IMG/VR virus record: IMGVR_UViG_3300038393_000804
Span: 83,598-147,597 of that record
Direction: 5' to 3' (one strand)
Origin: a virus
Lineage: Duplodnaviria > Heunggongvirae > Uroviricota > Caudoviricetes
DNA: 64,000 bases
Below, piece by piece: positions 1 through 64,000 of the stretch (within the stretch, counting starts at the first letter, position 1; the number at the start of each line of letters is the position of its first letter). The notes beneath the pieces were generated by a model. That model was not told where the DNA came from and ran no database searches. It saw nothing but the letters and a program-made list of their open reading frames with translations. Both the position numbers and the translations under genes were made by a program.

Positions 1-159
1 AGCCTCCTGCTCCACTTCCAGACCCCTTGATTGCTTGACCTACTTTCTTAATGGCCGTTTTCTTGGGGTCACGAGCGGCAGCTTCTTCTACCTGCATCTT
101 TTTCTTAAGCCCGATGGCTTCTTTAAACGAATCCCACATACCCAAGTGGAGCCACCTCC

Positions 160-1032
160 TTATACTGTTACTCTAATATCTTTATAGTCTGGACGTAGTT
201 CAACGCGAACCAATCCAGTAGCGCTTGGCGCTAAACCTTTCATCTCTGGATAAGCATCCCAATATTCTACAAATGAACCACCGACTACATAAGTACGTTT
301 ATGCGGTACAAGCTCCCCTGATTCATTGTCGAACATAAATACAACATCATGATGAGATTGCTTTCCATGTGTGTGACCGCTAAAGTAAAGGTCAGCATTT
401 GGTACAACTTTATTAATCTTCTCTGCTGTATTTGCCTTAGAGCCAGTTGTAGCTCCGCCGCCAGCACCGTGGAAGAATGCACAGTTGTAATTGATATGGT
501 TTACCTGAATACGGAAGTATCCTTGATAACCAAAGTAAGGAACACCCAGTTTCTCTGCTAAAATTTCCATTGGGTTTAAGCCAATCATATTGGCAATACG
601 TTCTTCGTGGTTTCCTGGGCCGACACCAAGAATCTTCCCTGCCTTAGCAAGAGGCAATAGGATTTCGTGCAATGCTTTTAATTGCTCTGGGAAGTTCATG
701 TTTTCCTCGAACATGGCCTTTCCTACAGACACTTTCGTTGCCGTTTCTGCAAGGTCGCCGTTTAGCACTGTTACTGCATTTGGTACTTTCAAGATATAGT
801 CAACGAATGCTTTGAAGTAAGGAATGTTGGCTTGCTTATTCCCTAAATGAACATCCGTAATCGGCACCATAATAAGGCCATTTTGTACATAAATATCCTC
901 ATTGAAAGCATATTGGTGAATCTCCTTCCCCTTTTTAGGAGCTGAATCCCGAACCTTGTAAAAGTATTCTAATGAATCCCAGTTCTCTTCCTTTGCTGGT
1001 ACAGAATCAAAAGCTGATTTAACTTTCTTCAT
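160..1032 (-). CDS. calcineurin-like metallophosphoesterase (ORF-track start 1047; the second ATG at 1032 has better SD spacing)
   Basis: Motifs in order: DVHLG (DxH), NGDL (GDxx), GNHE, GHTHG. GAGGAGAGA RBS before MKKVK. Confidence 0.7.
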   Translation of the reverse strand: MKKVKSAFDSVPAKEENWDSLEYFYKVRDSAPKKGKEIHQYAFNEDIYVQNGLIMVPITDVHLGNKQANIPYFKAFVDYILKVPNAVTVLNGDLAETATKVSVGKAMFEENMNFPEQLKALHEILLPLAKAGKILGVGPGNHEERIANMIGLNPMEILAEKLGVPYFGYQGYFRIQVNHINYNCAFFHGAGGGATTGSKANTAEKINKVVPNADLYFSGHTHGKQSHHDVVFMFDNESGELVPHKRTYVVGGSFVEYWDAYPEMKGLAPSATGLVRVELRPDYKDIRVTV

Positions 1033-1064
1033 TCTCTCCTCTAGCATTCTCCTAATCTCTCCCT

Positions 1065-2519
1065 TTAGCTAATATTGTTTTGTGACATAAAATCATGAAG
1101 CCACGTCGAAAGGCTAGCTTCATCAGGCCATGTTGTATTTGTGTTTTGTGTGTATTTCAAAACCATTTCCATTAGCTTATAAGTGCTGCGTGCAGCATCC
1201 TTATCAATGACAGAGCGTATCTTGTTCAAGCGAACATTGGTATCCATCACATGCATCTTATAAAAGTCGCCTGCTTGTTGGTTGTACATTCTCTCTGATT
1301 GTTTAACAGCATCGGAGATATGACCAGCAAGAACATCAAAACTAGGATTGTTTGGAATCCCGTCCAGGTTATTCATGATGTCATACACATCGTTGCTTAT
1401 CTCGTTACGGAGATGAACACCATTTACAAGCATCTTATTTATCTTCCGCTTGTTTGTACCGCCTGCCATTCCCCTTAGTGTTTCTCTCATGGATTTGGTA
1501 TCTACTTTCTTGCCATCAACAGACAATTTTAATAGGGCCTTCATCTTCTTGAATCCATTTAGCATGGCATCCCTTGTAGGGAATTGTTTCAACAGCCCAT
1601 ATAATAATTCATATTTATCGTCTTCAAATGGGTCGAAATCTACTGTATTGGCTAATAATGTAATAGTATCATTTGTATCAGAAGCTTTTCTGCCTACTAA
1701 GTCAACTATTTCTGCCTTGGTAAATAATTTCTTCTCAAGGTTTTCAATACGACGCTGTACATCTTCATACTGATGCAGTGCATCATAGTATTGTTGGGAG
1801 CCGTAGTCTGTTGCCGCCATCTCTTCATAGATTTGTTTGTTTACATTTAAAATCATTAAGAGCTGCGCGTACTGGGCGTCCAGTGATTTCTCCGCGTCAT
1901 TAATAACTATCAGCTTTGTGTCGTCCGTAGTGTATTCAGTTGGCGCTTGGTCTACAGTCACGAGTTGGGCGAATAATCCCTTCTGAATGAAATCCTTCAT
2001 ATCTACCCAATCATTCTGCATCTCCATAACGTCCGTGAAGATTTCCCCGTTCAAAATACCATCCACATCTGCCATATAGTCTTCATATGTATCCTGTATC
2101 GCAATGGCTGGAGGACTTGTAGGATTCTTGAACGTTTCTTTATATAAACTAAAAGGGATACTATCCGTAATCCCTTGAACTCCTAACTCTTCTGCAGCTT
2201 TTTGAATCACTGTTTGCGAAGAAGCAGGAATCGGAACGGATATGTCCTTCAGCTTGTCGCTCAATGTATCTACGAGTTGGTTAATACTATTCACTGTGTC
2301 TACTACGTTTTGCCATACAGTTATGGCAGAAGAACCACTAACACTATCGGTTAATCCACCCTGGCTTTGATTGGCAGTATCAACGGGCAAGCCTTGACCA
2401 CTAACAACAGGCTGAGTGTATTCTATCTTAGGCCGATAATTAATGTAGTCCCGCTCATACTGAGTATCAATACCAGAACCACCAATTTCAAATTCTTCAT
2501 CAAGTGGCATATAATTCAC
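1065..2519 (-). CDS. hypothetical protein, 484 aa, immediately downstream of TerL; possibly structural or portal-associated, but no recognisable motif
   Basis: Long ORF co-oriented with TerL, 167-nt gap, coding-like composition. Confidence 0.55.
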   Translation of the reverse strand: MNYMPLDEEFEIGGSGIDTQYERDYINYRPKIEYTQPVVSGQGLPVDTANQSQGGLTDSVSGSSAITVWQNVVDTVNSINQLVDTLSDKLKDISVPIPASSQTVIQKAAEELGVQGITDSIPFSLYKETFKNPTSPPAIAIQDTYEDYMADVDGILNGEIFTDVMEMQNDWVDMKDFIQKGLFAQLVTVDQAPTEYTTDDTKLIVINDAEKSLDAQYAQLLMILNVNKQIYEEMAATDYGSQQYYDALHQYEDVQRRIENLEKKLFTKAEIVDLVGRKASDTNDTITLLANTVDFDPFEDDKYELLYGLLKQFPTRDAMLNGFKKMKALLKLSVDGKKVDTKSMRETLRGMAGGTNKRKINKMLVNGVHLRNEISNDVYDIMNNLDGIPNNPSFDVLAGHISDAVKQSERMYNQQAGDFYKMHVMDTNVRLNKIRSVIDKDAARSTYKLMEMVLKYTQNTNTTWPDEASLSTWLHDFMSQNNIS

Positions 2520-2685
2520 CCTCTTTTTCTATTAATTTAAAAAGGACAACCAGCAGGGCAAGGGGAGGGGGAACCCCACTGGTTGCCATCAAAAAGGGAG
2601 AGGGAGGGAAAATGACTTGCAAAGCAAGCCTAGGGATTATGTGAAAGGGAGGAGGGGGACCTCCCGTGTCACCAAAGTTGGTTGG

Positions 2686-5670
2686 TTACCAGCGACTTCT
2701 TGACGGCATTCCGCTTCTTCCGCCGCCCGAACCTCTAGCACCCCAGCCCAATGAAGTTCCGCGCTTTCCTACGCTTGTTTTGCGTGGTGGCGGAGGAGTA
2801 GGTTCATCCCATTTCTGGATGTACTCTTGTTTCTCCTGTTGGGTTCTGTCAGTACCTCTATAGATTCGTCCAAGCGGGTCAACGAACTTAACGTCCGCAA
2901 CCGCTACGGTTCTAGCTGGCTGTGAATCCTCAATGGTCTTAGCAATGTCAGGCATTTGGTCAATGAATGCAAAGATACCCAACATCATCGCATCGAGTGC
3001 GTGCTCATCAACATTGGTGTAAGTCGGTTCGCCAGTCTTCGGAGAAATACGTTCTACTGTGTAGTTCGTCATCTGTCTGAAGATAACTTCGTCAACATCC
3101 TTGTTAGGAATCATCAACTGACCACGTTCCAATATGAGTGTCGTTTGGTTAACCATGAACGGCTTTAACGGCTTGTTATCAAACTCACGACTATATGGGT
3201 CACGTACTAGATAAGAGCTGCCAAGTGCAATACCCTTAACGACATCGCCCAATGTCTTACGCAACATTTCGACCTGATATTCACCTGAGCCTCTGTCGGC
3301 ATAAATGGCGAATGGTCTGTAAATGTTATTGAGTTCAATAATCTTCCGAACCGCGTTATCATAGGTAAATTCGCCCTTTGGTATTTCTACACGATTGATG
3401 ACTTGGAATCGTCCATATTTGACTACTCCTGGCCCATCAACCTCTGGGCGTGGTCGCCTTTCTAAGAATGGATTCCATTGAGTAACAACGATTTGAGTCG
3501 CTGCACCCATCTTATCCCAGTCAACGCCAATGGCGATTGGGCTGTCCATCCTAGGCTGGCTGAGTAAAGCGTAACCATTAGACGCTGCCTCGTCAATATA
3601 ATCTTTGTTAAATACCCCCACTAATTCTGTACCGAAGTTCGCCATAACCTCATGGTCGTAAGCCACGTCACTGTAAAGGTTGCGTAATTCCCTTTCCATC
3701 TTCGGTGACCAGCCTGGGTTAACCATCGTTGGGAAGTAGAACTCCGCCCATCCTTCAGCTAGTTTTCGGTCATAAGTGCGGATATCAAATTGATTTGCCA
3801 GCTTACCTTCTACATCAGGGCCACCTTTAAATAGTCTTACATCTTGATTTAGCTTTTCCTGAGTACAGATTTGCCAGAATTTGCCCCGTCGTCCAGTCGG
3901 TGTAGATGCAACCATTACGCCGATTTCATCTGGTCTTTCAAGGGTAATCGCGAAGATAGCTTCAAAGTCTTTGTCGCCAAGGTAGTCAACCTCATCCATG
4001 TATAGCCAAGATGCTTTCTGACCACGGAGAGAACCACCCTCTGTACCACTACGAGTACCAGCTGTGTACAGCTTAATACGAGATTTATTCTTGAAGACAA
4101 TCTCATATGGAGAACGACGGATACTAGCAACCGCTGCTTGAAGCACTGGATTATTGTTAATGAAGTTGTTTAACTGGTCAAATATCTCACGGGCCTGTGT
4201 ATCGTATGGTGTTGCAACCAGACATGTAGCACCTTTCTTCAGCTCTGTACCACCATTACATGTAAAGGCAACCCAAAGCATATGCGCTGTCATTGTCCAT
4301 GTGTTATGCACCAATACATCTTCTACTACTAGGTTGTGAGTCTCTGGAACGAATACGTCATAAGTCTGACGCTTACCCAGTGGCTCAATCGCCGTCACTT
4401 CTTCCCAGATAACATCAGCACGAGCCAAGTCATAAAGGAATGCGGACTCAAGATTGTCAGCATACTTACGAATCTTAGAAATAGTCGGAGCTACGCCAGG
4501 ACGAAGACGTTCGTCTTTGCCGCCAGCTACCTGAGCTTTCGACATTTTCTTCTCTTTACGCTCTTGGTCAATATGCTTCCACACTTCAATAGGAACAGTG
4601 TGTTCTACTACTTCTGTCTTCTCTGCTTGCTCCACAATACCTTTCATTGTGTATTCAGAGCCAAGAATATTAATGTCCATGCCGAAAAGCATTAAGCTTT
4701 CGCGTCTATGAATCATCAATTGATAGATAAAGCTGACGTTGTCCTTGTACTTCTGCCTCTTTGTTTGGAGATTTGTCTGGATACCGAAGCGAAGCAATAG
4801 GTGCTTAACATCCTGTGCAAGCTTCTTAGATACTGTTGCAAATCCAATCTCTGGACGTGTGCCATTATAAACCCATCCACTTACTGCATATAAGCAATTT
4901 AGGAAGATAGATATTTGCTCTTTCTTCAATCCATAAATGAAACTAGGAATCTTTCTTTCTATTACTGCCATAAGGATGTCTTCATCAATAGAAGAAGCAA
5001 TGACACATGTATTCTCCTTATGAGCTTGGCGAATAACCTTTAGTCCATACTTCTCTGCATTATAGATGAAATCTTTCATAACAGTCTGAGACTTAGTACT
5101 GAATGTTAATTGGCTTCCGTTGTAATGTCCGCCTGCAATCAAATAAGCAATAAGCTTTACCTTTTCATAGAGCGTTAATCCGTTCCCGAAATAAGGCATA
5201 GCTGATGGTGTTGCAATGCGCATTCCCTTTTGAAGAGCATCCACTTCCACCCAACCATCTAATGTTAATACAGGATGATTGCCAGTCAGGATAACTTCTG
5301 CCCCGTATTTAGTGCGCACAAGAAATGTTTCCTTTACCCCATTGTCCTCTACAAAGAAAGCTTCACTTGGTTCTAAGTGATACTTCTCGTTTAATGTGAT
5401 GAGTGACGGTTTGCCGCCATCTTTCTGCATTTGGAATAGCTCTTCTACTGACCAGTACTCTCCTGTTACTGGGTCTAATACACGTTGGGTTTCCTCAATA
5501 CATTTTCCGATACGTCGTCCGCATCGAAGAACTTTACGGTGGTGAGGATGTCTTAAGATTTGCTCTTGATACCAACGAGGGGCCTCACCTAAATGGTGAG
5601 CTGCCCACTTCGCTGGGTCACGCATAATCTCAATCATTTCCCTATCGTGATTAGTAAATTGTTTTGCCAT
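2686..5670 (-). CDS. terL: terminase large subunit, interrupted in-frame by an intein
   Basis: Exteins join as CGRRIGK|TWT, giving a Walker A GxxxxGKT. Walker B LYMDEVD follows. A C-terminal nuclease-like region is present. Intein blocks: CIEET (A), GNHPVLT (B), LIAYLIAGGHY and FLNCLYAVSGWV (LAGLIDADG), VLVHN|T (G). Confidence 0.85.
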   Translation of the reverse strand: MAKQFTNHDREMIEIMRDPAKWAAHHLGEAPRWYQEQILRHPHHRKVLRCGRRIGKCIEETQRVLDPVTGEYWSVEELFQMQKDGGKPSLITLNEKYHLEPSEAFFVEDNGVKETFLVRTKYGAEVILTGNHPVLTLDGWVEVDALQKGMRIATPSAMPYFGNGLTLYEKVKLIAYLIAGGHYNGSQLTFSTKSQTVMKDFIYNAEKYGLKVIRQAHKENTCVIASSIDEDILMAVIERKIPSFIYGLKKEQISIFLNCLYAVSGWVYNGTRPEIGFATVSKKLAQDVKHLLLRFGIQTNLQTKRQKYKDNVSFIYQLMIHRRESLMLFGMDINILGSEYTMKGIVEQAEKTEVVEHTVPIEVWKHIDQERKEKKMSKAQVAGGKDERLRPGVAPTISKIRKYADNLESAFLYDLARADVIWEEVTAIEPLGKRQTYDVFVPETHNLVVEDVLVHNTWTMTAHMLWVAFTCNGGTELKKGATCLVATPYDTQAREIFDQLNNFINNNPVLQAAVASIRRSPYEIVFKNKSRIKLYTAGTRSGTEGGSLRGQKASWLYMDEVDYLGDKDFEAIFAITLERPDEIGVMVASTPTGRRGKFWQICTQEKLNQDVRLFKGGPDVEGKLANQFDIRTYDRKLAEGWAEFYFPTMVNPGWSPKMERELRNLYSDVAYDHEVMANFGTELVGVFNKDYIDEAASNGYALLSQPRMDSPIAIGVDWDKMGAATQIVVTQWNPFLERRPRPEVDGPGVVKYGRFQVINRVEIPKGEFTYDNAVRKIIELNNIYRPFAIYADRGSGEYQVEMLRKTLGDVVKGIALGSSYLVRDPYSREFDNKPLKPFMVNQTTLILERGQLMIPNKDVDEVIFRQMTNYTVERISPKTGEPTYTNVDEHALDAMMLGIFAFIDQMPDIAKTIEDSQPARTVAVADVKFVDPLGRIYRGTDRTQQEKQEYIQKWDEPTPPPPRKTSVGKRGTSLGWGARGSGGGRSGMPSRSRW
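4303..5502 (-). mobile_element. Intein of about 400 aa (TerL residues about 57-456) with a LAGLIDADG homing endonuclease domain, inserted in the TerL P-loop
   Basis: Starts with Cys right after GRRIGK and ends in HN followed by Thr. Two LAGLIDADG-like motifs lie between the splicing blocks. Confidence 0.7.
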
Positions 5671-6134
5671 TAAGTACGAGTCCAGTTTTGGTTCAGGATT
5701 TGAGCCTCTCCACCTAGAGCGCTCCGTGCGTTTAACTTACTTCCTTGAATGGCTTGTACAGCAGCCTGACGCATTGTTAAGGCTTTCTGTGTATCGTGGT
5801 AATTGCCTCCAACTTGACCATTCAAGTGCATATTGTTGAACCATTGTTTTTGTTGATTGTACCATGTATAAGCAGCTTGGCCTGCCGCTGGAAGACCAGT
5901 AGCTAATTGATAGCCCATCATAGCTGGCATGTAGTTTGTCCATAGAACAGAGTCTACTACACCTTTCATAGCAGCTGTTCCGAAGTCATCTCCACCAGCC
6001 ATATTACTAGCTGTTTCAAAGACTGACCATCCCACCATACCTTTAGTTAATAGGCCTGGGCCTTTACCAGCCGCAGCGCCTGCTGCATTTCCGCCTCTGT
6101 TTAAAAACTTCAGCGCATTCATTGGATTAGGCAT
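5670..6134 (-). CDS. Gly/Ala-rich hypothetical protein, 154 aa; possible virion internal or ejection protein
   Basis: ORF in a tight array upstream of TerL with low-complexity G/A composition. The start overlaps the upstream stop. Confidence 0.5.
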   Translation of the reverse strand: MPNPMNALKFLNRGGNAAGAAAGKGPGLLTKGMVGWSVFETASNMAGGDDFGTAAMKGVVDSVLWTNYMPAMMGYQLATGLPAAGQAAYTWYNQQKQWFNNMHLNGQVGGNYHDTQKALTMRQAAVQAIQGSKLNARSALGGEAQILNQNWTRT

Positions 6135-6139
6135 CTATA

Positions 6140-6607
6140 TTACCCCTTTCTTGCATTGTGTAGTCCGAATACCATATTACCTGTTGCATTCAGCGTAGGT
6201 GCATTTGTTGTGTTGCTTACACCATCAGCAGCGAATACTGGAGCCTCACTGCCATAGCTGACTGTACCAGGTTTAGGCGCGAACGCTGTATTCTTTACAA
6301 ACATCCCATATCCAACAGCAGCTCCAGCTACAGGCATCGCAACTTTACTAAATGCACTAAGGTCACGCCCTGTATAGAAGTTCATTAGACTTGGGTCTGT
6401 TTTCTTTGTTAATAGTTTACCAGTAAGCTTGGCACCCTTAACAGTACCATCAGCAGCTTTATCAGCTATATAATCAAGAGGCTTCTGAACAGTGTGCAAA
6501 GCATCAACAGCTTCTTTACCTGTAGCCTTCGTCGTGTCAGCTACAAACTTTGCACTCTTCTTACCAAACTTCAAAGCGCTTTTCAGTATTCTATCTTCAA
6601 GTCCCAC
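6140..6607 (-). CDS. Gly/Ala-rich hypothetical protein, 155 aa
   Basis: Co-oriented tight array, 5-nt gap to next gene. Confidence 0.5.
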   Translation of the reverse strand: MGLEDRILKSALKFGKKSAKFVADTTKATGKEAVDALHTVQKPLDYIADKAADGTVKGAKLTGKLLTKKTDPSLMNFYTGRDLSAFSKVAMPVAGAAVGYGMFVKNTAFAPKPGTVSYGSEAPVFAADGVSNTTNAPTLNATGNMVFGLHNARKG

Positions 6608-6616
6608 TCATATCAC

Positions 6617-7165
6617 CTACTTACTGTATAGATTGTTAACACCACGAACAAGACCATCGCCTTGGCGCTGAGCAAGAATCTTGGCAGCCTGCTTACTTAC
6701 CTTTACATTCTTACCGCCTGTTAAAGAATGAATGTTTAATGCACTAGATAGTGCTCCCTTACCTTTACCAGCAAACGGGTTAAGGCTTGTAGCGCCTGTT
6801 GCAGCTTGACCCATTCTTAGTCCACCATAGATAGTAGCACCTTTGAATGCTCCAGCCTTTGCTCCATCCCAGAAGCTTCCGCCGTTTAATGCAGAAGTTG
6901 TACCACCGATAGCACCACCGACTACTGCACCACGAACAGCATGATGCCCAGCCATTGTCCATGCACTAGAGAATCCGCCTTTTTCAACAGCTTCTTCCAT
7001 ATAGCCAGACATAATATGCCCAGTTTCTTTCCAGCGGTCCATACCTTTTTTGTCCTTAAATGCACCACTAGCAGCATCTCTAAGGTAGCGGTTCTTTGCT
7101 GCTGTATGTGCTCCTCCTTCAAAGACTCTTTCAGCGCCTTTTACTGTTGATTCTAATATAGTCAC
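6617..7165 (-). CDS. Gly-rich hypothetical protein, 182 aa
   Basis: Co-oriented array; GGAIGGTTSALNGG low-complexity tract. Confidence 0.5.
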   Translation of the reverse strand: MTILESTVKGAERVFEGGAHTAAKNRYLRDAASGAFKDKKGMDRWKETGHIMSGYMEEAVEKGGFSSAWTMAGHHAVRGAVVGGAIGGTTSALNGGSFWDGAKAGAFKGATIYGGLRMGQAATGATSLNPFAGKGKGALSSALNIHSLTGGKNVKVSKQAAKILAQRQGDGLVRGVNNLYSK

Positions 7166-7178
7166 TTAAATCACTCCT

Positions 7179-8990
7179 CTAAAATGTGTATGTTTGTCCT
7201 TGAATCATCATCTGATTACTTCCAAACTTGGCATTACCCATTTTGTGATGACCAATGCGGTCTTGGAACATTTGAGTAACCATATCACCCATATTAATAG
7301 CTCCATAGGCTTGTTGATGGTACTTTCGTTCCATGTCGCGCTGTTTCTTGTCCTTCATCTGCTTTTCAGCATTCACCATTTTAGATGTCTCTGTTTGATG
7401 GTCTAATCTATCAGATGCATCCATGACAGTAGCAACAGCAAACGCTCCGATTCCGATAGCGCCCAGCATCTTGCCTTTTTCAAACCAGTTGGTGATTTTC
7501 TTCTGGCTGGCAATATTCTTCATACTGGTAATGTGCTTCTCTTTTGCAAGCTGTTCTTCAACCTTGCTTACGGTAACCTGCTCATGAGCTGGCTCATTGT
7601 GAGCGAATTCCTCAGAGACCTCTTTTGCCTTGGTCTTCCTCTGGTCAACAATTGTATCTTCGCCCGTGTCTAAGCCCTTTGGTCCGTGAGTAGGGCCGCC
7701 CATGTCACCATCTAAGACTCCTTGAGAGACAATGTCGTCAAGCCCTTTCGCTATCTTGGATAAGCCGCCCGTCATGAAGTTATGTATATCCTGCATTTCA
7801 TGTGGCTTGAAGAAATGACTTAAACCTTTCTGAATCATTTCATGGTTATCCTCATAGAACTTATTGGCACCGCCGACTCCATTACGGAGCTTACTCATGT
7901 GACTCTTGAAGAAATCCAAGAAGTCTTCCCTTGATGCTCTCACAAGGTCTTTCTTGTTAATGTCAAATTCAACATTTGCTTCCTTATATAAGCTGTTAAG
8001 AGCACCCTTACCTTCTGGACTATCCATGTAGGCACGAACATAATCCCGTGTCTTATTTACATTCTCCATAAAGGCATCAGGATTCTGAGCTATCTTGGTA
8101 ATGCCTTCCCAGTCAGAGTTCATGATGCTTTCAAAAGCACCTTTTACTGCCTGACCATGTTCAGTCTTGAGGATATTGTCCATTGCATCCTTCACATGCT
8201 TAGCGGCAGAAGAATCCATCACTTCTCCGTACATCTCTTTCCAGAGAGCACCTGTTTTCGTGTCCGTAAACTTGTTAAGGCTCTTTTCAGCAATGTCCTT
8301 AACGGTCTTTGTGCCTTTCGCCGCTTTCTCCGCTTCCTTAATGGATTTATTTTGGAAGTGACCATAGAGTTCATGGCCCATCATCGCAAGACCAGCACCA
8401 CCAAGAAGGTTGAAGGCTGTACTTCCAGCGCCATCCTTCTCACCATTCATCATAGTATAGAGAAGACCAGCCGCCATACCAGCACCACCAAAGGCTAAAC
8501 GACCCATATTAACAGGCTTCACGAACTTCCTCATGCTATTGCCGACAAGCTTACCGACAGTGAGTTTCTCTTCTCCCATGACAAAGTTTGGATTAGACTG
8601 ATGAGGAACGATACCGCCAGCTCCTGCTTTAGGTGCCTTCATCTTATTAATGGTCTTATCTATCGCGTTGCCAACAAGATTAGAGCCATACTCTGTTCGG
8701 GCTAGACCTTGAAGAGCCATCTTCGTTAGAGCACCACCAGCGTAAGCCATTCCAGCCATGCCTACAGCGTCTCCAGCAAGTTCCCCTACTGTTTCATGCT
8801 TGTCATTAATCATGTCCAGTGCAACCGCGTGTGTGGCTGCTGTAGCGGCCTCTATGCCTAGCGCAAAGACAGGGTCAGTGGCATATTTGTAGAGACCTTT
8901 ACCAGCTTTCACACCAAGGTTTACAGCTGTCTCATGTTGGCTGAGCTTTGCTGCTTGCTCAATGATGGAATCCATATTGAATGACGGCAT
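7179..8990 (-). CDS. hypothetical protein, 603 aa, Gly/Ala/Met-rich; possible virion protein
   Basis: Long ORF whose stop/start overlaps the upstream gene at 8990. Confidence 0.55.
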   Translation of the reverse strand: MPSFNMDSIIEQAAKLSQHETAVNLGVKAGKGLYKYATDPVFALGIEAATAATHAVALDMINDKHETVGELAGDAVGMAGMAYAGGALTKMALQGLARTEYGSNLVGNAIDKTINKMKAPKAGAGGIVPHQSNPNFVMGEEKLTVGKLVGNSMRKFVKPVNMGRLAFGGAGMAAGLLYTMMNGEKDGAGSTAFNLLGGAGLAMMGHELYGHFQNKSIKEAEKAAKGTKTVKDIAEKSLNKFTDTKTGALWKEMYGEVMDSSAAKHVKDAMDNILKTEHGQAVKGAFESIMNSDWEGITKIAQNPDAFMENVNKTRDYVRAYMDSPEGKGALNSLYKEANVEFDINKKDLVRASREDFLDFFKSHMSKLRNGVGGANKFYEDNHEMIQKGLSHFFKPHEMQDIHNFMTGGLSKIAKGLDDIVSQGVLDGDMGGPTHGPKGLDTGEDTIVDQRKTKAKEVSEEFAHNEPAHEQVTVSKVEEQLAKEKHITSMKNIASQKKITNWFEKGKMLGAIGIGAFAVATVMDASDRLDHQTETSKMVNAEKQMKDKKQRDMERKYHQQAYGAINMGDMVTQMFQDRIGHHKMGNAKFGSNQMMIQGQTYTF

Positions 8991-9682
8991 TATTCCTCAC
9001 CGTCTTCAAGCTCATCATAATCAACATCAATGATTTGACCAGGTTTCATTCCACCTGCAATCTGAGACATCAATTGTGAAGCGTAAGAAGATGGGTCAAG
9101 CGAGATAGTCATCTTATCTCCTGCTTTATCCTTACGAGTAGAGTTCATCAACTCAAGGACTTTAAAGCGCTTCGTCATAATCTTGTCTTTGTATTCAGTA
9201 GCCTTAGAAAGCTGTGGAGCAGTGATAGCCTCGCCGCCTTCAGTTACCGTTACAACGACATCTTCAACGAAGTCACCTTGAACAGCTATCTTATTCTCTG
9301 CACGGAATAACTGAACGTCATAGTCAATTAAGTCTTTTACTAAGCTCATATCAACAACATTGGATTCATCAATACCAAACTCACGACTATACTCTTCGTA
9401 TTTTCTTAGTATCATGGCAATCTCCAATGGACATCTCTCAGCCTTCGGTGCTTTACCCATTTCAACAAGCGGACATACTGCCGCATATGGGCACTCCTCT
9501 GCCTTACATAGCATTGGAATAGATGCGTACAAACCATGTTTCGTATGGGACATTCCCACCGCTAGTTGGATTGCTTCACGTCCTTTATCGGATAACTTCC
9601 ATGACGCGGGCATTTCCACCTCAGTAAGGGATTGTACTTGCTGCATCTTCATTAGTTCTGCTTTACGATTATTGGCAGACAT
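8990..9682 (-). CDS. hypothetical protein, 230 aa, with a Cys cluster (C-x4-C-x..-C) and acidic C-terminus; possibly a DNA-binding or packaging accessory protein
   Basis: ORF at the head of the leftward operon. The MLCKAEECPYAAVCPL...C motif and DYDELEDGEE tail are visible. Confidence 0.5.
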   Translation of the reverse strand: MSANNRKAELMKMQQVQSLTEVEMPASWKLSDKGREAIQLAVGMSHTKHGLYASIPMLCKAEECPYAAVCPLVEMGKAPKAERCPLEIAMILRKYEEYSREFGIDESNVVDMSLVKDLIDYDVQLFRAENKIAVQGDFVEDVVVTVTEGGEAITAPQLSKATEYKDKIMTKRFKVLELMNSTRKDKAGDKMTISLDPSSYASQLMSQIAGGMKPGQIIDVDYDELEDGEE

Positions 9683-9839
9683 AATTTCACTTCCTTTCAG
9701 GCATAATAAAACCAGGACACCTGAACCTACGTCTGAAGCACCCTGGAATGGTATGGTAGGTCAGGTATCGCCTTATGGACACCGTAACCACTTAGTATCA
9801 AGTTTGTAAATAGGTTTGATAAAGAATGGAGATGATATT

Positions 9840-10094
9840 ATGGACATAAGAGGGACTGTGGCATCGTGGCATATTGTCAGTACGATTATAGCCGCCACCA
9901 TCTCTGCTGCCCAAACAGCAAGGATAAGGAAATCTATAAGAGAGCACAATAGGACTTCTGTTAGCGTTATGATTGTTGGAGGTATTATTGCTCTCTTTGG
10001 TACTATTACCATTATGATTAGGGCAAAGAAAAGCGCCCATTTCATAGAGGAGAACAACAAAATGCTAAAGGGAATAAAAAGATGGGGAATTTGA
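9840..10094 (+). CDS. small membrane protein with two predicted TM helices
   Basis: GGAG RBS 8 nt upstream of the ATG at 9840. The hydrophobic segments are read from the sequence; it is followed by the terminator at 10334. An overlapping minus-strand ORF (9773-10183) is the alternative. Confidence 0.35.
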   Translation: MDIRGTVASWHIVSTIIAATISAAQTARIRKSIREHNRTSVSVMIVGGIIALFGTITIMIRAKKSAHFIEENNKMLKGIKRWGI

Positions 10095-10333
10095 AAAAGA
10101 AGCCGTTCCTTGTTGCACCCCCATGGATGATATTTTTCTTCTTTATATCTCATACCGCAATGTGGTTTGTTTCTTTTGGTCAAACGATTTGGATTGTTAG
10201 GGAAGTAAGAAAAGAAATTCGCGTTTTATATAATAAATTAAAATAATAACAAAAAAGGTATCCTTCTCTGACGGCTCCCATTTCACTGAATGTTTAATAG
10301 CCCGTAGAAGATACCTTTTATTGCCGAAGGCTC

Positions 10334-10354
10334 CGCGCCGCTGCGCGTTTTTTA
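10334..10354 (+). terminator. Rho-independent terminator (cgcgc-cgct-gcgcg plus T7)
   Basis: 5-bp all-GC stem followed by TTTTTTT. Confidence 0.45.
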
Positions 10355-10423
10355 TACCTAACTTATGTCCGATATATTCCCTTCTGCTTACATATAAACC
10401 TTTTTACTGAAATATTGCAAGAG

Positions 10424-10458
10424 AAAAATAAAAAAGCCCTATAGCTGACGCTATGGGC
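10424..10458 (-). terminator. Rho-independent terminator on the minus strand (GCCCATAGC-gtca-GCTATAGGGC followed by a T-run on the minus strand)
   Basis: Reverse complement of 10424-10458 gives a 9-10 bp stem followed by TTTTTTATTTTT. It sits downstream of the minus gene 10682-10888. Confidence 0.55.
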
Positions 10459-10681
10459 ATGGTTCGTTTACCTAGCTTAACATGGAGTAATGTAGTGTGT
10501 GTGCTTGTGTTGTATCCTTATTATAGGTTTCGCGTTTTATATTAACAACAAGTATATATTACCTCTTTACTCTTCCCTCTCTATGTGCTTCCCTATGTCT
10601 TTCCCTATAGCTACTCTCTATACTCTTATAGGACATATCAATAGGAGGCTTCGCCTCCATGTGACTCTCCTAATCCATTAA

Positions 10682-10888
10682 TTAATTGCCCCGCCCCTGT
10701 TTCTCTATACGCTCATTACGCTCTATCATGATATAAGTTACAAATATACATACAGAAACAAAACATATAGGACCAACCATAAATAATAAAAGAAAAATAA
10801 GATTACCTACGCCGCCCGCTATTGTCATTTGATGCATACCTGCAATGAATGTACCTATGGAGAAGAATAACCCATTCATTCTATTCAT
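10682..10888 (-). CDS. small membrane protein, 68 aa, two TM helices
   Basis: AGAGGGTGA RBS upstream of the ATG (minus strand); a minus-strand terminator lies downstream. Confidence 0.45.
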   Translation of the reverse strand: MNRMNGLFFSIGTFIAGMHQMTIAGGVGNLIFLLLFMVGPICFVSVCIFVTYIMIERNERIEKQGRGN

Positions 10889-11024
10889 CAGCTCTCACCC
10901 TCTGTTCTATATAAAGAAGACCCACCGCCATTAGCTGATAAAGAATGGAGATTCTTTTATAACTTAACCTTATGTGAAAGGTGATTCGGCGGCCACCGTT
11001 AGGTGGAATGGGTCTGTTTTTAAT

Positions 11025-11062
11025 ATGCATAAATGCATTCATTATTATACATTTCAATGAAT
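11025..11062 (-). promoter_or_regulatory. candidate minus-strand extended -10 promoter (TGTATAAT) embedded in inverted repeats (ATGCAT-AA-ATGCAT and ATTCATT-N14-AATGAAT)
   Basis: Reverse complement of 11043-11050 is TGTATAAT. Palindromes are read directly. Confidence 0.35.
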
Positions 11063-11078
11063 ATTGGGTATATTTTTT

Positions 11079-11093
11079 GTTACCTTAAGGTTA
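11079..11093. promoter_or_regulatory. operator-like 15-mer GTTACCTTAAGGTTA (near-palindrome), with a second partial copy GTTACCTTAAC at 11100
   Basis: The same 15-mer recurs in inverted orientation at 27697-27712. Confidence 0.4.
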
Positions 11094-11130
11094 TTGCAGT
11101 TACCTTAACTTTATGATATACTCTGTTTAA
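11094..11130 (+). promoter_or_regulatory. sigma-A-like promoter TTGCAG-N17-TATACT driving the rightward early block
   Basis: -35 at 11094-11099, 17-nt spacer, -10 at 11117-11122. Confidence 0.5.
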
Positions 11131-11156
11131 TCAATAATTAATCGGGAGAAAAGACA

Positions 11157-11309
11157 ATGGTTGAGTATTATGTAGAGCATGTGAAGTGTTCTTATTGGAT
11201 TATGAGAAGAGACAAACGATTCTGGAAGCTAGGTCCATTTCATGACCAAGGTGATGCAACAATGTTGTTGGAATTATTAACGAGCGGAAAGCTAAGAGAG
11301 GGAGTTTAA
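11157..11309 (+). CDS. small protein (50 aa), tandem paralog of the next gene
   Basis: GGGAG RBS. Shares the pattern YY.E......W......D..F..GPF..QGDA.....L....KL with 11313-11519. Confidence 0.45.
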   Translation: MVEYYVEHVKCSYWIMRRDKRFWKLGPFHDQGDATMLLELLTSGKLREGV

Positions 11310-11312
11310 ATA

Positions 11313-11519
11313 ATGTATTATATTGAAGCATATCTTAACGCATGGTTGATTAAAAAACAGTACGATGATGTATTTACTTTCGGCCCATTTGAAAGCCAAG
11401 GAGACGCCTGGTTTGTGTGTGAAATGCTAAACAATGATAAGTTGAGATTCGAGGTTGGTACTGGTTATGGCAAAGAGGCCCTTAAAGAATCGTATCCAGT
11501 TTACAAGCACGTTGACTAA
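11313..11519 (+). CDS. small protein (68 aa), paralog of 11157-11309
   Basis: GGGAG RBS; sequence similarity to the upstream ORF. Confidence 0.55.
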   Translation: MYYIEAYLNAWLIKKQYDDVFTFGPFESQGDAWFVCEMLNNDKLRFEVGTGYGKEALKESYPVYKHVD

Positions 11520-11622
11520 AGAGAATTTCGCCGCCTTAAAGGAGCTGTCAGACACCACAAAGGTTCCACTATCCAAGCTAATGGATGAAGCAGTCGAGCT
11601 TCTCTTAGCAAAAAGAAATTGA
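11467..11622 (+). CDS. candidate ribbon-helix-helix (Arc/CopG-like) DNA-binding protein, 51 aa, overlapping the 3' end of the previous gene out of frame
   Basis: Pattern of a beta-strand (RIQFTSTL), helix (KENFAALKELSDTT) and helix (PLSKLMDEAVELLLA). The RBS is weak and the overlap unusual. Confidence 0.35.
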   Translation: MAKRPLKNRIQFTSTLTKENFAALKELSDTTKVPLSKLMDEAVELLLAKRN

Positions 11623-11869
11623 TTTGGGAGTAAAGCTAAAAAACGCGGCACACTGGGGTATAAGACAAATAAGTACAGTCTATAATATAGATAGCAAACA
11701 TTCTTACTGGCATTCCTCCAGTAGGTATATGTTTTACCATTAATATGTTTTGGCATAGGTTCTCTCCTATGGAAAGAGGCTTCTCTAGCGGAAAATAGAG
11801 AGGTCTTTTTTTATGGTCTCTTTTAGAACGTATGTTCTCTTATATAGAGAAAAAATGGTGTAATTTATT

Positions 11870-11896
11870 TTGCAGAGTGTTCCTTTGATATAAAAT
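11870..11896 (+). promoter_or_regulatory. candidate promoter (TTGCAG ... TGaTATAAA extended -10) upstream of 12080
   Basis: Hexamers read from the sequence; the spacer is suboptimal. Confidence 0.3.
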
Positions 11897-12079
11897 GATG
11901 GCTTCATTCTTTCGCCCACCCCCTTCCTACCTCTGAGTTCCTCCCAATGTGTGCTCCCTTTATAGGTGAAAAAGAATAAAATTTTTCAGCGACAAGGTAT
12001 ATTTATGAAGTTTGGTCAGTGAAACGTTTCATGCCCACCCCTTACTTCAAATACAACTAACCTATTGGAGGAATGTAAA

Positions 12080-12601
12080 ATGGCAAAAGTATATCGTTAC
12101 ATGAGTGTAAAGGAATTAAAGATGATTATGAATGGAGAAACAGTTGTAGGTCAATTGCAAGAAGATGTACGTTCAAGCACTGATAATAAAGCAAATGTAT
12201 GTTTCTTATCTCAACAAACAAAGTTTAAGGCCATTGGAGAAGACCATGTATATACTCCTGAACAATGCTATGAGTTCTTAGGTGGTATTGTATCAGATGA
12301 AATACTAGTTGAATTCGAAACAAGTGCTGCTTTTGAGTATGGCTATGGTAGATACGCTAGTCCATATGGATTTGGTTCTTCATCTATTTATATTAATGAA
12401 TACTATGTACCTGAGTATAGCTCAAAGGACTTCACTATATTGAGATATGGTACACCAGGCTATGACTTTAAATGGAATAAGTACAGCCGCCTAGCTATCG
12501 CACTACGTCCATTAACAATGAAGGTAGCTAAATGGTTCAAGCATATGAAGAGTAAAAGAGAATATAAGAAGCTTTGTAAAGCTGCTGGTATTAATGACTA
12601 A
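12080..12601 (+). CDS. hypothetical protein, 173 aa
   Basis: TTGGAGGAATG RBS 6 nt upstream of the ATG at 12080. Confidence 0.6.
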   Translation: MAKVYRYMSVKELKMIMNGETVVGQLQEDVRSSTDNKANVCFLSQQTKFKAIGEDHVYTPEQCYEFLGGIVSDEILVEFETSAAFEYGYGRYASPYGFGSSSIYINEYYVPEYSSKDFTILRYGTPGYDFKWNKYSRLAIALRPLTMKVAKWFKHMKSKREYKKLCKAAGIND

Positions 12602-12708
12602 GGGCCTCTATACAGAGGTCTTTATATGGGTACATAGTGTAGCCTCCTCGTGGCGTACCTGGATAACCAACCAATACACTAATACTAATATAAAGGTGGA
12701 ATATAAGA

Positions 12709-12875
12709 TGAACAAAACATTAACAGTAATTGAGAAATGCGAAAGAATGGATGCACATGCACCTAAATGGGAGATTTGGATTGGACAAGAACTAGTACAA
12801 ACTGTTGTATTCAGACAGTACTTAGAGGCTACTGTGGCCTACTACAAGAAGCAGCTAGCAAAGGGTGCTATATAG
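12709..12875 (+). CDS. hypothetical small protein, 55 aa
   Basis: AAGGTGG RBS before the ATG at 12709. Confidence 0.45.
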
Positions 12876-12965
12876 TAGGGCCTCTATATAAGGGGTGCTA
12901 TATAAGGGGCCTTCCTATAAGGGGGGTCTATATAAGGGGGGGTCCTATATAGGGCCTCCTATATT
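12866..12965. repeat. array of about 7 direct repeats of CTATATA(A)GGGG with 14-17 bp periodicity
   Basis: Read directly: gctatatagtaggg / ctctatataagggg / tgctatataagggg / ccttcctataagggggg / tctatataaggggggg / tcctatataggg / cctcctatattt. Confidence 0.6.
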
Positions 12966-13009
12966 TGTGTTTACATAAAAAACCTACAACTAGAAAAGAG
13001 GAAAAGAAA

Positions 13010-13207
13010 ATGAAAAACGAACTTCTAAGAAAACGCATTGAAAAAATGTACCAAGATTACTACTCAGATTCTTCAAGCAAAATCAAGCAAGTTAATTTCG
13101 AAAAAAGAAAAGAATCAAAAATCGAAGGTTTAATTTCTTGGGTAGAATTGCCCGCTGATTCTGAAATGTACAAACAAAATATTTTAATTGGAAAGGAAGT
13201 TTTATAA
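13010..13207 (+). CDS. hypothetical small protein, 65 aa
   Basis: AAGAGGAAAAG RBS before the ATG at 13010. Confidence 0.5.
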   Translation: MKNELLRKRIEKMYQDYYSDSSSKIKQVNFEKRKESKIEGLISWVELPADSEMYKQNILIGKEVL

Positions 13208-13710
13208 TGTTAAAAGTTTTAGATAAACCATCTGCTGAATTAATGCTTTCTACTGAACCTGTTTACACTGTTGATTCTGAAGGCTGGTATGTTTTCGATA
13301 TCTTCCGTGGTTCTGATACTGATAATCTTGAAGGTATTTCTTGGTTTTCTACATCTTATGCTACTGCTCTTGTTTATGCAAATAACACAAATGGTTTTAT
13401 CCAGCACCGCCGTATTCGTATTCCTGCAGAAAATGGTTTCCTAGTAAACCCTAATGATTACTTGCTTGGTGGAAGGTCACGAGCTAGAGGATATAAAGCT
13501 GGTCAAGTAGATACTGACATTGATACTTACTACTATGGCTTAAGTGAAGACATCTATGTGGAAGAAGAGATTAACTGGCACTTTGATATGAGCATTCATG
13601 AAAGTATGCTTAAAGCCATGTCTTATGAGGTTGCTAGATACGAGCGTACTCAGCTCCCGTCTAGTCCTCGCAGCATTACCTTTAATTTCAATTGGGACGG
13701 GGATTCTTAA
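13207..13710 (+). CDS. hypothetical protein, 167 aa
   Basis: ATG overlaps the upstream stop (TAATG). GGAAGGAAG RBS. Confidence 0.6.
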   Translation: MLKVLDKPSAELMLSTEPVYTVDSEGWYVFDIFRGSDTDNLEGISWFSTSYATALVYANNTNGFIQHRRIRIPAENGFLVNPNDYLLGGRSRARGYKAGQVDTDIDTYYYGLSEDIYVEEEINWHFDMSIHESMLKAMSYEVARYERTQLPSSPRSITFNFNWDGDS

Positions 13711-13814
13711 TATAGCCAGGTAGTTAGGCTATATGTGATTCGCCGTTCCCTTTATATCATGGCCCTTGTGGTCACCAATTAATAGTCGTGGGACTTTAAC
13801 CCTGGAGGACAAAC

Positions 13815-14048
13815 ATGTCAGAATTAACTATCATTGCGAACCTATTAAGAAAGGACATTGAAATGTACCACGGTTTATTGGAAGAAGCCATTCGCAACAG
13901 AAACCTTCGTTTACAAGAAGAGCTTACTGCCGAACTTACCGAAATGAAAGACATCTTGAATCACATCGAAAAACCTGAATTTACTCGTAAACTTCGCCTT
14001 GTGCAAAACGAAGCTTGGAGAGAATTTAACAATGGAGGTAGAAACTAA
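13815..14048 (+). CDS. hypothetical protein, 77 aa
   Basis: CTGGAGG RBS. Confidence 0.55.
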   Translation: MSELTIIANLLRKDIEMYHGLLEEAIRNRNLRLQEELTAELTEMKDILNHIEKPEFTRKLRLVQNEAWREFNNGGRN

Positions 14049-14302
14049 TGAACTTAGAATTCGATATTTTAACTGCTGAAATGGTAGATTTACAGATTCA
14101 ATCTTTAAACGCAGCACTTAGGGTTTGGAACACAAACATTGATTCTTATTTAGAAACTTATTCAATGATGATTAAAGCACCTGAAACATTTAATCAAAAT
14201 GATATTGATTGGATTAAAGGCTTACTAGAAACAGCGCAGTACCAGAAGGAAAAGACTTTAGCGGAAATTGAAGTTAAGAAATCCGTTAAATCTTTCTTAT
14301 AA
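14048..14302 (+). CDS. hypothetical protein, 84 aa
   Basis: GGAGGT RBS; start overlaps the upstream stop. Confidence 0.55.
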   Translation: MNLEFDILTAEMVDLQIQSLNAALRVWNTNIDSYLETYSMMIKAPETFNQNDIDWIKGLLETAQYQKEKTLAEIEVKKSVKSFL

Positions 14303-14334
14303 AAAATACTTTTAACTAGCAGGAGGAAACTAGA

Positions 14335-15213
14335 ATGGCAAGAAATTGGGGAAAGAAATACGAAGAAGTTAGCAAAAGAATGAGCAAGAAAGGTAAATTA
14401 GCAGCAGAAGGTCATCATTTAAAGCAGCAAGCTGATAAGAAACTAGCTACAGAATCACTAGAAGATAAAATGAAACGTACTGGTGTTACTAATTTTGAAA
14501 CTGAAGAAGTTGTAGATTACAACGTAGCAAATGCAGATGATGATGTTTGGGGTTTCATGAACAAAAGCTTTTACAATAAATTAATCGCAGATACTAAATT
14601 ACAAGCAGAGAAAGAGGTAGAGGAAATGATGATGGAACAATTTAAAGCAATGTTAAACGAGGTATTAGATGCAAGAGAAAGCAACAAGCGTGCAGAGGAA
14701 ATCAAATTGGCTGAACTACGTATCAGAGAATTAGAGCTTCAAGTTGAATTAGCTAAGCTGCAATCTGCTCCAGTTGAATTTGAATTAACTCCAATGGTTC
14801 CTGTTACTCATGGCAAGTTAGAAGAAGTAATCGAAGAGCATAGTACAGCTGTGAATACTATTTTGGATGCTATTGAGGTTACTGAAAAGCCTGCTAAGAA
14901 ACAACGTAAAGCTACTATTAAGAAGAAAGGTAGCAGCAGGCTTACTCTTAGCACTATTTGTACTCCACTTAATAAGGGTAGAAGTGGGTACTCTGTGGCT
15001 TGGTCTAAGGTGCCTAGTGATGAAGCTGGATTCTTAAATGTCATTATCCCTATTGTTGAATTTGCTATTGATAATGGGATTAATGTTAATGACACTAATG
15101 AGTTCCGTAAGTTCCATCCTGTATGTCAGGGTGCTTACATGCAATACACTAAGAAGTATCCTGGTCAAAAGGGCGTTTGGAAAGCATTTATTGCTGAACA
15201 CTTCAATAAGTAA
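14335..15213 (+). CDS. hypothetical protein, 292 aa, with a central coiled-coil
   Basis: AGGAGGAAAC RBS; terminator immediately downstream. Confidence 0.65.
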   Translation: MARNWGKKYEEVSKRMSKKGKLAAEGHHLKQQADKKLATESLEDKMKRTGVTNFETEEVVDYNVANADDDVWGFMNKSFYNKLIADTKLQAEKEVEEMMMEQFKAMLNEVLDARESNKRAEEIKLAELRIRELELQVELAKLQSAPVEFELTPMVPVTHGKLEEVIEEHSTAVNTILDAIEVTEKPAKKQRKATIKKKGSSRLTLSTICTPLNKGRSGYSVAWSKVPSDEAGFLNVIIPIVEFAIDNGINVNDTNEFRKFHPVCQGAYMQYTKKYPGQKGVWKAFIAEHFNK

Positions 15214-15220
15214 AAACAAT

Positions 15221-15250
15221 GGGAGGTCTTCGGGCCTCTCTTTATTTATA
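15221..15250 (+). terminator. UUCG-tetraloop terminator (GGGAGGTC-TTCG-GGCCTCTC plus TTTATTTAT)
   Basis: 8-bp stem with two G-U wobbles and a T-rich tail. Confidence 0.65.
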
Positions 15251-15283
15251 TAAAAAACTAAACTAGCAAAGGTGGAGTCTATA

Positions 15284-15631
15284 ATGGAAAAGGTTTTAGG
15301 AATGGTTGGTAAAGGTGTAGTTAAGAATGGCGTTATGACTTTTGTGGATGCTTCAGGTAAAGGATTTGCTAAGCACGTTAGTAAGCCTGCTGTTGCTCCT
15401 GTTGTTCGTCGTGAACCTGCTGTTACTTATGGTGTAAGCATGATTAAGGAAGAATCTATTGATGTTCCTAGCTTCATGAAGAACCGTAAGCCTGCGCCTG
15501 TTGAGACTATCATTGAAGAGCCTGCAGATAAAGTTGTTTACCTTAATAATGGATACAAGGGCGAGTCTAAACGTACTCTTCGCAGTGATGCAAAGAAAGT
15601 TTGGAATTGGCTCTGGGACTTGGAGGACTAA
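15284..15631 (+). CDS. hypothetical protein, 115 aa
   Basis: AAAGGTGGAG RBS before the ATG at 15284. Confidence 0.55.
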   Translation: MEKVLGMVGKGVVKNGVMTFVDASGKGFAKHVSKPAVAPVVRREPAVTYGVSMIKEESIDVPSFMKNRKPAPVETIIEEPADKVVYLNNGYKGESKRTLRSDAKKVWNWLWDLED

Positions 15632-15632
15632 T

Positions 15633-15965
15633 ATGAAGCGTGTCGGTAGAGTAACTCTAAAGGATAAACAGATTCAGATTGCACGTATTGGCATCGAGAG
15701 CGTTATTGCACATTGTATTGCACAAAACCTTAAGATTGACCCTGGCTTTCCTGTTCATTGGTATATTGAACAATGTGAAGCCGTGCTTAGTAGAACTAAC
15801 ATCCCAGATTACTTAATTATCGACATCTTAGACGAGGCAGAAGATAAAGGAATGAATGAGGAGCCGCCTGCCAGTGGTGGTGCCTCTCAGCTACACCCTG
15901 AAAACAACAGTCAGTTAATTGAAGCTATTGAAAACTTAAATAAACTATTTTTGGAGGTAATGTAA
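15633..15965 (+). CDS. hypothetical protein, 110 aa
   Basis: GGAGGACTAAT RBS before the ATG at 15633. Confidence 0.5.
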   Translation: MKRVGRVTLKDKQIQIARIGIESVIAHCIAQNLKIDPGFPVHWYIEQCEAVLSRTNIPDYLIIDILDEAEDKGMNEEPPASGGASQLHPENNSQLIEAIENLNKLFLEVM

Positions 15966-15966
15966 A

Positions 15967-16149
15967 ATGAAAGATTTAGCGAAAGTTATTAAATGGGCTA
16001 TTGTTGTTACTGTATTAGGTGTAATTGCTTTTATTATCGTGTCTATGAACAACCCATTCGCATTTGATGGTAGGTCTCAGAAGGATATTGAGAAAGAATG
16101 GAATCAGCCTATCACTCCTAGTGAGTGCTATCACGAAGATTGCCGTTAA
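15967..16149 (+). CDS. small membrane protein, 60 aa, one TM helix
   Basis: GGAGGT RBS; hydrophobic core IVVTVLGVIAFIIV. Confidence 0.5.
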   Translation: MKDLAKVIKWAIVVTVLGVIAFIIVSMNNPFAFDGRSQKDIEKEWNQPITPSECYHEDCR

Positions 16150-16161
16150 TAATTCCTATGA

Positions 16162-16187
16162 GGAGGCTTTCGGGCCTTCTCTTTTTA
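16162..16187 (+). terminator. UUCG-loop terminator (GAGGAGGC-TTTCG-GGCCTTCTC plus T5)
   Basis: Stem-loop followed by TTTTTAT. Confidence 0.6.
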
Positions 16188-16246
16188 TCGTGTCTGGATT
16201 GGGTAGCCATTCCCATGAAGGACAATAAACCAAAGGAGGAGTTCAG

Positions 16247-16615
16247 ATGACTATCATGAACCCACTAGAACACCTTATATACCAATTAGAGGAGGTGAGA
16301 CAAAGCGAAGTTGACTACGAGTTAAACTATGACTCAGAAACAAACCGTTACTTTATTGACCTTGAGTACAAGAAGATTAATGAAATCAGTAAACTGGCTT
16401 CTTGGGAATTGTTTAGTGAAAGAGGTAGATTGCAGTTTGCGGCTAAAGCAGCTCTTCAGCGTGCTGGTTTTACAGTCATTCAGGTTAGGGCAAGTAAAGA
16501 AGGTTGGCTAATTGCTGGTATTGTCATTCCAACCAAAGGTGTTATTGCATTTGAGAACGACTATCTAATGGAACAAAAAGAAATTCAAGAAAAACAAAAT
16601 CGGGAGGGAATCTAG
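16247..16615 (+). CDS. hypothetical protein, 122 aa
   Basis: AAAGGAGGAG RBS. Confidence 0.6.
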   Translation: MTIMNPLEHLIYQLEEVRQSEVDYELNYDSETNRYFIDLEYKKINEISKLASWELFSERGRLQFAAKAALQRAGFTVIQVRASKEGWLIAGIVIPTKGVIAFENDYLMEQKEIQEKQNREGI

Positions 16616-16616
16616 C

Positions 16617-17117
16617 ATGATTATTGATATCAAGAAATTTTTACTTGGGAAGAACAAGAAGCGTAACTCTGAGGTTTTGGCTACTTTCAAGAAAGAGCGT
16701 GAAATGATTCGTCGTGCTATGGAAGAGCAGGCTGCTGGTAAATCAATCTCTGGTGAAGCAAAAGAAATTCTTACTGCTGAGGAAATTGCTGCACTACTGC
16801 AGGACATGTCTCCATCTGGTTTTGTTTACAGAGTCAATCTTCCTGGTGCTAAAGAAGTTTATCGTTTCATTACTCTTAGCAATTACCAGGGTCTTATTGA
16901 TGTACTTGGTCATATGGAAAAGGAGCATGAATTCCTTAGAGCAATGTGCTTAATTGATAAGTGTGAGGAATTTGCTGATTATGATTATATGGCTAAAGGC
17001 TTTAAGATTTTCGAGTATGTGGTGCGTCATAATAAAACCAATGCTCCTACTATTGCCTATGCTCGTCAATTCATCATTGAAATGCGTAGATATTTAGAAG
17101 AATTAAATCTGCTTTAA
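16617..17117 (+). CDS. hypothetical protein, 166 aa
   Basis: GGGAGGGAAT RBS. Confidence 0.6.
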   Translation: MIIDIKKFLLGKNKKRNSEVLATFKKEREMIRRAMEEQAAGKSISGEAKEILTAEEIAALLQDMSPSGFVYRVNLPGAKEVYRFITLSNYQGLIDVLGHMEKEHEFLRAMCLIDKCEEFADYDYMAKGFKIFEYVVRHNKTNAPTIAYARQFIIEMRRYLEELNLL

Positions 17118-17123
17118 AACAAT

Positions 17124-17150
17124 GGGAGGGGTCTTCGGGCCTCTCCTTTT
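17124..17150 (+). terminator. UUCG-loop terminator (GGGAGGGGTC-TTCG-GGCCTCTCC plus T4)
   Basis: Read directly. Confidence 0.65.
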
Positions 17151-17185
17151 AAAATAAAATTAAACTATCATTGGAGGAATCTAGA

Positions 17186-18100
17186 ATGTTTGAAGCTACT
17201 ATTATTTTATCTGTTGTTGTTGTTGCTGCGTTGGTTGCTGTTATTGTTGCTATGGTCATGAAAGGTAAGAAGTCTAAGTCTGAAGCTGCTCCTGTGTCTC
17301 TCTATGAAAAGCTTGAAGCTAAGGCAATGAAACTTGCTGATGAAATGTCCGCTGAGGAAAAGAACCGTCTTGTTGGTAAATTTGGCACTGGCTCTTATGA
17401 CTCTGAAACTGCTCCACGTATCACGACAAAGATTGACAGCTTGAATGTACTATACGTTACTGCTTATGGTGTTCGCTATGAATCAGTAAGGGATGCTATT
17501 GAGCGCTCTGCTGAAATGAGTGAAGAAACAGCTTTACGTCTGCTTACTCTTGAGAAGGAGCTATATATTCTTCGTAAAGAGAAGTTTAATGCAAGCCGCC
17601 ACTATAAGACTGTCAAATCTCCTCTATTTGGCACGATTTACTCTTACAATGCTTGTACTATCGGCATTGAAACAAAGACTGGTGCATGGGCAGATAAGGC
17701 TCCTCGTATGGCTATGGTGATTGAGCGTAAAGAGAATGGCTCAGTTAGAGCTATGGACATTTACCTTGCAGATGAAGATATTGCTACAGCTAGTAGTTAC
17801 CTTCACTTTGATTTACGCAAAGAGGAGAATGTTAAACGCTTTGAAGAGCTTATCTGTAAGCAAGAGAAAGAATACGGTGAAGAGATTGAAGTTATTCAAA
17901 CAATCCTAAGCCGTGTAGAGAAATACAATTTTCTTATTGAGGAAAAGCTCCTGAAGGTTGAAGCTGGTAGATTTGTATTCAATATTCCTACTGATAAGCA
18001 GCTTAAGGAATTAAAGAAGTTTGATACTGATGTTCAAGAGCATGAGTCTAACCCTAAAGTAGTAAACATCTTTGAATTCATGCACAGCTCTCAGGAGTAA
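17186..18100 (+). CDS. membrane-anchored hypothetical protein, 304 aa
   Basis: TTGGAGGAATC RBS; N-terminal TM segment IILSVVVVAALVAVIVAMV. Confidence 0.6.
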   Translation: MFEATIILSVVVVAALVAVIVAMVMKGKKSKSEAAPVSLYEKLEAKAMKLADEMSAEEKNRLVGKFGTGSYDSETAPRITTKIDSLNVLYVTAYGVRYESVRDAIERSAEMSEETALRLLTLEKELYILRKEKFNASRHYKTVKSPLFGTIYSYNACTIGIETKTGAWADKAPRMAMVIERKENGSVRAMDIYLADEDIATASSYLHFDLRKEENVKRFEELICKQEKEYGEEIEVIQTILSRVEKYNFLIEEKLLKVEAGRFVFNIPTDKQLKELKKFDTDVQEHESNPKVVNIFEFMHSSQE

Positions 18101-18214
18101 TATCTCCCGCCCTGGACAAGGCGTTAAACTGTCCAGAAAGGAGCTTGTATTGTAAGGTCGTCCGTCCCTAAGTCCAGCGAGTAAAAACTATACTATTAAA
18201 AGGTGGTAATTAAT

Positions 18215-19543
18215 TTGGCTAATCGTCGTGGAAAAGTAACTTGTGAAGCAATCAAGAAGAATGGAGAACGCTGCAAGCAAACTGTTGGTTTGGTTAACGG
18301 ATTCTGTGCTTCTCACCGTCCTGCTGTTGAAGAGTCTAATGTTTTAGTTATCTGCTCTTATGTTTGGCCTAATGGACGTAAGTGTGAAGAAGTGGCTGTG
18401 AAAGATGGTCTTTGCCAATTGCACCGTCATGACAATTTCGATACTCCTCCAGTGCATTCTGAAGCTGATTTAACAATCCCTTCTGACCTAGGTGATTTGG
18501 TTAATGAAATCAATAGCTTTATTCCTGGGGATGATGCGGTGATTGATTTACCAGTAGGAAGCTACAGTGTTGAGAATGCGGAGGAGCGCCCAGTCCAAGA
18601 TGCTCTTGATTATTTTCACCAACAACAGCAAGAGTCTGAATATGACTTTGACCTTAGTCGTGTTGTGGACACTGGTGACATTGTGAATCCAGAAGATGTA
18701 TTTGCTAAGTATAGCTATTTAATGGAGCATGTTGCTCTAGAGGCAGTTGCTAACAAAGATTTATTTGCTGCTTATATAATCAAGGTTGCAGGCATGACCT
18801 ATCTTCAAGCTGGACTAGAATTTAAGTTCCTTAAAGCTCAGGAAGATGAACTATCTGCAAAATCAAAGAGCATGACGGAGGATGCTCACAATGAATACGG
18901 TCAACATATCCCACTAGATATCCGTATGGATATTGATGCTATTCTTGCAGAGGTAATTGACTACAAGAATAAGCGTGCGGTAGTTATGGCTCAGATTGAA
19001 ATGTACGAAGCTCAAATGAATACAGATGAGCCTAAAGAAGAAAAGCCTGCTTTTGAAGATGCAGTTGCCGCCTTCTTCGGCAGTATCTGGGCTAAGATTA
19101 AGAAGTTTGGCCCTAAAGCGCTGATTACTGCTGGTGCATTAATGGTGCTGTTTGCTGTTGTCTCTATGTTTAACATGGGTGTTGATAAAGCTCCTTCTCC
19201 TAAGGTGCATCCTGAGGCTTCTCACAAGGCCACAGAGCAGTCTAAGCCTAAGGAGAATAGTCCAGCCCCTGTTGTTGACAACAAGCCTTCAGAGCCTTCT
19301 GATGCTGTTTCTGTCGATGGTCATGAAGACATTGTCCCTGTTCAAGTGGACACTGCTATTGTCCATGATGGTGATACACTGTGGGATATTGCTGTTGCTG
19401 TCTATGGTGACGGTAATCAATGGCATCGAATCTGGGAAGCTAACAAAGACAGACTGATGCATGACGATGTTCGCAATGCAACAGATGCAGGTCACTGGAT
19501 TCACGCAGGTCAAACTCTAGACATCCCAGGAGATGCAGAATAA
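18215..19543 (+). CDS. membrane protein with duplicated N-terminal Cys/His motifs, a TM segment, a Pro-rich linker and a C-terminal LysM domain
   Basis: AAGGTGG RBS and TTG start. The LysM-like segment is VHDGDTLWDIAVAVYGDGNQWHRIWEANKD...GQTLDIP. Confidence 0.6.
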   Translation: MANRRGKVTCEAIKKNGERCKQTVGLVNGFCASHRPAVEESNVLVICSYVWPNGRKCEEVAVKDGLCQLHRHDNFDTPPVHSEADLTIPSDLGDLVNEINSFIPGDDAVIDLPVGSYSVENAEERPVQDALDYFHQQQQESEYDFDLSRVVDTGDIVNPEDVFAKYSYLMEHVALEAVANKDLFAAYIIKVAGMTYLQAGLEFKFLKAQEDELSAKSKSMTEDAHNEYGQHIPLDIRMDIDAILAEVIDYKNKRAVVMAQIEMYEAQMNTDEPKEEKPAFEDAVAAFFGSIWAKIKKFGPKALITAGALMVLFAVVSMFNMGVDKAPSPKVHPEASHKATEQSKPKENSPAPVVDNKPSEPSDAVSVDGHEDIVPVQVDTAIVHDGDTLWDIAVAVYGDGNQWHRIWEANKDRLMHDDVRNATDAGHWIHAGQTLDIPGDAE

Positions 19544-19761
19544 TGATGACTATTGATGAAGCAATCCGTGCTGAATTAACCGAAGCCGTTCAGGATGTTT
19601 TACTTCTTGGCAATGCTGAAAGTTTCTTCTCTATTGAAGAAGTTCTTTCTATTGTATTTAAGTTTTACGGGGCCGTTACCCAAGCTGTACAATTCTGCGT
19701 CATTACGCCTGAGCAAGCTCATGAGTTACACTGCTGGCTTGTTGCAATGTTCGAACTATAA
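19543..19761 (+). CDS. hypothetical small protein, 72 aa
   Basis: Start overlaps the upstream stop (TAATGATG). Confidence 0.45.
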   Translation: MMTIDEAIRAELTEAVQDVLLLGNAESFFSIEEVLSIVFKFYGAVTQAVQFCVITPEQAHELHCWLVAMFEL

Positions 19762-19778
19762 TAAGGGAGGAACCTATC

Positions 19779-20159
19779 ATGGCTAAAACTAGAATCAGTT
19801 TATGGGAAAAAGTTAAACGTATTGTTGCTCACGCATTTGAACTTGAGACTAGACTGGAGCGCGAAGAAAAGCGTCAGGCAAAATTACGCCTTGAGCACGA
19901 GCAGCACATTGCCAAATTAATTGAAGAAAACCATGCAGCTATCCTGGCTTGGAATGAGGAAAAGAAAAGACTCAAAGATGAGCTGGCTGAAATTGAAAGA
20001 CAACGCAAGCTTCAGGCACAGTGGGAAGCTGAGCAAGCAGAGAAGGTTCGTCTGTTTAAAGACAATCGCGCATTACAAGAAAGACACCTTTGGAAATCTA
20101 CTCAAGACATCATTGATGCGGAAGTGGTAGAAGAAGTAGCCGCATCAGAAGAAGAATAA
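19779..20159 (+). CDS. coiled-coil hypothetical protein, 126 aa
   Basis: GGGAGGAAC RBS; heptad-rich ERE repeats. Confidence 0.55.
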   Translation: MAKTRISLWEKVKRIVAHAFELETRLEREEKRQAKLRLEHEQHIAKLIEENHAAILAWNEEKKRLKDELAEIERQRKLQAQWEAEQAEKVRLFKDNRALQERHLWKSTQDIIDAEVVEEVAASEEE

Positions 20160-20193
20160 TCATAATTCAAAACTTACAGGAGTGAAACTATCA

Positions 20194-20673
20194 ATGGAAA
20201 CACTATTAATCATCTTATTGGCTTTAGCATCAATTGCCGTTACTATGGGCATCGCTATCTATGGACTAGCAGGACACTGTGGACATCAACACATCAACTT
20301 AGCACCAAAGACTTTGCACAATTTAGAAGACTTTGAAGAAGCAAGAAGGTATGCGGCCATCTTTGGTTTGACCAATGACGCTCATGATTTGAACATTCAA
20401 GAGCTATTGGAGATGGGTCGTAAATATGAAGCTTTCTTGGGTTCTGAAGCAATTGACAATATCGTTGAGCAACATGAAGCTTTCTATGCACCTTGTAATA
20501 CTGTTAACATTAAAGAACGCATTAATGCTCGCCGCCACTATGTTAATCGAGTGGTTAAAGAGAGCAATATTGTAGCACACATCAATGGGTTGGCACATAC
20601 GATTTTCATTCAAATCATTACTGGAGGTAATAAGGATGGAGAACCGTCAATTAATGCTAACATGGGAATTTGA
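20194..20673 (+). CDS. hypothetical protein with an N-terminal TM helix, about 160 aa
   Basis: AGGAG RBS (long spacer); the alternative GTG start is at 20182. Confidence 0.5.
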   Translation: METLLIILLALASIAVTMGIAIYGLAGHCGHQHINLAPKTLHNLEDFEEARRYAAIFGLTNDAHDLNIQELLEMGRKYEAFLGSEAIDNIVEQHEAFYAPCNTVNIKERINARRHYVNRVVKESNIVAHINGLAHTIFIQIITGGNKDGEPSINANMGI

Positions 20674-21100
20674 GAAATACAATCGCTCTTACCACATTGA
20701 AGTCCATAAAGGCTTGGTAAATATCGAGGGCGTTGTGCAGTTTGAGGGGCAAACGTACAGAAAAGTCGTTGCTACAAAATCTTTCAGTCTTGTCGTTCGC
20801 GAAACAAGCATCAATGCATTGGGTAATGAAGAAATCAAAACTGAATACTTCATGGATTTATGTGCCCGTGCAGGTGAGTTTAAGTACGCTATCACAAAGA
20901 TGGAAAGAGATTGTAAAGACCTAAAGGAAATCCGAGCTTTAGTGTCTAGCCTTAGACCGTTATTCTCAGTTGCCATCAAGAAGGATGCAGCTGCATTAGT
21001 CCGTAGAGCTTTTCGATTATTTGATGACGCACCTATGTATGATATAACAGCACGTACTAAAAAGGTAAAACCTCTTCCCCCAAATTACTATCAGAGATAG
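20635..21100 (+). CDS. hypothetical protein, 155 aa
   Basis: GGAGGT RBS before the ATG at 20635; overlaps the upstream gene 3' end. Confidence 0.5.
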
Positions 21101-21609
21101 GGAAGTTGTCATCTAGTCGCATTTGCCACGGATTAATTAAAGCACAGTAGCCAGTTACCGAAGAACTGGTGAGGGGCATGTTGGTAACAGCATGCATTGG
21201 TTGGAGGGTGCTAGTAAGATTGCCAGGGTGGTATGGGTCCCTGAGCATAGTATGAAAGGAGTTGGTAAAAGTGCAAGGCCCGCCTAAGTTTGTCCTCGAT
21301 GTATACAGACAGAGTTACACTAGGGAGAGGAGAAATGGTTGGCGGGGGTTTACTGGGGAAGCAACACAAGCAATGGAGATGGAAACTATCATGAAACAAC
21401 ACGTACAAACATCTGAAGCAACAGCAATCAACAGCAAGTACCCAGGTCGTCTGTCTTTTACTCACCTACCGAAAGGGGGTGGGAGCCTAACGTAGTTAGA
21501 AACACCCGTCGCGGGGTTTCTTAAATGACGGGGAGAGTTTGTTCTGTTTCCTGCTCGATTCGCAGTTCCCTTTATTATGTTACTAAATTTTAAATTGGAG
21601 GAATTAATC

Positions 21610-22032
21610 ATGTCAAAAGAAATCAATTTACTAGGTTCAGAGTTTGTAAGCTTCACGGAGGAAAGACTAATGAAACGCATTACTATTCTTAATGATATCA
21701 TTGCTGACCCTGATGCATTAGATGAAGAAATTGCTGGTGCTGCTATGAAGCGTAAAGAGGTTAAAGAACTATTGTCTGTATTCGCTATGGTAAAGCAGGT
21801 TGGTATGGACCCATCTGGTATGAGTGCATATGACGTTTTAGATATTGTTATCCAAGCTAGTACTGGTAAGACTGCTGACCAAGTGGCTAAGCAAACGAGT
21901 GGTGGTGCTTTAGCTCAGAGTCTTGGTGAAAGGACAGCTAAGGCAATTGATACCACTAAGAAGGTTACAAAGAAAGGTGCTGGCGGCCTTGGCTCTTGGT
22001 TAACTAAATGGGCCTATGGTGACATAAAGTAA
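21610..22032 (+). CDS. hypothetical protein, 140 aa
   Basis: ATTGGAGGAATT RBS. Confidence 0.6.
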   Translation: MSKEINLLGSEFVSFTEERLMKRITILNDIIADPDALDEEIAGAAMKRKEVKELLSVFAMVKQVGMDPSGMSAYDVLDIVIQASTGKTADQVAKQTSGGALAQSLGERTAKAIDTTKKVTKKGAGGLGSWLTKWAYGDIK

Positions 22033-22036
22033 TGAC

Positions 22037-22062
22037 AGGGGGAGCTTCGGCTCTCCTTTTTG
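22037..22062 (+). terminator. UUCG-loop terminator (GGGGGAGC-TTCG-GCTCTCC plus T5)
   Basis: Read directly. Confidence 0.65.
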
Positions 22063-22177
22063 TATGGCGTAGGAGGTGACCGTCATTGTTGTTGGGATAA
22101 ATCTGTCTATCCCTGTCACTTAGTCATTGGTACGTCTGGCAGCCCAAAAAGGGGCGGGACGAAAGGAGAAAATAATC

Positions 22178-22798
22178 ATGGCATTCACATTATCACAATT
22201 CAAATCAGCACTAGGAAATAACGGAGGTGCTGCTGTTGAAGCTACAACTCAATTCGCTAACAAGGCTTGGGATACTACTAAGTCTACTGCTGCAACTGTT
22301 GGCTCTACTGTTAAAGGAGTTATGCCTGCAACTAATAAGAAAGTTGATGGTATTGCTGCCAAGTTCAACACTCGTTTGAATAACGTTGAAATGCAACAAC
22401 GTGTTGACGCAGTTAAGATTTCAATGATTGCTCAGGCTACTGGTGTGAATCTTCCAACTGATGAAGAAATCGTTGAGGCTATCCTTGAGGATGACCGTTT
22501 GGAAGCTCAGGCTAAGAAAGATGAAGAAGTGGCAAAGAAAGTAGCAGCTGTTGCTGATGTTGTTGTGAATCCTGAGGTAACTCAGATGTTGGGCATGTTA
22601 GCTCAGAAGTTATTCGGTACAAATCCATTTGGTGAAGTGGAAGAAGATGAAGAGGAAGAAATCATCGAGATTAAACAGCCTGAACCAAAGAAAGAAGAAA
22701 ACGTGGTGAAGATGGAGACTAAGAAAGATGAAGGTGTTGCTGCTCCACTTAAAGGTGGTCGTCGTAAGTTAGGCCGCCAAGCACCACTAGCAGATTAA
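22178..22798 (+). CDS. hypothetical protein, 206 aa, Ala/Glu-rich with an acidic C-terminal tract; scaffold-like composition
   Basis: AAAGGAGAAAAT RBS. Confidence 0.55.
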   Translation: MAFTLSQFKSALGNNGGAAVEATTQFANKAWDTTKSTAATVGSTVKGVMPATNKKVDGIAAKFNTRLNNVEMQQRVDAVKISMIAQATGVNLPTDEEIVEAILEDDRLEAQAKKDEEVAKKVAAVADVVVNPEVTQMLGMLAQKLFGTNPFGEVEEDEEEEIIEIKQPEPKKEENVVKMETKKDEGVAAPLKGGRRKLGRQAPLAD

Positions 22799-22909
22799 TA
22801 GATAAATAATTGTCGTTGTCGGGAGAGTCAATGGTTGGTTTAACAGTGAGGACACAGATGGGTGAGAGGCCATCATAAAAAACTAACAATCAAAAGGGGA
22901 TAATTTAAA

Positions 22910-25423
22910 ATGACAAACACTACTATCGCAACTGTAATCGAAATGGTAATCAACGCTGGAGTTAAAACTGCTACTGAAATCGAAGCTTTCGTAACTGGTC
23001 TTGGACGTAATGTAACTGTTGCTATGCTTGACGAAGCTCTTGATTCATTAATGGTTGCTCACACTACTCGTATGACTAAAGCAGTTAAGATTAACCTTTT
23101 CGCTCGTGCTCTTGAAATGGATATTGACGATGAAGATTTCGCGGCTGATATGGAATCTCTTCGTGGTCCTGTTGCTGAAACTGTAGAAGTTGAAGGTGAA
23201 GTTGGTCAATTATCTGCTGCTAGTGAGACTCTAGTGGCAGAAACAAATCAAAAGGAGGAAGTTCAAACTATGACTGAACAAGAACAAGTAAACTACCGTA
23301 ATCAAAAGGCAATCAACAACTCTAAGCACTTAGAGAAAGGTGCATTCAATGAGTTTAACGTATCTCATACTGGTGGATTGTCAAATGAGATTCAAGCTAT
23401 GCTGGACAACGTGAACAATTCTAAGAATGAATACTTCCGTAGCATTGGTGACTTTGGTGTGCGTGTGGAAAACATCTGGTTCTATGCTGAGAAAGCAGAA
23501 GCAACTCGTGAAGAGATTCGTAGCCGTAAGTATGTTCGTCACAGTGAAGGTGTGAACAAGAATGGTGAGAAGTGGGAGCAAACAATTATCGGTGAAGTAA
23601 CTGTGCGTATTCCTAAGGATTATATGCAAATCAAGTTCTTCAACCGTAAGTTGCCAAATCCAAACACTGGTCGCATGGGTATGGTTGAATGGTTAGACTT
23701 CAATGGCTATGATGCTGAAGGTAATCGTGTTGCTTATGATGCTGACTTCACTAAGCCACGTAACAACTCTATGAAACCAGCTGAAGGTAAAGGCTATATT
23801 GTACTACCAATCAAATTAGGTAAAGACGGTAAGCCAAGAGTTAACCTTCCAGTTGATGCTGATAAGAATGGTGGACGCCCATGGCCTGTATTCAAGACTG
23901 CTGATGTACGTTATATCAACAGCAAGAATGCACGTTTCAAAGATGAGTCTATGTATGTAGCTGATAACAACTCTTGGTTCAATGCTCAGGTAACTGCGTA
24001 TATCCAAGTGTTCACTGGTGAGTTTGCTCAACAAGATGTGCGTAATATCCATGCCATCAATAAGCTTTGTACTACTTGTGCTCACAGTGTACGTTTGTTC
24101 CAACGTGATGAAGTAAACGGTGATTTGGATACTTCAAGAAAGTCTCGTTCTGTGTTGAATCCATTAAGCATCCTTGAATTGGCTCAAGTGGGTAGCAACC
24201 TGCCGTCCGTTGTTTGTGGTCTTTCTCAGAAGTTTGTGGATGTTGAAGCAACACTTGCATTAAACGAAGCTGAGCAATTCGAGAAAACAGACTATCGTGA
24301 TGCAGAAGGAAGAATCCGTTATGTTGGTCACAATCAAATCCTAATGAAAGGTGAAGCAATCAACAAGTTTGAATTCCGTGCTGAAGGTACAAGAGGTGCG
24401 GCTGAAGATTGTGTTCACTACCATGGCAACACTCCTAAGTCTGAAGGTAAGGTAGCAGCTGAACGTGCATCATTACGTGAGCAAGGTAAGTCTGATTATG
24501 TTTCTCCATTCTACAAAGAGCTTCCACAAGTTGAGCGTCAATTCGTTCAAACATATGTTGAAGTAGAAGGTAAGAAACTATGGGTGCCTAAGTTCCCTGG
24601 TGAAGTTGAGAAGCCATTAGCTGTTCGTGTTAAATCTGCTGGATTAACTGTATACGGAGCACCACACGTATTCAAATACTCAGATAAAGGATTTGTTGCG
24701 CCAACTATGCCAGAAGATGTTCGTCACAATGATGTAATGAAGAAAATCAACCAAATCTTCTTTGCTGCATTCAACATGTGGAAACTTGATGAAGCTCAAG
24801 CAGAAGCAATCTTCGAATTAGCTGATAACAAGCCTGAAGGTTTAACTGATGCTGAGAACGATAAGTGGGACCTTGCTGTGTACTGGTTAGCTCAAGCCAT
24901 CGTTCGTGCTCAAGAGCGTGAAGAGTCTAAGAAGATTCCAGCATTCGCACCATACTTCTTCGATACTACTAATGTGGTTCTTGAAGTAGAGCAAGAAGAT
25001 GGGACTGTAATCGAAGCTCCAGCTCACTTAGAAGAAATCAAAGTGGAGTGGGTTATGGGTGAGACTATGGACCGTGAAGATGAAATCGGTTATGGTATGG
25101 GTTACAAAGATTTAATGCCAACTGAGTTCACTCGTTACTTGAATGACAAGGCTATGGACTATGTCTACCGTGTCATCGAAAGCGGTCAACGTTTCGTTCT
25201 TGTTGGTGATGACGCTAAAGATGTGGAGCTTGCTACTGGTGCATTACAGCATATGCTTCAAATCGAATTAACAAACAACTACTATGTGTTTGCTGATGGT
25301 TCTCGCCGCGATGCTTCTCTTGTAAGCAATGTGAAACGTGATGCTGACCCTAAAGCTGCACTAGAAGCCTTGAATGTTTGTGATGATGTGAAGTTCTACA
25401 TCGCTGACCTTCTAGGACTATAA
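22910..25423 (+). CDS. large hypothetical protein, 837 aa, bracketed by strong terminators and therefore likely abundant; possibly structural
   Basis: AAAGGGGATAAT RBS; no catalytic motif recognised. Confidence 0.65.
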   Translation: MTNTTIATVIEMVINAGVKTATEIEAFVTGLGRNVTVAMLDEALDSLMVAHTTRMTKAVKINLFARALEMDIDDEDFAADMESLRGPVAETVEVEGEVGQLSAASETLVAETNQKEEVQTMTEQEQVNYRNQKAINNSKHLEKGAFNEFNVSHTGGLSNEIQAMLDNVNNSKNEYFRSIGDFGVRVENIWFYAEKAEATREEIRSRKYVRHSEGVNKNGEKWEQTIIGEVTVRIPKDYMQIKFFNRKLPNPNTGRMGMVEWLDFNGYDAEGNRVAYDADFTKPRNNSMKPAEGKGYIVLPIKLGKDGKPRVNLPVDADKNGGRPWPVFKTADVRYINSKNARFKDESMYVADNNSWFNAQVTAYIQVFTGEFAQQDVRNIHAINKLCTTCAHSVRLFQRDEVNGDLDTSRKSRSVLNPLSILELAQVGSNLPSVVCGLSQKFVDVEATLALNEAEQFEKTDYRDAEGRIRYVGHNQILMKGEAINKFEFRAEGTRGAAEDCVHYHGNTPKSEGKVAAERASLREQGKSDYVSPFYKELPQVERQFVQTYVEVEGKKLWVPKFPGEVEKPLAVRVKSAGLTVYGAPHVFKYSDKGFVAPTMPEDVRHNDVMKKINQIFFAAFNMWKLDEAQAEAIFELADNKPEGLTDAENDKWDLAVYWLAQAIVRAQEREESKKIPAFAPYFFDTTNVVLEVEQEDGTVIEAPAHLEEIKVEWVMGETMDREDEIGYGMGYKDLMPTEFTRYLNDKAMDYVYRVIESGQRFVLVGDDAKDVELATGALQHMLQIELTNNYYVFADGSRRDASLVSNVKRDADPKAALEALNVCDDVKFYIADLLGL

Positions 25424-25434
25424 GCAATACCACA

Positions 25435-25463
25435 GGGGAGTCTTCGGGCTTCCCTTTATTTAT
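25435..25463 (+). terminator. UUCG-loop terminator (GGGGAGTC-TTCG-GGCTTCCC plus TTTATTTATTT)
   Basis: Read directly. Confidence 0.65.
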
Positions 25464-25506
25464 TTAACCAAAAAACTATAACTAATAATAAGGATGGTAA
25501 TTAATC

Positions 25507-26727
25507 ATGACTAAATTTGTAAAATTCGTAGCAACTACTGAAGATGTTAAAGCTGGTGTTGATGTTCTTGTTGAAGACTTCCAAATGACTGTTAACAACT
25601 TTACTGCTGAGGGCAAGAACGGACTTGAAGAAGCTGTTGATATGTATGTGATGGAAGCTATCAACGGCGGAGAGAAGTCCATCGCTGTAGTATCTGATGA
25701 TATCAATGTTGCTAATGCAATCGCTGCTGTACTAAACCAAGCATACACTAAGGAGATGGAATTAATGAAAACTACTAAAACTGCTGAAATCACTGTATCT
25801 GTTGAATCTACACCTGAAGAAAAGAAAGCTGCTACTATCGCTAAATCATCTGCTGCACAAAAGTTCTTGGCTAAACATGCAAACAAAGTTGAAAACACTA
25901 AGGAGGAAGTTGAAATGAAACAAGAAGAAAAGAAGGTTGCTGGTCGTCGTCGTTTAAATACTGGTGCTGCTACACAAGAAGAAAAGAAAGCTGAAGTAAA
26001 AGAAACTAAAACTACAACTAATGAAAAGGTGGAAACTGAAATGAATAAACCAAACCGTAAATCTACTAGCCGTGTACTAAAGAATACTAAGCCTGCTGCT
26101 GCTGAAGGTCGTCGTCGTCTAGGTCGCTCTGAATCAATCAAGAATGAATTCAAGAAGTTTGAAGGCCCTTGGTACTTGAATGCTGAACTATACCCTGTAT
26201 TAAACCGATTAGAAGGAATCCTTGAAACATTGTCTGATGCTGAACTAGGTATTGAGCAAATCGTATTGGTTGACCCAAGTGAAGTGTCTCGTACTCGTAA
26301 CAACCCAGACATCACTGTGGTAATCCAAATCAAAGCTAATGGTAACATCTTGGAGTTCCCAATCAAGAATGCATCTGCTAACTCTAGCTCTGACCTTGCA
26401 TCTACTTCTATTGGATGGGTGGATACAAAGAACGGCCTTCGTCCTGCATTCGGTTTCTGGAGACCTAATGAAATCAATGTGAAAGCTACTTGTACTTGCG
26501 GTAAAGAATTCAAAGGCAACACTGGTAACCTATACTGCACAAGCTGCAAGAAGAAACATGCTGACGCTGAAGTATCTGTATCACACGCTTTGGATATGGA
26601 GTTTGATGGCAACTGGGTATTCCAAACTGTTCCTAACTTGGTTGTACCTCGTGAAACTCTTGCATTAATCATGGCTATTGCTCAGTATGATGCTGGTCTT
26701 GACATGTGGGGAGTTGTAGCAGAGTAA
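25507..26727 (+). CDS. hypothetical protein, 406 aa, with a Lys/Glu-rich basic middle segment (repeated GRRRL)
   Basis: AAGGATGGTAAT RBS; terminator downstream. Confidence 0.65.
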   Translation: MTKFVKFVATTEDVKAGVDVLVEDFQMTVNNFTAEGKNGLEEAVDMYVMEAINGGEKSIAVVSDDINVANAIAAVLNQAYTKEMELMKTTKTAEITVSVESTPEEKKAATIAKSSAAQKFLAKHANKVENTKEEVEMKQEEKKVAGRRRLNTGAATQEEKKAEVKETKTTTNEKVETEMNKPNRKSTSRVLKNTKPAAAEGRRRLGRSESIKNEFKKFEGPWYLNAELYPVLNRLEGILETLSDAELGIEQIVLVDPSEVSRTRNNPDITVVIQIKANGNILEFPIKNASANSSSDLASTSIGWVDTKNGLRPAFGFWRPNEINVKATCTCGKEFKGNTGNLYCTSCKKKHADAEVSVSHALDMEFDGNWVFQTVPNLVVPRETLALIMAIAQYDAGLDMWGVVAE

Positions 26728-26736
26728 TTGTCACCA

Positions 26737-26760
26737 TGGGGGCTTCGGCCTCCTTTATTA
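26737..26760 (+). terminator. UUCG-loop terminator (GGGGGC-TTCG-GCCTCC plus TTTATT)
   Basis: Read directly. Confidence 0.6.
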
Positions 26761-27402
26761 CTATATAGGGAGATGATTACTTGTATGGGCTGCTAGTTTT
26801 ATACATTATCTATATACGCTGGAGAATATACCCGCCCGATACGCCGAGCGAAGCGAGGCCAAGCTTGACTGGTAGGAGGCGCGTTACAAGTTCAAGTGAA
26901 TGGGGGGAAGCTGTCACGGAGTTTACGCATGGGAAGGGGACCCTTAAGATTCGAACTTGTTGCGCCGACGCACGCGGGGAGCGTTTAGCTATAGAGGCCC
27001 CGTTCTTTATCGGACCCTGCGGTAGCAGGTGCAAGCCCGATGGCGAGCGATGAGCGAGCCATATGCAAATAGGGTGTGGGAGTCCCTATATAGGAGGACC
27101 TGCCTTCGGCTGACTATTCGCCTTCGGCTGGTTGAAGTTGTGGGGGGACCCCTTTAGAGGAGGCTTTCGCTGGTGGGCGTATTACGCCTGATTAATTGAA
27201 TTGAATTAATAGGTAGGATGTATATAGAGAGTATCATGTACTATATAGGTATATGGTATATATAGCAGGAACTATATAGGGAGAGGAAGACTATATAGAA
27301 TAGAGTGTTATACGTGGCGGCATTGTTTTTCATATGTGGTGTCATAATGCTATATGATTTAGCTAATAGGCATAAGTAGTACTATATAGGAGGAATGGTA
27401 GA

Positions 27403-27651
27403 ATGGAAGAGTTTATTGATAAGTGTATGTATGTATTAAAGGAAGGGATGACACTGGGCACCGACGGGCTATTCATCTCTTATATAGGCAATGATATCTA
27501 TATAGTACAGGACCCTGTATTACCAGAGTGTGATACCGAAGAAGGTCCAGTGGAGATACGCCGCCGCTTGGAGGAATACTATATAAGCCATCCTATGGAG
27601 ATGGAGATGGACAGAGACTATATAGAGGAACGCATAGGGAGCGCCGTGTAG
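27403..27651 (+). CDS. hypothetical acidic protein, 82 aa
   Basis: TAGGAGGAATGG RBS; contains CTATATAG motifs within the coding sequence. Confidence 0.5.
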   Translation: MEEFIDKCMYVLKEGMTLGTDGLFISYIGNDIYIVQDPVLPECDTEEGPVEIRRRLEEYYISHPMEMEMDRDYIEERIGSAV

Positions 27652-27696
27652 GTGACTCCCTTTCTCTCTGGATGTCATAAAGTCATGGTAACTTAC

Positions 27697-27712
27697 TTAA
27701 CCTTAAGGTAAC
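27697..27712. promoter_or_regulatory. operator-like motif TTAACCTTAAGGTAAC (reverse complement GTTACCTTAAGGTTAA), the inverted copy of the 11079 motif
   Basis: 15/16-nt identity with 11079-11093 in the opposite orientation. Confidence 0.4.
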
Positions 27713-28115
27713 AAATGGACACACTAAAAGTGGGCCTAGGTAAGACACAATGAATGTTTGAGGGTACTGGTAGTAAAAAGTCCTTGCGTACCAAGGGTTT
27801 GAGAGGTTATGTTTATTTATTTGTACCTTGTGCCTATATTATGGGTGACTAATGACTAAAGTCATAAGTACTATAATAAGAGGTAAAAGTGGAAAATACA
27901 CCTATGAAAGGAAAGTTGTATGGATAATTATAATAAATGTGCTATATGGTTTTGTTTAGGTATAGGTACTTCTATGTGGTTAGGTGTTCTATTAGCTTAT
28001 CTTGTATGGGGTAATGCTATATGGTCTATCTCTATATAGTTGTCTATGTCTTATTGTACTATATAGTGATGTTGTAATCATAAGGTAATCCCGCCCGCCA
28101 TTAGGAGGTGATGTT

Positions 28116-28319
28116 GTGGATAGACAGTCGGTAAGTGTTGGTGCTAAGTCATGGATGGTTATGTCGTTCTTGATTGAATCATGTATGGCATTTACTATGT
28201 GGTCTGTTATACCATGGTTCTTTAAGCTATGGACTGTATTCTGTTTGATGATAGATTTATTCTTAATAAGCAGGGAGTTTATCCTGCACCCGATTAGTAG
28301 GAGGAATGTATATGTTTAG
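28116..28319 (+). CDS. small membrane protein (67 aa), paralog of 43265-43504
   Basis: AGGAGG RBS and GTG start. Alignment: SVGAKSWMVMSFLIESCMAFTMWSVIPWFFKLWTVFCLMIDLFLISREF against SIGAKTWMVCSLLIETTMTIVTWAAIPLFFKIWSVVCLMIDAFLILREF. Confidence 0.55.
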   Translation: MDRQSVSVGAKSWMVMSFLIESCMAFTMWSVIPWFFKLWTVFCLMIDLFLISREFILHPISRRNVYV

Positions 28320-28566
28320 TATTGGTAATGCTAATTTAGTTGTAGAGGAACCTACGGATGATTTATTTGAGAGTGGTGTTGTTGCCGTCGTTACTGTTAC
28401 TGTTCCTGATGGTGATGAGGCTACGATTCATATAGTTGATTCTCAGGGTGAAGAGCCTACGTTAGAGATTGATTATTTGGATAGTCCTTACCGCGGCTAT
28501 ATTGAGGAGGTTTTATCCGAGCCGTTGTTAGATTTAATGTATTCCCTTACGGAGGTTGTTGAATAA
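28312..28566 (+). CDS. acidic hypothetical protein, about 84 aa
   Basis: TAGGAGGAATGTAT RBS before the second ATG. Confidence 0.5.
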   Translation: MFSIGNANLVVEEPTDDLFESGVVAVVTVTVPDGDEATIHIVDSQGEEPTLEIDYLDSPYRGYIEEVLSEPLLDLMYSLTEVVE

Positions 28567-28730
28567 TGAGAGAAATGCAGAGTCATCCAATCATTGATGA
28601 AATGGAAGGCAGTGCTTGTTGTTTACTATGTGGTACATTGGAAGACCCGTTTGCTGGATGTGCGCATAAGCAGGATATGTTATTCGCTTCTATGGAAGGT
28701 AAAAGTGTGATAGAATATAAGTTAAAGTAG
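28566..28730 (+). CDS. small Cys-rich protein, 54 aa (CCLLC...C)
   Basis: ATG overlaps the upstream stop (TAATG); below the ORF-track size cutoff. Confidence 0.35.
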   Translation: MREMQSHPIIDEMEGSACCLLCGTLEDPFAGCAHKQDMLFASMEGKSVIEYKLK

Positions 28731-28799
28731 GGAGGTGCCGCGCTGGTATCTCCCTTTAGTCATGTGAAATTTATTATAAAACTTTGGAGGTATGTTGAC

Positions 28800-29327
28800 A
28801 TGAACATGAATTTTAAATTAGGTAAAGTGATGATTCCAGTACCACAATTAGCTGATGGTATTATTATTGAAGGCTTAGAGGTTTCTGTTTCTGATTATAA
28901 CTTAATGGAAGGTTTGAAAGTATTAAAGGAGCTTCCTGGTATTCTATTTGAACTACGTCAGGTAATGGAAGTAGATTTGGATGAGGCTATGGCGTCCGCC
29001 GCTGATGAGCAGGATGAGAAGGATTTTATGCAAGGCATGCTGGATGACCTTATGAAGAAGACTGGTGCTATTCCTGTTAATCATCCTATTCATGGTAAAG
29101 GCATGGCTATTCCAAAGGATAATCCGTTATTGAAGGCGTTCTTGAAGCATGAGGAGGCAAAGAATGGTGGCGAACTGCCTAAGGATTTGAAAGATATGAT
29201 GGGTGGCAAGTTACCATGGGAAAAGCCAGAGCTTAAAGAGGTTAGCCTGGGTGATTTATTAGGAAAGCTTGGCGGTGGCAAGATGGATTTAGGTCCGCTA
29301 GGAAAGTTATTTGATAAGGAAGCTTAA
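28800..29327 (+). CDS. hypothetical protein, 175 aa
   Basis: TGGAGGT RBS; flanked by two similar GGGAGG...TCTCCCTTT..CATGTGAAA elements. Confidence 0.5.
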   Translation: MNMNFKLGKVMIPVPQLADGIIIEGLEVSVSDYNLMEGLKVLKELPGILFELRQVMEVDLDEAMASAADEQDEKDFMQGMLDDLMKKTGAIPVNHPIHGKGMAIPKDNPLLKAFLKHEEAKNGGELPKDLKDMMGGKLPWEKPELKEVSLGDLLGKLGGGKMDLGPLGKLFDKEA

Positions 29328-29387
29328 TATATGGGGAGGCGGTCTTGGTACTGTCTCCCTTTTCGCATGTGAAAGGAAGTGATACAT

Positions 29388-29564
29388 ATGGCTCTGATAA
29401 GGAGTCTGATTTTCATATGTGGCTTTTTGTTCTTAGGCTTTACGGTATTACCCGCCGTGGTTGCATTCTTGGTTCCCGTTCTAGGTGGACTAGGGATTAT
29501 CTTGGTGGTGATTGGTTGTTTGTGGTTTGTAGGTAAGATGATATTTAAAGGTGGTGAGAGTTAA
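29388..29564 (+). CDS. small membrane protein, 58 aa
   Basis: AAGGAAG RBS; two hydrophobic helices. Confidence 0.45.
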   Translation: MALIRSLIFICGFLFLGFTVLPAVVAFLVPVLGGLGIILVVIGCLWFVGKMIFKGGES

Positions 29565-29650
29565 AAGGTAAGGGTAAGGTTTATTGTATGTTGCTAATCG
29601 CCGTGTGAATAAAATTAATTGGCCCAAAGAGGCATAGGAGGAAATTTATT

Positions 29651-30211
29651 ATGACAACAAAAGTATCAGTAAAGGTTCCAGCAAGAAAATCTACAGCTAA
29701 GGAAAACATCCAAGCGAAAGCTCAGGTTGAAACAAAGAAGGAGGAAAATCAAGTGGCAGAAACTAAAACTACTACACGTAAATCTACACGCCAGTCTACT
29801 GGTTCAAATGCACCAAAGGTTCAGGAGCGTCCTGCTACAAAGCGTAGATTAGGTGCCCAAGCTGTATCTAGTAATGGTATGTGGTATCTTCAGGATTCAG
29901 CAGAGACTGAAGGTGTAACGGCGGATTCTTTCAACGACGCGTTGGGTATTCGTGAAATCAAGGTATACGAGCCTAGTGAGGCACAGTGGAACAATGGTAC
30001 TGTAGCGACGATTACGCTAGAAACCATTATTGGTCAAGTTAAAGGTATTGCCGTGGTTGAGTCTAACCGTGACGACAGTCTTTATGTTCGTATGCAACGT
30101 CGTAGCTACGAGCGTGAAGGTCAGACTCAGTACGTTAGTGATTTGACTCTTGACCGCAAGGTTCAGGCGCAAATCCTACGCTATGTGGACAGCCTATTGG
30201 TTGACGCATAG
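29651..30211 (+). CDS. hypothetical protein with a basic Thr/Lys-rich N-terminus (186 aa), paralog of 43563-44042
   Basis: ATAGGAGGAAAT RBS. The C-terminal AQILRYVDSLLV matches AQILSYVHTLLV in the paralog. Confidence 0.6.
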   Translation: MTTKVSVKVPARKSTAKENIQAKAQVETKKEENQVAETKTTTRKSTRQSTGSNAPKVQERPATKRRLGAQAVSSNGMWYLQDSAETEGVTADSFNDALGIREIKVYEPSEAQWNNGTVATITLETIIGQVKGIAVVESNRDDSLYVRMQRRSYEREGQTQYVSDLTLDRKVQAQILRYVDSLLVDA

Positions 30212-30223
30212 GAAGTTAGGGAA

Positions 30224-30257
30224 GGGATGGTTCTTTTAGAGCTGTCCCTTTTTTTAT
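30224..30257 (+). terminator. Rho-independent terminator (GGGATGG...CTGTCCC plus T7)
   Basis: Stem with wobble pairs and a long T-run. Confidence 0.5.
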
Positions 30258-30390
30258 GTTAAGGGGAGAGTTTCTGGTTGTGCTCTTTCCTTAACAACAG
30301 AGTATAGGTATGGCGGCGTCCTCTTTTTTATACTTGGATATTTTTAACCGAGCGGGATATTCGCCGTTGCACGACGGAAGGAGTGGTTTT

Positions 30391-30708
30391 ATGCATGTAA
30401 AATTAACGAGTGAATTACGCGGTCCAGAAGGAGAGATTCGAGAAGTATTGGTCAAGGTGCAAGGAAATCATGGCAATGGTTCTGTATGGTATATTATTCG
30501 CCCTACGGAAGGCTATGAAACCGATGGTTCTCCTATTGAGCGTGATGACAAGATTCACTATATGCATCCTGAAGTAGAAGGTATTCTTAAGCCTCATGAT
30601 GAATTAGATGTGAGGAAGTACACGTTTATTCCGCATGACCATGTGAAGGAAGTGACAGTCTTCGAGAAGAATACTCAAGCAAAAAGTTTACTGTCGAAGG
30701 AGTGGTAG
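30391..30708 (+). CDS. hypothetical protein, 105 aa
   Basis: GGAAGGAGTGG RBS before the ATG at 30391; the ORF track extends to 30310 with a weak RBS. Confidence 0.5.
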   Translation: MHVKLTSELRGPEGEIREVLVKVQGNHGNGSVWYIIRPTEGYETDGSPIERDDKIHYMHPEVEGILKPHDELDVRKYTFIPHDHVKEVTVFEKNTQAKSLLSKEW

Positions 30709-30710
30709 TC

Positions 30711-30962
30711 GTGGAGATAGAAATTGGTCGTGAATATAATTTTTACAGCCAGCATCGCTCAAGAAATGATGACAGTTATATCTTCAGAGGTATTGTTACA
30801 GAGCATCGACACAGCGATGTATGGTCAGTTAGAATTACTGAGTTTACTGTATCGAAAGGGCATGACCCTGGAGATGTAATTGGCATTGATGAATCACGAT
30901 TTAAATCGTTGGTTGCTCGAACTAATAGGGAAGCAAAAAGATTATTACAGGGGGAATTTTAA
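30711..30962 (+). CDS. hypothetical protein, about 83 aa
   Basis: GAAGGAG RBS, GTG start. Confidence 0.4.
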   Translation: MEIEIGREYNFYSQHRSRNDDSYIFRGIVTEHRHSDVWSVRITEFTVSKGHDPGDVIGIDESRFKSLVARTNREAKRLLQGEF

Positions 30963-31220
30963 ATGACAAGCGAACTAATGAATATGGTATCACCAAAGCA
31001 ATTGTATAAAGTGGTTGGTATTGCAATACATCCTGAAGCAGGAGTTCACGTTGATGAAGGTAGATTATACGCCGCTCATTCAGCACTTGAAGCAGTTGTA
31101 CTGGCACAGAAGTTCTGGACAGAACAAATGGGCTTCACATCGTTTAATGGGTATGGAAAATTAATTGACCGCGTCGATGGCTACAAGATTGTGCTAGTTG
31201 ATGACGGAATGGAGGCTTAA
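30963..31220 (+). CDS. hypothetical protein, 85 aa
   Basis: GGGGGAAT RBS. Confidence 0.5.
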   Translation: MTSELMNMVSPKQLYKVVGIAIHPEAGVHVDEGRLYAAHSALEAVVLAQKFWTEQMGFTSFNGYGKLIDRVDGYKIVLVDDGMEA

Positions 31221-31364
31221 ATGTACGCATTATTTTTGGCAGTCTTTGCCTGTTTTGTAATTGGAATTCTGGACAAAAGATGGGGCATGGTTTTAGGAGG
31301 CATTGTCCTCCTTTTAGTTTTCTTGGTAGGTGGATTTTTTACACTACTTACCATGATGCATTGA
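31221..31364 (+). CDS. small membrane peptide, 47 aa
   Basis: GGAGG RBS; single TM helix; below the ORF-track cutoff. Confidence 0.35.
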   Translation: MYALFLAVFACFVIGILDKRWGMVLGGIVLLLVFLVGGFFTLLTMMH

Positions 31365-31373
31365 GGTGATTGT

Positions 31374-31493
31374 ATGTTAATGTATTATGCGCTAGTACTT
31401 ATTACAATGATTGGCGCAGGATTTTTCTACGGCCCGATTCTAGCGAAGTGGGCTGTTAAGTTATGGCGAATCTTTTTCGGAGGTACTAAGTAA
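31374..31493 (+). CDS. small membrane peptide, 39 aa
   Basis: GAGGTGA RBS; hydrophobic. Confidence 0.3.
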   Translation: MLMYYALVLITMIGAGFFYGPILAKWAVKLWRIFFGGTK

Positions 31494-32515
31494 TGGATGA
31501 TAAGGATTTACAGCGCTTGTTAAACGAGGGCTTAAATAGAATACAACAACAAAAACAAACTAGGAGTGAAAGAAGCATGAACTTAAATATCGAAGAGAAA
31601 GAATTATACACAAAGTACAAGAAGAAAGCTGTTAAAATTGGTGGGTTTGTTGTAGCTGCTATTATTGCTGGAACGATTATTGGTCAAAGCTCTGATATTA
31701 TTCAACCTGGATACAAAGGCGTCCAGTTCAGTTTGTCTGGCGGCTTAAAGAAAGAAGTTCTTAACCAAGGGTTACGCTGGCATGCACCATGGGTAGATGT
31801 GACGCAGTACCCTGTATCAACTGAAACGGTTTATCTTACTAAGAAGGAAACAAAGAACTCTCCAGGGAATGAAGATTTCGACATCAATACTTCTGATGGT
31901 AAGTCAGTGAATGTTGACGTAGTTTATTCTTACCACATGGAAGATGATAAGCTTCCACATATCTTTACCAAGTTCCGTCGTAAAGAGGCTCCAGAAATTG
32001 AAGAGAGCTACATTAAGACCCAGATTAAAACAGTTATGCAGGAAGTTTCTACTCGTTACGGAGTGTTAGCAATGTATGCTGAACAACGTGACAAGGCTAC
32101 AAAAGAAATGGAGTCTGAACTTGCTAAGATTCTAGCGAAAGATGGCATCATGCTTGAAAGTTTCGCATTATCTGATGTTCGTCCTGATAAGACAACATTG
32201 AAATCCTTACAGCAAATTGCTGATGCACAGAACCGTAATGAGTTCTTAAAGCGTGAGCAACGCAACAAAGAGCAAGAGATGATTAACGATAAGATTGACG
32301 CCGACAACAAGGCTCAGGTTCAAGTTATTCAGGCTCAAGCTGCTGCTAAAGAAGTACAAATCAAGGCTGATGCACAAGCTAAGGCGAATGCTAAGCTGGA
32401 ACAATCATTAACTCCTGCTATCATTCAAGATAACTGGATTAAGAAATGGAATGGTTCTGTTCCTCAGGTTCAAGGTGGCAACACACCAATGATTCAATTA
32501 CCAGCATCTAAATAA
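31493..32515 (+). CDS. SPFH/band-7 (prohibitin/HflK-like) membrane protein, 340 aa
   Basis: N-terminal TM helix followed by an SPFH-like core (TSDGKSVNVDVVYSYHMEDD, coiled-coil QAQAAAKEVQIKADAQAKA, IQDNWIKKWNG). Confidence 0.65.
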   Translation: MDDKDLQRLLNEGLNRIQQQKQTRSERSMNLNIEEKELYTKYKKKAVKIGGFVVAAIIAGTIIGQSSDIIQPGYKGVQFSLSGGLKKEVLNQGLRWHAPWVDVTQYPVSTETVYLTKKETKNSPGNEDFDINTSDGKSVNVDVVYSYHMEDDKLPHIFTKFRRKEAPEIEESYIKTQIKTVMQEVSTRYGVLAMYAEQRDKATKEMESELAKILAKDGIMLESFALSDVRPDKTTLKSLQQIADAQNRNEFLKREQRNKEQEMINDKIDADNKAQVQVIQAQAAAKEVQIKADAQAKANAKLEQSLTPAIIQDNWIKKWNGSVPQVQGGNTPMIQLPASK

Positions 32516-32523
32516 TTAAACTA

Positions 32524-32551
32524 GGGTTGTCCTTCGGGGCAGCCCTTTTTT
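32524..32551 (+). terminator. UUCG-loop terminator (GGGTTGTCC-TTCG-GGGCAGCCC plus T7)
   Basis: Read directly; followed by the conserved GTGTGAAGGGGAGGGA RBS element. Confidence 0.7.
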
Positions 32552-32572
32552 TGTGTGAAGGGGAGGGAATTT

Positions 32573-32707
32573 TATGTTGCTTACAACGATTATCTTATTG
32601 TTTCTTTGTTATCTTATTTTCTGGGGACCAGGCAGAGAATGGGGATGCCTTGGCATTGCTTTTCTAATTGTTTTTGTAATGATGACCATTGCGTCATGTT
32701 CAATGTA
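32573..32707 (+). CDS. small membrane peptide, 44 aa
   Basis: GGGGAGGGAAT RBS. Confidence 0.35.
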
Positions 32708-32722
32708 GAGGGGGAAATCGTA

Positions 32723-33166
32723 ATGAAATTTGGGGATAAAGTTTCTTATCGTAATCGTACTTTTTATTTTGTGGACATCATGTTTGATGCCAATATGGTT
32801 GCTCTGTCACCACGTAAGATGAAAGCAATTGGTGAAGTTCCATTTAGTGAATTTGTTTTCGCTAAGATTAGTGATGTGTTATCAGAAGGAGGAGATGCAA
32901 GATTGAATTTTGATGTTCAGAATTACAAGGGCATTCCGATTCGACTGATTGATAGAAGTTATAAAGGCTACAATGCTAAGCGCTATGTGATTATCAGCAG
33001 CGCTGACGGATTCCAAACCAATCAGAATATATGGATTCCATGTAAGCATCTTGAAGAAGATGGAACAATTAAGTTGGGTGAGAATCTCGACTACATATTT
33101 TTGAAAGCTAAGCGTCAGCTTGAATTAGCTGGCTGGATGATGTATTTTAAACCGATTGGAGGCTAG
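32723..33166 (+). CDS. hypothetical protein, 147 aa
   Basis: GAGGGGGAAAT RBS; the ORF-track N-terminal extension lacks an RBS. Confidence 0.55.
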   Translation: MKFGDKVSYRNRTFYFVDIMFDANMVALSPRKMKAIGEVPFSEFVFAKISDVLSEGGDARLNFDVQNYKGIPIRLIDRSYKGYNAKRYVIISSADGFQTNQNIWIPCKHLEEDGTIKLGENLDYIFLKAKRQLELAGWMMYFKPIGG

Positions 33167-33168
33167 TC

Positions 33169-33303
33169 ATGCATTTACATTGGTGGTGGTATTTAATTGC
33201 CGCATGCATAGCTTACTTTGCTACTTTTATTTTTGACCAGTTTAAAGAAGCACCAATGGAGGAGGAGAATCACAATGCCGAAGATAAATACAAAGGTAAA
33301 TGA
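33169..33303 (+). CDS. small membrane peptide, 44 aa
   Basis: GGAGGCTAGTC RBS. Confidence 0.3.
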   Translation: MHLHWWWYLIAACIAYFATFIFDQFKEAPMEEENHNAEDKYKGK

Positions 33304-33424
33304 AAAAGGATTATCGCATTTAACCCAGCAATACTTAAATAAAATTATCGTAAAGGAGAATGAGAATGGACCCGTTAGAACTGTTGAAGCCGTCAATGCC
33401 ACCAGCAAGAAAGCTGTTAGTTGA
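33275..33424 (+). CDS. hypothetical small protein, 49 aa
   Basis: GGAGGAGGAG RBS. Confidence 0.35.
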   Translation: MPKINTKVNEKGLSHLTQQYLNKIIVKENENGPVRTVEAVNATSKKAVS

Positions 33425-33542
33425 AACGTTCGTATTTGCTCATGGATATGAAAGCTTTATTGATAGGAACCCGTACATTGAACCAATCAGTCTGATTGTA
33501 TTTGATGGCAAGCTAGTACTAACTTATAAGGAGCCGTTCTGA
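33366..33542 (+). CDS. hypothetical small protein, 58 aa
   Basis: AAAGGAGAATGAGA RBS. Confidence 0.45.
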   Translation: MDPLELLKPSMPPARKLLVETFVFAHGYESFIDRNPYIEPISLIVFDGKLVLTYKEPF

Positions 33543-33724
33543 TGACAAATCCAAATGAAGAAAAGGAATATCCTACCCGTCGCTTTATTCAAGCTGAAGA
33601 AGGCATCTGTCGAGATGCTTTTCATAATATCGTGGTTCTAGGTTCTTTGCCTGCTACAGAAGATGTGGGCAGCATTGATGAATTCTATTGTCCAACGTGC
33701 AATAAATTTTGGAGGGAAGCGTGA
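33542..33724 (+). CDS. small zinc-ribbon-like protein, 60 aa (C...H...CPTC)
   Basis: Cys/His spacing read from the translation. Confidence 0.45.
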   Translation: MTNPNEEKEYPTRRFIQAEEGICRDAFHNIVVLGSLPATEDVGSIDEFYCPTCNKFWREA

Positions 33725-33933
33725 TGGCAAAAATTAAAATTGAAGTTGAAGTACAAGACCATGGCACTGGCAATCACGATGGCATACAAACAAACGTTGC
33801 CTTAGAGGAGTCTTCTCATTATAGAGACTCTGTTGAACTTTATATATATGGCTCTTATGGTGAAACAGAAAGCCGCGTTATTCATATTAACAAGGCTGAA
33901 CTAAAAAAGGCTGTTCAATTATTATGTGACTAG
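33724..33933 (+). CDS. hypothetical small protein, 69 aa
   Basis: TTGGAGGGAAG RBS. Confidence 0.45.
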   Translation: MAKIKIEVEVQDHGTGNHDGIQTNVALEESSHYRDSVELYIYGSYGETESRVIHINKAELKKAVQLLCD

Positions 33934-33943
33934 GAGTGATTAG

Positions 33944-35197
33944 ATGAACGAAATGGAATTTGCTAATGCAGTGCATGAAGCTGGGGGTATTGCTTACCGT
34001 GTGGGTGGCAGCATCCGTAATAAAATCTTGGGCATTCCCGTTCATGATAATGATTATTGTGTTACTGGTTTAACAGGAGAACAATTTGAAAGATTATTTC
34101 CTCGTGCTTATTCTGTTGGGCTTAGCTTTCATGTATATCTTCTAGAAATCGGAGAAGAAATATGTGAGGTAGCTTTTGCTAGGAGAGAAAAGAAAGTGGG
34201 CGAAGGACACAGAGGATTTGAAATAGATTCTAGTCCCGACATTACGATTGAAGAAGACTTATCTCGTCGTGATTTTACAATGAATGCGATTGCTTATAAC
34301 ATTCTTCGAGATGAGCTTTATGACCCATTTAGCGGTCAGAGAGACATTAAGAATAAAATAATCAATGCAACAACAGAAGCGTTTAAAGAAGACCCATTAA
34401 GGGTTTATCGGGCCGCACGATTTGCTGCTCAATTAGGATTTGATGTACATCCGAATACATTAGAAATGATGAAGGATGAAACTCTACAAGAGGAGATGAA
34501 GTCATTATCGGTTGAACGTGTTTATCTTGAACTAGAAAAAGCTTTAGAGTCTGACCACCCAGAAAAGTTTTTTGAAGTACTGAAAAATGGGCAGTGCCTA
34601 CAGGTTCACTTCAAAGAAGTTTATGACTTAATTGGTGTGGAGCAACATCCTGAACATCATCCAGAGGGTGATGCGTATAATCATACGATGCAGGTTTTGT
34701 CTGAGATGTGCAAGCTAACAGACCAAGTTGAAAGGAGATTTACTGCTCTTTGTCATGACTTTGGTAAGGCTCGTACTCCTAAAGAGTTGTGGCCTAAGCA
34801 TCATGGTCATGAAGAAGCTGGTGTAGCACCGCTAGAAGAAATATGTATTCGTTTGAAGCTTCCGAAAAAATGGTTTAATGCCGCTCATTTTGGCGTTCTT
34901 AATCATATGAGATTTCATCGTGTTCATGAAATGAGGGACGTGAAGAAAGTCGATATGATTGAAGGAGCTAGAAAAAGTGCATTGGGTGTTGAAGGTCTTG
35001 CTCAATTAGGATTAGCAGATGCTCGTGGTCGGAATGGATTACATGAAGGACATTCTAATTACGGGCCATTTCTATTCTGGGCTAATGAGATTTCTAAAGT
35101 TAAAGGTAATAAGGAACTTGAAGGCATGAAAGCGTGGGATGACAAAAGAAAGAGACAGGCTGCTCTTATAAAACAAATCAAAGGAGAGAGCAAATGA
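33944..35197 (+). CDS. cca: CCA-adding tRNA nucleotidyltransferase / poly(A) polymerase family enzyme with a C-terminal HD domain
   Basis: Head domain GGSIRN...HDNDY (GGxxR[DN]...DxD), RRDFTMNAIAY, and an HD domain (HDFGK, HGHEEAG). Confidence 0.8.
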   Translation: MNEMEFANAVHEAGGIAYRVGGSIRNKILGIPVHDNDYCVTGLTGEQFERLFPRAYSVGLSFHVYLLEIGEEICEVAFARREKKVGEGHRGFEIDSSPDITIEEDLSRRDFTMNAIAYNILRDELYDPFSGQRDIKNKIINATTEAFKEDPLRVYRAARFAAQLGFDVHPNTLEMMKDETLQEEMKSLSVERVYLELEKALESDHPEKFFEVLKNGQCLQVHFKEVYDLIGVEQHPEHHPEGDAYNHTMQVLSEMCKLTDQVERRFTALCHDFGKARTPKELWPKHHGHEEAGVAPLEEICIRLKLPKKWFNAAHFGVLNHMRFHRVHEMRDVKKVDMIEGARKSALGVEGLAQLGLADARGRNGLHEGHSNYGPFLFWANEISKVKGNKELEGMKAWDDKRKRQAALIKQIKGESK

Positions 35198-35658
35198 TTA
35201 ATATAGGGCAAAAGTCAGTCGAACTTTACGAGATGCTGAAATCTGGCAAGAAAGTAACGACTGTTAGTGAAAATGGTTTGAAGTACAACGAAGATTGGAA
35301 CAACCCTGATTCAGGATGTTGGTCAAGTACAAATACTCGGCTGACTCCTGTTCTTTATTTCTGGTGTAATCCACAGATGAATCGGATGATAGGCAGGCTA
35401 GCCGATGGCAGGGAGAAAGATATCTCGCTTGGATTTCTGGATTTATATTCTCATAAGTTCATGGAATATATTGAAGAGCCAAAGCCAAATGGCTGGAGGG
35501 ATGTGTTTGACGCAAAGAGGATGATGCCAAAATCCTGGCGGGAATGTATACACACAGCAAAGGACCTTAAATACAACTACATCTGTTGGAATGGCAGAGT
35601 GTTCTCTACTAGAGATGATTATCAAGCTTTTCCAGTATGCAATGAGGATGAGCTTTGA
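35194..35658 (+). CDS. hypothetical protein, 154 aa
   Basis: Overlapping ATGA start/stop junction. Confidence 0.5.
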   Translation: MINIGQKSVELYEMLKSGKKVTTVSENGLKYNEDWNNPDSGCWSSTNTRLTPVLYFWCNPQMNRMIGRLADGREKDISLGFLDLYSHKFMEYIEEPKPNGWRDVFDAKRMMPKSWRECIHTAKDLKYNYICWNGRVFSTRDDYQAFPVCNEDEL

Positions 35659-35794
35659 TGAATAGTTTCTTTCATGATTGGTGGCAATTGGAGCTTCAGA
35701 AACTTCACTTTATAGGGCATTATTGGCCCGCTATTATACCTATTGTTATTCTTTATTTTGCTTTACGATACTGGTTTGCGAAGGAGTAGATAAT

Positions 35795-36055
35795 ATGGCT
35801 AGTCAATTAACTTGGGGACAAATGAAAGAAAAATTTAAGGATGCGCCCGACAATGCTTTAATCGTGGCTCATACTCACAACAGCATGGAGATGGGTAACG
35901 CTACCGTTAATGCTTATGCTTCACAGCGCAAGATGGTATTGGAGCGTCGTGATTTTGTTGATGCATTTGATTATACTCGTTACAGCAGCGATGTTTATAC
36001 ATCTGCTAAAGAAGATGACAAAGATGCTGTTGATGTAATTTACGTAGGAGGCTGA
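35795..36055 (+). CDS. hypothetical protein, 86 aa
   Basis: GAAGGAGTAG RBS before the ATG at 35795. Confidence 0.5.
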   Translation: MASQLTWGQMKEKFKDAPDNALIVAHTHNSMEMGNATVNAYASQRKMVLERRDFVDAFDYTRYSSDVYTSAKEDDKDAVDVIYVGG

Positions 36056-36059
36056 TATA

Positions 36060-36344
36060 ATGGATGTCCATATTAATGAAAATCCAGAAGTAGGAGAAGG
36101 GGATTTAATATTTGTTGACGATATGATGCGCGGCAGACAGTACATGGTTGTTGCTCTTAATCTCACTAAAATTGTCGATGATAGTGGGAAAAAAGTATCC
36201 TATCGTTATGGCTTAGTTGATTTAGCATGGGGTAAGTTAATAGCCATGTTTGAAACAAGCTCTCACTTGCAACGACAAGTTGATAACTGGATGTGTAGTG
36301 TTCATAAGTCCAGGGATTATACGATGAATCTAAGGAGGAAATAA
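36060..36344 (+). CDS. hypothetical protein, 94 aa
   Basis: TAGGAGGCTG RBS. Confidence 0.5.
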   Translation: MDVHINENPEVGEGDLIFVDDMMRGRQYMVVALNLTKIVDDSGKKVSYRYGLVDLAWGKLIAMFETSSHLQRQVDNWMCSVHKSRDYTMNLRRK

Positions 36345-36345
36345 G

Positions 36346-36540
36346 ATGAGGATGCAAGACATCGCGGTCATGTTCATTTTGGCTGACGTTGCGCTCAGCG
36401 CCGTAGGCAAATTAGGAGACAAGACATGTGAATCTTTAGGGTATGTTTACAACAATGTTGCTGGTTTAAATGCAAGAGAATTCATTGATGAAGTCGTACC
36501 AACTGTTATGAATTACATCAATGCAAGGGTAATTAACTAA
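36346..36540 (+). CDS. hypothetical small protein, 64 aa
   Basis: AAGGAGGAAAT RBS. Confidence 0.45.
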   Translation: MRMQDIAVMFILADVALSAVGKLGDKTCESLGYVYNNVAGLNAREFIDEVVPTVMNYINARVIN

Positions 36541-36592
36541 TTGTTATTGGTTTGCTAACAAAAATTCGGATGTAAAAAAGGAGACGATTTTA

Positions 36593-38674
36593 ATGACTAA
36601 CTTATTCAATGTTTACACTAACGAGGATTCTGTACGTGATGGTTACCCACAATTTGAGGCTGCTGTTCAGGCTCATTTCGATAAGATGATTGATGGCGGC
36701 AAGCAATTGTTCACGACTACTGCAAGAGAAGAGTTGTACGAGTTGTACTTGGCAAACCTTCCAGAGCACAAAGAGGGAACACGCCAGCATTATACTTGTC
36801 ATGGTTGCCGTCAATTCTGGACTCGTTATGGCGGTCTTGTAACGATTGATGCTGATGGAAACCAACGCTCTGCTATTCTTGATTTTGCAAGTGTACCAAC
36901 ATTCTTCGGGCCAGCAGTAGCAGCGATGCAACAAGCTGTACAAAATGCCCGTGTTGATGGTGTATTTATTCCTGATGCTCGTGTATTAGGTACTCCTAAG
37001 ACTGGTGAGTGGACACACGTTCACGTTCGTCTACCAGAAGGAATGGCTAACCGTAGCGTTCTTCGTACTGCTTATCAAGTATCTGCTGCAAAGCGTGAGG
37101 ACTACAATGTTCTACGTCGTGTGTCTTCTCAGCACAATGTTGAAACGGTTGAATCTGTTATTGCTTTATTAAAATCTGAAACGGTTTACCGTGGTGAGCG
37201 TTATGTTCCAGCTGCTGAATGGTTCCGCAATGTGCTAGTTAAGCTTGATACATTTGCAGACCGTAAGCAGAAGGAAAACTTCCTATGGTTAGCAGCAGTA
37301 GGCGCACCAACTGGATTCATTCCATCTAACAGCTCTAACGTTGGTCAAACATTGAATGATATCAATGGCGGCGCATCATTGGCTGAAGCTGGTCGCGCAT
37401 TAGCACAGCGTTTAAATCCAGCAACATTCATGCGTGCTCAGTCTGCTCCAACAGCTAATAAGATTCGTGAAGATGAAAAGATTTTTGCGAAGTTTGTAGA
37501 AGCTGGCCTTGTAAGTGCTGACTCATTAAAGCGTCGTTATGCAAAGATTGAAGAAGTGCCAGCCATGTTCTGGTGGCCTAAGGCAGTAGAGCAAGCTGCA
37601 GCACCAAAAACTACAGGCGGTGTATTCGGTCATTTGACTCCAAAGGATACAAAGCCTAAGCAAGGAAACGTCAGCAATCTTCCATCAACTGTTATGACAT
37701 GGGCTAAGTTCCAAAGAACTGTATTGCCTACGGCTGACAAGATTGAAGCATTGATTGACAATCCTGACCGCTTCATGGCATTGGTTACAGCTGCTGTCGA
37801 AGGCGCACCAAACATGTTGCGTTGGGATAACACATTCAGCTGGTATTATCATGGTGGTGTGGATGCTGAAATCAAAGAGCGTGTTGAAGCAGCGGGCGGA
37901 CGTTATGAAAATAACGACATTCGTGTGTCTCTAGCATGGGAAGGATTTACTGACTTAGACTTGCATGGTGAAACACCATACGGTGAACACATTTACTGGA
38001 GTGACAAGCGTGGTCGTCGAAGCGGCGGTTACCTTGACATTGATATGAATGGCGGTGGTCATCGCAATCCACATCCAGTAGAAAACATTCGCTTTGCAAC
38101 TGGCGCTCCTAACGGACGTTATCGCTTCTATGTTCATAACTTCTGCGAGCGTGGAACTGGTAAGACGGCATTTAAAGTCGAACTTGCATTACGTAATGGC
38201 AAGAAATTCACTTACAACGGCGTATCTGGCTCAACTGGATACCAAGTTGATGTATTTGAATTTGATTATGTCAACGGTGAAGTAAGTCACATTCGTCATG
38301 CAGCTATCACATCTGATGAAAGCTGGACTGCTGGACAAAACACATTCGTTGAAGTAACGGGTATTACCACTTCTCCAAATCTTTGGGGTGAGAAGCAGGC
38401 TCCTGAAGCTGGTAACCACACATTCTTCTTATTGAAAGATGTGAAGGATACATCTGAAGGTGCAGGCCGTGGATTCTTCAACGAGCATTTGATTTCAGAG
38501 CTTCGTGAAATTCGTAGAACGCTTGAGCACTTTGCGGCGAATGCGACAATCGAAGGTGCTGATGAAGCAAGTGCATGTGGTATTGGATTCAATAAAGACC
38601 AAGACTGGAATGTGACACTGAAAGTTACAACTGGTGCCACTACTCAGCTTGTGAAGATTGACCGTTGGGATTAA
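36593..38674 (+). CDS. large hypothetical protein, 693 aa, paired with the downstream AAA+ ATPase
   Basis: AAAAGGAGACG RBS; no motif recognised with confidence. Confidence 0.65.
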   Translation: MTNLFNVYTNEDSVRDGYPQFEAAVQAHFDKMIDGGKQLFTTTAREELYELYLANLPEHKEGTRQHYTCHGCRQFWTRYGGLVTIDADGNQRSAILDFASVPTFFGPAVAAMQQAVQNARVDGVFIPDARVLGTPKTGEWTHVHVRLPEGMANRSVLRTAYQVSAAKREDYNVLRRVSSQHNVETVESVIALLKSETVYRGERYVPAAEWFRNVLVKLDTFADRKQKENFLWLAAVGAPTGFIPSNSSNVGQTLNDINGGASLAEAGRALAQRLNPATFMRAQSAPTANKIREDEKIFAKFVEAGLVSADSLKRRYAKIEEVPAMFWWPKAVEQAAAPKTTGGVFGHLTPKDTKPKQGNVSNLPSTVMTWAKFQRTVLPTADKIEALIDNPDRFMALVTAAVEGAPNMLRWDNTFSWYYHGGVDAEIKERVEAAGGRYENNDIRVSLAWEGFTDLDLHGETPYGEHIYWSDKRGRRSGGYLDIDMNGGGHRNPHPVENIRFATGAPNGRYRFYVHNFCERGTGKTAFKVELALRNGKKFTYNGVSGSTGYQVDVFEFDYVNGEVSHIRHAAITSDESWTAGQNTFVEVTGITTSPNLWGEKQAPEAGNHTFFLLKDVKDTSEGAGRGFFNEHLISELREIRRTLEHFAANATIEGADEASACGIGFNKDQDWNVTLKVTTGATTQLVKIDRWD

Positions 38675-38677
38675 GTC

Positions 38678-38884
38678 ATGGAACTAAAAGTTGGCATGGA
38701 AATCGAAAGCTTCTGCGATGGAAGATTCGGACGAGATGGTTACGGCCCTCATGTGATTGTTGCATGGGGCTGGAACTGGCTCTTAGTTCGAGTGAACAAC
38801 AGTTGGTTGGATGTAACAGAGTTTGATAGCAATGAAGAAATGCTAGAGTTAGTGAAGACATGGATGGAAGAAGAAAACTATTAA
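38678..38884 (+). CDS. hypothetical small protein, 68 aa
   Basis: Tightly coupled to the upstream gene. Confidence 0.45.
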   Translation: MELKVGMEIESFCDGRFGRDGYGPHVIVAWGWNWLLVRVNNSWLDVTEFDSNEEMLELVKTWMEEENY

Positions 38885-38906
38885 AAACAAACTGGAGGAA
38901 TTAATT

Positions 38907-40025
38907 ATGAAAATCGTCGGTACTGGTAAAACATTTAGAATTTATGGTGATGACCTTAAAACTTACAACGAACTTCCAGCAGCTACATACAAGGTGGAGT
39001 TCCATCCAATGATGGGCTTTTATTTGACAGAGGTAACAAGCTTTGAAACTACTGAGGAGAAAATCTATGGCTCTCATGCTGAGAAGATTACAAAAGTTTT
39101 GAAATCTTACGAGAAGTTTAATCGTAGCATGGGTATTATCCTTTCTGGTAAAAAAGGCATGGGTAAATCAATGTTCGTTCAATTGATTGCAGAAGCAGTT
39201 GTTGCGAAGGGTATTCCAGTTGTCATGGTTACGAAGGCATTCCCAGGCATTGCTGATTTCATTGAGGAGATTGAACAAGAATGCTTAGTTATCTTTGATG
39301 AATTCGAGAAGATGTTTGCTTCTAATCGTGGTCATCAATTTGGCGGTGGCGGTAATCAACAACAGAATCCTAATGTTGAGAATCAAGACAATCTATTGGG
39401 TCTGTTCGATGGTACATCTCAACAGAAGAGATTGTATGCTATCACTGTTAATGATTTGAATCGAGTAAATGAGTTCATGTTGAGCCGCCCTGGTCGCTTC
39501 CATTATCACATTCGCTTTGACTATCCATCATCTGCTGAGATTCAAGAGTATTTAGGAGATAAGGTTGCTCCAGAATATCATGGCGAAATCAACCATGTTG
39601 TATCATTTGCAAATCGTGTGAAGCTTAACTACGACAGTCTACGTGCAATCGCGTTTGAATTAAATGAAGGGTATTCGTTCAAGGAGGCTATTGGTGACCT
39701 GAACATCTTGAATACAGATGACCAACGTTACAATGTAAAAGTTGTATTCTCTGATGGTAAGTCACATGACCTAAAGAGTCAGCGTTTAGACTTATTCTCT
39801 GAAGAGATTCGATTGGATGGCTATATGGGCAGTGGCAAATACTTCTCATTGAGCTTTAATCCAGCTACGATTGTCGAAGAGGTAACTCAAATGACTGTTC
39901 CTGCTGATGCTATCACGGTGAATGTAACAGATGAAGAGGGAGACCCAACAGAAGAAGTTCAAGTAAGTGGTATTGTTATCAAACAACAATATGATACTGG
40001 TGTGAACTACAAATTAGCATATTAA
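38907..40025 (+). CDS. AAA+ family ATPase, 372 aa
   Basis: Walker A GKKGMGKS and Walker B LVIFDEFE. ACTGGAGGAATT RBS. Confidence 0.7.
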   Translation: MKIVGTGKTFRIYGDDLKTYNELPAATYKVEFHPMMGFYLTEVTSFETTEEKIYGSHAEKITKVLKSYEKFNRSMGIILSGKKGMGKSMFVQLIAEAVVAKGIPVVMVTKAFPGIADFIEEIEQECLVIFDEFEKMFASNRGHQFGGGGNQQQNPNVENQDNLLGLFDGTSQQKRLYAITVNDLNRVNEFMLSRPGRFHYHIRFDYPSSAEIQEYLGDKVAPEYHGEINHVVSFANRVKLNYDSLRAIAFELNEGYSFKEAIGDLNILNTDDQRYNVKVVFSDGKSHDLKSQRLDLFSEEIRLDGYMGSGKYFSLSFNPATIVEEVTQMTVPADAITVNVTDEEGDPTEEVQVSGIVIKQQYDTGVNYKLAY

Positions 40026-40032
40026 TAAATTA

Positions 40033-40061
40033 GGAGAGGGCTTCGGTCTTCTCCTTTTTTT
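40033..40061 (+). terminator. UUCG-loop terminator (GGAGAGGGC-TTCG-GTCTTCTCC plus T7)
   Basis: Read directly; followed by the GTGTGAAGTGGAGGGA element. Confidence 0.7.
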
Positions 40062-40082
40062 GTGTGAAGTGGAGGGATGAGA

Positions 40083-40388
40083 ATGTTCGTTCAAATAATA
40101 GAAGATGGATTTAGCGGCCACTGGTATGATAAAAAGAGGTCTGCCATAGGGAGAGTCTTTGAAGTATGTGACCCAGGAGACCAGTTCTTTAGCGCTTACT
40201 ATTTAGCAACTAGTCCGCATAATGACCAGCAGTTTTCAGAGATGAGAGGAAGAAAGTATACTAATGGCGGAACAGGTTATGGTCAGAGCTATGTTAGCTG
40301 TTGGATTGAGCGAGGGCACGCTGTCCCAGTTGAGAAGGGTGAGACCAGCAATAAGGCCGCAGCCCGAATGTTAGATAAGGAGTGGTGA
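40083..40388 (+). CDS. hypothetical protein, about 101 aa
   Basis: GTGGAGGGATGAGA RBS. Confidence 0.5.
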   Translation: MFVQIIEDGFSGHWYDKKRSAIGRVFEVCDPGDQFFSAYYLATSPHNDQQFSEMRGRKYTNGGTGYGQSYVSCWIERGHAVPVEKGETSNKAAARMLDKEW

Positions 40389-40389
40389 T

Positions 40390-40614
40390 ATGCAAGCTGC
40401 ACAGTACAAAGTTCATGCTAAGTTTCCTGGGCAAGTCATTAGTCATGGTTCTTATGAATGCAAAGATATTGACGAAATCCATGACATCATGTTCATTGTT
40501 GCTGAGAATAACGGAAAGATTACCTGGATTGGTGAGAAGCATTACATAGGGGCTACACCAAATGGTAAGAATATGATGTATGAATACCGCGAAATAAGGG
40601 AGGCATACAAATGA
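40390..40614 (+). CDS. hypothetical protein, 74 aa
   Basis: Tightly coupled. Confidence 0.5.
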   Translation: MQAAQYKVHAKFPGQVISHGSYECKDIDEIHDIMFIVAENNGKITWIGEKHYIGATPNGKNMMYEYREIREAYK

Positions 40615-40892
40615 GACGTTCATCATTGGGTGGTCATATTGCGGGCACTGGAATCGTAGGCCCGACTAGTAAAGAGTTTGATGATTTTACGGTAGAACGT
40701 GGTGTTAAAGTTAGAAGACCTGGCATGTTTGATACTGATAAGTTCAAAGACAAAAAGGAATTTGAAAAGTATGTCAGAGAAATGTCGGGTGATGTGAAGA
40801 TATACAATTTGAAGAAGGATGTCCTTGGCACCTCTACAAAAGATGTATTAGAAGCAAGTAAAAAATTAATTGATGAAAGGACTCCTGAATAG
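40611..40892 (+). CDS. hypothetical protein, 93 aa
   Basis: Overlapping ATGA coupling. Confidence 0.5.
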   Translation: MRRSSLGGHIAGTGIVGPTSKEFDDFTVERGVKVRRPGMFDTDKFKDKKEFEKYVREMSGDVKIYNLKKDVLGTSTKDVLEASKKLIDERTPE

Positions 40893-40912
40893 GGGTCTTT
40901 TTTGATTCCTGG
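40880..40912 (+). terminator. Rho-independent terminator (GACTCC-TGAATA-GGGGTC plus T6)
   Basis: Stem with one wobble pair followed by TTTTTTG. Confidence 0.5.
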
Positions 40913-40926
40913 GGAGGAATGGAGAA

Positions 40927-41430
40927 ATGATTCGAGTTTTTATACTGTCATCGAATCCGTCATCTAGAAAAGCTGTTGCTCATTTACAGGCAGTTGGGCA
41001 AGAATTTGAGGTTCGCAATATGGGGACAGAGCCGTTAACATTTGAGGAACTGAAAGATATCCTAAGCTACACAGAGAACGGAACAGACGACATCATTGCT
41101 AAGAATGGCAAAGTCTATAAGGAATTGTTGGCACGCGGCATTGATGTAGAGTCACTTCCATTATCTAAGCTTTATTTGTATGTCAAATGCAATCCACGTT
41201 TGATTAAAGCACCACTAATCATAGGTAAGGGAATCATGCAGATTGGCTATAATGTGGAAGACTTTAGTGAATTCTATCCTCGTGGAATGCGTTTAAGAGA
41301 ACGGTTATCCAAACTAAAAGCGTTGAGAAGGGAGGACATGGCAAAGATAGCAGCAGGAAAAGAAATTCCTACGGGATACTGGGGGTCAGACAATTGGATT
41401 TCGACATCTTTGGTTTCTGCATCGCAATGA
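40927..41430 (+). CDS. Spx/ArsC-family protein with both redox Cys of the CxxC replaced (SSNPSSRKA), plus a roughly 40-aa C-terminal extension
   Basis: Strong similarity to B. subtilis Spx across EPL..E.K.IL..TE.GTD.II......K.......VES.PL..LY........L..P.II....MQIGYN.ED. Confidence 0.7.
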   Translation: MIRVFILSSNPSSRKAVAHLQAVGQEFEVRNMGTEPLTFEELKDILSYTENGTDDIIAKNGKVYKELLARGIDVESLPLSKLYLYVKCNPRLIKAPLIIGKGIMQIGYNVEDFSEFYPRGMRLRERLSKLKALRREDMAKIAAGKEIPTGYWGSDNWISTSLVSASQ

Positions 41431-41489
41431 TTTGTACTATCGGTATGGTTGTTATGGTTGTTGGTTCTCTACTAACATTGATTTAAGGA

Positions 41490-41675
41490 GTGAAGGATAT
41501 GAAATCAGGTGCTGATATTATTACTATCGGATTAATGGAGCTAGCTTTGATGTGTGGATGCAAGATATCTACTGAAGGAGAAGCATTCATTAATAAAACT
41601 TATACTCAAGCCAGCGAAGAAGATAAGCGTTGGATTGATGAATCATGCACAGAAGTATCCAAAAGGAGGATTTAA
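41490..41675 (+). CDS. hypothetical small protein, 61 aa
   Basis: AAGGAGTGAAGGAT RBS. Confidence 0.45.
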   Translation: MKDMKSGADIITIGLMELALMCGCKISTEGEAFINKTYTQASEEDKRWIDESCTEVSKRRI

Positions 41676-41677
41676 CT

Positions 41678-42394
41678 ATGAAACAAGTACAATATGTAAC
41701 CATTGGTGATGAGTATGCAAAGCGCCTGGGTTATGAAGAACTGGTTGGCTCAATGGCTGTCGTAGACAACGTCTTGAAGGCATTGGTAGGTGTAACGGTT
41801 CTATCGGGCCATCCTGCGATGATAGGCAAGCAGGTAGACATTCATAAGGGTGATGCCATATTGATGCAAGATGAGGCTCCTGAGAAGTTTTATGCGGTGG
41901 CTGATTTCGTAAATGGCACTATCTATTATTCAGGAGATATGGATTTCACAATGAAAGTATCTGAATATGTTGGTATAAATCAGACTCAGATATTCAAAGA
42001 CTTTAAATATATCCATGAACTGCTCGATGAATTGCATGGAACATATCCATTTAAACGTCGTCCAAGTATCTTTGGTTATCAGGAAACAAGAGAGCCAATG
42101 AATTGGGTAGCACTACCATTGGATGATGAATCATGTGAAGTAACAAAGAAATTTCGTGATACTTATATCAGTCAGAAGGCGGCGTATGAAGCCCGTGCTA
42201 AGCGTACAGTAGAGATTGATGCAGAGAAGAAGGCAAAGGTACAAAGCCTGACTGATTCATTCAAGTCTCAGTTAACGGCTCACTTGGCTGATGCACCAGC
42301 AATGATTGATTGGAATCCAGATGATGCAGCTGCTGACTGGGTGGACGCGCACGAACTGTCCGATACAGATGATGATGGCTTGAGTGCAGTGTAG
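41678..42394 (+). CDS. hypothetical protein, about 238 aa
   Basis: AAAAGGAGGAT RBS before the ATG at 41678; the ORF track extends to 41645. Confidence 0.55.
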   Translation: MKQVQYVTIGDEYAKRLGYEELVGSMAVVDNVLKALVGVTVLSGHPAMIGKQVDIHKGDAILMQDEAPEKFYAVADFVNGTIYYSGDMDFTMKVSEYVGINQTQIFKDFKYIHELLDELHGTYPFKRRPSIFGYQETREPMNWVALPLDDESCEVTKKFRDTYISQKAAYEARAKRTVEIDAEKKAKVQSLTDSFKSQLTAHLADAPAMIDWNPDDAAADWVDAHELSDTDDDGLSAV

Positions 42395-42727
42395 GTACAT
42401 TACTACCCATATGGATATACTGGGTCAAGGGTCCAGCCCCCTTAGACCCCCATCTTATAAAGTATATATTGTACGCTATCGTTTCTGCGTGGTCATGCTT
42501 CGCACTCCACGCTAACTCTGTACGCACGCTGTACCTTTTTGGTGGTGGTTTTTCTTTTCTTCCATTTTCTGTAGAATGTAACTCTCTACATCATGCGTCG
42601 TAGAAAAGTCACTCTATATATACTAATAAAGGTTTTTAGAGAAAATTACACCTCGGAAAAAGAAGAAAGTTTATTATGAATATTCTGTGAATTTTCTATC
42701 CCTTGGTACGAAAGGAGTTGAGGCCAT

Positions 42728-42985
42728 TTGCTAGATAGAAAAAATTTACCGTCACAATGGAAGCAAGCTGAGGAAATATTGCGAAAAGAAGGAATTGTCA
42801 GTCTCTATACTGGTGGAGGTGAGAGGTGGAGCAAGGAAGTTGCAACACGATTAGGCAACGCGATTGGTCAGCCTGTAGTCTTTCTTGGAAAGCATCCAGA
42901 AGACAGTGAGGTTTATCAATTCAGTATGAATCTTGGTAATAACAAAGATGCTAAAGTGCTATTAGCAAAAGATGATATTCGCTAG
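42728..42985 (+). CDS. hypothetical protein, 85 aa (TTG start)
   Basis: AAAGGAG RBS. Confidence 0.4.
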   Translation: MLDRKNLPSQWKQAEEILRKEGIVSLYTGGGERWSKEVATRLGNAIGQPVVFLGKHPEDSEVYQFSMNLGNNKDAKVLLAKDDIR

Positions 42986-42997
42986 GAGGTGATTCAG

Positions 42998-43261
42998 ATG
43001 ACGGCAGGTGTTGCCTATAAAGAAGTAGATGTGGCAATTGTATCAGAACATTATTGGTCAAATGATACATGTTGTCCGCACTGTAAGAATTATGCGGCTC
43101 CCGAACTGATTGATGTGATTGATTCTCGTGAAACCCATTTGATTGCAGAAATGAATCTATGTACAGATTGTCATGGTTTATTTTTCGTAGTCGAATTTCC
43201 ATACATCTTGCATCCAATACCAATCATGACTCGGTGGAAAATCCCCGACACGATTAGATAG
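42998..43261 (+). CDS. Cys-rich hypothetical protein (CCPHC...C..CH)
   Basis: TAGGAGGTGAT RBS. Confidence 0.5.
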   Translation: MTAGVAYKEVDVAIVSEHYWSNDTCCPHCKNYAAPELIDVIDSRETHLIAEMNLCTDCHGLFFVVEFPYILHPIPIMTRWKIPDTIR

Positions 43262-43264
43262 GAG

Positions 43265-43504
43265 ATGAGATGGTTGGATACCAAGAAGATAGTGTCAGCA
43301 AGAAAAACATCAATTGGTGCGAAGACATGGATGGTATGCAGTCTATTGATTGAAACAACGATGACCATTGTAACTTGGGCAGCAATCCCATTGTTCTTTA
43401 AGATATGGTCAGTGGTATGTTTGATGATTGATGCATTCTTAATACTCCGTGAATTTGTATTGAATCCAGTAAGACAAAGAAGAGCAATTGGAATTTATGT
43501 GTAA
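43265..43504 (+). CDS. small membrane protein (79 aa), paralog of 28116-28319
   Basis: See the paralog alignment in feature 28116. Confidence 0.55.
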   Translation: MRWLDTKKIVSARKTSIGAKTWMVCSLLIETTMTIVTWAAIPLFFKIWSVVCLMIDAFLILREFVLNPVRQRRAIGIYV

Positions 43505-43508
43505 GGCG

Positions 43509-43536
43509 GCCCCAGCAATGGGGTCTTTTAAATATA
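43509..43536 (+). terminator. Rho-independent terminator (GCCCCA-GCAA-TGGGGT plus CTTTTAAAT)
   Basis: GNRA loop; short stem. Confidence 0.4.
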
Positions 43537-43562
43537 TTAACTATTCGAAGGAGGTTGTCACA

Positions 43563-44042
43563 ATGACAACAAAAACAACTACTCGTAAATCAACTAAGGC
43601 TCCAGCAGCTAAGAAAGAAACTAAGCAAGTTAGTCCACGTATTGCGTTTGACCAAGCTGATAACAATACTCGTCGTGCCACTGGCAGCGGTGCAAAACCA
43701 TTCTGGTACTTGAACCGTAAAGGCGACTTATCTATTGTTACTGATGAGTCAAGCAATGAAGTACTAGGCATTAAGATGATTGATATCTTTGAACCAACTG
43801 AAAATCAAGTGAAGGCTGGTATCCTTTGTAAGGTTCGTCTTCAAACACATGCCGCTACAATTGATAACATCAGCATATTTGCCTCTGATTTTGCAGAGGG
43901 TGATATCTATATGCAGATGGGCGGAGGACGCAACATCGGCTCAGATGAGGCTCCTAAATGGGTGCGTGACTGCAAGTTAACAGCACATGCTAAGGCACAG
44001 ATTCTTAGCTATGTTCATACGTTGCTTGTAATCGAAGAATAA
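43563..44042 (+). CDS. hypothetical protein with a basic Thr/Lys-rich N-terminus (159 aa), paralog of 29651-30211
   Basis: GAAGGAGGTTG RBS; paralogy with 29651. Confidence 0.6.
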   Translation: MTTKTTTRKSTKAPAAKKETKQVSPRIAFDQADNNTRRATGSGAKPFWYLNRKGDLSIVTDESSNEVLGIKMIDIFEPTENQVKAGILCKVRLQTHAATIDNISIFASDFAEGDIYMQMGGGRNIGSDEAPKWVRDCKLTAHAKAQILSYVHTLLVIEE

Positions 44043-44143
44043 AATAGCGGGAGGCCTTCGGGCTTCTCCTGCATAGAGGATACCAGATTTGTTTTCAACT
44101 ACCTCCTTTTGTTGTACCTGGTATCTTCCATGGAGGTGAAGCA

Positions 44144-45574
44144 ATGTCGATGATGGATTTGCCACCACCGCTAAAACCTACAGAAACATTAGAGCTGCTT
44201 AGAGCATACAAGGCGGGGGATGAGGAAGCTAAAGAGAAAGTAATTGAAGGTAATCTCAGGTTGGTAGTGCATATTGCAAAAAAGTATGACAACACAGGAC
44301 TAGACATAGAGGATTTGTTTAGTATTGGATTAATCGGTATGATTAAAGCTGTTCATACTTTTAACACAGAGAAGGAAGTCAAGTTTGCTACATACGCTTC
44401 ACGATGCATCGACAACGAAATCTTGATGTTCCTTCGGAAAGGTAAGAAAATCAAAGCTGAAACGTCCATTGACAGCCCGATAACGACGGATATAGATGGA
44501 CATGAATTAACTTTGATGGATGTCACGCCTGATAAGAACATCCAACATTTCTCAGAAGTGTTTGAATGGAACGATACCATGGCTGAAGTACGAGCTGCAT
44601 TGGAAGGCTTGTCGCCACGGGATAAAGATATTATTCTTATGCGTTACTTTCAAAATCAAACACAACGGGAAGTGTCGGCGGCACTCGATATCTCTCAGTC
44701 CTACATATCAAGGATAGAGAAAAAGATATTGAAGAAAATAAAAAAGACCATTGAGTCTAATCAAGCTAAGGCAGAAAGGAATGAAGAGAAAATGGCTAGA
44801 GGAATTGCACCAGCCAATAAGAAAGAAGTTATTCACTTGTTAAAGACAACGACGATGTCTTACAAAGAAATCAATGAAAAGACAGGCGTACCTTACAGCA
44901 CTATTGCAACGTATGCTCAGAAGCACCGTCCAAAAGAAGTGCGGAAGGAAAAGATGACTAATCATCCAGGCATGGTTCGTGAACATAGCGGGGACACCGA
45001 TAAAGCGGTCCAGTTGTTGGCAGAAGGTAAATATACCTATGCAGAGATATCAAAACAAACAGGTGTCCCAACAGGTAGTCTAACCAGATTACGTCGTTTA
45101 TATGAGAAAGGCGATTACAAATGGGTCAATGAACCTAAGAAACGGGTGGAGATTGAAGTACCAGTTGAAACGCCAGTGATTAATCATCCAGCTTTCATGG
45201 GTGAAAAAGACAAGGAAAGGTTGGTAGAACAAGTGCCTGTTGTAAAACATGAAGTTGAGCAAGTGGAAATCAAGAAGCCTGAACAGCCTGTTGTGAATAT
45301 GGCAGAAGCAATCGAAGAGTTCAAGGCTGAAATCAAAGCCGAGCTTCGTGCAGAAGTTGAAGCAGAGGTTCGCAAGGAGATGGCTGCTGAAAGCGTTGCT
45401 ACAGAGACATCACCAATGGGTAAGATTCAAAAGCTTCTAACATTTAAGTATCATGCTTCGGGCGGGAACGTTCCAACTGAAGATTTCGTAGCTGAAATGA
45501 AAGAGCTGATTAGCATGCTTGAAGAAAGCAATAACGGTTCTATCACATTCACATTAAATGTAGAAGCTGAGTAG
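44144..45574 (+). CDS. sigma-70 family sigma factor resembling sporulation SigF/SigG (regions 2-4), fused to a roughly 270-aa C-terminal extension carrying two extra HTH-like repeats
   Basis: Region 2 IEGNLRLVVHIAKKYDNTGLDIEDLFSIGLIGMIKAVHTFN...KFATYASRCIDNEILMFLRK. Region 4 LSPRDKDIILMRYFQNQTQREVSAALDISQSYISRIEKKILKKIKK. Confidence 0.8.
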   Translation: MSMMDLPPPLKPTETLELLRAYKAGDEEAKEKVIEGNLRLVVHIAKKYDNTGLDIEDLFSIGLIGMIKAVHTFNTEKEVKFATYASRCIDNEILMFLRKGKKIKAETSIDSPITTDIDGHELTLMDVTPDKNIQHFSEVFEWNDTMAEVRAALEGLSPRDKDIILMRYFQNQTQREVSAALDISQSYISRIEKKILKKIKKTIESNQAKAERNEEKMARGIAPANKKEVIHLLKTTTMSYKEINEKTGVPYSTIATYAQKHRPKEVRKEKMTNHPGMVREHSGDTDKAVQLLAEGKYTYAEISKQTGVPTGSLTRLRRLYEKGDYKWVNEPKKRVEIEVPVETPVINHPAFMGEKDKERLVEQVPVVKHEVEQVEIKKPEQPVVNMAEAIEEFKAEIKAELRAEVEAEVRKEMAAESVATETSPMGKIQKLLTFKYHASGGNVPTEDFVAEMKELISMLEESNNGSITFTLNVEAE

Positions 45575-45575
45575 G

Positions 45576-45600
45576 CCCTTCGGGGCCTTCTGCTTTCTGG
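45576..45600 (+). terminator. UUCG-loop terminator (GGCCC-TTCG-GGGCC plus a T-rich tail)
   Basis: Read directly. Confidence 0.5.
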
Positions 45601-45611
45601 GGGGTTAGCAG

Positions 45612-45734
45612 ATGTATGAAGGCAAGACGTTAACAATGTGGGATACATTACAAGCATATTTTTATTTCTTCAGTATCCCAGTTGCACTTATGATTGTACT
45701 TATTTTTATAGCAGTTTGGATATGGAAAAAGTGA
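45612..45734 (+). CDS. small membrane peptide, 40 aa
   Basis: GGGGGG RBS; hydrophobic. Confidence 0.3.
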   Translation: MYEGKTLTMWDTLQAYFYFFSIPVALMIVLIFIAVWIWKK

Positions 45735-45743
45735 GGTGTCGCT

Positions 45744-46139
45744 ATGACATTTAGGGCAGGTGATATTATTGAAATGAGAGACCCTGATGATGTGGAGTAC
45801 GCGGTCACAAAGCCAGGGACAAAATGGATGGCTTACTTTAATGTAGAAGGAGATGCTGCCGAACATTTAATTCGTGTTGGAACCCTATCGCACGATGGCA
45901 TGACACCCGAAGAAATGATTGCGAGGTATGGTAGGGAACACAATCATATTCATCGCACTAGGCGTGTGCAAGATAATATTAAAATCTTTACTGTTCGTAT
46001 TAAAGACTGTCAGCCAGTTGGTAATAATGCCATCTTTAAAAACAAACTTCTTCAAGGTGACATGTGGGAGTACGATGAGCAAAAGAAAAGGGCAGAAGAA
46101 TTGTTTAAGAAGTTTAATAGCTTTAGAATACCATTTTAG
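45744..46139 (+). CDS. hypothetical protein, 131 aa
   Basis: GTGAGGTG RBS. Confidence 0.55.
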   Translation: MTFRAGDIIEMRDPDDVEYAVTKPGTKWMAYFNVEGDAAEHLIRVGTLSHDGMTPEEMIARYGREHNHIHRTRRVQDNIKIFTVRIKDCQPVGNNAIFKNKLLQGDMWEYDEQKKRAEELFKKFNSFRIPF

Positions 46140-46151
46140 GGGAGTGGTTAA

Positions 46152-46556
46152 GTGAGAGACGCAACACAGGACAAGCTGATTAATTATCTGATGGACAGAA
46201 CAGATAGAATTGGTGATGTCGTTAAGGAAGTAGCAAAACAATTAGGTGTAGCAGCCGAGCATGTTTACATAGCGGTTGTTCAAAAAGAAATGATGTATGG
46301 AGTAGCGGAGCTGGTAGTAACAGTTCCGTTATTGTTTGTGTTTCTATGGGCTGCAAGACACTTTCTCAAGCGAGAAAAAGAAGAGTTCAAAGGCGGCTAT
46401 TATGGCGGCTTCGGCTATTTCATTTCTTTTCTTATGTTAGCTTTGATGATTATTGATTTAGTAGTATTAGCAAACGGTATTATGCATGTCTTTGCTCCTG
46501 AGTACTATGCACTAAAAGATATCATGGAATTAATCAAGGGTAATACAAATGATTGA
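46152..46556 (+). CDS. membrane protein, 134 aa (GTG start)
   Basis: TTAGGGGAGTGG RBS; two TM helices. Confidence 0.5.
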   Translation: MRDATQDKLINYLMDRTDRIGDVVKEVAKQLGVAAEHVYIAVVQKEMMYGVAELVVTVPLLFVFLWAARHFLKREKEEFKGGYYGGFGYFISFLMLALMIIDLVVLANGIMHVFAPEYYALKDIMELIKGNTND

Positions 46557-46634
46557 TTTTATCTTTATGTGTATTGATATTGTTACAGCCATTGGAGAGT
46601 GGCTATTAAAACCATTGAAAAGGGGAAACAACAA

Positions 46635-46811
46635 ATGACAACTTTAAAAGAAATCAGTGTGGAACGCGCAGCATTATTAGCAGCAGCAGGTGAACTTGAT
46701 AAGCTTTTCTTTGAGAATGCTACAAATGGGGATTTGCATTGTGTAAATCATACTGGTGTTAAGCTAGTTAATCTTCGTGAGAAAAAATGGTTCGAAAAAT
46801 CAAATGATTAA
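46635..46811 (+). CDS. hypothetical small protein, about 58 aa
   Basis: AAAGGGGAAAC RBS. Confidence 0.4.
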   Translation: MTTLKEISVERAALLAAAGELDKLFFENATNGDLHCVNHTGVKLVNLREKKWFEKSND

Positions 46812-46962
46812 TTGTGCTTGTTGTAGTAATACCCGAAAGGTCATGTACGAGGGCGAAGAAATCATTTGCCCCGTATGTGAGGATTATGTAGAAGATAAAA
46901 CTAAAATAGATACCATAGGGAGAGATGGCAATGTTAGCGACAGGAATCATCAGAAAGATTGA
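46804..46962 (+). CDS. small zinc-ribbon protein, 52 aa (CACC...CPVC)
   Basis: Overlapping ATGATTAA coupling; Cys pairs. Confidence 0.4.
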   Translation: MINCACCSNTRKVMYEGEEIICPVCEDYVEDKTKIDTIGRDGNVSDRNHQKD

Positions 46963-47179
46963 TAGCTTAGGACGTATCGTAATACCAAAAGAAATGCGTA
47001 GAGCAATGGGTTGCGAGGATGACCAAGCAATGGAATTCTTTAAAGATGGGGAAAACATTGTTCTTCGCAAGTACAATCCAGGTTGTGCAGAATGCGGTAC
47101 AGTAGTAGCTATTCATGAATTACATGGCAAGACAGGTATTTGCCCAACATGCATTGCAAAATTAGTAGAGTCACTTTAG
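46931..47179 (+). CDS. AbrB/SpoVT-N (swapped-hairpin) domain protein with a C-terminal CxxC...CxxC zinc ribbon
   Basis: TGIIRKIDSLGRIVIPKEMRRAMG closely matches the AbrB N-domain TGIVRKVDELGRVVIPIELRRTLG. C-terminus is CAEC...CPTC. Confidence 0.7.
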   Translation: MLATGIIRKIDSLGRIVIPKEMRRAMGCEDDQAMEFFKDGENIVLRKYNPGCAECGTVVAIHELHGKTGICPTCIAKLVESL

Positions 47180-47191
47180 GAGGATGATTGG

Positions 47192-47488
47192 ATGCTAGAA
47201 AAAATTAAGCAAATCAAAGATGCACTACCATTGCAATTTAAAGATACACCGCACTTCGCTCATCATGTTATTACAAAGATTGATGAATTTGAAGAGCAGG
47301 AGCGCAGGCTATCGGCATCCAATGCATTAGCTGGCATCAAACAAAACCCTGTTGAAGAATCAGTAAGAAGGGAAACACTAAGAGTTGTGAGAGCTATCAT
47401 CATGAAGGAACTTGCGGACACTGTCGAAGATATGCTTCATTTAGGTGATAAGTATCATGAGGTCAAACATAAGGATGGGATTCGATGA
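47192..47488 (+). CDS. hypothetical protein, 98 aa
   Basis: TTAGGAGGATGATTGG RBS. Confidence 0.5.
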   Translation: MLEKIKQIKDALPLQFKDTPHFAHHVITKIDEFEEQERRLSASNALAGIKQNPVEESVRRETLRVVRAIIMKELADTVEDMLHLGDKYHEVKHKDGIR

Positions 47489-48225
47489 AGAAGCATGACA
47501 GACATGTTGTTGCTATGATAAATGGCGGCAGTCATATGCGTAATTTAAATGATGAACAATCAGATGTGGATTTGAAATACTTTGTTCTTCCAACCTTTGA
47601 TGATTTATATGAAGGCAAGAAGCATGCAAAGCAAACAACTTCGGATGAAGTGGATGAAGATGTTCAGGATGTAAGACGGCTTGAGACTTTATTGTTCAAA
47701 GCGAATCCTGCTTATCTTGATTTATTATTTAGCCCAGGCATTGAAACATTCGGATGCCAGAAGATGGATGAAATCATTGCGATGAGAGATGACATAGCCA
47801 ATATGAATCTCTCCAATCTTTACAGTGCTACGATGGGTACGGTTCAGCGGAACATCAATGACCTTCAGAATCCAACTTCGGAGAAGACACGGGCACTGAT
47901 TGAACGACATGCTTACAATCCAAAGAAAGCAATGTTGGCTGTTCATCTTTGCAAAGTACTGGTTAAGTTTCATGCAAATGGCTTTACGGACTACAAGAAA
48001 GCTATCTGGTATGAAGGTGAAGAACGCCAGTTCATGATAGATATCAAACGTGGTAAGTTTACATTTGATGAAATCAGAATGCTGATTAAGGATTGGGAAA
48101 CAGCAGCACAAGAATTAAAAGATGTTTACAAATCAAAAGAAATTCGTGTCGAAGTAAACAATCAGCTTCAGGAGAAGCTAAGAGATTTAATCTTTGATGC
48201 GACTTTAGATGGGTGGATAATATGA
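47485..48225 (+). CDS. Pol-beta-superfamily nucleotidyltransferase-like protein, 246 aa
   Basis: GGSHMRNLNDEQSDVDL fits GS-x9-11-DxD. Confidence 0.5.
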   Translation: MKKHDRHVVAMINGGSHMRNLNDEQSDVDLKYFVLPTFDDLYEGKKHAKQTTSDEVDEDVQDVRRLETLLFKANPAYLDLLFSPGIETFGCQKMDEIIAMRDDIANMNLSNLYSATMGTVQRNINDLQNPTSEKTRALIERHAYNPKKAMLAVHLCKVLVKFHANGFTDYKKAIWYEGEERQFMIDIKRGKFTFDEIRMLIKDWETAAQELKDVYKSKEIRVEVNNQLQEKLRDLIFDATLDGWII

Positions 48226-48452
48226 TATTTTACAATGATACAAACAAGGAGTATGTGATTCATCCAGCAACAGCGATTCATGGGATTGAATGCGATATGA
48301 GTCCCATCCCGCCACGCACAACACGTAAGTTTAAGGCTCCAAAAGGCATTGACCCATTCGTGAAAGTTTGGGAGTACGACAACAGCAATACGATTCTTGT
48401 ATCGGCAGCATTCGGTGAACCATTAGAAGAAGAAGTGGAGGAGTCAAAATGA
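48222..48452 (+). CDS. hypothetical small protein, 76 aa
   Basis: GGGTGG RBS before the ATG at 48222. Confidence 0.45.
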   Translation: MIFYNDTNKEYVIHPATAIHGIECDMSPIPPRTTRKFKAPKGIDPFVKVWEYDNSNTILVSAAFGEPLEEEVEESK

Positions 48453-49327
48453 TTTTATTAAATGGCAAAGAAGTTCCGTTCGGTAGATTTCCTAATGGCG
48501 AAACACATGTGATTACAACAATTGAAGCAACGGAGGAGCATCCAGCGCTCAATTTCTTCAAACAAAATATGGAGCAGGTAAATATCCTATCATTTAAGTA
48601 CGAAGATGATGCGGATTTAATCAAGCTGATGTTTGTTAAGAATCACATGGACTTGATTGCAACAGTTCCTTGTTATCTGCTTGTTTATTACATGCCTTAT
48701 TCACGCATGGACAGAAGCGAAGGCGGCAGCGTATTTACTTTAAAATATGTTTCTGCTTTTATTAACAGCCTTTATTTCGATAAAGTGTTTGTGATTGAAC
48801 CACATTCAGATGTAACATGTGCATTGCTTGACCGTTCAAAACCATTAATGGTAAATCAATTCTTAGTGAACTATGTTATGAATGAAATTGATTTTGATTT
48901 CGACAATGATTTCCTTGTTTATCCTGATGCTGGTGCGGAGAAACGTTACGAGAAAATGTTTGACCTTCAAGCAATCGTTGGTTTGAAACATCGTGATTTC
49001 CAAACAGGTTACATAACGAAACTTGATTTGGTTACACCAGGCATTGGTAAGAAAGCGATTATCGTTGATGACTTATCCAGTAAGGGTGGTACGTTTATCA
49101 TGGCTGCTGATGAGTTGAAGAAGCGTGGCTTTGAAGAAATCTATCTTTGTGTGGCTCACGCAGAAGACACTATCTTCAAGGGTAAAATATTTACGGAAAG
49201 TCCAATCAACAAAGTGTTTACAACCAACTCTATCTTATCTGACCAAGCTCAACATGATTGGGCAAATCAGCTATATAAAGATAAGATTGATGTGACGGAT
49301 GTCGAGGAGCTGATTGTTCTTGACTGA
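48449..49327 (+). CDS. ribose-phosphate pyrophosphokinase (PRPP synthetase, Prs) homolog; a candidate ADPR-PP synthetase (Adps) of a NARP1-type pathway
   Basis: Prs signatures RFPNGE, MPYSRMDR, IEPHSD and the PRPP-binding loop IIVDDLSSKGGT. Confidence 0.75.
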   Translation: MILLNGKEVPFGRFPNGETHVITTIEATEEHPALNFFKQNMEQVNILSFKYEDDADLIKLMFVKNHMDLIATVPCYLLVYYMPYSRMDRSEGGSVFTLKYVSAFINSLYFDKVFVIEPHSDVTCALLDRSKPLMVNQFLVNYVMNEIDFDFDNDFLVYPDAGAEKRYEKMFDLQAIVGLKHRDFQTGYITKLDLVTPGIGKKAIIVDDLSSKGGTFIMAADELKKRGFEEIYLCVAHAEDTIFKGKIFTESPINKVFTTNSILSDQAQHDWANQLYKDKIDVTDVEELIVLD

Positions 49328-49742
49328 CCCGTACCTATTGCCAGGTGCTGCAACCCTTCGTTTAATTAAGGAGTGGGAGCAGCACGGGAAGTTAATCGTT
49401 GCTTATGACTTTGATGGAACGGTTCATGACTACCACAAGGAAGGCAACAAGTACGACCAAGTCATTGAACTTCTTCGGGAGTGCAAGAAGCTTGGCTGTT
49501 ACTTGATTGTCTTTAGTACAAGTGAACCAGAACGACATGATTTCATTAAGAATTATCTTGATAGATGGGATATTCCTTATGACGCAGTCAATGAAAACAT
49601 GCCAGGTCTTCCGTTTAAAGGCGGCAAGATTTATTACAACATCCTGCTGGACGACAGAGCAGGATTAGAGTCAGCTTATTATTCATTAAAGCAAGCTAGC
49701 AGTTATATTAAATTGAAACGGGAGGAAACAAATAATGACTAA
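49314..49742 (+). CDS. HAD-superfamily phosphatase-like protein
   Basis: DxDGT motif (YDFDGTV) near the N-terminus; TTG start with GAGGAG. Confidence 0.55.
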   Translation: MFLTDPYLLPGAATLRLIKEWEQHGKLIVAYDFDGTVHDYHKEGNKYDQVIELLRECKKLGCYLIVFSTSEPERHDFIKNYLDRWDIPYDAVNENMPGLPFKGGKIYYNILLDDRAGLESAYYSLKQASSYIKLKREETNND

Positions 49743-51264
49743 AACTATTTTTCCAGCTACATTGTTGTGTGATTTTTACAAGGTGTCTCACCGTGAGCAG
49801 TATCCAAAGAAAACAAATAAGGTTTTCAGCACATGGATTGCACGAGGCAACAAGTACTTCCCGAAAGCAAAGAAAGTTGTAGCGTTTAACTTCCAAGGAT
49901 TAACCAAGAAATACTTTGTTGATTACTTCAATGAGCATTTCTTTAGCCGTCCAAAGGATGAAGTGGTATTTGAATACCAACGTGTTATCTACTTTACATT
50001 AATCAATCCTGGCAATGTTCAGGGTGTTGCAGACCCATTAATGGAAGCATCAAAGGTCGATGCGGAGCACATTGCAGCTCTTCATGATTTAGGTTATCTT
50101 CCAGTTCGTGTAAGAGCTGTGAAAGAAGGTACGTTGGTTCCAATGCGTGTTCCAATGTTGGTCATCGAAAATACAGTGGATGAATTCTACTGGGTAACAA
50201 ATTATCTTGAAACCATTATGTCAGCTGAGCTTTGGCAGCCAACAACATCTGCAACGATTGCTTACACGTACCGTCAGATTCTTGATGCGTATGCGATGGA
50301 AACAACAGGTTCTACAGCAGGTGTTGAATTCCAGGGTCATGATTTCTCTATGCGCGGTATGGCTGGCAAGGATGCGGCGGCAGCAAGTGGTGCTGGTCAC
50401 TTACTAAGTTTTGTTGGTACAGATACAATCCCAGCTATCAATTATCTTGAAGCTTATTACAATGCAAACATCGAGAAAGAATTGGTGGCAACTTCAATAC
50501 CTGCGACTGAACATTCAGTGATGTGCGCATACGGTCAAACAGATGAGTATGAATTATTCAAATCACTGATGACTGAAAAGTATCCAACAGGTTTCTTCAG
50601 CGTAGTATCTGATACTTGGGACTTCTGGAAAGTGGTTGGTGAATACTTACCGAAGCTGAAAGAAGAAATCCTTGGTCGTGATGGTCGCGTGGTTATTCGT
50701 CCTGACAGTGGTGACCCAGTTAAGATTCTTTGTGGTGACCCGAATGCAGAAGAAGAATTGGTGCGTAAAGGTTTAATTGAGAGCCTCTACGACATCATTG
50801 GCGGCACAGTAAATGATTTAGGGTACAAAGTATTAGACCCTCACATCGGAGCTATCTACGGCGATTCTATTACGCTAGAGAGAGCTGATTTGATTTGTGC
50901 TTTGTTAAAAGAAAAAGGCTTTGCTTCAACAAACGTGGTATTTGGTATCGGAAGCTTTACCTATCAGTATACAACGCGTGATACATTTGCACATGCGATG
51001 AAAGCAACCTTTGCTGAAGTGGATGGAGAAGAGCGCTTCTTATTGAAAGACCCTAAGACAGATGATGGTACAAAGAAATCATTAACTGGATTAGTGGCAG
51101 TTGTAAAAGTCGGTGGTGAATTAGTAGCCACTGATAATCTGGATACGAAAACTTATGAAGCAAACTTTGCAAACATTGACCTTCTTGAAGTTATCTTTGA
51201 GAACGGTGAAATCAAACGTGAAGAAAGCTTATCTGAAATTCGTGAAAGATTGGCGGCCCAATAA
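49735..51264 (+). CDS. nadV: nicotinamide phosphoribosyltransferase (NAMPT/NadV) family enzyme; alternatively a Namat-type nicotinamide ADPR transferase
   Basis: N-terminal DFYKVSHREQYP matches the NadV D.YK.SH..QYP signature; GGGAGGAAAC RBS. Confidence 0.8.
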   Translation: MTKTIFPATLLCDFYKVSHREQYPKKTNKVFSTWIARGNKYFPKAKKVVAFNFQGLTKKYFVDYFNEHFFSRPKDEVVFEYQRVIYFTLINPGNVQGVADPLMEASKVDAEHIAALHDLGYLPVRVRAVKEGTLVPMRVPMLVIENTVDEFYWVTNYLETIMSAELWQPTTSATIAYTYRQILDAYAMETTGSTAGVEFQGHDFSMRGMAGKDAAAASGAGHLLSFVGTDTIPAINYLEAYYNANIEKELVATSIPATEHSVMCAYGQTDEYELFKSLMTEKYPTGFFSVVSDTWDFWKVVGEYLPKLKEEILGRDGRVVIRPDSGDPVKILCGDPNAEEELVRKGLIESLYDIIGGTVNDLGYKVLDPHIGAIYGDSITLERADLICALLKEKGFASTNVVFGIGSFTYQYTTRDTFAHAMKATFAEVDGEERFLLKDPKTDDGTKKSLTGLVAVVKVGGELVATDNLDTKTYEANFANIDLLEVIFENGEIKREESLSEIRERLAAQ

Positions 51265-51537
51265 GATGGGTTGGTTTGATATTGAAGGCTCTGTCGGTGT
51301 CACGGTTGATGAAGAAACATTCACGAACGAATTCTTAGCATGGATGCAATCAAATGGCTGGACATTCTTAGGAGTGATTCAGCCAGCCAAACATACAAAG
51401 TAGGTGACGCTAGTGATTCGAATGAGAGAAATCGAATGTGGCAACTGCGGCTTTGATTATGATGATTGTGAAATCATTACAAACAAATGTCCAATGTGTC
51501 GTAGTGGTAAGAATCAAATTCCCAAGTAGGTGATAAA

Positions 51538-51930
51538 GTGGACGGTATTTCATTATTAAGAGAGTTTGCAAAGAAGGAAGGCATTGACTTAAAACGAGTC
51601 GATGCTTTCTTAAGGAAGTTTAACAATCCGCAAACATTGGAAGAACTAATGGAACTTCCAGATGCGATGTTGAAACACTTTGATTATATCGGTGATGTGA
51701 AAGACCCATTGTATTCTTTTATCAAAGAAGAATTTGAATTGAATCGACGCGAGGTTCTTGACCTTGAAAGAATTGCCGACAGCATACTGGATAATAAATA
51801 TTATTATGAAAGTAAGTTGGAGGAAGGCAAGATGACAGAGAATCAAGTGAGATTAAAACTTGATAAGTATGATGCGGTCATCAAGCAATTGATTGAAATC
51901 AAGTTTGGTAGTATTGAATACGACTGGTAG
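51538..51930 (+). CDS. hypothetical protein, 130 aa (GTG start)
   Basis: AGGTGATAAA RBS. Confidence 0.5.
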   Translation: MDGISLLREFAKKEGIDLKRVDAFLRKFNNPQTLEELMELPDAMLKHFDYIGDVKDPLYSFIKEEFELNRREVLDLERIADSILDNKYYYESKLEEGKMTENQVRLKLDKYDAVIKQLIEIKFGSIEYDW

Positions 51931-51936
51931 GCTTCG

Positions 51937-51960
51937 GGCGAAAGATATTCTTTCGTCTTT
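51937..51960 (+). terminator. candidate terminator (CGAAAGA-TAT-TCTTTCG plus TCTTT)
   Basis: 7-bp stem; modest T tail. Confidence 0.35.
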
Positions 51961-52170
51961 GAGGGTACGAGGCAGGTTTCCTTTTCGGTTCCTTTCCCCT
52001 GCTTCGTATTTTCAAAGATGTAAGAATGCCAAGGTTAGGGTGGACAGCACTAGTGAGTGGAAACCAATTCCTGTTTGAAACCGAAGTTCTTGCGTTCCAC
52101 ATAGATATTAAGTTAGTGATGGGATGGAAACTCATAGCGAGCCAACAAACTCTTCACACCGCGACACTGA

Positions 52171-52251
52171 ACTCTATGTGGTTCTATTTATCCTAGAGGG
52201 TATAACGAGCTTGACCAGCTCACAACTTATGTGTTGTACCTTCTAAGATAA
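52171..52251 (+). repeat. hairpin unit A (about 20-bp imperfect stem, about 34-nt loop containing a GAGCT/AGCTC sub-hairpin)
   Basis: Left GGTTCTATTTATCCTAGAGGGTA is the complement of right TACCTTCTAAGATAAATAGAAATT. Confidence 0.5.
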
Positions 52252-52412
52252 ATAGAAATTAAGATGAGTGCCGCGGCCTTCTAAGCCGCCTTGCACATCT
52301 ATTGATTCTGAAATCTGTTTATTACCATGTGTATATTAAGCTAGGGTGATGGAGCTTTGACGAAGTTTAAATGTCACGCAGCGTGGCAGCCTGTTGACGT
52401 TGAATTACACAT

Positions 52413-52509
52413 GGTTCTATTTATCTTGGAGGATGCAATGATATGACCGCGGATTATGCCCGATTGTAGGCCCCGCCTTTGCATCTTCCCAGATGAATAG
52501 AAATTAAGG
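52413..52509 (+). repeat. hairpin unit B
   Basis: Left GGTTCTATTTATCTTGGAGGA pairs with right TCTTCCCAGATGAATAGAAATT. Confidence 0.45.
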
Positions 52510-52677
52510 ACACATGGACCCCGCTAATAGCGTAAGCGGTCTACTGAAATCTGTTTATCCCACATCAATGCCAAGGATTAAATATGGGCTGCGGACTTCC
52601 TACGCCTTCGTGATTGATTCAAGGAGTGGTCAACATCGAAGGAAGGGGGATTATGGTACACCGTCCGAAGTTGATGT

Positions 52678-52831
52678 GGTTCTATTTGTCTTAGACAGTA
52701 TGATGGTAGGTAGGTTTTTTAGGTTATCTCCAACCAGTATTTTTTACTACCTAAGTGAGTTGACTTCTTGGGAGCAGCTACACTTCAGTGACGATTGACA
52801 TCGTGCTGTCTAAGATGAATAGAAATTAAGG
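52678..52831 (+). repeat. hairpin unit C (longer loop, about 107 nt)
   Basis: Left GGTTCTATTTGTCTTAGACAG pairs with right CTGTCTAAGATGAATAGAA. The two mismatches are both G-U-compatible. Confidence 0.5.
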
Positions 52832-53056
52832 TTGCCTAAGAATAGGGTTACGGCGATGACAACGCTGGTAATTAATGTCCTCATAGCGAGTAAAAGCGAG
52901 ATTCCCGCCATACCGTTTTAGGTGAAGGTCTTAGGATTAATCTGAAATCTATATGTCACATCCAGTTATTAAGCTAGTGGCAGGCTACTGCGCGAGCACG
53001 GGGCCGTGAAACGATGATGCTGAACGCTGGATGTTTTGTTTAATGAAAGGAGGTAA

Positions 53057-53836
53057 ATGATGCACCCGACTGAAGTTGAATACGAAAGACGACCTTATGA
53101 AGGTCAGATTGATGCAGGCATGAAAACATTCATGGATATAATGGATTCAGTTGCAATGGAACATGGAACACAATGGTCATTTGCAGGTGGGTTTCCTAGG
53201 GATTTATACAAGGGAAAGCACTGGAATGATTATGATGTTTGTATTCGTGATGTTCCTTATGCAAGAGACATCTTAGAAAAGACAGGAGTGTTAGCACTTG
53301 GGCAGCAGGATGGAACAGAGATTCCTCATGACATCTATTGCGACCCCTACACATTCACGAAATCAGAAATACCTGTTCATTGGATTAATGCAGATGATGA
53401 GTGGGCATTCGCTCCCGTTCGTTTTGACTTTAGTATTAATCAGATATGTTTGAAGTCAGATGGTTTTTTCTATGCTCCGAAGTATGCATGGCGTGACCTT
53501 GATAGAGGAATCATTAGAAAAACAACGGACAGGATGACAACAAACTTAGCAACACGGGCGATTCGGTTCGCTGCCAAGTATGGATTCACCATTGATACTC
53601 CATTGAATGCTGAAATAAAAGAAGCAGTTAAGGAGCCAATGGGCACAGATATTCTTCTTCGTAATTGCTTAAAGATGGTTGAAGATGAAGTTGGTGATAC
53701 ATGCTTTAAGATAATGAAGAACCGTGGATTTCCTCACATGGAAGAATGCAAAACAATGGGTGATTATATTAGAAAGTTAAACAACATGATTGTCAGTGGG
53801 CAAGGACACCGCGAAGAAAGTCCAGGCGGATATTAA
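53057..53836 (+). CDS. minimal nucleotidyltransferase resembling the head domain of CCA-adding/polyA-polymerase enzymes, 259 aa
   Basis: GGFPRDLYKGKHWNDYDVCIRD fits GGxxRD...DxD; AAAGGAGGTAA RBS. Confidence 0.55.
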   Translation: MMHPTEVEYERRPYEGQIDAGMKTFMDIMDSVAMEHGTQWSFAGGFPRDLYKGKHWNDYDVCIRDVPYARDILEKTGVLALGQQDGTEIPHDIYCDPYTFTKSEIPVHWINADDEWAFAPVRFDFSINQICLKSDGFFYAPKYAWRDLDRGIIRKTTDRMTTNLATRAIRFAAKYGFTIDTPLNAEIKEAVKEPMGTDILLRNCLKMVEDEVGDTCFKIMKNRGFPHMEECKTMGDYIRKLNNMIVSGQGHREESPGGY

Positions 53837-53849
53837 AGGAGATGATGAA

Positions 53850-54704
53850 ATGGGATTGAGTTTAACAAAAGGTTCAGAAGGAATGTTCGTTGAACTTGAG
53901 CAAGAAAATGTGGTGAAAAGATTTGTTATTCCAGCCATGGAGGAATTAGAAGGTAAGCTTCAATCATTCGTAAAGAAGCATCCAGGTCTTATCTTAGTTC
54001 GATTCGGCAAAGCCATCGTTGCATCTCAGGATGGAGCGGCAGGATTAAGAGATGGATTAGATAATGTTCCTTCGGCTGTTGTTAGTTCTTGTATGGTTGA
54101 TTTATGCGGCGGTCATCCAGTGTTAAACATTGGGCCTGCTCGGTATTCATTGGATTTGATTAAAGAAATTAATGAATGTGAAACAGAAACGGTTGCCCAG
54201 GAAGAAGTCGAGAAAGGTCAGTTAACTATTCACGATGTACCAGCTCCTGAACTTCCGAAACCTGATTTGGCTGCAAGCTTACGTGCTCAACTTCAACAGA
54301 AGAAGGAGGAGCCGAAGGTTGAAACATTGCAGGATAAGTTAAATGCAAAGCTGGCTGAACAGAAATCAAAACCAGTTGCTGAGAAGAGCGAGTTGATTCT
54401 TACTACCTCTGAAGATTTAAAACTTCTTAAACATGAAGAGCAGAAGGGGGAAACGCCAGCTCAGAAAGCAACACGCGAATACTTTGCGAATCATAAGAAC
54501 GCAGAGATAATCGTAAGAGAAGGACGTTCGCCTAGTAAGATTGATATGATTCTTATGAAACTGGACAACATTGAAGGTCTACTTGGAGGCGACCTTGAAA
54601 GTGAGATGACTGGTAAGGATTTAGCTGAATGGTTCTGGCAACACTTAGAAAACATTGGTGAAGAAAAAACATTTTCCATCTTGGCAAGTAGGCTAACTAA
54701 ATGA
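53850..54704 (+). CDS. hypothetical protein, about 284 aa
   Basis: AAAGGAGATGATGAA RBS before the ATG at 53850. Confidence 0.55.
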   Translation: MGLSLTKGSEGMFVELEQENVVKRFVIPAMEELEGKLQSFVKKHPGLILVRFGKAIVASQDGAAGLRDGLDNVPSAVVSSCMVDLCGGHPVLNIGPARYSLDLIKEINECETETVAQEEVEKGQLTIHDVPAPELPKPDLAASLRAQLQQKKEEPKVETLQDKLNAKLAEQKSKPVAEKSELILTTSEDLKLLKHEEQKGETPAQKATREYFANHKNAEIIVREGRSPSKIDMILMKLDNIEGLLGGDLESEMTGKDLAEWFWQHLENIGEEKTFSILASRLTK

Positions 54705-54841
54705 TATTATCTCCTTGCGAAGCAATGGAAAAGTTATTACTAGGTGAGAAACTAGAGTATTACGATGAAATCTGGATGACGATGGATAAAGACCAGCCGA
54801 TTCGCATACTATGGGAGTATCAAATAAGAATGAAAGAGTGA
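54701..54841 (+). CDS. hypothetical small protein, 46 aa
   Basis: Overlapping TAAATGA coupling. Confidence 0.3.
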   Translation: MILSPCEAMEKLLLGEKLEYYDEIWMTMDKDQPIRILWEYQIRMKE

Positions 54842-55019
54842 TAGATATCATTTGGAATATCGTTGCTGAAGTCATTGGAGAAATACTTGCACGATGCATT
54901 TACAAGGGTCGGGACCGATAAAGGTTCTGGCTCTTATTTATTATAGTGGCTGTCATAAGCCCTCTAACTTCGGGAGTTGGTTGGCTTAAACATTCATTAT
55001 TATGAAGGAGGTTGACACA

Positions 55020-63806: not shown

Positions 63807-63823
63807 GCGGTAGTCTTTTTTTA
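63796..63823 (+). terminator. Rho-independent terminator (CTACTGC-GTAA-GCGGTAG plus TCTTTTTTTAT)
   Basis: GNRA loop followed by a T7 run. Confidence 0.6.
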
Positions 63824-63835
63824 TGAGGTGATAAC

Positions 63836-64000
63836 ATGAAGGTTCGCGTAAAGGTTCAGAATCATTGGAGCAGTGATATTCGAGATAGCCTTAATCAGAA
63901 TCCTATTCGAGAAGTCTACATTGAAGAACACGAACACGACAGCGACCCAAAGTACGGCTGGTACTTGGTTCATACAGGAGTTGAAACTACTGGCACTTTT
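63836..64000 (+). CDS. hypothetical protein, 5' partial in this window (continues beyond the window end)
   Basis: GAGGTGATAAC RBS; ATG at 63836. Confidence 0.4.
   Translation, partial: MKVRVKVQNHWSSDIRDSLNQNPIREVYIEEHEHDSDPKYGWYLVHTGVETTGTF

Follow-up and report, generated by a model that had tools for sequence, protein, structure and literature searches.

A phage sigma factor of the SigE/SigK clade joined to a conserved helix-turn-helix extension

It is known that phage-borne sporulation sigma factors let phages interfere with host dormancy, and earlier experiments concerned SigF/G-type proteins that were handled as plain sigma factors. One gene in the stretch of phage DNA analysed here (64 kb, hereafter the window) raises a two-part question: which sporulation sigma factor does its product resemble, and what might a long additional segment do at the C terminus of such a protein? 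The original prediction answered with a SigF/SigG-like sigma factor bearing an unusual auxiliary DNA-binding module. It had placed the gene exactly (44144..45574 on the + strand, 476 aa), and its general claim of a sporulation-type sigma homologue fused to a helix-turn-helix (HTH) type module in a phage is borne out; the clade it named and the rarity it assigned to the module are not.

Table 1. Features of the sigma gene and its flanks, in window coordinates.
Feature	Position	Strand	Basis
Leader hairpin 1, GGGAGGCC-TTCG-GGCTTCTCC	44047..44072	+	RNA fold; conserved in 4 loci
Leader hairpin 2, 11-bp stem GAGGATACCAG/CTGGTATCTTC, invariant loop	44076..44128	+	RNA fold; comparison of loci
Shine-Dalgarno of the sigma gene, GGAGGTG	44131..44137	+	anti-SD duplex -15.2 kcal/mol
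Whole ORF, sigma core and extension, stop codon included	44144..45574	+	476 aa
Sigma domain 2 (regions 1.2-2.4), aa 6-105	44159..44458	+	Pfam Sigma70_r2; pLDDT >90
Short linker replacing full region 3, aa 106-145	44459..44578	+	low-confidence model, one beta-hairpin
Sigma domain 4, aa 146-205, recognition helix ISQSYISRIEKK	44579..44758	+	Pfam Sigma70_r4
Internal Shine-Dalgarno-like AGAAAGGAA and in-frame ATG (M217)	44773..44794	+	duplex -10.9 kcal/mol
HTH module 1, aa 222-268, ending in basic tail HRPKEVRK	44807..44947	+	family profile E=2e-28
HTH module 2, aa 281-323	44984..45112	+	Pfam; family profile E=7e-13; pLDDT ~93
Variable linker, aa 324-385	45113..45298	+	pLDDT <50 over most; length and sequence differ among relatives
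Conserved acidic amphipathic helix, aa 386-413, AEAIEEFKAEIKAELRAEVEAEVRKE	45299..45382	+	pLDDT ~88
Conserved C-terminal domain (CTD), aa 426-476	45419..45571	+	alignments with relatives
Terminator-like hairpin AGGCCCTTCGGGGCCT then TCTGCTTTCT, overlapping the stop codon	45573..45598	+	

The sigma core and its clade

The reading frame opens with an ATG and is free of internal stops. A Pfam domain search, as had been proposed, upholds the sigma identity far beyond chance, with Sigma70_r2 at aa 34-101 (E=5.5e-18, 65 bits vs a cutoff of 24) and Sigma70_r4 at aa 152-201 (E=4.4e-20, 71.4 bits vs 24.1), and the core fold matches sigma factors in holoenzyme structures (Foldseek). Sigma70_ECF reached only 14.2 bits against its cutoff of 21.1. 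Pfam Sigma70_r3 had no match in the protein, in which only ~40 residues separate domains 2 and 4; an unbroken region 3 linking the two, which is a SigF/SigG trait, is absent.

The core (aa 6-205) is of the SigE/SigK type, that is of the mother-cell sporulation clade, and not of the SigF/SigG type. Among NCBIfam models SigE scored best (223.3 and 213.5 bits vs cutoffs of 339 and 348.6), with SigK at 220.1 bits vs 252, all under cutoff, and both the SigE and SigK models align with the core from end to end. In contrast, the SigF/SigG subfamily model gave 143 bits vs 311 and the equivalog models 138 vs 321 (SigF) and 133 vs 372 (SigG), in two pieces with region 3 missing, so that the earlier SigF/SigG-like label has to be given up. 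Bacterial SigE is ~50% identical to the core, and the top bacterial matches for which a source name is given are labelled SigE or an unspecified sporulation sigma; SigF and SigG are not among the names.

Over region 2.4, identity to proteins annotated as SigE is 75%, and 10 or 11 of the 12 residues of the region 4.2 recognition helix are identical (ISQSYISRIEKK vs ISQSYISRLEKR/K in SigE). The helices of these two regions set promoter specificity, and by this likeness the predicted -10 and -35 reading helices of the window sigma are nearly those of SigE, although specificity could have drifted, given scores below the SigE (339) and SigK (252) cutoffs. At the N terminus, the LPPPL motif is preceded by only 5 residues and the core alignment begins at position 37 of 241 in the SigE model and 27 of 235 in the SigK model; the pro-peptide that keeps host SigE and SigK inactive is absent. 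SpoIIGA removes the pro-peptide of SigE and SpoIVFB cleaves that of SigK, both as developmental checkpoints, and without a pro-peptide these checkpoints do not apply to the phage protein. Compared with bacterial SigE and SigK, the window protein thus shares near-identical regions 2.4 and 4.2 and a short or absent region 3, whereas it has no pro-peptide, falls below both curated cutoffs, lacks a 5-residue 'GLxG' insertion in region 4.1 and carries a 270-aa C-terminal extension that occurs in no bacterial SigE among the matches listed.

We regard it as highly improbable that the protein is, after all, a forespore SigF/SigG-like sigma factor that reads GywTA-N15-GGnrAnAnTw promoters and may be under the host anti-sigma SpoIIAB. 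The close match of regions 2.1-2.4 and 4.2 to forespore sigmas, once given for it, is real to the extent that regions 2 and 4 align to SigF (PDB 1l0o_C, 113 bits, two pieces), and others in the extension family, P59 and Eldridge_0172, do carry cores of the SigF/G type and, like phiNIT1 orf330, align end to end to the SigF/G models; the window core is nevertheless far closer to SigE and SigK on every count given above, from bit scores and named matches to the undetected region 3. Promoter elements of the SigF type, another check that had been suggested, gave 0 matches vs 0.7 expected, and SigE/K/F/G-type consensus sites generally showed no excess, in a scan with simple consensus patterns over 54 kb of a single strand, the + strand of window positions 10001-64000, which holds most genes and is part of a genome of probably >200 kb. 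SpoIIAB is the anti-sigma factor of SigF/SigG, and inhibition by it would not be anticipated with a SigE/K-type core; given the clade of the core, the tests first proposed aim at the wrong system. We give next to no credence to the idea that an error in sequencing or assembly fused an adjacent sigma gene and HTH protein gene, with a stop lost or a frame shifted. The suspicion that the extension is a separate gene is correct in that it has its own conserved RBS and ATG and stands as a separate gene in phiNIT1-like phages (see below), but no stop codon separates the two parts in the window ORF, the frame is likewise unbroken in 10 or more relatives that come from different samples and isolates and were assembled independently, and a JGI fragment of 352 aa that includes the core/extension junction is 100% identical to the window protein. 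This continuity in independent relatives argues that the window ORF holds no missed stop or frameshift.

Inspection of the junction by eye for programmed frameshifting revealed no canonical slippery heptamer. The full-length relatives P0002 and P0003 are 63% and 62% identical to the window protein over 100% of its length, and Goe8, P59, P0004, P0007, P0011 and others have the same architecture. Phage records held no DNA near-identical to the window, no relatives were found in IMG/VR by single-protein query or close alignment, and the sole match in GTDB representative genomes, an unrelated sigma region-2 in a Prevotella MAG, gives no clue to a host or prophage.

The extension and its spread among phages

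The extension of ~270 aa has four parts: two HTH modules, a variable linker, an acidic helix and a CTD of ~50 aa. The two HTH-like repeats first proposed after residue 205 are supported by Pfam, by their paralogy and by structure models. Repeat 2 (aa 287-323) matched HTH_23 (35.3 bits), HTH_28 (35.3 bits) and Trp_repressor (32.9 bits), all above the Pfam gathering scores, and repeat 1 (aa 228-262), sub-threshold in Pfam, is paralogous to it (BLASTP E=1e-5); both form three-helix bundles in AlphaFold2 models (pLDDT ~90). Both also fit a family profile with the motif GNRxxAIxLLxxTxxxYxEIxxxTGVPxGT..A..HRPxxVR. The modules resemble the transposase/resolvase/TrpR-like three-helix type, and their Foldseek matches were to Mos1, DeoR and Pax DNA-binding domains, at E >=0.24 and so below significance. 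They differ from the bipartite HTH proteins of that type (Tc3/mariner transposases, Hin/Tn3 resolvases and TrpR-like proteins) in having no catalytic domain and in forming a sequence family of their own. Each carries a Gly-Asn/Asp-Arg arm and a basic tail, which we take to be typical of DNA-binding domains of the Hin/Tc3 type, and we infer that the predicted modules bind DNA. Descent from a duplicated sigma region 4 was considered, as the weak Pfam matches of the family's modules were most often to Sigma70_r4_2 (8 of 22 modules, best E=2.5e-5), and was set aside as insufficiently supported, with an hhalign probability of 28%; a SpoIIID/GerE-like origin was likewise set aside, no such family being among the best 25 of 28 Pfam matches.

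What had been described as an acidic helical tail is in part just that, an acidic helix whose motif EA(I/V)EEF(K/R)xE(I/V) recurs in relatives, yet the protein does not end there but continues into the separately conserved CTD. The latter could be aligned with 19 relatives (phmmer E from 2e-26 to 9e-06 vs the relatives' CTDs). Its residue pattern, IxRxxxFxYxxxGxxV..DF..EL......VTFxLxVxA, is of the strand-helix-strand kind; in the model (pLDDT 70-80) DSSP assigns helix only. Searches with the CTD returned no Pfam family, no sequence relative in the PDB and no fold match, and AlphaFold2 gave no confident prediction of how the domains pack against each other (pTM 0.29 and 0.26).

Far from being unusual, the module occurs in 34 Bacillus phage records, in every one of them in or beside a sigma gene, including Goe8, P59, Eldridge, Goe3 and phiNIT1-like phages, and PHROG 351 covers the full window protein (265.6 bits; phrog_8794 84 bits). 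Long phage sporulation-like sigmas with the HTH-CTD extension form part of PHROG 351, without a family name, and no paper describing the extension was found. An exhaustive search of 1.84 billion representative proteins returned only 62 matches, the majority with a sigma core attached, and its profile in a second, word-indexed protein search, the less informative of the two, only 9. It occurs on SigE/K-type and on SigF/G-type cores, and is a conserved unit for which both fused and split arrangements exist. In phiNIT1-like phages, the modules, their order and their locus are those of the fused genes, but they are divided after the first HTH into orf330 (sigma and HTH, with a SigF/G-type core) and orf137 (HTH and CTD), which shows that the HTH-CTD unit can function unattached to a sigma core. 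P0121, at first a candidate stand-alone homologue of the extension, is a fragment at a contig edge and not a split gene. The closest full-length homologue in an isolate is a 461-aa 'RNA polymerase sigma factor' of Goe8 (vB_BmeM-Goe8; Herelleviridae, Bastillevirinae), 33% identical over 95% coverage, which likewise has a SigE/K-type core (183 and 172 bits), HTH, CTD and an internal RBS and ATG, but one HTH module where the window protein has two; functional data for it were not found in the literature.

The internal start suggests, from sequence comparison, a nested second product beginning at M217, a candidate 260-aa HTH-CTD protein (aa 217-476) made alone. The anti-SD duplex at M217 lies in the top 0.9% of in-gene positions, though the SD core ends 10 nt 5' of the ATG, a spacing longer than ideal. 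In 11 of 11 HTH+CTD genes examined at the DNA level an ATG occurs at most 10 codons before the first HTH, and the associated sites (anti-SD -9.1 to -13.6 kcal/mol, top 0.2-3.4% in-gene) are as strong as true starts; neither of two genes with HTH but no CTD has such a site. Free-standing homologues place their start alike relative to the GNR motif. Resampling of synonymous codons gave a combined Fisher P=4.7e-4, a value that overstates the case as the genes are related and the per-gene P is mostly 0.04-0.2, and the SD-like runs sit in Lys/Glu-rich linkers, where codons are purine-rich anyway.

Possible roles of the fusion

Only one protein of this architecture comes with functional data. Eldridge g168 and g169 were studied by Schwartz et al. 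2022, without mention of the HTH-CTD extension; induction of g169 in B. subtilis turned on >400 sporulation genes and lowered spore yield by 99%, whereas SP10 g120, also a sporulation-like sigma of a phage, left host sporulation unaffected, and the sigK-like SPO1 gp2.21, for which recognition of sigK-like promoters on the phage genome was proposed, is non-essential (PMC9429907). SPO1 gp2.21 resembles the window protein in that a lytic Bacillus phage encodes a homologue of a mother-cell-type sporulation sigma. We mapped g169 to Eldridge_0172 (506 aa, HTH+CTD, 61.6% identity to SigF); it and g168 (Eldridge_0171) are sporulation-like sigmas with the HTH module of the window protein, and g169 shares the CTD and the internal RBS and ATG as well. 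The two systems differ in that the cores in Eldridge are of the SigF/G type and include region 3 (309 bits with the SigF/G model), each Eldridge protein has one HTH against two, and Eldridge is a ~166-kb Herelleviridae phage, the window belonging to a jumbo-phage lineage. The tested protein having a SigF-type core, any transfer of function to the window sigma is by analogy.

We consider it reasonably probable that the gene encodes a pro-less SigE-like sigma factor that works with host core RNA polymerase and is attached to a DNA-binding cofactor. With no N-terminal pro-peptide, it should be active from the moment of translation, with no dependence on the host proteases SpoIIGA or SpoIVFB. It would load onto host core RNA polymerase and, its reading helices being nearly those of SigE, would most likely read SigE-like promoters, mainly on the host chromosome, and so would misfire or block the host sporulation programme as Eldridge g169 does; for polymerase binding the support is the analogy with Eldridge g169, and promoter class and biological role are predictions. 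The extension would be a family-specific accessory unit, built from an acidic helix, a small CTD and between one and three HTH modules of the Hin/Tc3/TrpR-like kind, in which the HTH modules would most likely bind DNA next to the promoter and the CTD may bind a partner or itself, tuning promoter use. From its domains we infer a role as DNA-binding cofactor, and retargeting of promoter choice by the extension, as first proposed, is a live idea. The accessory unit is probably also translated alone from M217, giving a sigma-cofactor fusion and a free cofactor from one ORF.

A stronger version, which we hold only tentatively, is that one frame encodes two cooperating proteins, the pro-less SigE-like sigma-cofactor fusion and the HTH-HTH-acidic helix-CTD segment (aa 217-476) alone. 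The CTD would then bring together free and fused copies, or several of them; the holoenzyme, bearing an activator or competitor of its own, would recognise an extended promoter, and the accessory unit would be a general feature of Bacillus phage sporulation-like sigmas. Such an arrangement may also have shaped the results obtained with Eldridge g169 and Goe3 g157, provided that whole coding sequences were expressed, as the wording of the paper suggests (PMC9429907).

Two other accounts of the fusion deserve weight. The sigma factor might serve the phage's own timed programme of middle or late genes, as SPO1 gp28 and gp34 do, with the HTH modules reading a phage element upstream of the -35; we think this unlikely. 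The window holds this one sigma gene only, HTH modules could add sequence specificity, and recurrent non-coding motifs without an assigned factor are present (12 copies of ACTATATAG, with clusters at 12.9 kb and 26.8-28.1 kb, and AAAAACTA upstream of each of 6 genes; intergenic k-mer enrichment gave CTATATAG and AAAAACTA, with no tie to the window sigma found), while the proposal for SPO1 gp2.21 offers a precedent. However, the promoter-reading helices stay near those of host SigE, the + strand of window positions 10001-64000 has no excess of SigE/K-type promoters, and SPO1 and SP10 do not need their sporulation-like sigmas for lytic growth (PMC9429907). In addition, phage Edson has no homologue of the sigma gene in the 20 kb that start at its counterpart of a conserved 693-aa gene lying nearby in the window, an absence that speaks for an accessory gene and against a core one. 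The extension might instead be mainly regulatory, its acidic helix and/or CTD folding onto the sigma core or binding a partner of host or phage origin (an anti-sigma-like protein, the beta-flap or the HTH-CTD protein in its free form) as an on/off switch, which seems to us decidedly unlikely. The acidic amphipathic helix and the CTD are conserved and have no DNA-binding signature, and the leaning of the modules' weak Pfam matches towards Sigma70_r4_2 is of interest here, region 4 being a beta-flap-binding fold. Sigma factors of the ECF group with regulatory C-terminal extensions are documented, in ECF41 and ECF42 with a C-terminal domain that modulates activity, the extensions being SnoaL-like, TPR or similar sensor domains; like the window protein, they combine domains 2 and 4 with a fused C-terminal domain and lack a full region 3, but they belong to a different clade, have no HTH repeats and bear no sequence relation to the window protein. 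Against a switch of this kind, AlphaFold2 shows no docking of the extension on the core (pTM 0.29), the arm and basic tail of the modules are in the style of Hin/Tc3 DNA-binding domains, and Eldridge g169 is active in vivo, so that the extension, if it was expressed with it, is not simply inhibitory.

Returning to the SigE-like sigma-cofactor fusion, what the gene shows is a mother-cell-type (SigE/K) phage sigma without the pro-peptide that ties activation to a developmental checkpoint, and the joining of sigma cores, by fusion or adjacency, to the conserved HTH-CTD unit. Should this unit direct promoter choice, or be made as a second protein, it could account for the differing effects of phage sigmas in B. 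subtilis. The fusion would be a compact sigma factor with a built-in transcription cofactor, and the internal start a clear added case of nested translation in phage regulatory genes.

The leader and translation start

Sigma-A-type promoters near the sigma gene were no commoner than in shuffles, and Rfam searches of the window and of the leader returned no family. The Shine-Dalgarno of the sigma gene lies 7 nt upstream of its ATG and is preceded by two hairpins. Hairpin 1 directly follows the stop of the upstream gene and has no U-tract; its 3' arm, GCUUCUCC, has a predicted alternative pairing with the Shine-Dalgarno (RNAalifold). The loop apex of hairpin 2, ACCUCCUUU, is a copy of the 16S rRNA 3' end; a pseudoknot between this loop and the Shine-Dalgarno was considered and set aside as sterically unlikely, only 2 nt (CA) being available to cross the 11-bp stem. 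In that stem, two pairs are altered on both sides among the loci compared, with pairing kept.

Clade and start of the sigma factor

The reading frame of the sigma gene, whose originally predicted coordinates are exact, comprises 476 codons, starts with ATG, contains no internal stop, and is preceded 7 nt upstream by a GGAGGTG Shine-Dalgarno sequence (-15.2 kcal/mol predicted for pairing with the 16S 3' end). An MSMMDLP N-terminus is common to the window protein and its relatives in alignment. Pfam, BLASTP and AlphaFold2 bear out all three elements of the original prediction, namely a sigma core, a long extension and two HTH-like repeats: the HTH segments are mutually related (BLASTP E=1e-5), and both are modelled as three-helix bundles with pLDDT ~90. 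A missed stop or frameshift had been named as a possible origin of the extension, but the frame is equally unbroken in the related proteins P0002 (63% identity) and P0003 (62%) at 100% coverage, as well as in P0004, P0007, P0011, the Bacillus phages Goe8 and P59, and others from independent samples; this continuity speaks against an assembly artefact, to which we assign a very small probability.

The protein had been called SigF/SigG-like. Curated NCBI models instead give 223.3 bits for SigE (model positions 37-238 of 241) and 220.1 bits for SigK (27-233 of 235), versus 143 bits for the SigF/SigG family model, which aligns in two pieces only. Its best source-named bacterial matches are SigE or unspecified sporulation sigma factors with ~50% identity in the core, none of the top such matches bearing the name SigF or SigG. 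Region 2.4 is 75% identical to SigE-annotated proteins, and the recognition helix of region 4.2 is ISQSYISRIEKK, where SigE has ISQSYISRLEKR/K; region 3 was not detected by Pfam search. A SigF/G-type sigma factor under SpoIIAB control, as first envisaged, thus seems very improbable. By sequence, the protein is a relative of the SigE/SigK clade rather than an orthologue of either, because it scores under the curated cutoffs of both (339 and 252). P0003 has Arg in the region 4.2 helix where the window protein and SigE have Gln (ISRTYISR versus ISQSYISR), a position that presumably is one distinguishing SigK from SigE.

In the host, a pro-peptide holds pro-SigE and pro-SigK inactive until it is cleaved by SpoIIGA or SpoIVFB. 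Only five residues precede the conserved LPPPL motif in the window protein, and therefore the pro-peptide is absent from its predicted sequence; the phage sigma factor would be made directly in 'mature' form.

The C-terminal extension and its relatives

Alignment of relatives resolves the extension into five parts (Table). The HTH module occurs in one to three copies, three of them in P0004, and follows the motif GNRxxAIxLLxxTxxxYxEIxxxTGVPxGT..A..HRPxxVR. Its matches in Pfam are weak (Sigma70_r4_2, HTH_23, HTH_28, and transposase and resolvase HTH families), and the lowest Foldseek E-value is 0.24. They are most aptly regarded as a separate family of small, homeodomain-like HTH units. We do not claim them as duplicates of sigma region 4, because the profile-comparison probability is only 28%. 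For the conserved C-terminal domain (CTD), we found no Pfam family, no sequence relative in the PDB and no fold match.

Table. Features of the sigma gene and of other parts of the window (aa, residues of the sigma protein; other positions in nt of the window).
Feature	Position	Remarks
Sigma gene	44144..45574 (+)	
Sigma70_r2	aa 34-101	Pfam E=5.5e-18
Sigma70_r4	aa 152-201	Pfam E=4.4e-20
Part 1, short charged linker		conserved Met (M217, nt 44792) at its end
Part 2, HTH modules (two)	aa 222-268, 281-323	
Weaker HTH matches	aa 228-262	Pfam
HTH_23, HTH_28, Trp_repressor	aa 287-323	Pfam, each above gathering score
Part 3, linker		variable, poorly modelled
Part 4, acidic amphipathic helix	aa 386-413	conserved; EA(I/V)EEF(K/R)xE
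Part 5, CTD	aa 426-476	~50 residues; strand-helix-strand residue pattern
Sigma leader	44047-44143	
Small hydrophobic protein	45612-45734 (+)	40 codons
AbrB/MazE/SpoVT-type protein	46925-47179 (+)	84 aa; Pfam MazE_antitoxin 43 bits; phrog_4681
Auxiliary metabolism genes	33944-35197 (+), 47485-48225 (+), 48449-51264 (+)	
Terminase large subunit	2686-5670 (-)	993 aa
Antisense ORF pair	25482-26672 (-), 25507-26727 (+)	396 aa, 406 aa
Palindrome stretches	12868-12967, 26761-28066	
Motif AAAAACTA	15253, 18183, 22878, 25471, 61502, 62868	

An exhaustive HMMER search of 1.84 billion representative proteins returned only 62 matches to the extension, most of them C-terminal parts of 360-600-aa proteins bearing a sigma core. 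In a phage collection it matches 34 records, all Bacillus phages of ~150-165 kb, and always within or directly beside a sigma gene. The fusion, originally thought unusual, is therefore not so among sequenced phages, making the gene more ordinary than first thought, but it is unusual with respect to what has been described: literature searches found no paper describing the extension. The module accompanies SigE/K-type cores (the window, Goe8, P0004, P0005, P0010) as well as SigF/G-type cores (P59, Eldridge_0172, Eldridge_0171, phiNIT1 orf330, P0131, P0137), with SigF/G scores of 313.6 bits in P59, above the subfamily cutoff, and 309 bits in Eldridge_0172. The phiNIT1-like phages carry the unit, fused in the window, as two neighbouring genes: orf330 encodes sigma with a single HTH, and orf137, which follows it, encodes HTH and CTD and has its own ribosome-binding site.

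Phage sporulation-like sigma factors are already known, among them a sigK-like one in SPO1 (PMC9429907). Schwartz et al. 2022, whose study cloned 'coding sequences', included two from Bacillus phage Eldridge, g168 and g169 (31.7% and 61.6% identity to SigF); g169 in B. subtilis induced >400 sporulation genes and cut spore yield by 99%, and the word 'C-terminal' is absent from the text (PMC9429907). Eldridge_0171 and Eldridge_0172, which lie side by side as no other sigma genes of that phage do, fit g168 and g169 by their similarity to SigF. The window sigma factor adds a new, divergent member to a group that public genomes already contain and that has in part been tested. What is new here is a pro-less SigE/K core joined to a two-HTH version of the HTH-CTD unit with a probable nested start, a combination for which we found no description anywhere; interest beyond the original prediction lies in the conserved CTD without known relative, the internal start, and an evolution that has produced both fused and split forms.

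Candidate internal start and upstream leader

A Met shortly ahead of the first HTH is conserved within an otherwise variable linker, and all 11 family genes with both HTH and CTD have an in-frame ATG no more than 10 codons upstream of that HTH. Each is preceded by a Shine-Dalgarno-like run (e.g. aaGGAGGaagtcgttATG, agaGGAGGagaaagacATG) with predicted 16S 3'-end pairing of -9.1 to -13.6 kcal/mol, which ranks in the top 0.2-3.4% when compared with other in-frame positions of its own gene and matches the strength at annotated starts (-11 to -16.6); M217 of the window has -10.9 kcal/mol (top 0.9%). No such site occurs in either of the two genes with HTH and no CTD (Eldridge_0171, phiNIT1 orf330), and later HTH modules mostly lack one. 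The separate phiNIT1 gene orf137, in a complete genome, starts at the equivalent place relative to the GNR motif, as the metagenomic P0132 and P0162 apparently do. When synonymous codons were resampled with amino acids fixed, the real sequences were more SD-like than the protein requires (combined Fisher P 4.7e-4, the genes not being independent; single-gene P mostly 0.04-0.2). M217 is a probable second translation start giving a free 260-aa HTH-CTD protein, and we give its actual use roughly an even chance; alternatively, the signal may be a relic of gene fusion kept by chance.

The sigma leader is more conserved than the sigma gene itself, with 82% column identity across four loci whose proteins are ~63% identical. 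It has two hairpins, with compensatory changes at two stem pairs; the apical loop of the second, ACCUCCUUU, copies the 16S rRNA 3' end, and GCUUCUCC, which forms the 3' arm of hairpin 1, could alternatively pair with the invariant Shine-Dalgarno GGGAGGUGAAGC. The leader matches no Rfam family; it may act as a switch of translation, or else serve in processing or stability.

Proposed role and genomic setting

We hypothesize that the sigma factor would bind host core RNA polymerase and drive promoters of SigE type, chiefly those of the host, free of the usual developmental checkpoint, perturbing sporulation in the manner of g169. The HTH modules would bind DNA next to the promoter, assembly or partner contact would be mediated by the CTD, the acidic helix or both, and the HTH-CTD unit might also be produced alone. 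That the protein is a functional SigE/K-type sigma factor is highly probable; that the extension binds DNA is somewhat favoured, and for the host sporulation regulon as main target the chances are perhaps equal either way. The composite of a pro-less SigE/K-type sigma factor for host promoters and a DNA-binding HTH-CTD unit, also made alone, is on balance the reading we prefer, these component gradings being judgement rather than calculation. A mainly regulatory extension that does not bind DNA is a rather improbable alternative. A sigma factor serving the phage's own timed programme is an unlikely reading: simple scans of the + strand (window 10001-64000) found no excess of SigE, SigK, SigF or SigG consensus promoters, the SigF/G search having been proposed with the original prediction. 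CATAnnnTA, a SigK-type -10 pattern, is if anything rare there (6 observed versus 14.7 +/- 3.9 in controls generated by a Markov model).

By its terminase large subunit, the window is closest to Bacillus phages vB_BauM_KLEB27-3 (63.6%), Edson and WH1 (58%), which are 217-234 kb and outside Herelleviridae, and a conserved 693-aa window protein is 68% identical to its Edson homologue. The sigma gene, the sole sigma and sole extension copy within the 64-kb window, looks like a mobile accessory gene, because Edson has no sigma homologue in the 20 kb beginning at the 693-aa gene homologue and, among isolates, the nearest homologue belongs to Goe8, a Herelleviridae phage. Relatives share a neighbourhood of small genes, then NAD-salvage genes, the latter also 3' of the sigma gene in L004 and L010 (the loci of P0003 and P0004), L005 and L011. 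The auxiliary metabolism products of the window are PRPP synthetase, nicotinamide phosphoribosyltransferase, tRNA nucleotidyltransferase and another nucleotidyltransferase. The small hydrophobic protein is encoded directly after the terminator-like hairpin of the sigma gene, with a similar small ORF at the matching position of L004. The AbrB/MazE/SpoVT-type protein, 1.35 kb 3' of the sigma gene, carries a four-cysteine CxxC...CxxC segment after its swapped-hairpin domain; abrB and spoVT homologues in phages are listed among phage-borne sporulation regulators (PMC10294663).

Elsewhere in the window, the terminase is unusually long, its profile spanning only aa 456-967 and leaving ~450 N-terminal residues outside; its closest relatives, in KLEB27-3, Edson and WH1, match it over the full length. 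Two ~400-codon ORFs lie almost exactly antisense, likely at most one being a gene. There are 12 copies of the palindrome CTATATAG, many of them in the form ACTATATAGG; nearly all fall within two non-coding stretches, of which one is a ~1.3-kb region with few ORFs. An origin, promoters and factor binding sites are candidates. Six of the seven window occurrences of AAAAACTA lie 0-20 nt 5' of the Shine-Dalgarno sequences of six + strand genes, and the motif may belong to a leader or promoter element that these genes share.

Follow-up and report, generated by a model that had tools for sequence, protein, structure and literature searches.

The locus at 48449-51264 of a 64-kb stretch of viral DNA (the whole stretch analysed, here called the window) is best read as a NARP1 operon with three genes, carried by a large phage. 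The genes are predicted to encode an ADPR-pyrophosphate synthetase (Adps), a small HAD-superfamily phosphatase and a nicotinamide ADPR-transferase (Namat). The operon as a whole is explained, with a probability of about 0.6, by NAD+ reconstitution in which the HAD enzyme would feed ADP-ribose (ADPR) to Adps. The core two-enzyme pathway is already known; what is new is that a HAD gene stands between Adps and Namat.

In the proposed mechanism, NAD+ would be cleaved by a host defence NADase, and Adps would use ATP to pyrophosphorylate ADP-ribose to ADPR-PP. Namat would then join ADPR-PP and nicotinamide to NAD+ directly, and an NMNAT would therefore not be needed. The HAD protein would act as a dedicated pathway accessory between both enzymes, stripping phosphate from a phosphorylated ADP-ribose that is unusable by Adps, and the ADPR product would enter NARP1. 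The prime substrate candidate would be ADPR-1''-phosphate, a product of RES-type NAD+ phosphorylases, aRES among them. The HAD enzyme would thus take the role that Adpp, an unrelated Macro-domain phosphatase, has in NARP1-AP.

Architecture of the operon

An earlier note on this DNA had placed a trio of Prs-like, HAD and NAMPT-like genes at 48449-51264, and three overlapping plus-strand ORFs were found exactly there. The genes of the locus and its upstream neighbours are:

47485-48225, RlaP nucleotidyltransferase, an RNA-repair gene in the window
48213..48452, plus strand, 79-aa ORF upstream of adps, possible operon member
48449..49327, plus strand, adps, predicted ADPR-pyrophosphate synthetase, PRPS-like, 292 aa
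49314..49742, plus strand, HAD gene, predicted small capless HAD-superfamily phosphatase, 142 aa, TTG start; third gene of the operon
49735..51264, plus strand, namat, predicted nicotinamide ADPR-transferase, NAMPT-like, 509 aa

Since the genes overlap (adps/HAD gene by 14 nt, HAD gene/namat by 8 nt), the operon is tight, and namat starts 408 nt past the adps stop within the same operon. A GGAG-type ribosome-binding site was present at every start in the operon, including a GAGGAG site just upstream of the HAD TTG start at 49314. The JGI gene call for the HAD protein (P0001) begins 8 codons downstream, yet residues 3-8 are conserved among homologues. As seen directly in the sequence, the stop of the 79-aa ORF overlaps the adps start as ATGA; Pfam and PHROG scans of this ORF gave no match.

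Pfam scans covered all ORFs of at least 110 aa in the 64-kb window, which is a part of the phage genome. Among these ORFs there was no match for NMNAT (CTP_transf_like), for Macro or Nudix domains, for nicotinamidase or for NAD synthase, so that the earlier remark that no NMNAT lies nearby holds for the whole window.

Adps and Namat

By sequence, the product of 48449-49327 groups with experimentally verified Adps, apart from canonical PRPS. The motifs GRFPNGE, MPYSRMDR and IIVDDLSSKGGT, quoted in the earlier note, were present in its translation. It matched PF14572 (E 2.6e-8), PF00156 and phrog_619 (E 1.6e-68), and scored 84 bits against TIGR01251 (E 6.6e-24), below the Prs cut-off of 113. Against the Adps of FADO it showed 49.8% identity (254 bits) and against that of SPbetaL1 48.1% (235 bits), vs 22.6% for E. 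coli Prs (58 bits); the best canonical PRPS with a solved structure scored 42 bits. Criteria for Adps were taken from PMC13586617 and bioRxiv 10.1101/2024.02.11.579819. F18, R87, H121, D161, K185, D212 and D213 of ICP1 Adps correspond to F14, R86, H119, D160, K180, D207 and D208 here, and the catalytic and acceptor-site residues are thus all conserved; most are also present in PRPS, so that they are non-discriminating alone. ICP1 residues F92 and D216 are not conserved here and are likewise absent from the verified SPbetaL1 and FADO enzymes. The PP-loop (DDLSSKGGTF) resembles the SPbetaL1 and FADO loops. Namat is adjacent in 97% of Adps-clade genes (bioRxiv 10.1101/2024.02.11.579819), and here, too, namat lies in the immediate vicinity.

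The product of 49735-51264 is a predicted Namat of NARP1, with the Namat-specific adenine clamp. It contains the previously quoted DFYKVSHREQYP and matched PF04095 (E 3.4e-35), PF18127 and NF006629 (539 bits, cut-off 405); for both outer proteins the family matches greatly exceed what chance would give. The crystallised SPbetaL1 Namat (PDB 9w5x/9w5w) was matched at 715 bits and 9ke8 at 498 bits, vs about 200 bits for Xanthomonas and human NAMPT; identity to SPbetaL1 and FADO Namat was 65-66%. The comparison took in 22 aligned positions, namely the residues that contact NAD+ in SPbetaL1 Namat and two neighbours; 20 were identical, including D13, Y15, F189, R192, D215, R306, D308, F392, Y396, R399 and D400. 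The Nampt-like catalytic core (D13, Y15, F189, R192, D215, R306, D308; SPbetaL1 numbering) is therefore identical throughout. Both departures, R40K and A362S, are common to FADO and ICP1.

The SCH adenine clamp is defined as GS-X-phi-X-phi-X-phi-TRD with aromatic X, and the SCL loop by a stacking residue that is either Arg at position 3 or preceded by Lys/Tyr (PMC12774641). The SCH motif reads GSFTYQYTTRD here, GSFTYQYNTRD in SPbetaL1 and GMGGALLQKVDRD in Xcc Nampt. The SCL loop contains K40-Y41 in ARGNKYFPKA, which conforms to the published pattern and is near-identical to PRSNKYFPKA of the verified FADO Namat.

Both enzymes are clear orthologues of those of verified NARP1 systems (Bacillus phages SPbetaL1 and FADO, E. 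coli phage Bas63, Vibrio phage ICP1; bioRxiv 10.1101/2024.02.11.579819; PMC12774641; PMC13586617). Adps preceding namat, the phage setting and the catalytic and adenine-clamp residues are common to all; verified NARP1 consists of two adjacent genes, whereas here the two are separated by the HAD gene, which overlaps each of them. A NARP1 core of Adps and Namat is thus very probably present.

The HAD protein and its gene neighbours

By its intact active site, the middle protein is a predicted phosphatase. The four catalytic HAD motifs (DxDxT, S/T, K and DD) are all intact. In 59 sequences, D32, D34, T36, S/T near 66, K105, D113 and D114 never vary or reach at least 90% conservation; D34 is the D+2 aspartate typical of phosphatases. 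The AlphaFold model (pLDDT 94.5) has a Rossmann-like HAD core fold, with BT_0820, class C acid phosphatase, Pnkp1 and T4 Pnkp phosphatase as nearest structures. It has in common with BT_0820 (PDB 2obb; NF046079) and the 3'-phosphatase domains of T4 Pnkp/Pnkp1 a minimal capless HAD Rossmann core and the motifs DxDxT, K and DD. Identity to these proteins is only 21-25%, and, unlike them, the HAD protein has an extra conserved N-terminal helix with an invariant R16 and a near-invariant E20, as well as a conserved D39-x-H41 loop. It matched phrog_1238 (E 9e-28) and scored 22.1 bits against NF046079 (BT0820 family; cut-off 165), of which it is not a member. On sequence grounds it is placed as a distant BT_0820 relative in a subfamily of its own (phrog_1238). 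The literature search found no paper on BT_0820, the closest structure, and no enzymology for this HAD subfamily.

The earlier note had mentioned the HAD gene without interpreting its role. It is the informative part of the operon: a recurrent third component of NARP1 operons, at the position of the Macro phosphatase in NARP1-AP. Phage HAD proteins were clustered at 70% identity, and partners were counted within 8 kb on the same strand. Adps and/or Namat accompanied HAD in 31 of the 45 phage clusters (binomial P ~4e-32, given NARP1 in 4.3% of phage genomes and with clusters that are not fully independent). At least five gene orders were found. The commonest was Adps-HAD-Namat as in this phage (18 clusters), and the others were Adps-Namat-HAD (4), HAD-Adps-Namat (3), Namat-HAD-Adps (3) and HAD with Adps alone (3). 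The junctions were mostly overlaps or gaps of at most 20 nt. In bacterial assemblies (one genome per species), 61/80 HAD loci carried Adps and/or Namat. Phages with the arrangement include Bacillus, crAss-like, T5-like Vibrio and Lak phages, and among bacteria it was found on chromosomes of Paenibacillaceae and Bacteroidota; cultured phages that carry it are Bacillus phage BPS13 and relatives, Bacteroides phage DAC15 and Vibrio phage VPT02.

Neither partner was present in the visible flank of HAD in about 30% of the clusters from phages and 24% of the loci from bacteria. One such locus is in a Firmicute chromosome, in a region of ordinary appearance. Even at HAD loci with neither Adps nor Namat, there was enrichment of NAD synthase, nicotinamidase and PnuC. 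HAD is probably functionally tied to NARP1/NAD metabolism. It is dispensable for core NARP1 activity, because NARP1 works without a HAD gene in FADO, SPbetaL1 and vB_BcoS-136, which carry the closest Adps/Namat relatives. The literature searched, which excluded most subscription-journal papers, yielded no description of the three-gene layout, and a prior mention is possible.

The closest parallel in layout is NARP1-AP of Vibrio phage Gary, which consists of Adps, a Macro-domain ADPR-1''-P phosphatase (Adpp) and Namat and counters aRES (bioRxiv 10.64898/2026.01.28.702374). Both operons have three genes in the order Adps-phosphatase-Namat with a small phosphatase-type middle gene, and the HAD gene lies within two genes of the pair, as is required of the extra phosphatase of NARP1-AP. 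The middle proteins, HAD here and Macro/Poa1p-like there, have no sequence or fold relationship, and HAD lacked Pfam matches to the Macro-domain/Poa1p-like families (PF14519/PF01661/PF20016). Published Adpp sequences, 10 in all, were used to build an HMM, which recovered left-out Adpp at E 1e-28 to 1e-40. The HMM gave no match at E<=1 in HAD, and no Macro gene was detected in the window, 105 related loci or 80 bacterial loci. Given the published base rate of 15%, a Macro count of 0 in 31 has P ~0.006, a value confounded by host taxon, as Macro-Adpp is so far restricted to phages of Proteobacteria; VPT02 is at least one proteobacterial phage with the HAD arrangement. In the published list, NARP1 phages with a Macro gene are mainly those of Pseudomonas and Vibrio, and phages of Bacillus, Bacteroides, Staphylococcus and Listeria are missing from it. 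Bacillus cereus and Bacteroides thetaiotaomicron, both of which are hosts of HAD-carrying NARP1 phages, do appear in the published aRES list. With a HAD in place of a Macro protein, this operon resembles NARP1-AP at most by analogy and is no member of it.

RyDEP-NARP1 of mycobacteriophage DyoEdafos likewise has an accessory gene inserted in the NARP1 locus, the product of which turns an ADPR derivative into ADPR for Adps (bioRxiv 10.64898/2026.05.28.727677). RyDEP, a glycosidase with a RyR domain, acts on cyclic ADPR signals, whereas the accessory here is of the phosphomonoesterase-type HAD class.

Candidate substrates of the HAD enzyme and meaning of the operon

Both published accessories, Adpp and RyDEP, turn an ADPR derivative into ADPR, and the nearest folds of HAD include ribose-phosphate/nucleotide phosphatases; a role in converting phospho-ADPR to ADPR is suggested for these reasons, at slightly less than even odds. 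ADPR-1''-P specifically, the leading single candidate, has clearly lower odds. Gene linkage cannot discriminate which phosphoester is hydrolysed, and it fits equally well if HAD serves NARP1 on another one: 2'-phospho-ADPR from NADP+ cleavage by NADases, NADP(H), or ADPR monophosphates arising from ADPR-PP decay via ADPR-cyclic-phosphate (ADPR-cP), recycled to ADPR. Spontaneous decay of ADPR-PP to ADPR-cP has been reported both in vivo and in vitro, and the nearest characterised folds (T4 Pnkp, Pnkp1, class C acid phosphatase) are nucleotide 2'/3'/5'-phosphatases. HAD is also kept in operons that handle the pyridine half by nicotinamidase and NAD synthase, which suggests that it acts on the ADPR half. 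HAD phosphatases cleave monoesters, though, and a cyclic phosphate needs a prior phosphodiesterase, none of which is consistently linked; the cellular NADP pool is judged too small to repay salvage. Such a substrate is a lesser possibility. A pyridine-nucleotide 5'-nucleotidase (NMN/NaMN to riboside) or a PRPP/ADPR-PP safety valve that tunes the pathway is improbable. Namat keeps a side activity from PRPP to NMN, a PnuC-type transporter is encoded close to one HAD locus, and distant relatives in the EcbF-BcbF capsule-phosphatase family, which removes the 5-phosphate after PRPP-dependent ribosyl transfer, are among the weak matches of HAD; but loss of NMN or ADPR-PP would oppose NAD+ restoration during infection.

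The structural resemblance of HAD to the phosphatase domains of T4 Pnkp and Pnkp1 would also fit an unrelated PNKP-like 3'-phosphatase of nucleic-acid repair or the nucleotide pool, carried as a passenger in an anti-defence or nucleotide-metabolism island. Some database records name homologues 'polynucleotide kinase', and RNA-repair genes occur nearby (RlaP in the window; RNA ligases, RtcB and Thg1 at related loci). These neighbours vary between loci and are not conserved, whereas the direct, often overlapping contact with Adps/Namat is kept through at least five orders across unrelated phages and bacteria, which makes a passenger very improbable. Least probable of all is classical salvage, in which PRPP would come from the Prs-like enzyme and NMN from the NadV-like one, and NAD+ would be completed by an NMNAT of the host or one encoded far away in the phage genome, as in NARP2 (NadV/Nampt plus NMNAT, Vibrio phage KVP40). 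A NAMPT-fold enzyme and nicotinamide as substrate are common to NARP2, classical NadV salvage and this operon, Namat enzymes keep some PRPP-dependent NMN synthesis, and the absence of NMNAT applies to 64 kb of the genome only. The Pfam/NCBIfam/PHROG names ('ribose-phosphate pyrophosphokinase', 'nicotinamide/nicotinate phosphoribosyltransferase') also point to salvage, but identical names proved wrong for verified homologues. Unlike NARP2 and classical NadV systems, the operon has a Prs-like partner, which falls below the Prs cut-off and, by bit score, lies 2-4 times closer to verified Adps, and an adenine clamp, which true NAMPTs lack; no NMNAT was detected among the window's ORFs of at least 110 aa. 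The Namat score (715 vs ~200 bits), the clamp and the Adps-type similarity thus bear out the earlier leaning towards NARP1 over classical salvage.

Under the preferred reading, a NARP1 operon with a phospho-ADPR phosphatase, NAD+ depletion is the context: it is among the commonest bacterial anti-phage strategies, and NARP1 is the main known phage counter-measure. NARP1 fails where a defence leaves phosphate on ADP-ribose, and the sole published fix is the Macro-domain phosphatase. The current labels 'phosphoheptose isomerase', 'ribose-phosphate pyrophosphokinase' and 'nicotinamide phosphoribosyltransferase' mask the pathway. Tentatively, 'NARP1-HAD' may be a widespread, undescribed system of Firmicutes, Bacteroidota and some Proteobacteria phages and of Paenibacillaceae and Bacteroidota chromosomes, in which HAD either replaces the Macro ADPR-1''-P phosphatase convergently or acts on another phosphorylated NAD+ breakdown product. 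A convergent, non-homologous Macro replacement would give phages resistance to RES-type NAD+ phosphorylase defences; a different HAD substrate would point to host defence chemistry so far undescribed. With HAD present in cultured phages (BPS13, DAC15, VPT02), a concrete enzyme is at hand for learning what defences produce. The arms race over phosphorylated ADPR may be far broader than now described.

Gene layout and phage context

Three plus-strand ORFs were found at 48449-51264 as the earlier note had described them, and all peptide motifs that it quoted were present in the translations.

Genes of the trio
48449-49327, plus strand, Prs-like gene (adps), 292 aa
49314-49742, plus strand, HAD gene, 142 aa, TTG start
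49735-51264, plus strand, NAMPT-like gene (namat), 509 aa

The first and second genes overlap by 14 nt and the second and third by 8 nt. A 79-aa ORF lies just upstream, its stop codon sharing an ATGA with the first start codon of the trio, and a GGAG-type ribosome-binding site is present at every start. Because the genes overlap, the trio is a translationally coupled operon. Scans for sigma-70 consensus promoters (fewer promoter-like sites than in shuffles) and for terminators (a weak hairpin only, 51254-51273) bear nothing on transcription units.

The window is phage DNA, with an intein-split large terminase, a sigma factor, mostly one-strand ORFs and few Pfam matches. From ~12 kb onward, nearly all long ORFs lie on the same strand and most lack a Pfam match. 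No nucleotide-level relative of 47400-51500 came up when 50,697 phage records were searched by megablast; the phage is therefore new, and comparisons were workable at the protein level only.

Further features of the window
2686-5670, minus strand, large terminase subunit gene, containing an intein with a LAGLIDADG homing endonuclease inside
25482-26672, minus strand, and 25507-26727, plus strand, ~400-aa ORFs overlapping almost exactly on opposite strands
31493-32515, plus strand, SPFH/Band-7 protein
44144-45574, plus strand, sigma-70-family protein (476 aa) with regions 2 and 4, then extra helix-turn-helix repeats
57318-63806, plus strand, cluster of a Prok_Ub protein (E 5.9e-30, seemingly repetitive), a JAB-type peptidase and a ThiF/E1-like enzyme
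61532-62818, plus strand, JAB-type peptidase
62889-63806, plus strand, ThiF/E1-like enzyme

Strand and GC skew switch near 10 kb: genes at ~1-10200, terminase included, run on the minus strand, where GC skew is negative and GC content higher (0.41-0.46), and those at 12000-64000 are on the plus strand with positive GC skew. The plus-strand ORF at 25507-26727, the one of its pair that was scanned, had no Pfam or PHROG match. The 57318-63806 cluster resembles a module for ubiquitin-like conjugation, carried here by a phage. RNA-end-processing genes lie around the operon (47485-48225, 33944-35197, 53057-53836 and, on the minus strand, 160-1047); their types are an RlaP-type nucleotidyltransferase, a CCA-adding/poly(A) polymerase with HD domain, a second, weakly matching tRNA-nucleotidyltransferase-like protein and a calcineurin-like phosphoesterase, the RlaP-type gene standing immediately upstream of the operon. 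On a 247-kb contig (L016), a similar sigma gene precedes an Adps-HAD-Namat operon, and this shared arrangement suggests related jumbo phages. The crAss-like phage cr126_1 also carries an SPFH/Band-7 gene (L005, 5393-6184), two genes downstream of its NARP1-HAD operon; in the survey of related loci, two such neighbours were seen.

Adps and Namat of the window

In NARP1, Adps converts ADPR and ATP to ADPR-PP, which Namat joins with nicotinamide to give NAD+. The Prs-like protein was compared with the Adps proteins of verified NARP1 systems (FADO, 49.8% identity, 254 bits; SPbetaL1, 48.1%, 235 bits; the structurally characterised ICP1 Adps, 33.6%, 95 bits) and with E. coli Prs (22.6%, 58 bits). 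Its best match to a solved canonical PRPS scored 42 bits, and it reaches 84 bits against a curated Prs family threshold of 113. Residues important in ICP1 Adps are kept, including essential Lys185 (K180). As these key residues are mostly common to PRPS, the Adps call relies on overall similarity and on the adjoining Namat; a neighbouring Namat is found in 97% of Adps-clade genes (bioRxiv 10.1101/2024.02.11.579819). By pairwise similarity and Namat neighbour, the protein is a predicted Adps.

Searched against all solved structures, the NAMPT-like protein reached 715 bits with 9w5x/9w5w (the SPbetaL1 Namat sequence) and 498 bits with 9ke8, but only ~200 bits with the NAMPTs of Xanthomonas and mammals. 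Two features set Namat proteins apart: a conserved helix motif, GS-X-phi-X-phi-X-phi-TRD, in which the aromatic X residues stack against the ADPR-PP/NAD+ adenine, and a variable loop that contributes one further stacking residue (PMC12774641). The motif reads GSFTYQYTTRD in the window, GSFTYQYNTRD in SPbetaL1 and GMGGALLQKVDRD in Xanthomonas Nampt. The window loop (ARGNKYFPKA) has Lys then Tyr, in keeping with the published rule, and is almost the same as that of FADO Namat, part of a system verified in vivo. At 22 aligned positions (the NAD+-contact residues of SPbetaL1 Namat and two neighbouring positions), 20 are identical to SPbetaL1; the changes, R40K and A362S, are common to FADO and ICP1. 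The protein is accordingly annotated here as a predicted Namat.

A Pfam scan of all window ORFs of at least 110 aa gave no NMNAT, Nudix, Macro, nicotinamidase or NAD synthase. The earlier note had seen no NMNAT near the trio, which thus holds for all 64 kb at this ORF length; the missing NMNAT is as NARP1 predicts, because NARP1 yields NAD+ directly. Its NARP1-type reading of the Prs-like/NAMPT-like pair was borne out by the Adps and Namat similarity and the clamp motif, and the probability that the window encodes a NARP1 core was put at about 0.9 on protein sequence comparison. The two genes are new members of an already known system. They match different halves of one 547-position PHROG profile (phrog_12872), from which it follows that some phages would encode a fused Adps-Namat protein (a Rosetta-stone link).

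The HAD protein and its linkage to NARP1

No Pfam family was recognised in the HAD protein, and NCBIfam gave weak matches only (BT0820-type HAD, E 1.5e-4). A JGI gene call, P0001, reported on contigs as long as 526 kb, is 100% identical to it. In an alignment of 59 homologues, the four HAD motifs are invariant or nearly so (D32-x-D34-x-T36, Ser/Thr near 66, K105, D113-D114); family-specific conserved residues are R16 and E20 in an extra N-terminal helix, D39 and H41 in the loop past motif I, and N93. The AlphaFold model had a pLDDT of 94.5 and a pTM of 0.88. From motifs, model and nearest solved structures, the protein is predicted to be a minimal capless HAD phosphomonoesterase, near enzymes acting on nucleotide ribose phosphates. 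Structure searches returned no characterised close relative, no paper on BT_0820 turned up in the searchable literature, and homology alone gives no substrate. The label 'phosphoheptose isomerase' (RefSeq, PHROG) was rejected, because both motifs and fold are those of HAD proteins and matches to SIS-type isomerases were of low probability only. In a domain-fusion check, a long ORF at L030 was a read-through into an HNH homing endonuclease; other extensions in homologues held no recognisable domain.

In the closest Adps/Namat relatives (FADO, SPbetaL1, vB_BcoS-136), both genes are adjacent with nothing in between. Elsewhere, the HAD gene recurs in several arrangements.

HAD genes beside NARP1 genes in other phages
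Adps-Namat-HAD, Bacillus Bastille-like phages, e.g. BPS13
Adps-Namat-HAD, code-15 gut phage Phass-1
Namat-HAD-Adps, crAss-like phages cr126_1 and DAC15
HAD adjoining an Adps-like gene, Lak megaphages
Adps-HAD-Namat, T5-like Vibrio phage VPT02, genes VPT02_035/034/033
Adps-HAD-Namat, several long metagenomic phage contigs

Searching IMG/VR for HAD genes with a pattern from a single protein gave no match; an alignment-based scan gave 323 relatives, of which the best 80 were analysed together with earlier loci. Matches of ~30% identity in Klebsiella Ackermannviridae and phage Eowyn, whose HAD genes do not adjoin NARP1 genes, were kept out of the family. Phage HAD proteins were clustered at 70% identity, and neighbours were counted within 8 kb on the same strand. 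Among the best 80 of 323 and the earlier loci, Adps and/or Namat neighboured 31 of 45 clusters (binomial P ~4e-32 against the published 4.3% genome-level NARP1 frequency, for clusters that share ancestry). The window's order, Adps-HAD-Namat, was commonest (18 clusters), and junctions were mostly overlaps or gaps of at most 20 nt. For bacteria (one genome per species), Adps and/or Namat were present in 61 of the 80 best HAD loci, with Adps-HAD-Namat in many Bacteroidota and chromosomal HAD-Adps-Namat in ~12 Paenibacillus and Cohnella species (L111-L130; e.g. Paenibacillus pini, L116, 2090-5000). A third gene goes unmentioned in the study validating the bacterial NARP1 of Paenibacillus foliorum.

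Every Namat-like gene in HAD loci whose clamp region was covered by the alignment had the Namat motif there, and HAD loci with no Adps or Namat in view were enriched for NAD synthase, nicotinamidase and PnuC-type transporter genes. Together with the gene linkage, this ties the HAD subfamily strongly to NAD metabolism, NARP1 especially, and a functional tie to NARP1 is likely. No mention of a HAD-family gene in NARP1 operons was found in the original NARP1 preprint, the two structural papers or the aRES, RyDEP and NARP3 papers, and full-text searches, in a literature set with few subscription-journal papers, found no description of HAD, phosphatase, nicotinamidase or NadE variants of NARP1.

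Some loci combine nicotinamidase (PncA), Adps, a Namat-like protein, HAD and NAD synthase (NadE).

Five-gene loci
L006 (Phass-1), 821-5343, operon, genes abut or overlap
L105 (metagenomic phage), 5166-9177, operon, genes abut or overlap
L042 (metagenomic phage), 7983-11984, five genes linked, permuted
L165 (Clostridium tagluense, bacterial), five linked genes

In Namat, D215 is the Asp that hydrogen-bonds the nicotinamide amide. It is replaced by Ala, and A242 by Ser, in exactly three Namat-like proteins, those of Phass-1, L105 and L042. The clamp motif retains its TRD end in all three, but Phass-1 alone has the full set of aromatic clamp residues; L105 and L042 retain F392 and carry Met and Cys in place of Y394 and Y396. 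Such changes, in operons with nicotinamidase and NAD synthase, suggest a deamido-NARP1 route in which nicotinate and ADPR-PP would give NaAD, which NadE would convert to NAD+. No description of this route was found in the searchable literature.

Several NARP1 operons also contain nucleoside 2-deoxyribosyltransferase-like ORFs (PF15891) between HAD/Adps and Namat, which may be a further recurrent accessory gene.

PF15891-like ORFs
L023, 6696-7175
L103, 8694-9188
L077, 8413-8832 (probable)
L073, 8366-8791 (probable)

In L019, a metagenomic phage contig of 178 kb, a gene with a NADAR domain (ADP-ribose-processing family) at 3379-3939 stands directly upstream of Adps-HAD-Namat. Namat genes and NARP1 operons are frequent insertion targets: vB_BcoS-136 (L001, 5816-6057) has an extra segment of ~80 aa within Namat, and HNH/NUMOD4 homing-endonuclease genes occur between, or fused after, HAD and Namat, with insertions at L017 (5420-5965), L030 (8402-8954) and several IMG/VR loci.

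Candidate substrates of the HAD protein

In Vibrio phage Gary, the gene for the Macro-domain phosphatase Adpp lies between Adps and Namat (NARP1-AP); Adpp converts ADPR-1''-phosphate, which the defence enzyme aRES, a NAD+ phosphorylase with a RES domain, produces, to ADPR (bioRxiv 10.64898/2026.01.28.702374). The window operon has the same order, with a phosphatase in the middle, but its middle protein is unrelated to Adpp and the defining Macro domain is absent. The trio is not a member of NARP1-AP but may function in a similar way. An Adpp HMM built from ten published sequences, which recovered left-out Adpp at E 1e-28 to 1e-40, had no match in the window, 105 related phage loci or 80 bacterial loci; if Adpp occurs in NARP1 phages at the published frequency of 15%, the chance of finding none in 31 clusters is ~0.006. 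No Bacillus, Bacteroides, Staphylococcus or Listeria phage is listed in the published Adpp table, and among the entries of the published aRES table are two species that HAD-carrying NARP1 phages infect, Bacillus cereus and Bacteroides thetaiotaomicron. The pattern fits a non-homologous replacement of Adpp, though host taxonomy confounds it and it falls short of proof.

The leading reading, at slightly under even odds, is that the HAD protein acts on phosphorylated ADPR; ADPR-1''-phosphate is the first candidate, though less likely than not to be the specific substrate. Other plausible substrates include 2'-phospho-ADPR from NADP+ cleavage and monophosphates from the decay of ADPR-PP, which is known to turn spontaneously into ADPR-cyclic phosphate. 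NMN or NaMN is less likely. A chance neighbour, for example a phosphatase of RNA repair, would hardly stay in direct contact across five or more gene orders and several phyla.

For phosphatase action on phosphorylated ADPR, the published accessories offer a common logic. Adpp and RyDEP, a RyR-domain glycosidase that converts cyclic ADPR signals to ADPR (bioRxiv 10.64898/2026.05.28.727677), both make ADPR out of a derivative that is no substrate for Adps. The HAD enzyme would do the same for a phosphorylated ADPR unusable by Adps.

What the first reader, a model, noticed from the sequence alone, without database searches (positions are those of the whole stretch)
52095..53000. 1.1-kb non-coding island with three tandem repeat units, each a long hairpin
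Between 51930 and 53057 there is no credible ORF. Instead, three units share GTGGTTCTATTT(A/G)TC...(loop)...TCTAAGAT(A/G)AATAGAAATTAAG, then CTGAAATCTGTTTAT and (in units A and C) ATTAAGCTAG. The arms are reverse complements (about 19-21 bp), so each unit can form a long hairpin as RNA, or a cruciform as DNA. In unit C both arm mismatches are G-U-compatible, which hints at selection on RNA pairing. Candidate roles: an array of structured sRNAs or processed RNAs (RNase III substrates), a replication origin or iteron region, or a packaging or regulatory site.
Basis: seen in the sequence. Interest (0 to 1): 0.75.

Follow-up and report, generated by a model that had tools for sequence, protein, structure and literature searches.

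The report
Modular structured-RNA array in huge phage
A 1.1-kb gene-free stretch of a large phage genome encodes a chain of long RNA hairpins and stem-closed RNA domains; compensating mutations preserve them in at least ten related phages, always just upstream of a tRNA-tailing-type enzyme gene, so this is a previously undescribed structured RNA whose function is unknown.

Summary
Window 51937-53034 (+) is filled, with no spacer between neighbouring helices, by two recurring RNA modules. One is a long hairpin (H0-H3, up to 23-32 nt per arm). The other is a "clamp domain" (C0-C7): an 8-11 bp closing helix, a YAAG...YYGAA internal loop and a variable apex.

Ten related phage contigs carry a 0.9-2.1 kb gene-free island in the same place, directly upstream of a truncated class-II (CCA-adding-type) nucleotidyltransferase gene.

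- Across 36 hairpins, 21 of 26 base pairs show compensatory changes.
- G·U wobbles outnumber A·C mismatches 111 to 26, which marks a plus-strand RNA.
- 43 clamp domains were found against 0.66 expected by chance.
- Each unit keeps two mutually exclusive partners for one strand.

More distant relatives embed real tRNAs and a sub-threshold YrlA (Y RNA-like) tRNA mimic inside the modules. There is no Rfam match in the window and no homolog in cultured phages.

Best reading: a new modular non-coding RNA array that follows Y-RNA-like scaffold logic and is probably processed and 3'-tailed. A replication-origin or packaging role is not supported. The function is inferred, not shown.

The parts
51937..51957 (+). 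5' hairpin P0 (GGCGAAAGA/UCUUUCGUC). It starts 7 nt after the stop codon of the upstream gene and carries a GNCGAAN0-1G motif.
   Evidence: Sequence. The same hairpin opens the island in relatives. The motif is found at this spot in 6 of 9 loci.
51954..52020 (+). Hairpin H0: 23 bp with a 21-nt apex. Same family as H1-H3 but without the UUCUAUUU base.
   Evidence: 23 of 23 pairs. Covariance model R1 scores it 56.3 bits, E 1.7e-11.
52017..52096 (+). Clamp domain C0 (CAAG...CCGAA type). Closing helix GAUGUAAGAAU/GUUCUUGCGUU; the 5' strand is the base of the H0 3' arm.
   Evidence: Orthologs align and fold alike.
52097..52181 (+). Clamp domain C1 (UAAG...CUGAA type). Closing helix CCACAUAGA/UCUAUGUGG.
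52182..52257 (+). Arms 52182-52209 and 52230-52257.
   Evidence: R1 scores it 63.8 bits. Pair counts.
52247..52323 (+). Clamp domain C2. It is mutually exclusive with the basal 10 bp of H1.
   Evidence: 10 of 10 pairs with either partner.
52324..52415 (+). Clamp domain C3.
52415..52502 (+). Hairpin H2 (unit B). Arms 52415-52440 and 52477-52502. Its apex is orthologous to the apex of the L065 hairpin at 2215.
   Evidence: 60.4 bits; 37 pairs, 11 of them compensatory, among 4 orthologs.
52492..52559 (+). Clamp domain C4. Closing helix GAUGAAUAGA/UCUGUUUAUC, which overlaps the base of H2.
52560..52679 (+). Clamp domain C5 (CAAG...CCGAA type). Closing helix CCACAUCAAU/GUUGAUGUGG.
   Evidence: The same domain is found in L057, L059 and L065.
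52680..52824 (+). Hairpin H3 (unit C). Arms 52680-52711 and 52793-52824, with an 81-nt branched apex orthologous to the apex of the L059 hairpin at 3949.
   Evidence: 64.1 bits.
52814..52957 (+). Clamp domain C6. Closing helix GAUGAAUAGA/UCUAUAUGUC (8 of 9 pairs), which overlaps the base of H3.
   Evidence: and coordinates. It was missed by the strict scan because of one mismatch.
52958..53034 (+). Terminal clamp domain C7. Closing helix ACAUCCAGU/GCUGGAUGU. It ends 10 nt before the ribosome-binding site of the next gene.
   Evidence: In six orthologs, 8 of 13 predicted pairs are kept through changes on both sides.
53057..53836 (+). Truncated class-II (CCA-adding or poly(A) polymerase type) nucleotidyltransferase, 259 aa. 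It always lies directly downstream of the island.
   Evidence: Motifs GGFPRD...NDYD, RFDFSIN and RAIRF. AlphaFold2 pLDDT 90.9. The top Foldseek hits are all tRNA nucleotidyltransferases, E 2.6e-10, TMq 0.65. Synteny.

Best explanation
The island is the gene for a previously undescribed, modular, highly structured non-coding RNA, read from the plus strand.

Anatomy. It is a head-to-tail chain of two module types. One is a long hairpin (H) whose roughly 26-bp stem is conserved in sequence and carries a variable apex. The other is a 'clamp domain' (C): a variable 8-11 bp closing helix, a conserved asymmetric internal loop (YAAG on the 5' side, YYGAA on the 3' side) and a variable apex.

Proposed mechanism, by analogy to bacterial and phage Y RNAs of the YrlA type:
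- The conserved stems and loops are handles for a common protein or for RNA-RNA docking.
- The variable apexes are cargo or effector modules. In relatives some apexes are true tRNAs or a YrlA-like tRNA mimic.
- The chain is transcribed as one precursor together with its flanking genes.
- Host RNases cut it: RNase III in the long H duplexes, and RNase P and RNase Z at tRNA cargo.
- After a cut in H, the downstream 'L' strand takes over the base of the H 3' arm, so that each released domain has paired ends.
- The adjacent tail-less CCA-type nucleotidyltransferase extends or repairs the new 3' ends.
- The neighbourhood (NAD salvage, RlaP, CCA enzyme) suggests a role in the phage's RNA-repair or counter-defence toolkit.

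Shown: conservation, structure, strand, modular anatomy, alternative pairing, tRNA or YrlA-like cargo in relatives, and synteny with the nucleotidyltransferase. Inferred: transcription, processing, refolding, tailing and biological role.

Likelihoods: about 0.9 that this is a selected RNA structure, and about 0.35-0.4 for the Y-RNA-like scaffold, processing and tailing mechanism as worded.
For: Conserved locus. Homologs of the nucleotidyltransferase (18 proteins, 48-100% identity) lie in every fetched contig directly after a 0.9-2.1 kb gene-free gap.

Hairpin family. 36 copies in 9 loci give a 26-bp helix with 92.8% of cells paired, against 41-50% when the partner strand is slid. 21 of 26 pairs change on both sides. 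172 cells are compensatory against 49.7 in shuffles, and 0 of 500 shuffles reach that number. Model R1 finds 45 plus-strand copies at 32-68 bits, all inside the islands and none elsewhere in the window or in two Bacillus phage loci.

Strand.
- In the helix, G-U cells number 111 and A-C cells 26, with fixed wobble columns.
- The plus strand folds 44 kcal/mol better than the minus strand.
- 43 clamp domains lie on the plus strand and 0 on the minus strand, against 0.66 in shuffles.

Terminal clamp. In six orthologs, 8 of 13 predicted pairs are kept through compensatory change.

Alternative pairing. In 12 units the purine-rich strand pairs 9-10 of 10 with the H 5' arm and 10 of 10 with L. The two partners differ from each other in sequence.

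Cargo in relatives.
- tRNA-Lys in L064, 55.7 bits.
- A second tRNA hit in L064, 41 bits.
- A tRNA in L062, 33.8 bits.
- A full-length YrlA alignment in L064 at 3793-3910, 33.2 bits, E 7.4e-5, sitting exactly inside clamp domain 3781-3911.
- None of these tRNAs has an encoded CCA end.

5' motif. GNCGAAN0-1G sits in the first hairpin in 6 of 9 loci.

Enzyme. The nucleotidyltransferase has a class-II tRNA nucleotidyltransferase fold.

Literature.
- M. smegmatis YrlA is cut by RNase P, gains CCA, and is processed from one precursor together with YrlB (PMC4201824).
- Jumbo phages combine RlaP, CCA enzymes and TROVE proteins with a tRNA-like partner as RNA-repair kits (PMC7824862).

No plus-strand terminator-like site lies between 51500 and 53300.
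Against: - No expression data exist. Transcription, cleavage and tailing are all inferred.
- The window's own island has no T-loop or tRNA-like piece and no Rfam hit even at E <= 10.
- The YrlA hit in L064 is far below the gathering score (33 against 69 bits), and the second one, in L062, is at noise level (20 bits, E 0.45).
- No Ro60/TROVE gene was seen in the window or in the fetched flanks.
- H and clamp modules are not part of any Y RNA definition.
- The hairpins and clamps were picked by their pairing, which inflates the percentage paired.
- Many copies are paralogs or close orthologs, so the counts are not independent events. Only ten loci are known.
- Adjacency to the nucleotidyltransferase gene could reflect cis-regulation rather than a substrate relationship.
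Confidence: 0.45

Rival explanations
1. It is one large 'ornate' RNA that works intact, like GOLLD or ROOL. The roughly 1-kb transcript would fold into a single particle. The abutting helices would stack coaxially. The YAAG/YYGAA loops would make tertiary contacts. The repeated modules would act as a covalently linked pseudo-oligomer, perhaps presenting or enclosing tRNA cargo.
For: - There are zero-nucleotide junctions between successive helices throughout 52017-53034.
- The internal loops are conserved.
- Islands are 0.9-2.1 kb in size.
- tRNAs lie inside modules in relatives. This echoes tRNAs in the GOLLD linker and the location of ROOL and GOLLD in phages near tRNA islands (PMC12286853).
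Against: - No GOLLD or ROOL match in the window or in eight relatives at gathering score, nor in the island at E <= 10.
- Module number and order differ between close relatives. That fits independent units better than one fixed fold.
- Embedded tRNAs would normally be cut out by RNase P and RNase Z.
Confidence: 0.25
2. It is a long cis-regulatory leader of the nucleotidyltransferase operon. The paired alternative helices (H 5' arm against L) would be switches that sense a ligand, a tRNA or temperature, and set read-through or mRNA stability.
For: - The island ends 10 nt before the ribosome-binding site and no terminator intervenes.
- Mutually exclusive helices are kept in every unit.
- The position directly upstream of the same gene is invariant.
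Against: - 1-2 kb with 3-6 repeated units, which vary in number between relatives, is unlike any known leader.
- The last domain does not overlap the ribosome-binding site, and no terminator/antiterminator pair is visible.
- tRNA genes inside a leader would sever it from the mRNA.
- No riboswitch or T-box match.
Confidence: 0.12
3. It is a decaying tRNA gene cluster colonised by a selfish palindromic repeat (MITE-like). It would be conserved by descent and gene conversion rather than by function.
For: - tRNAs and tRNA fragments are present in some relatives and absent in others.
- Units come and go between relatives.
- The arms are conserved like terminal inverted repeats.
Against: - Pairing is kept through different sequences in the distal stems and in all 43 clamp helices.
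- Wobble positions are fixed and strand-specific.
- Apex substructures covary between orthologs.
- No copy lies anywhere else in the 64-kb window.
- The island persists down to 48% identity of the flanking protein.
Confidence: 0.08
4. It is a DNA-level element: a replication origin with iterons, a packaging site, or cruciform-forming protein-binding sites.
For: It has tandem repeats and long inverted repeats in a gene-free region. Such architecture is typical of origins.
Against: - There is no AT-rich unwinding region and no GC-skew turn at the island.
- The G-U to A-C asymmetry is 111:26, and the plus strand has a 44 kcal/mol advantage.
- The loop motifs are strand-specific.
- Compensatory changes occur in helices whose sequences are not conserved. 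DNA-binding sites do not behave this way.
Confidence: 0.03

Closest known systems
Bacterial and phage Y RNAs of the YrlA type (Rfam RF02553; Chen et al. 2014, PMC4201824)
   Same: - Modular non-coding RNAs: a stem 'handle' plus a variable or tRNA-like module.
- Several such RNAs are processed from one precursor.
- They are encoded next to RNA-repair-type genes.
- M. smegmatis YrlA is cut by RNase P and receives CCA.
- One clamp domain of relative L064 aligns over the whole YrlA model (T-arm, capped acceptor stem, D-arm) at 33.2 bits.
- A GNCGAAN0-1G motif sits at the 5' end of the island.
   Different: - The score is far below the gathering score, and there is no hit in the window.
- No Ro60/TROVE neighbour was found.
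- The dominant, conserved parts (the 26-bp H stem, the YAAG/YYGAA clamp, the alternative pairing) have no counterpart in YrlA.
- There are 8-12 modules in tandem rather than 1-4 RNAs.
- The neighbour gene is a truncated CCA-type nucleotidyltransferase rather than rsr.
GOLLD and ROOL large ornate RNAs of phages and prophages (Rfam; Kretsch et al. 2025, PMC12286853)
   Same: - Very large, heavily structured phage-encoded non-coding RNAs of unknown function.
- They are tied to tRNA islands, and tRNAs sometimes lie inside the RNA (the GOLLD linker).
   Different: - No match to either covariance model.
- GOLLD and ROOL are single complex folds that form homo-oligomers. This RNA is an internally repeated chain whose unit number varies between relatives.
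Polycistronic tRNA or stable-RNA precursors with double-stranded processing stems (rRNA operon stalks, phage T7 early RNase III sites; from general knowledge)
   Same: - Long perfect duplexes enclose a cargo RNA.
- They are repeated along one transcript.
- tRNAs are embedded.
   Different: - Here the stems are conserved in sequence across all units and phages.
- Most apexes are not recognisable RNAs.
- A third strand competes for the stem base.
- RNase III cleavage was not tested.
Class-II CCA-adding, A-adding or CC-adding enzymes and poly(A) polymerase (relevant to the neighbouring gene)
   Same: - Head and neck fold.
- GGxxRD...DxD, RxDFxxN and RAxRF motifs.
   Different: - It is 259 aa against 370-460 aa, with no tail domain.
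- The position of the nucleotide-selecting EDxxR motif reads TTNLATR in the alignment.
- No Pfam hit at E <= 0.01.
- The window also encodes a canonical CCA enzyme at 33944-35197.

Membership tests
YrlA / Y RNA-like (RF02553) | Match to the Rfam covariance model at or above the gathering score (69 bits). | tested here: not met
   Window island: no hit even at E <= 10. L064 3793-3910: 33.2 bits, E 7.4e-5, over the full model length. L062 4230-4360: 20.1 bits. L065 and L063: none.
YrlA / Y RNA-like (RF02553) | tRNA-like domain (T-arm, D-arm, capped acceptor stem) inside a stem formed by the RNA's ends. | tested here: not met
   No T-loop motif and no tRNA-like piece in the window island. The feature is present in one module of relative L064, and T-arm-like pieces occur in L062, L063 and L065.
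YrlA / Y RNA-like (RF02553) | Encoded within about 4 kb of a Ro60/Rsr (TROVE) gene on the same strand (criterion of Chen et al. 2014). | tested here: not met
   No TROVE family among 57 window ORFs scanned with Pfam, nor in the precomputed Pfam families of genes flanking the island in relatives. The rest of the roughly 526-kb genome could not be read.
YrlA / Y RNA-like (RF02553) | GNCGAAN0-1G motif near the 5' end (presumed Rsr contact). | tested here: inconclusive
   GGCGAAAG at 51937, in the first hairpin of the island, and at the same place in 6 of 9 loci. It is a short motif and its binding was not tested.
GOLLD / ROOL | Match to the Rfam covariance models. | tested here: not met
   No hit at gathering score in the window or in 8 relatives. 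None in the island at E <= 10.
tRNA gene array | Cloverleaf tRNAs detectable by ARAGORN or Rfam RF00005. | tested here: not met
   No tRNA in the 64-kb window. Relatives have 1-2 tRNAs inside islands made of 8-12 modules.
Class-II tRNA nucleotidyltransferase (neighbouring gene 53057-53836) | Pol-beta-type head with the GGxxRD...DxD catalytic motif, plus a neck domain. | tested here: met
   G44, G45, R48, D49, D58 and D60 are invariant in 16 homologs. Foldseek best hits are CCA-, A- and CC-adding enzymes, E 2.6e-10 to 1e-7.
Class-II tRNA nucleotidyltransferase (neighbouring gene 53057-53836) | Body and tail domains that bind the tRNA elbow, and the EDxxR nucleotide-selection motif. | tested here: not met
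   The protein is 259 aa against targets of 370-460 aa, with TM-score normalised to target of only 0.3-0.45. The aligned motif position reads TTNLATR.
RNase III processing site | Cleavage of the duplex by RNase III. | not testable with these tools
   Only the substrate-like geometry is seen: 24-30 bp near-perfect duplexes.

The most novel reading that the evidence does not exclude
This may be a new class of phage RNA: a covalently linked chain of bistable stem modules, independent of Ro60, that serves as a programmable scaffold or decoy for host tRNA-directed enzymes or defence nucleases. It would be matured by its own dedicated, tail-less CCA-type nucleotidyltransferase. Each unit would toggle between a long hairpin and a closed clamp domain as part of its working cycle.
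Probability: 0.3. Interest if true: 0.85.

Novelty: new variant of a known kind. Interest (0 to 1): 0.74.

Why it matters
Large structured RNAs of phages such as GOLLD and ROOL, and Y RNAs, are few, poorly understood, and repeatedly tied to tRNAs. This locus adds a family with an unusually legible architecture:
- two simple modules, repeated;
- each unit has a built-in pair of alternative helices;
- cargo ranges from nothing recognisable, to a Y-RNA-like tRNA mimic, to real tRNAs;
- a dedicated, truncated CCA-type enzyme is always next door.

That combination turns a vague question, what large phage RNAs near tRNA islands do, into concrete tests. Which ends are made? Does the neighbouring enzyme tail them? 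What binds the conserved stem? It also flags a nucleotidyltransferase subfamily with no Pfam match and no solved relative closer than about 18% identity.

Tried and rejected
**Searches for more family members**
- blastn (distant mode) of the island and tblastn of the nucleotidyltransferase against 50,697 phage records found no match. The nearest cultured phages by NAMPT (vB_BcoS-136, FADO) have no such island.
- Motif scans of viral contigs returned chance hits only. None had hairpin energy or companion motifs.
- A stricter degenerate hairpin pattern found nothing in the viral, metagenome or genome collections. That pattern also misses the window's own copies, so it was too strict.
- Protein-pattern scans with the nucleotidyltransferase alignment found nothing usable. 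L067 is a 28-residue chance match.
- The exact window protein is not on record for a contig look-up. The 526-kb parent contig could therefore not be read for Ro60 or tRNA genes.

**Ideas considered and dropped**
- Promoter idea (YTGAA as -35, TATTAAG as -10). The combination occurs only in the island, its spacing is off, and it is absent from CAAG-type clamps. It is not a general phage promoter.
- Triple helix between L and the H base. It is excluded because non-mirror variants fit only antiparallel Watson-Crick pairing (sequence reasoning).
- Cas12a-repeat mimic on the minus strand (AAUUUCUAU). It is judged a coincidence because the wobble pattern marks the plus strand. This resemblance is from memory.
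- K-turn or loop-E assignment of the clamp loop. It does not fit the consensus as I recall it. A UAA/GAN-like loop is possible but untested.
- Relaxed ARAGORN. It calls hairpins tRNAs and is unreliable.
- Coding potential of the 94-aa ORF. Rejected.

**Neighbouring proteins**
- The syntenic 284-aa protein downstream of the nucleotidyltransferase gave a poor AlphaFold2 model (pLDDT 64) and no fold match.
- The 567-aa and 595-aa neighbours have no relative in the PDB by sequence.

**Technical note**
- MAFFT on the clamp helices put the two clamp types in different registers. No single-structure pair count was made for them. The shuffle test and the ortholog fold were used instead.
Full report
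**What is there.**
- A systematic hairpin scan shows that the arms are longer than stated: H1 has 26 pairs in 28 nt, H2 24 in 26, and H3 30 in 32. It also finds a fourth hairpin of the same kind, H0 at 51954-52020.
- The arm motifs occur only in this island within the 64-kb window, at 3 copies against 0.01 expected.
- Rfam has no match at gathering score anywhere in the window, and none at E <= 10 in the island apart from chance microRNA-shaped hits to H0. ARAGORN finds no tRNA.
- A 94-aa ORF exists mechanically. It is not preserved as an ORF in relatives, and gene callers left the equivalent stretches of all relatives empty.

**A second module.** The stretches between hairpins are not spacers. 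Each is closed by a perfect 8-11 bp helix whose sequence differs from copy to copy: CCACAUAGA/UCUAUGUGG, ACCAUGUGUA/UACACAUGGU, CCACAUCAAU/GUUGAUGUGG and ACAUCCAGU/GCUGGAUGU.
- Just inside the helix lies a conserved asymmetric loop. On the 5' side it is 2-3 nt followed by YAAG. On the 3' side it is YYGAA followed by 0-1 nt. I call these clamp domains.
CTGAAATCTGTTTAT is the 3' half plus the 3' strand of a closing helix.
- A scan for this architecture finds 43 domains in 14.3 kb of islands from ten loci. That compares with 0.66 in shuffles, 0 on the opposite strand, and only weak 8-bp look-alikes with irregular linkers in 130 kb of flanking coding DNA.
- In the window the modules run P0-H0-C0-C1-H1-C2-C3-H2-C4-C5-H3-C6-C7 from 51937 to 53034. 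Neighbouring helices abut without a spacer. The last domain ends 10 nt before the Shine-Dalgarno sequence of the next gene.

**Relatives.** The downstream gene (53057-53836) has 18 homologs at 48-100% identity, all from metagenome assemblies.
- Every contig that could be fetched has a 0.9-2.1 kb gene-free gap directly upstream of the homolog. The gap usually lies downstream of NAD-salvage genes (Prs, NAMPT), Macro, YqeY or an RlaP nucleotidyltransferase.
- These gaps are built from the same two modules.
- Individual units are orthologous between phages. For example, the apexes of window H2 and H3 recur in L065 and L059. Unit number and order differ between phages.
- No cultured phage has the island or the enzyme. 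Further scans of the public collections added nothing.

**Evidence for selected RNA structure, and for the strand.** I aligned the arms of 36 hairpins with the apex removed (alignment A2).
- The 26-bp helix is paired in 92.8% of cells, against 41-50% when the partner strand is slid by 1-3 columns.
- 21 of 26 pairs show changes on both sides. 172 cells are compensatory against 49.7 in shuffles, and 0 of 500 shuffles reach that number.
- Three columns are predominantly G-U wobbles. In the helix as a whole, G-U outnumbers A-C by 111 to 26.
- The plus strand folds at -312 kcal/mol (z = -7.15) and the minus strand at -268 kcal/mol.
- A covariance model built from A2 recovers 45 plus-strand copies at 32-68 bits, including nine that were not in the seed. 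All lie inside islands. The same sites score about 20-25 bits lower on the minus strand.
- Among orthologs, the terminal clamp keeps 8 of 13 predicted pairs through double changes. An H-plus-clamp unit keeps 11 of 37.
- Caveats: modules were chosen by their pairing, many copies are related by descent, and only ten loci exist. The counts are therefore not independent events.

**Alternative pairing.** The purine-rich base of each H 3' arm (for example GAUAAAUAGA) is complementary both to the base of the H 5' arm and to the downstream L strand that closes the next clamp domain.
- In 12 units it pairs 9-10 of 10 with the H 5' arm and 10 of 10 with L. The two partners differ from each other in sequence.
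- Where the purine strand changes (AUGAGUGGA in L059 and L065), L changes to match (UUCACUUAU).
- The two helices cannot coexist. Whether this is a switch, a folding pathway, or refolding after cleavage is not resolved.

**tRNA and Y RNA connections.** In more distant relatives the modules carry recognisable cargo on the same strand.
- L064 has tRNA-Lys(UUU) at the apex of a clamp domain, scoring 55.7 bits.
- L064 has a second tRNA hit with an 18-nt insert in the anticodon loop, at 41 bits.
- L062 has a tRNA at 33.8 bits.
- L064 has a full-length alignment to the YrlA (Y RNA-like) model at 3793-3910, at 33.2 bits, E 7.4e-5, against a gathering score of 69. It lies exactly inside clamp domain 3781-3911.
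- That element has the permuted T-arm, capped acceptor and D-arm order of YrlA. It is not a dimeric-tRNA artefact, because no matching tRNA halves flank it (sequence; the caveat about dimeric tRNAs comes).
- None of the embedded tRNAs encodes CCA.
- The GNCGAAN0-1G motif that Chen et al. tie to Rsr contact sits in the first hairpin of the island in 6 of 9 loci.
- No TROVE/Ro60 gene was found in the sequence available.
- The window's own island has no tRNA-like piece.

**The neighbouring enzyme.** The 259-aa protein keeps the class-II nucleotidyltransferase signature: GGxxRD...DxD, RxDFxxN and RAxRF, invariant in 16 homologs.
- It models confidently (pLDDT 90.9).
- Its best structural matches are CCA-, A- and CC-adding enzymes and poly(A) polymerase, at E down to 2.6e-10.
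- It lacks the tail domain and the EDxxR selection motif.
- A canonical CCA enzyme with an HD domain lies elsewhere in the window at 33944-35197, and an RlaP nucleotidyltransferase lies at 47485-48225.
- Jumbo phages are known to bundle such enzymes as RNA-repair kits.

**Interpretation.** That this is a selected plus-strand RNA structure is well supported, at about 0.9.

For mechanism I favour a Y-RNA-like logic, at about 0.35-0.4. Conserved stems and loops serve as handles, and variable apexes serve as cargo. The chain is made as one precursor and cut by host RNases. Units refold through the alternative helix so that their ends are paired. The adjacent CCA-type enzyme then extends their 3' ends. 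[quoted passage not shown]

The rivals are:
- a single intact ornate RNA like GOLLD or ROOL (0.25);
- a giant cis-regulatory leader (0.12);
- a decaying tRNA cluster with a selfish palindrome (0.08);
- a DNA-level origin or packaging site (0.03).

The strand-specific wobble and loop signals argue strongly against the DNA-level reading.

**Novelty.** The island fails every membership test for YrlA, GOLLD, ROOL and tRNA arrays, but it shares their theme of large or modular phage RNAs tied to tRNAs. I therefore file it as a new variant of a known kind, found so far only in uncultivated large phages. The exact homolog of the window's enzyme is recorded on a 526-kb contig.

Noticed in passing
window 57318-58397, 61532-62818, 62889-63806 (+): A phage-borne ubiquitin-like set: a 359-aa protein with three Prok_Ub repeats, a Prok-JAB protein and a ThiF/E1-like protein. 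It lies a few kb downstream of the island. Faint Prok_Ub hits occur at the same position in relatives L060, L061, L062 and L064.
   Followed up: no
window 33944-35197 (+): A canonical CCA-adding enzyme (PolyA_pol head, RNA-binding domain and HD domain), in addition to the truncated nucleotidyltransferase at 53057. The 64-kb window nevertheless holds no tRNA gene.
   Followed up: partly
window 47485-51264 (+): A cluster of RlaP nucleotidyltransferase, Prs and NAMPT, together with a 142-aa ORF matching the PHROG family annotated phosphoheptose isomerase. This NAD-salvage and RNA-repair cluster lies directly upstream of the island. NAMPT is 69% identical to that of Bacillus phage vB_BcoS-136.
   Followed up: partly
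Bacillus phages Tsamsa, Thrax4, Izhevsk and others (hits H10-H25): The tblastn match to NAMPT is split into two pieces that span about 220 extra nucleotides in several Tsamsa-like phages. This suggests an intervening sequence in that gene.
   Followed up: no
L064 3124-3207 and L065 about 1417-1506: tRNA-like elements with a 17-18 nt expansion of the anticodon loop. Both are followed by UCAGCAU and both sit between a clamp domain and an H hairpin. The L064 copy scores 41 bits on the tRNA model.
   Followed up: partly
window 53850-54704 (+): A 284-aa protein that follows the nucleotidyltransferase in every relative (12 homologs, 39-100% identity). It has no Pfam, PHROG or NCBIfam match, a poor AlphaFold2 model, and no fold match.
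   Followed up: yes
window, one ORF of at least 100 aa (not located): Intein_splicing and LAGLIDADG_3 families hit one of the 47 scanned ORFs, so the window contains an intein-bearing gene.
   Followed up: no
window 52182-52263, minus strand: Read on the minus strand, the base of H gives AAUUUCUAU... This resembles the Cas12a repeat handle AAUUUCUAC, recalled from memory. It is judged a coincidence because the wobble pattern marks the plus strand.
   Followed up: partly
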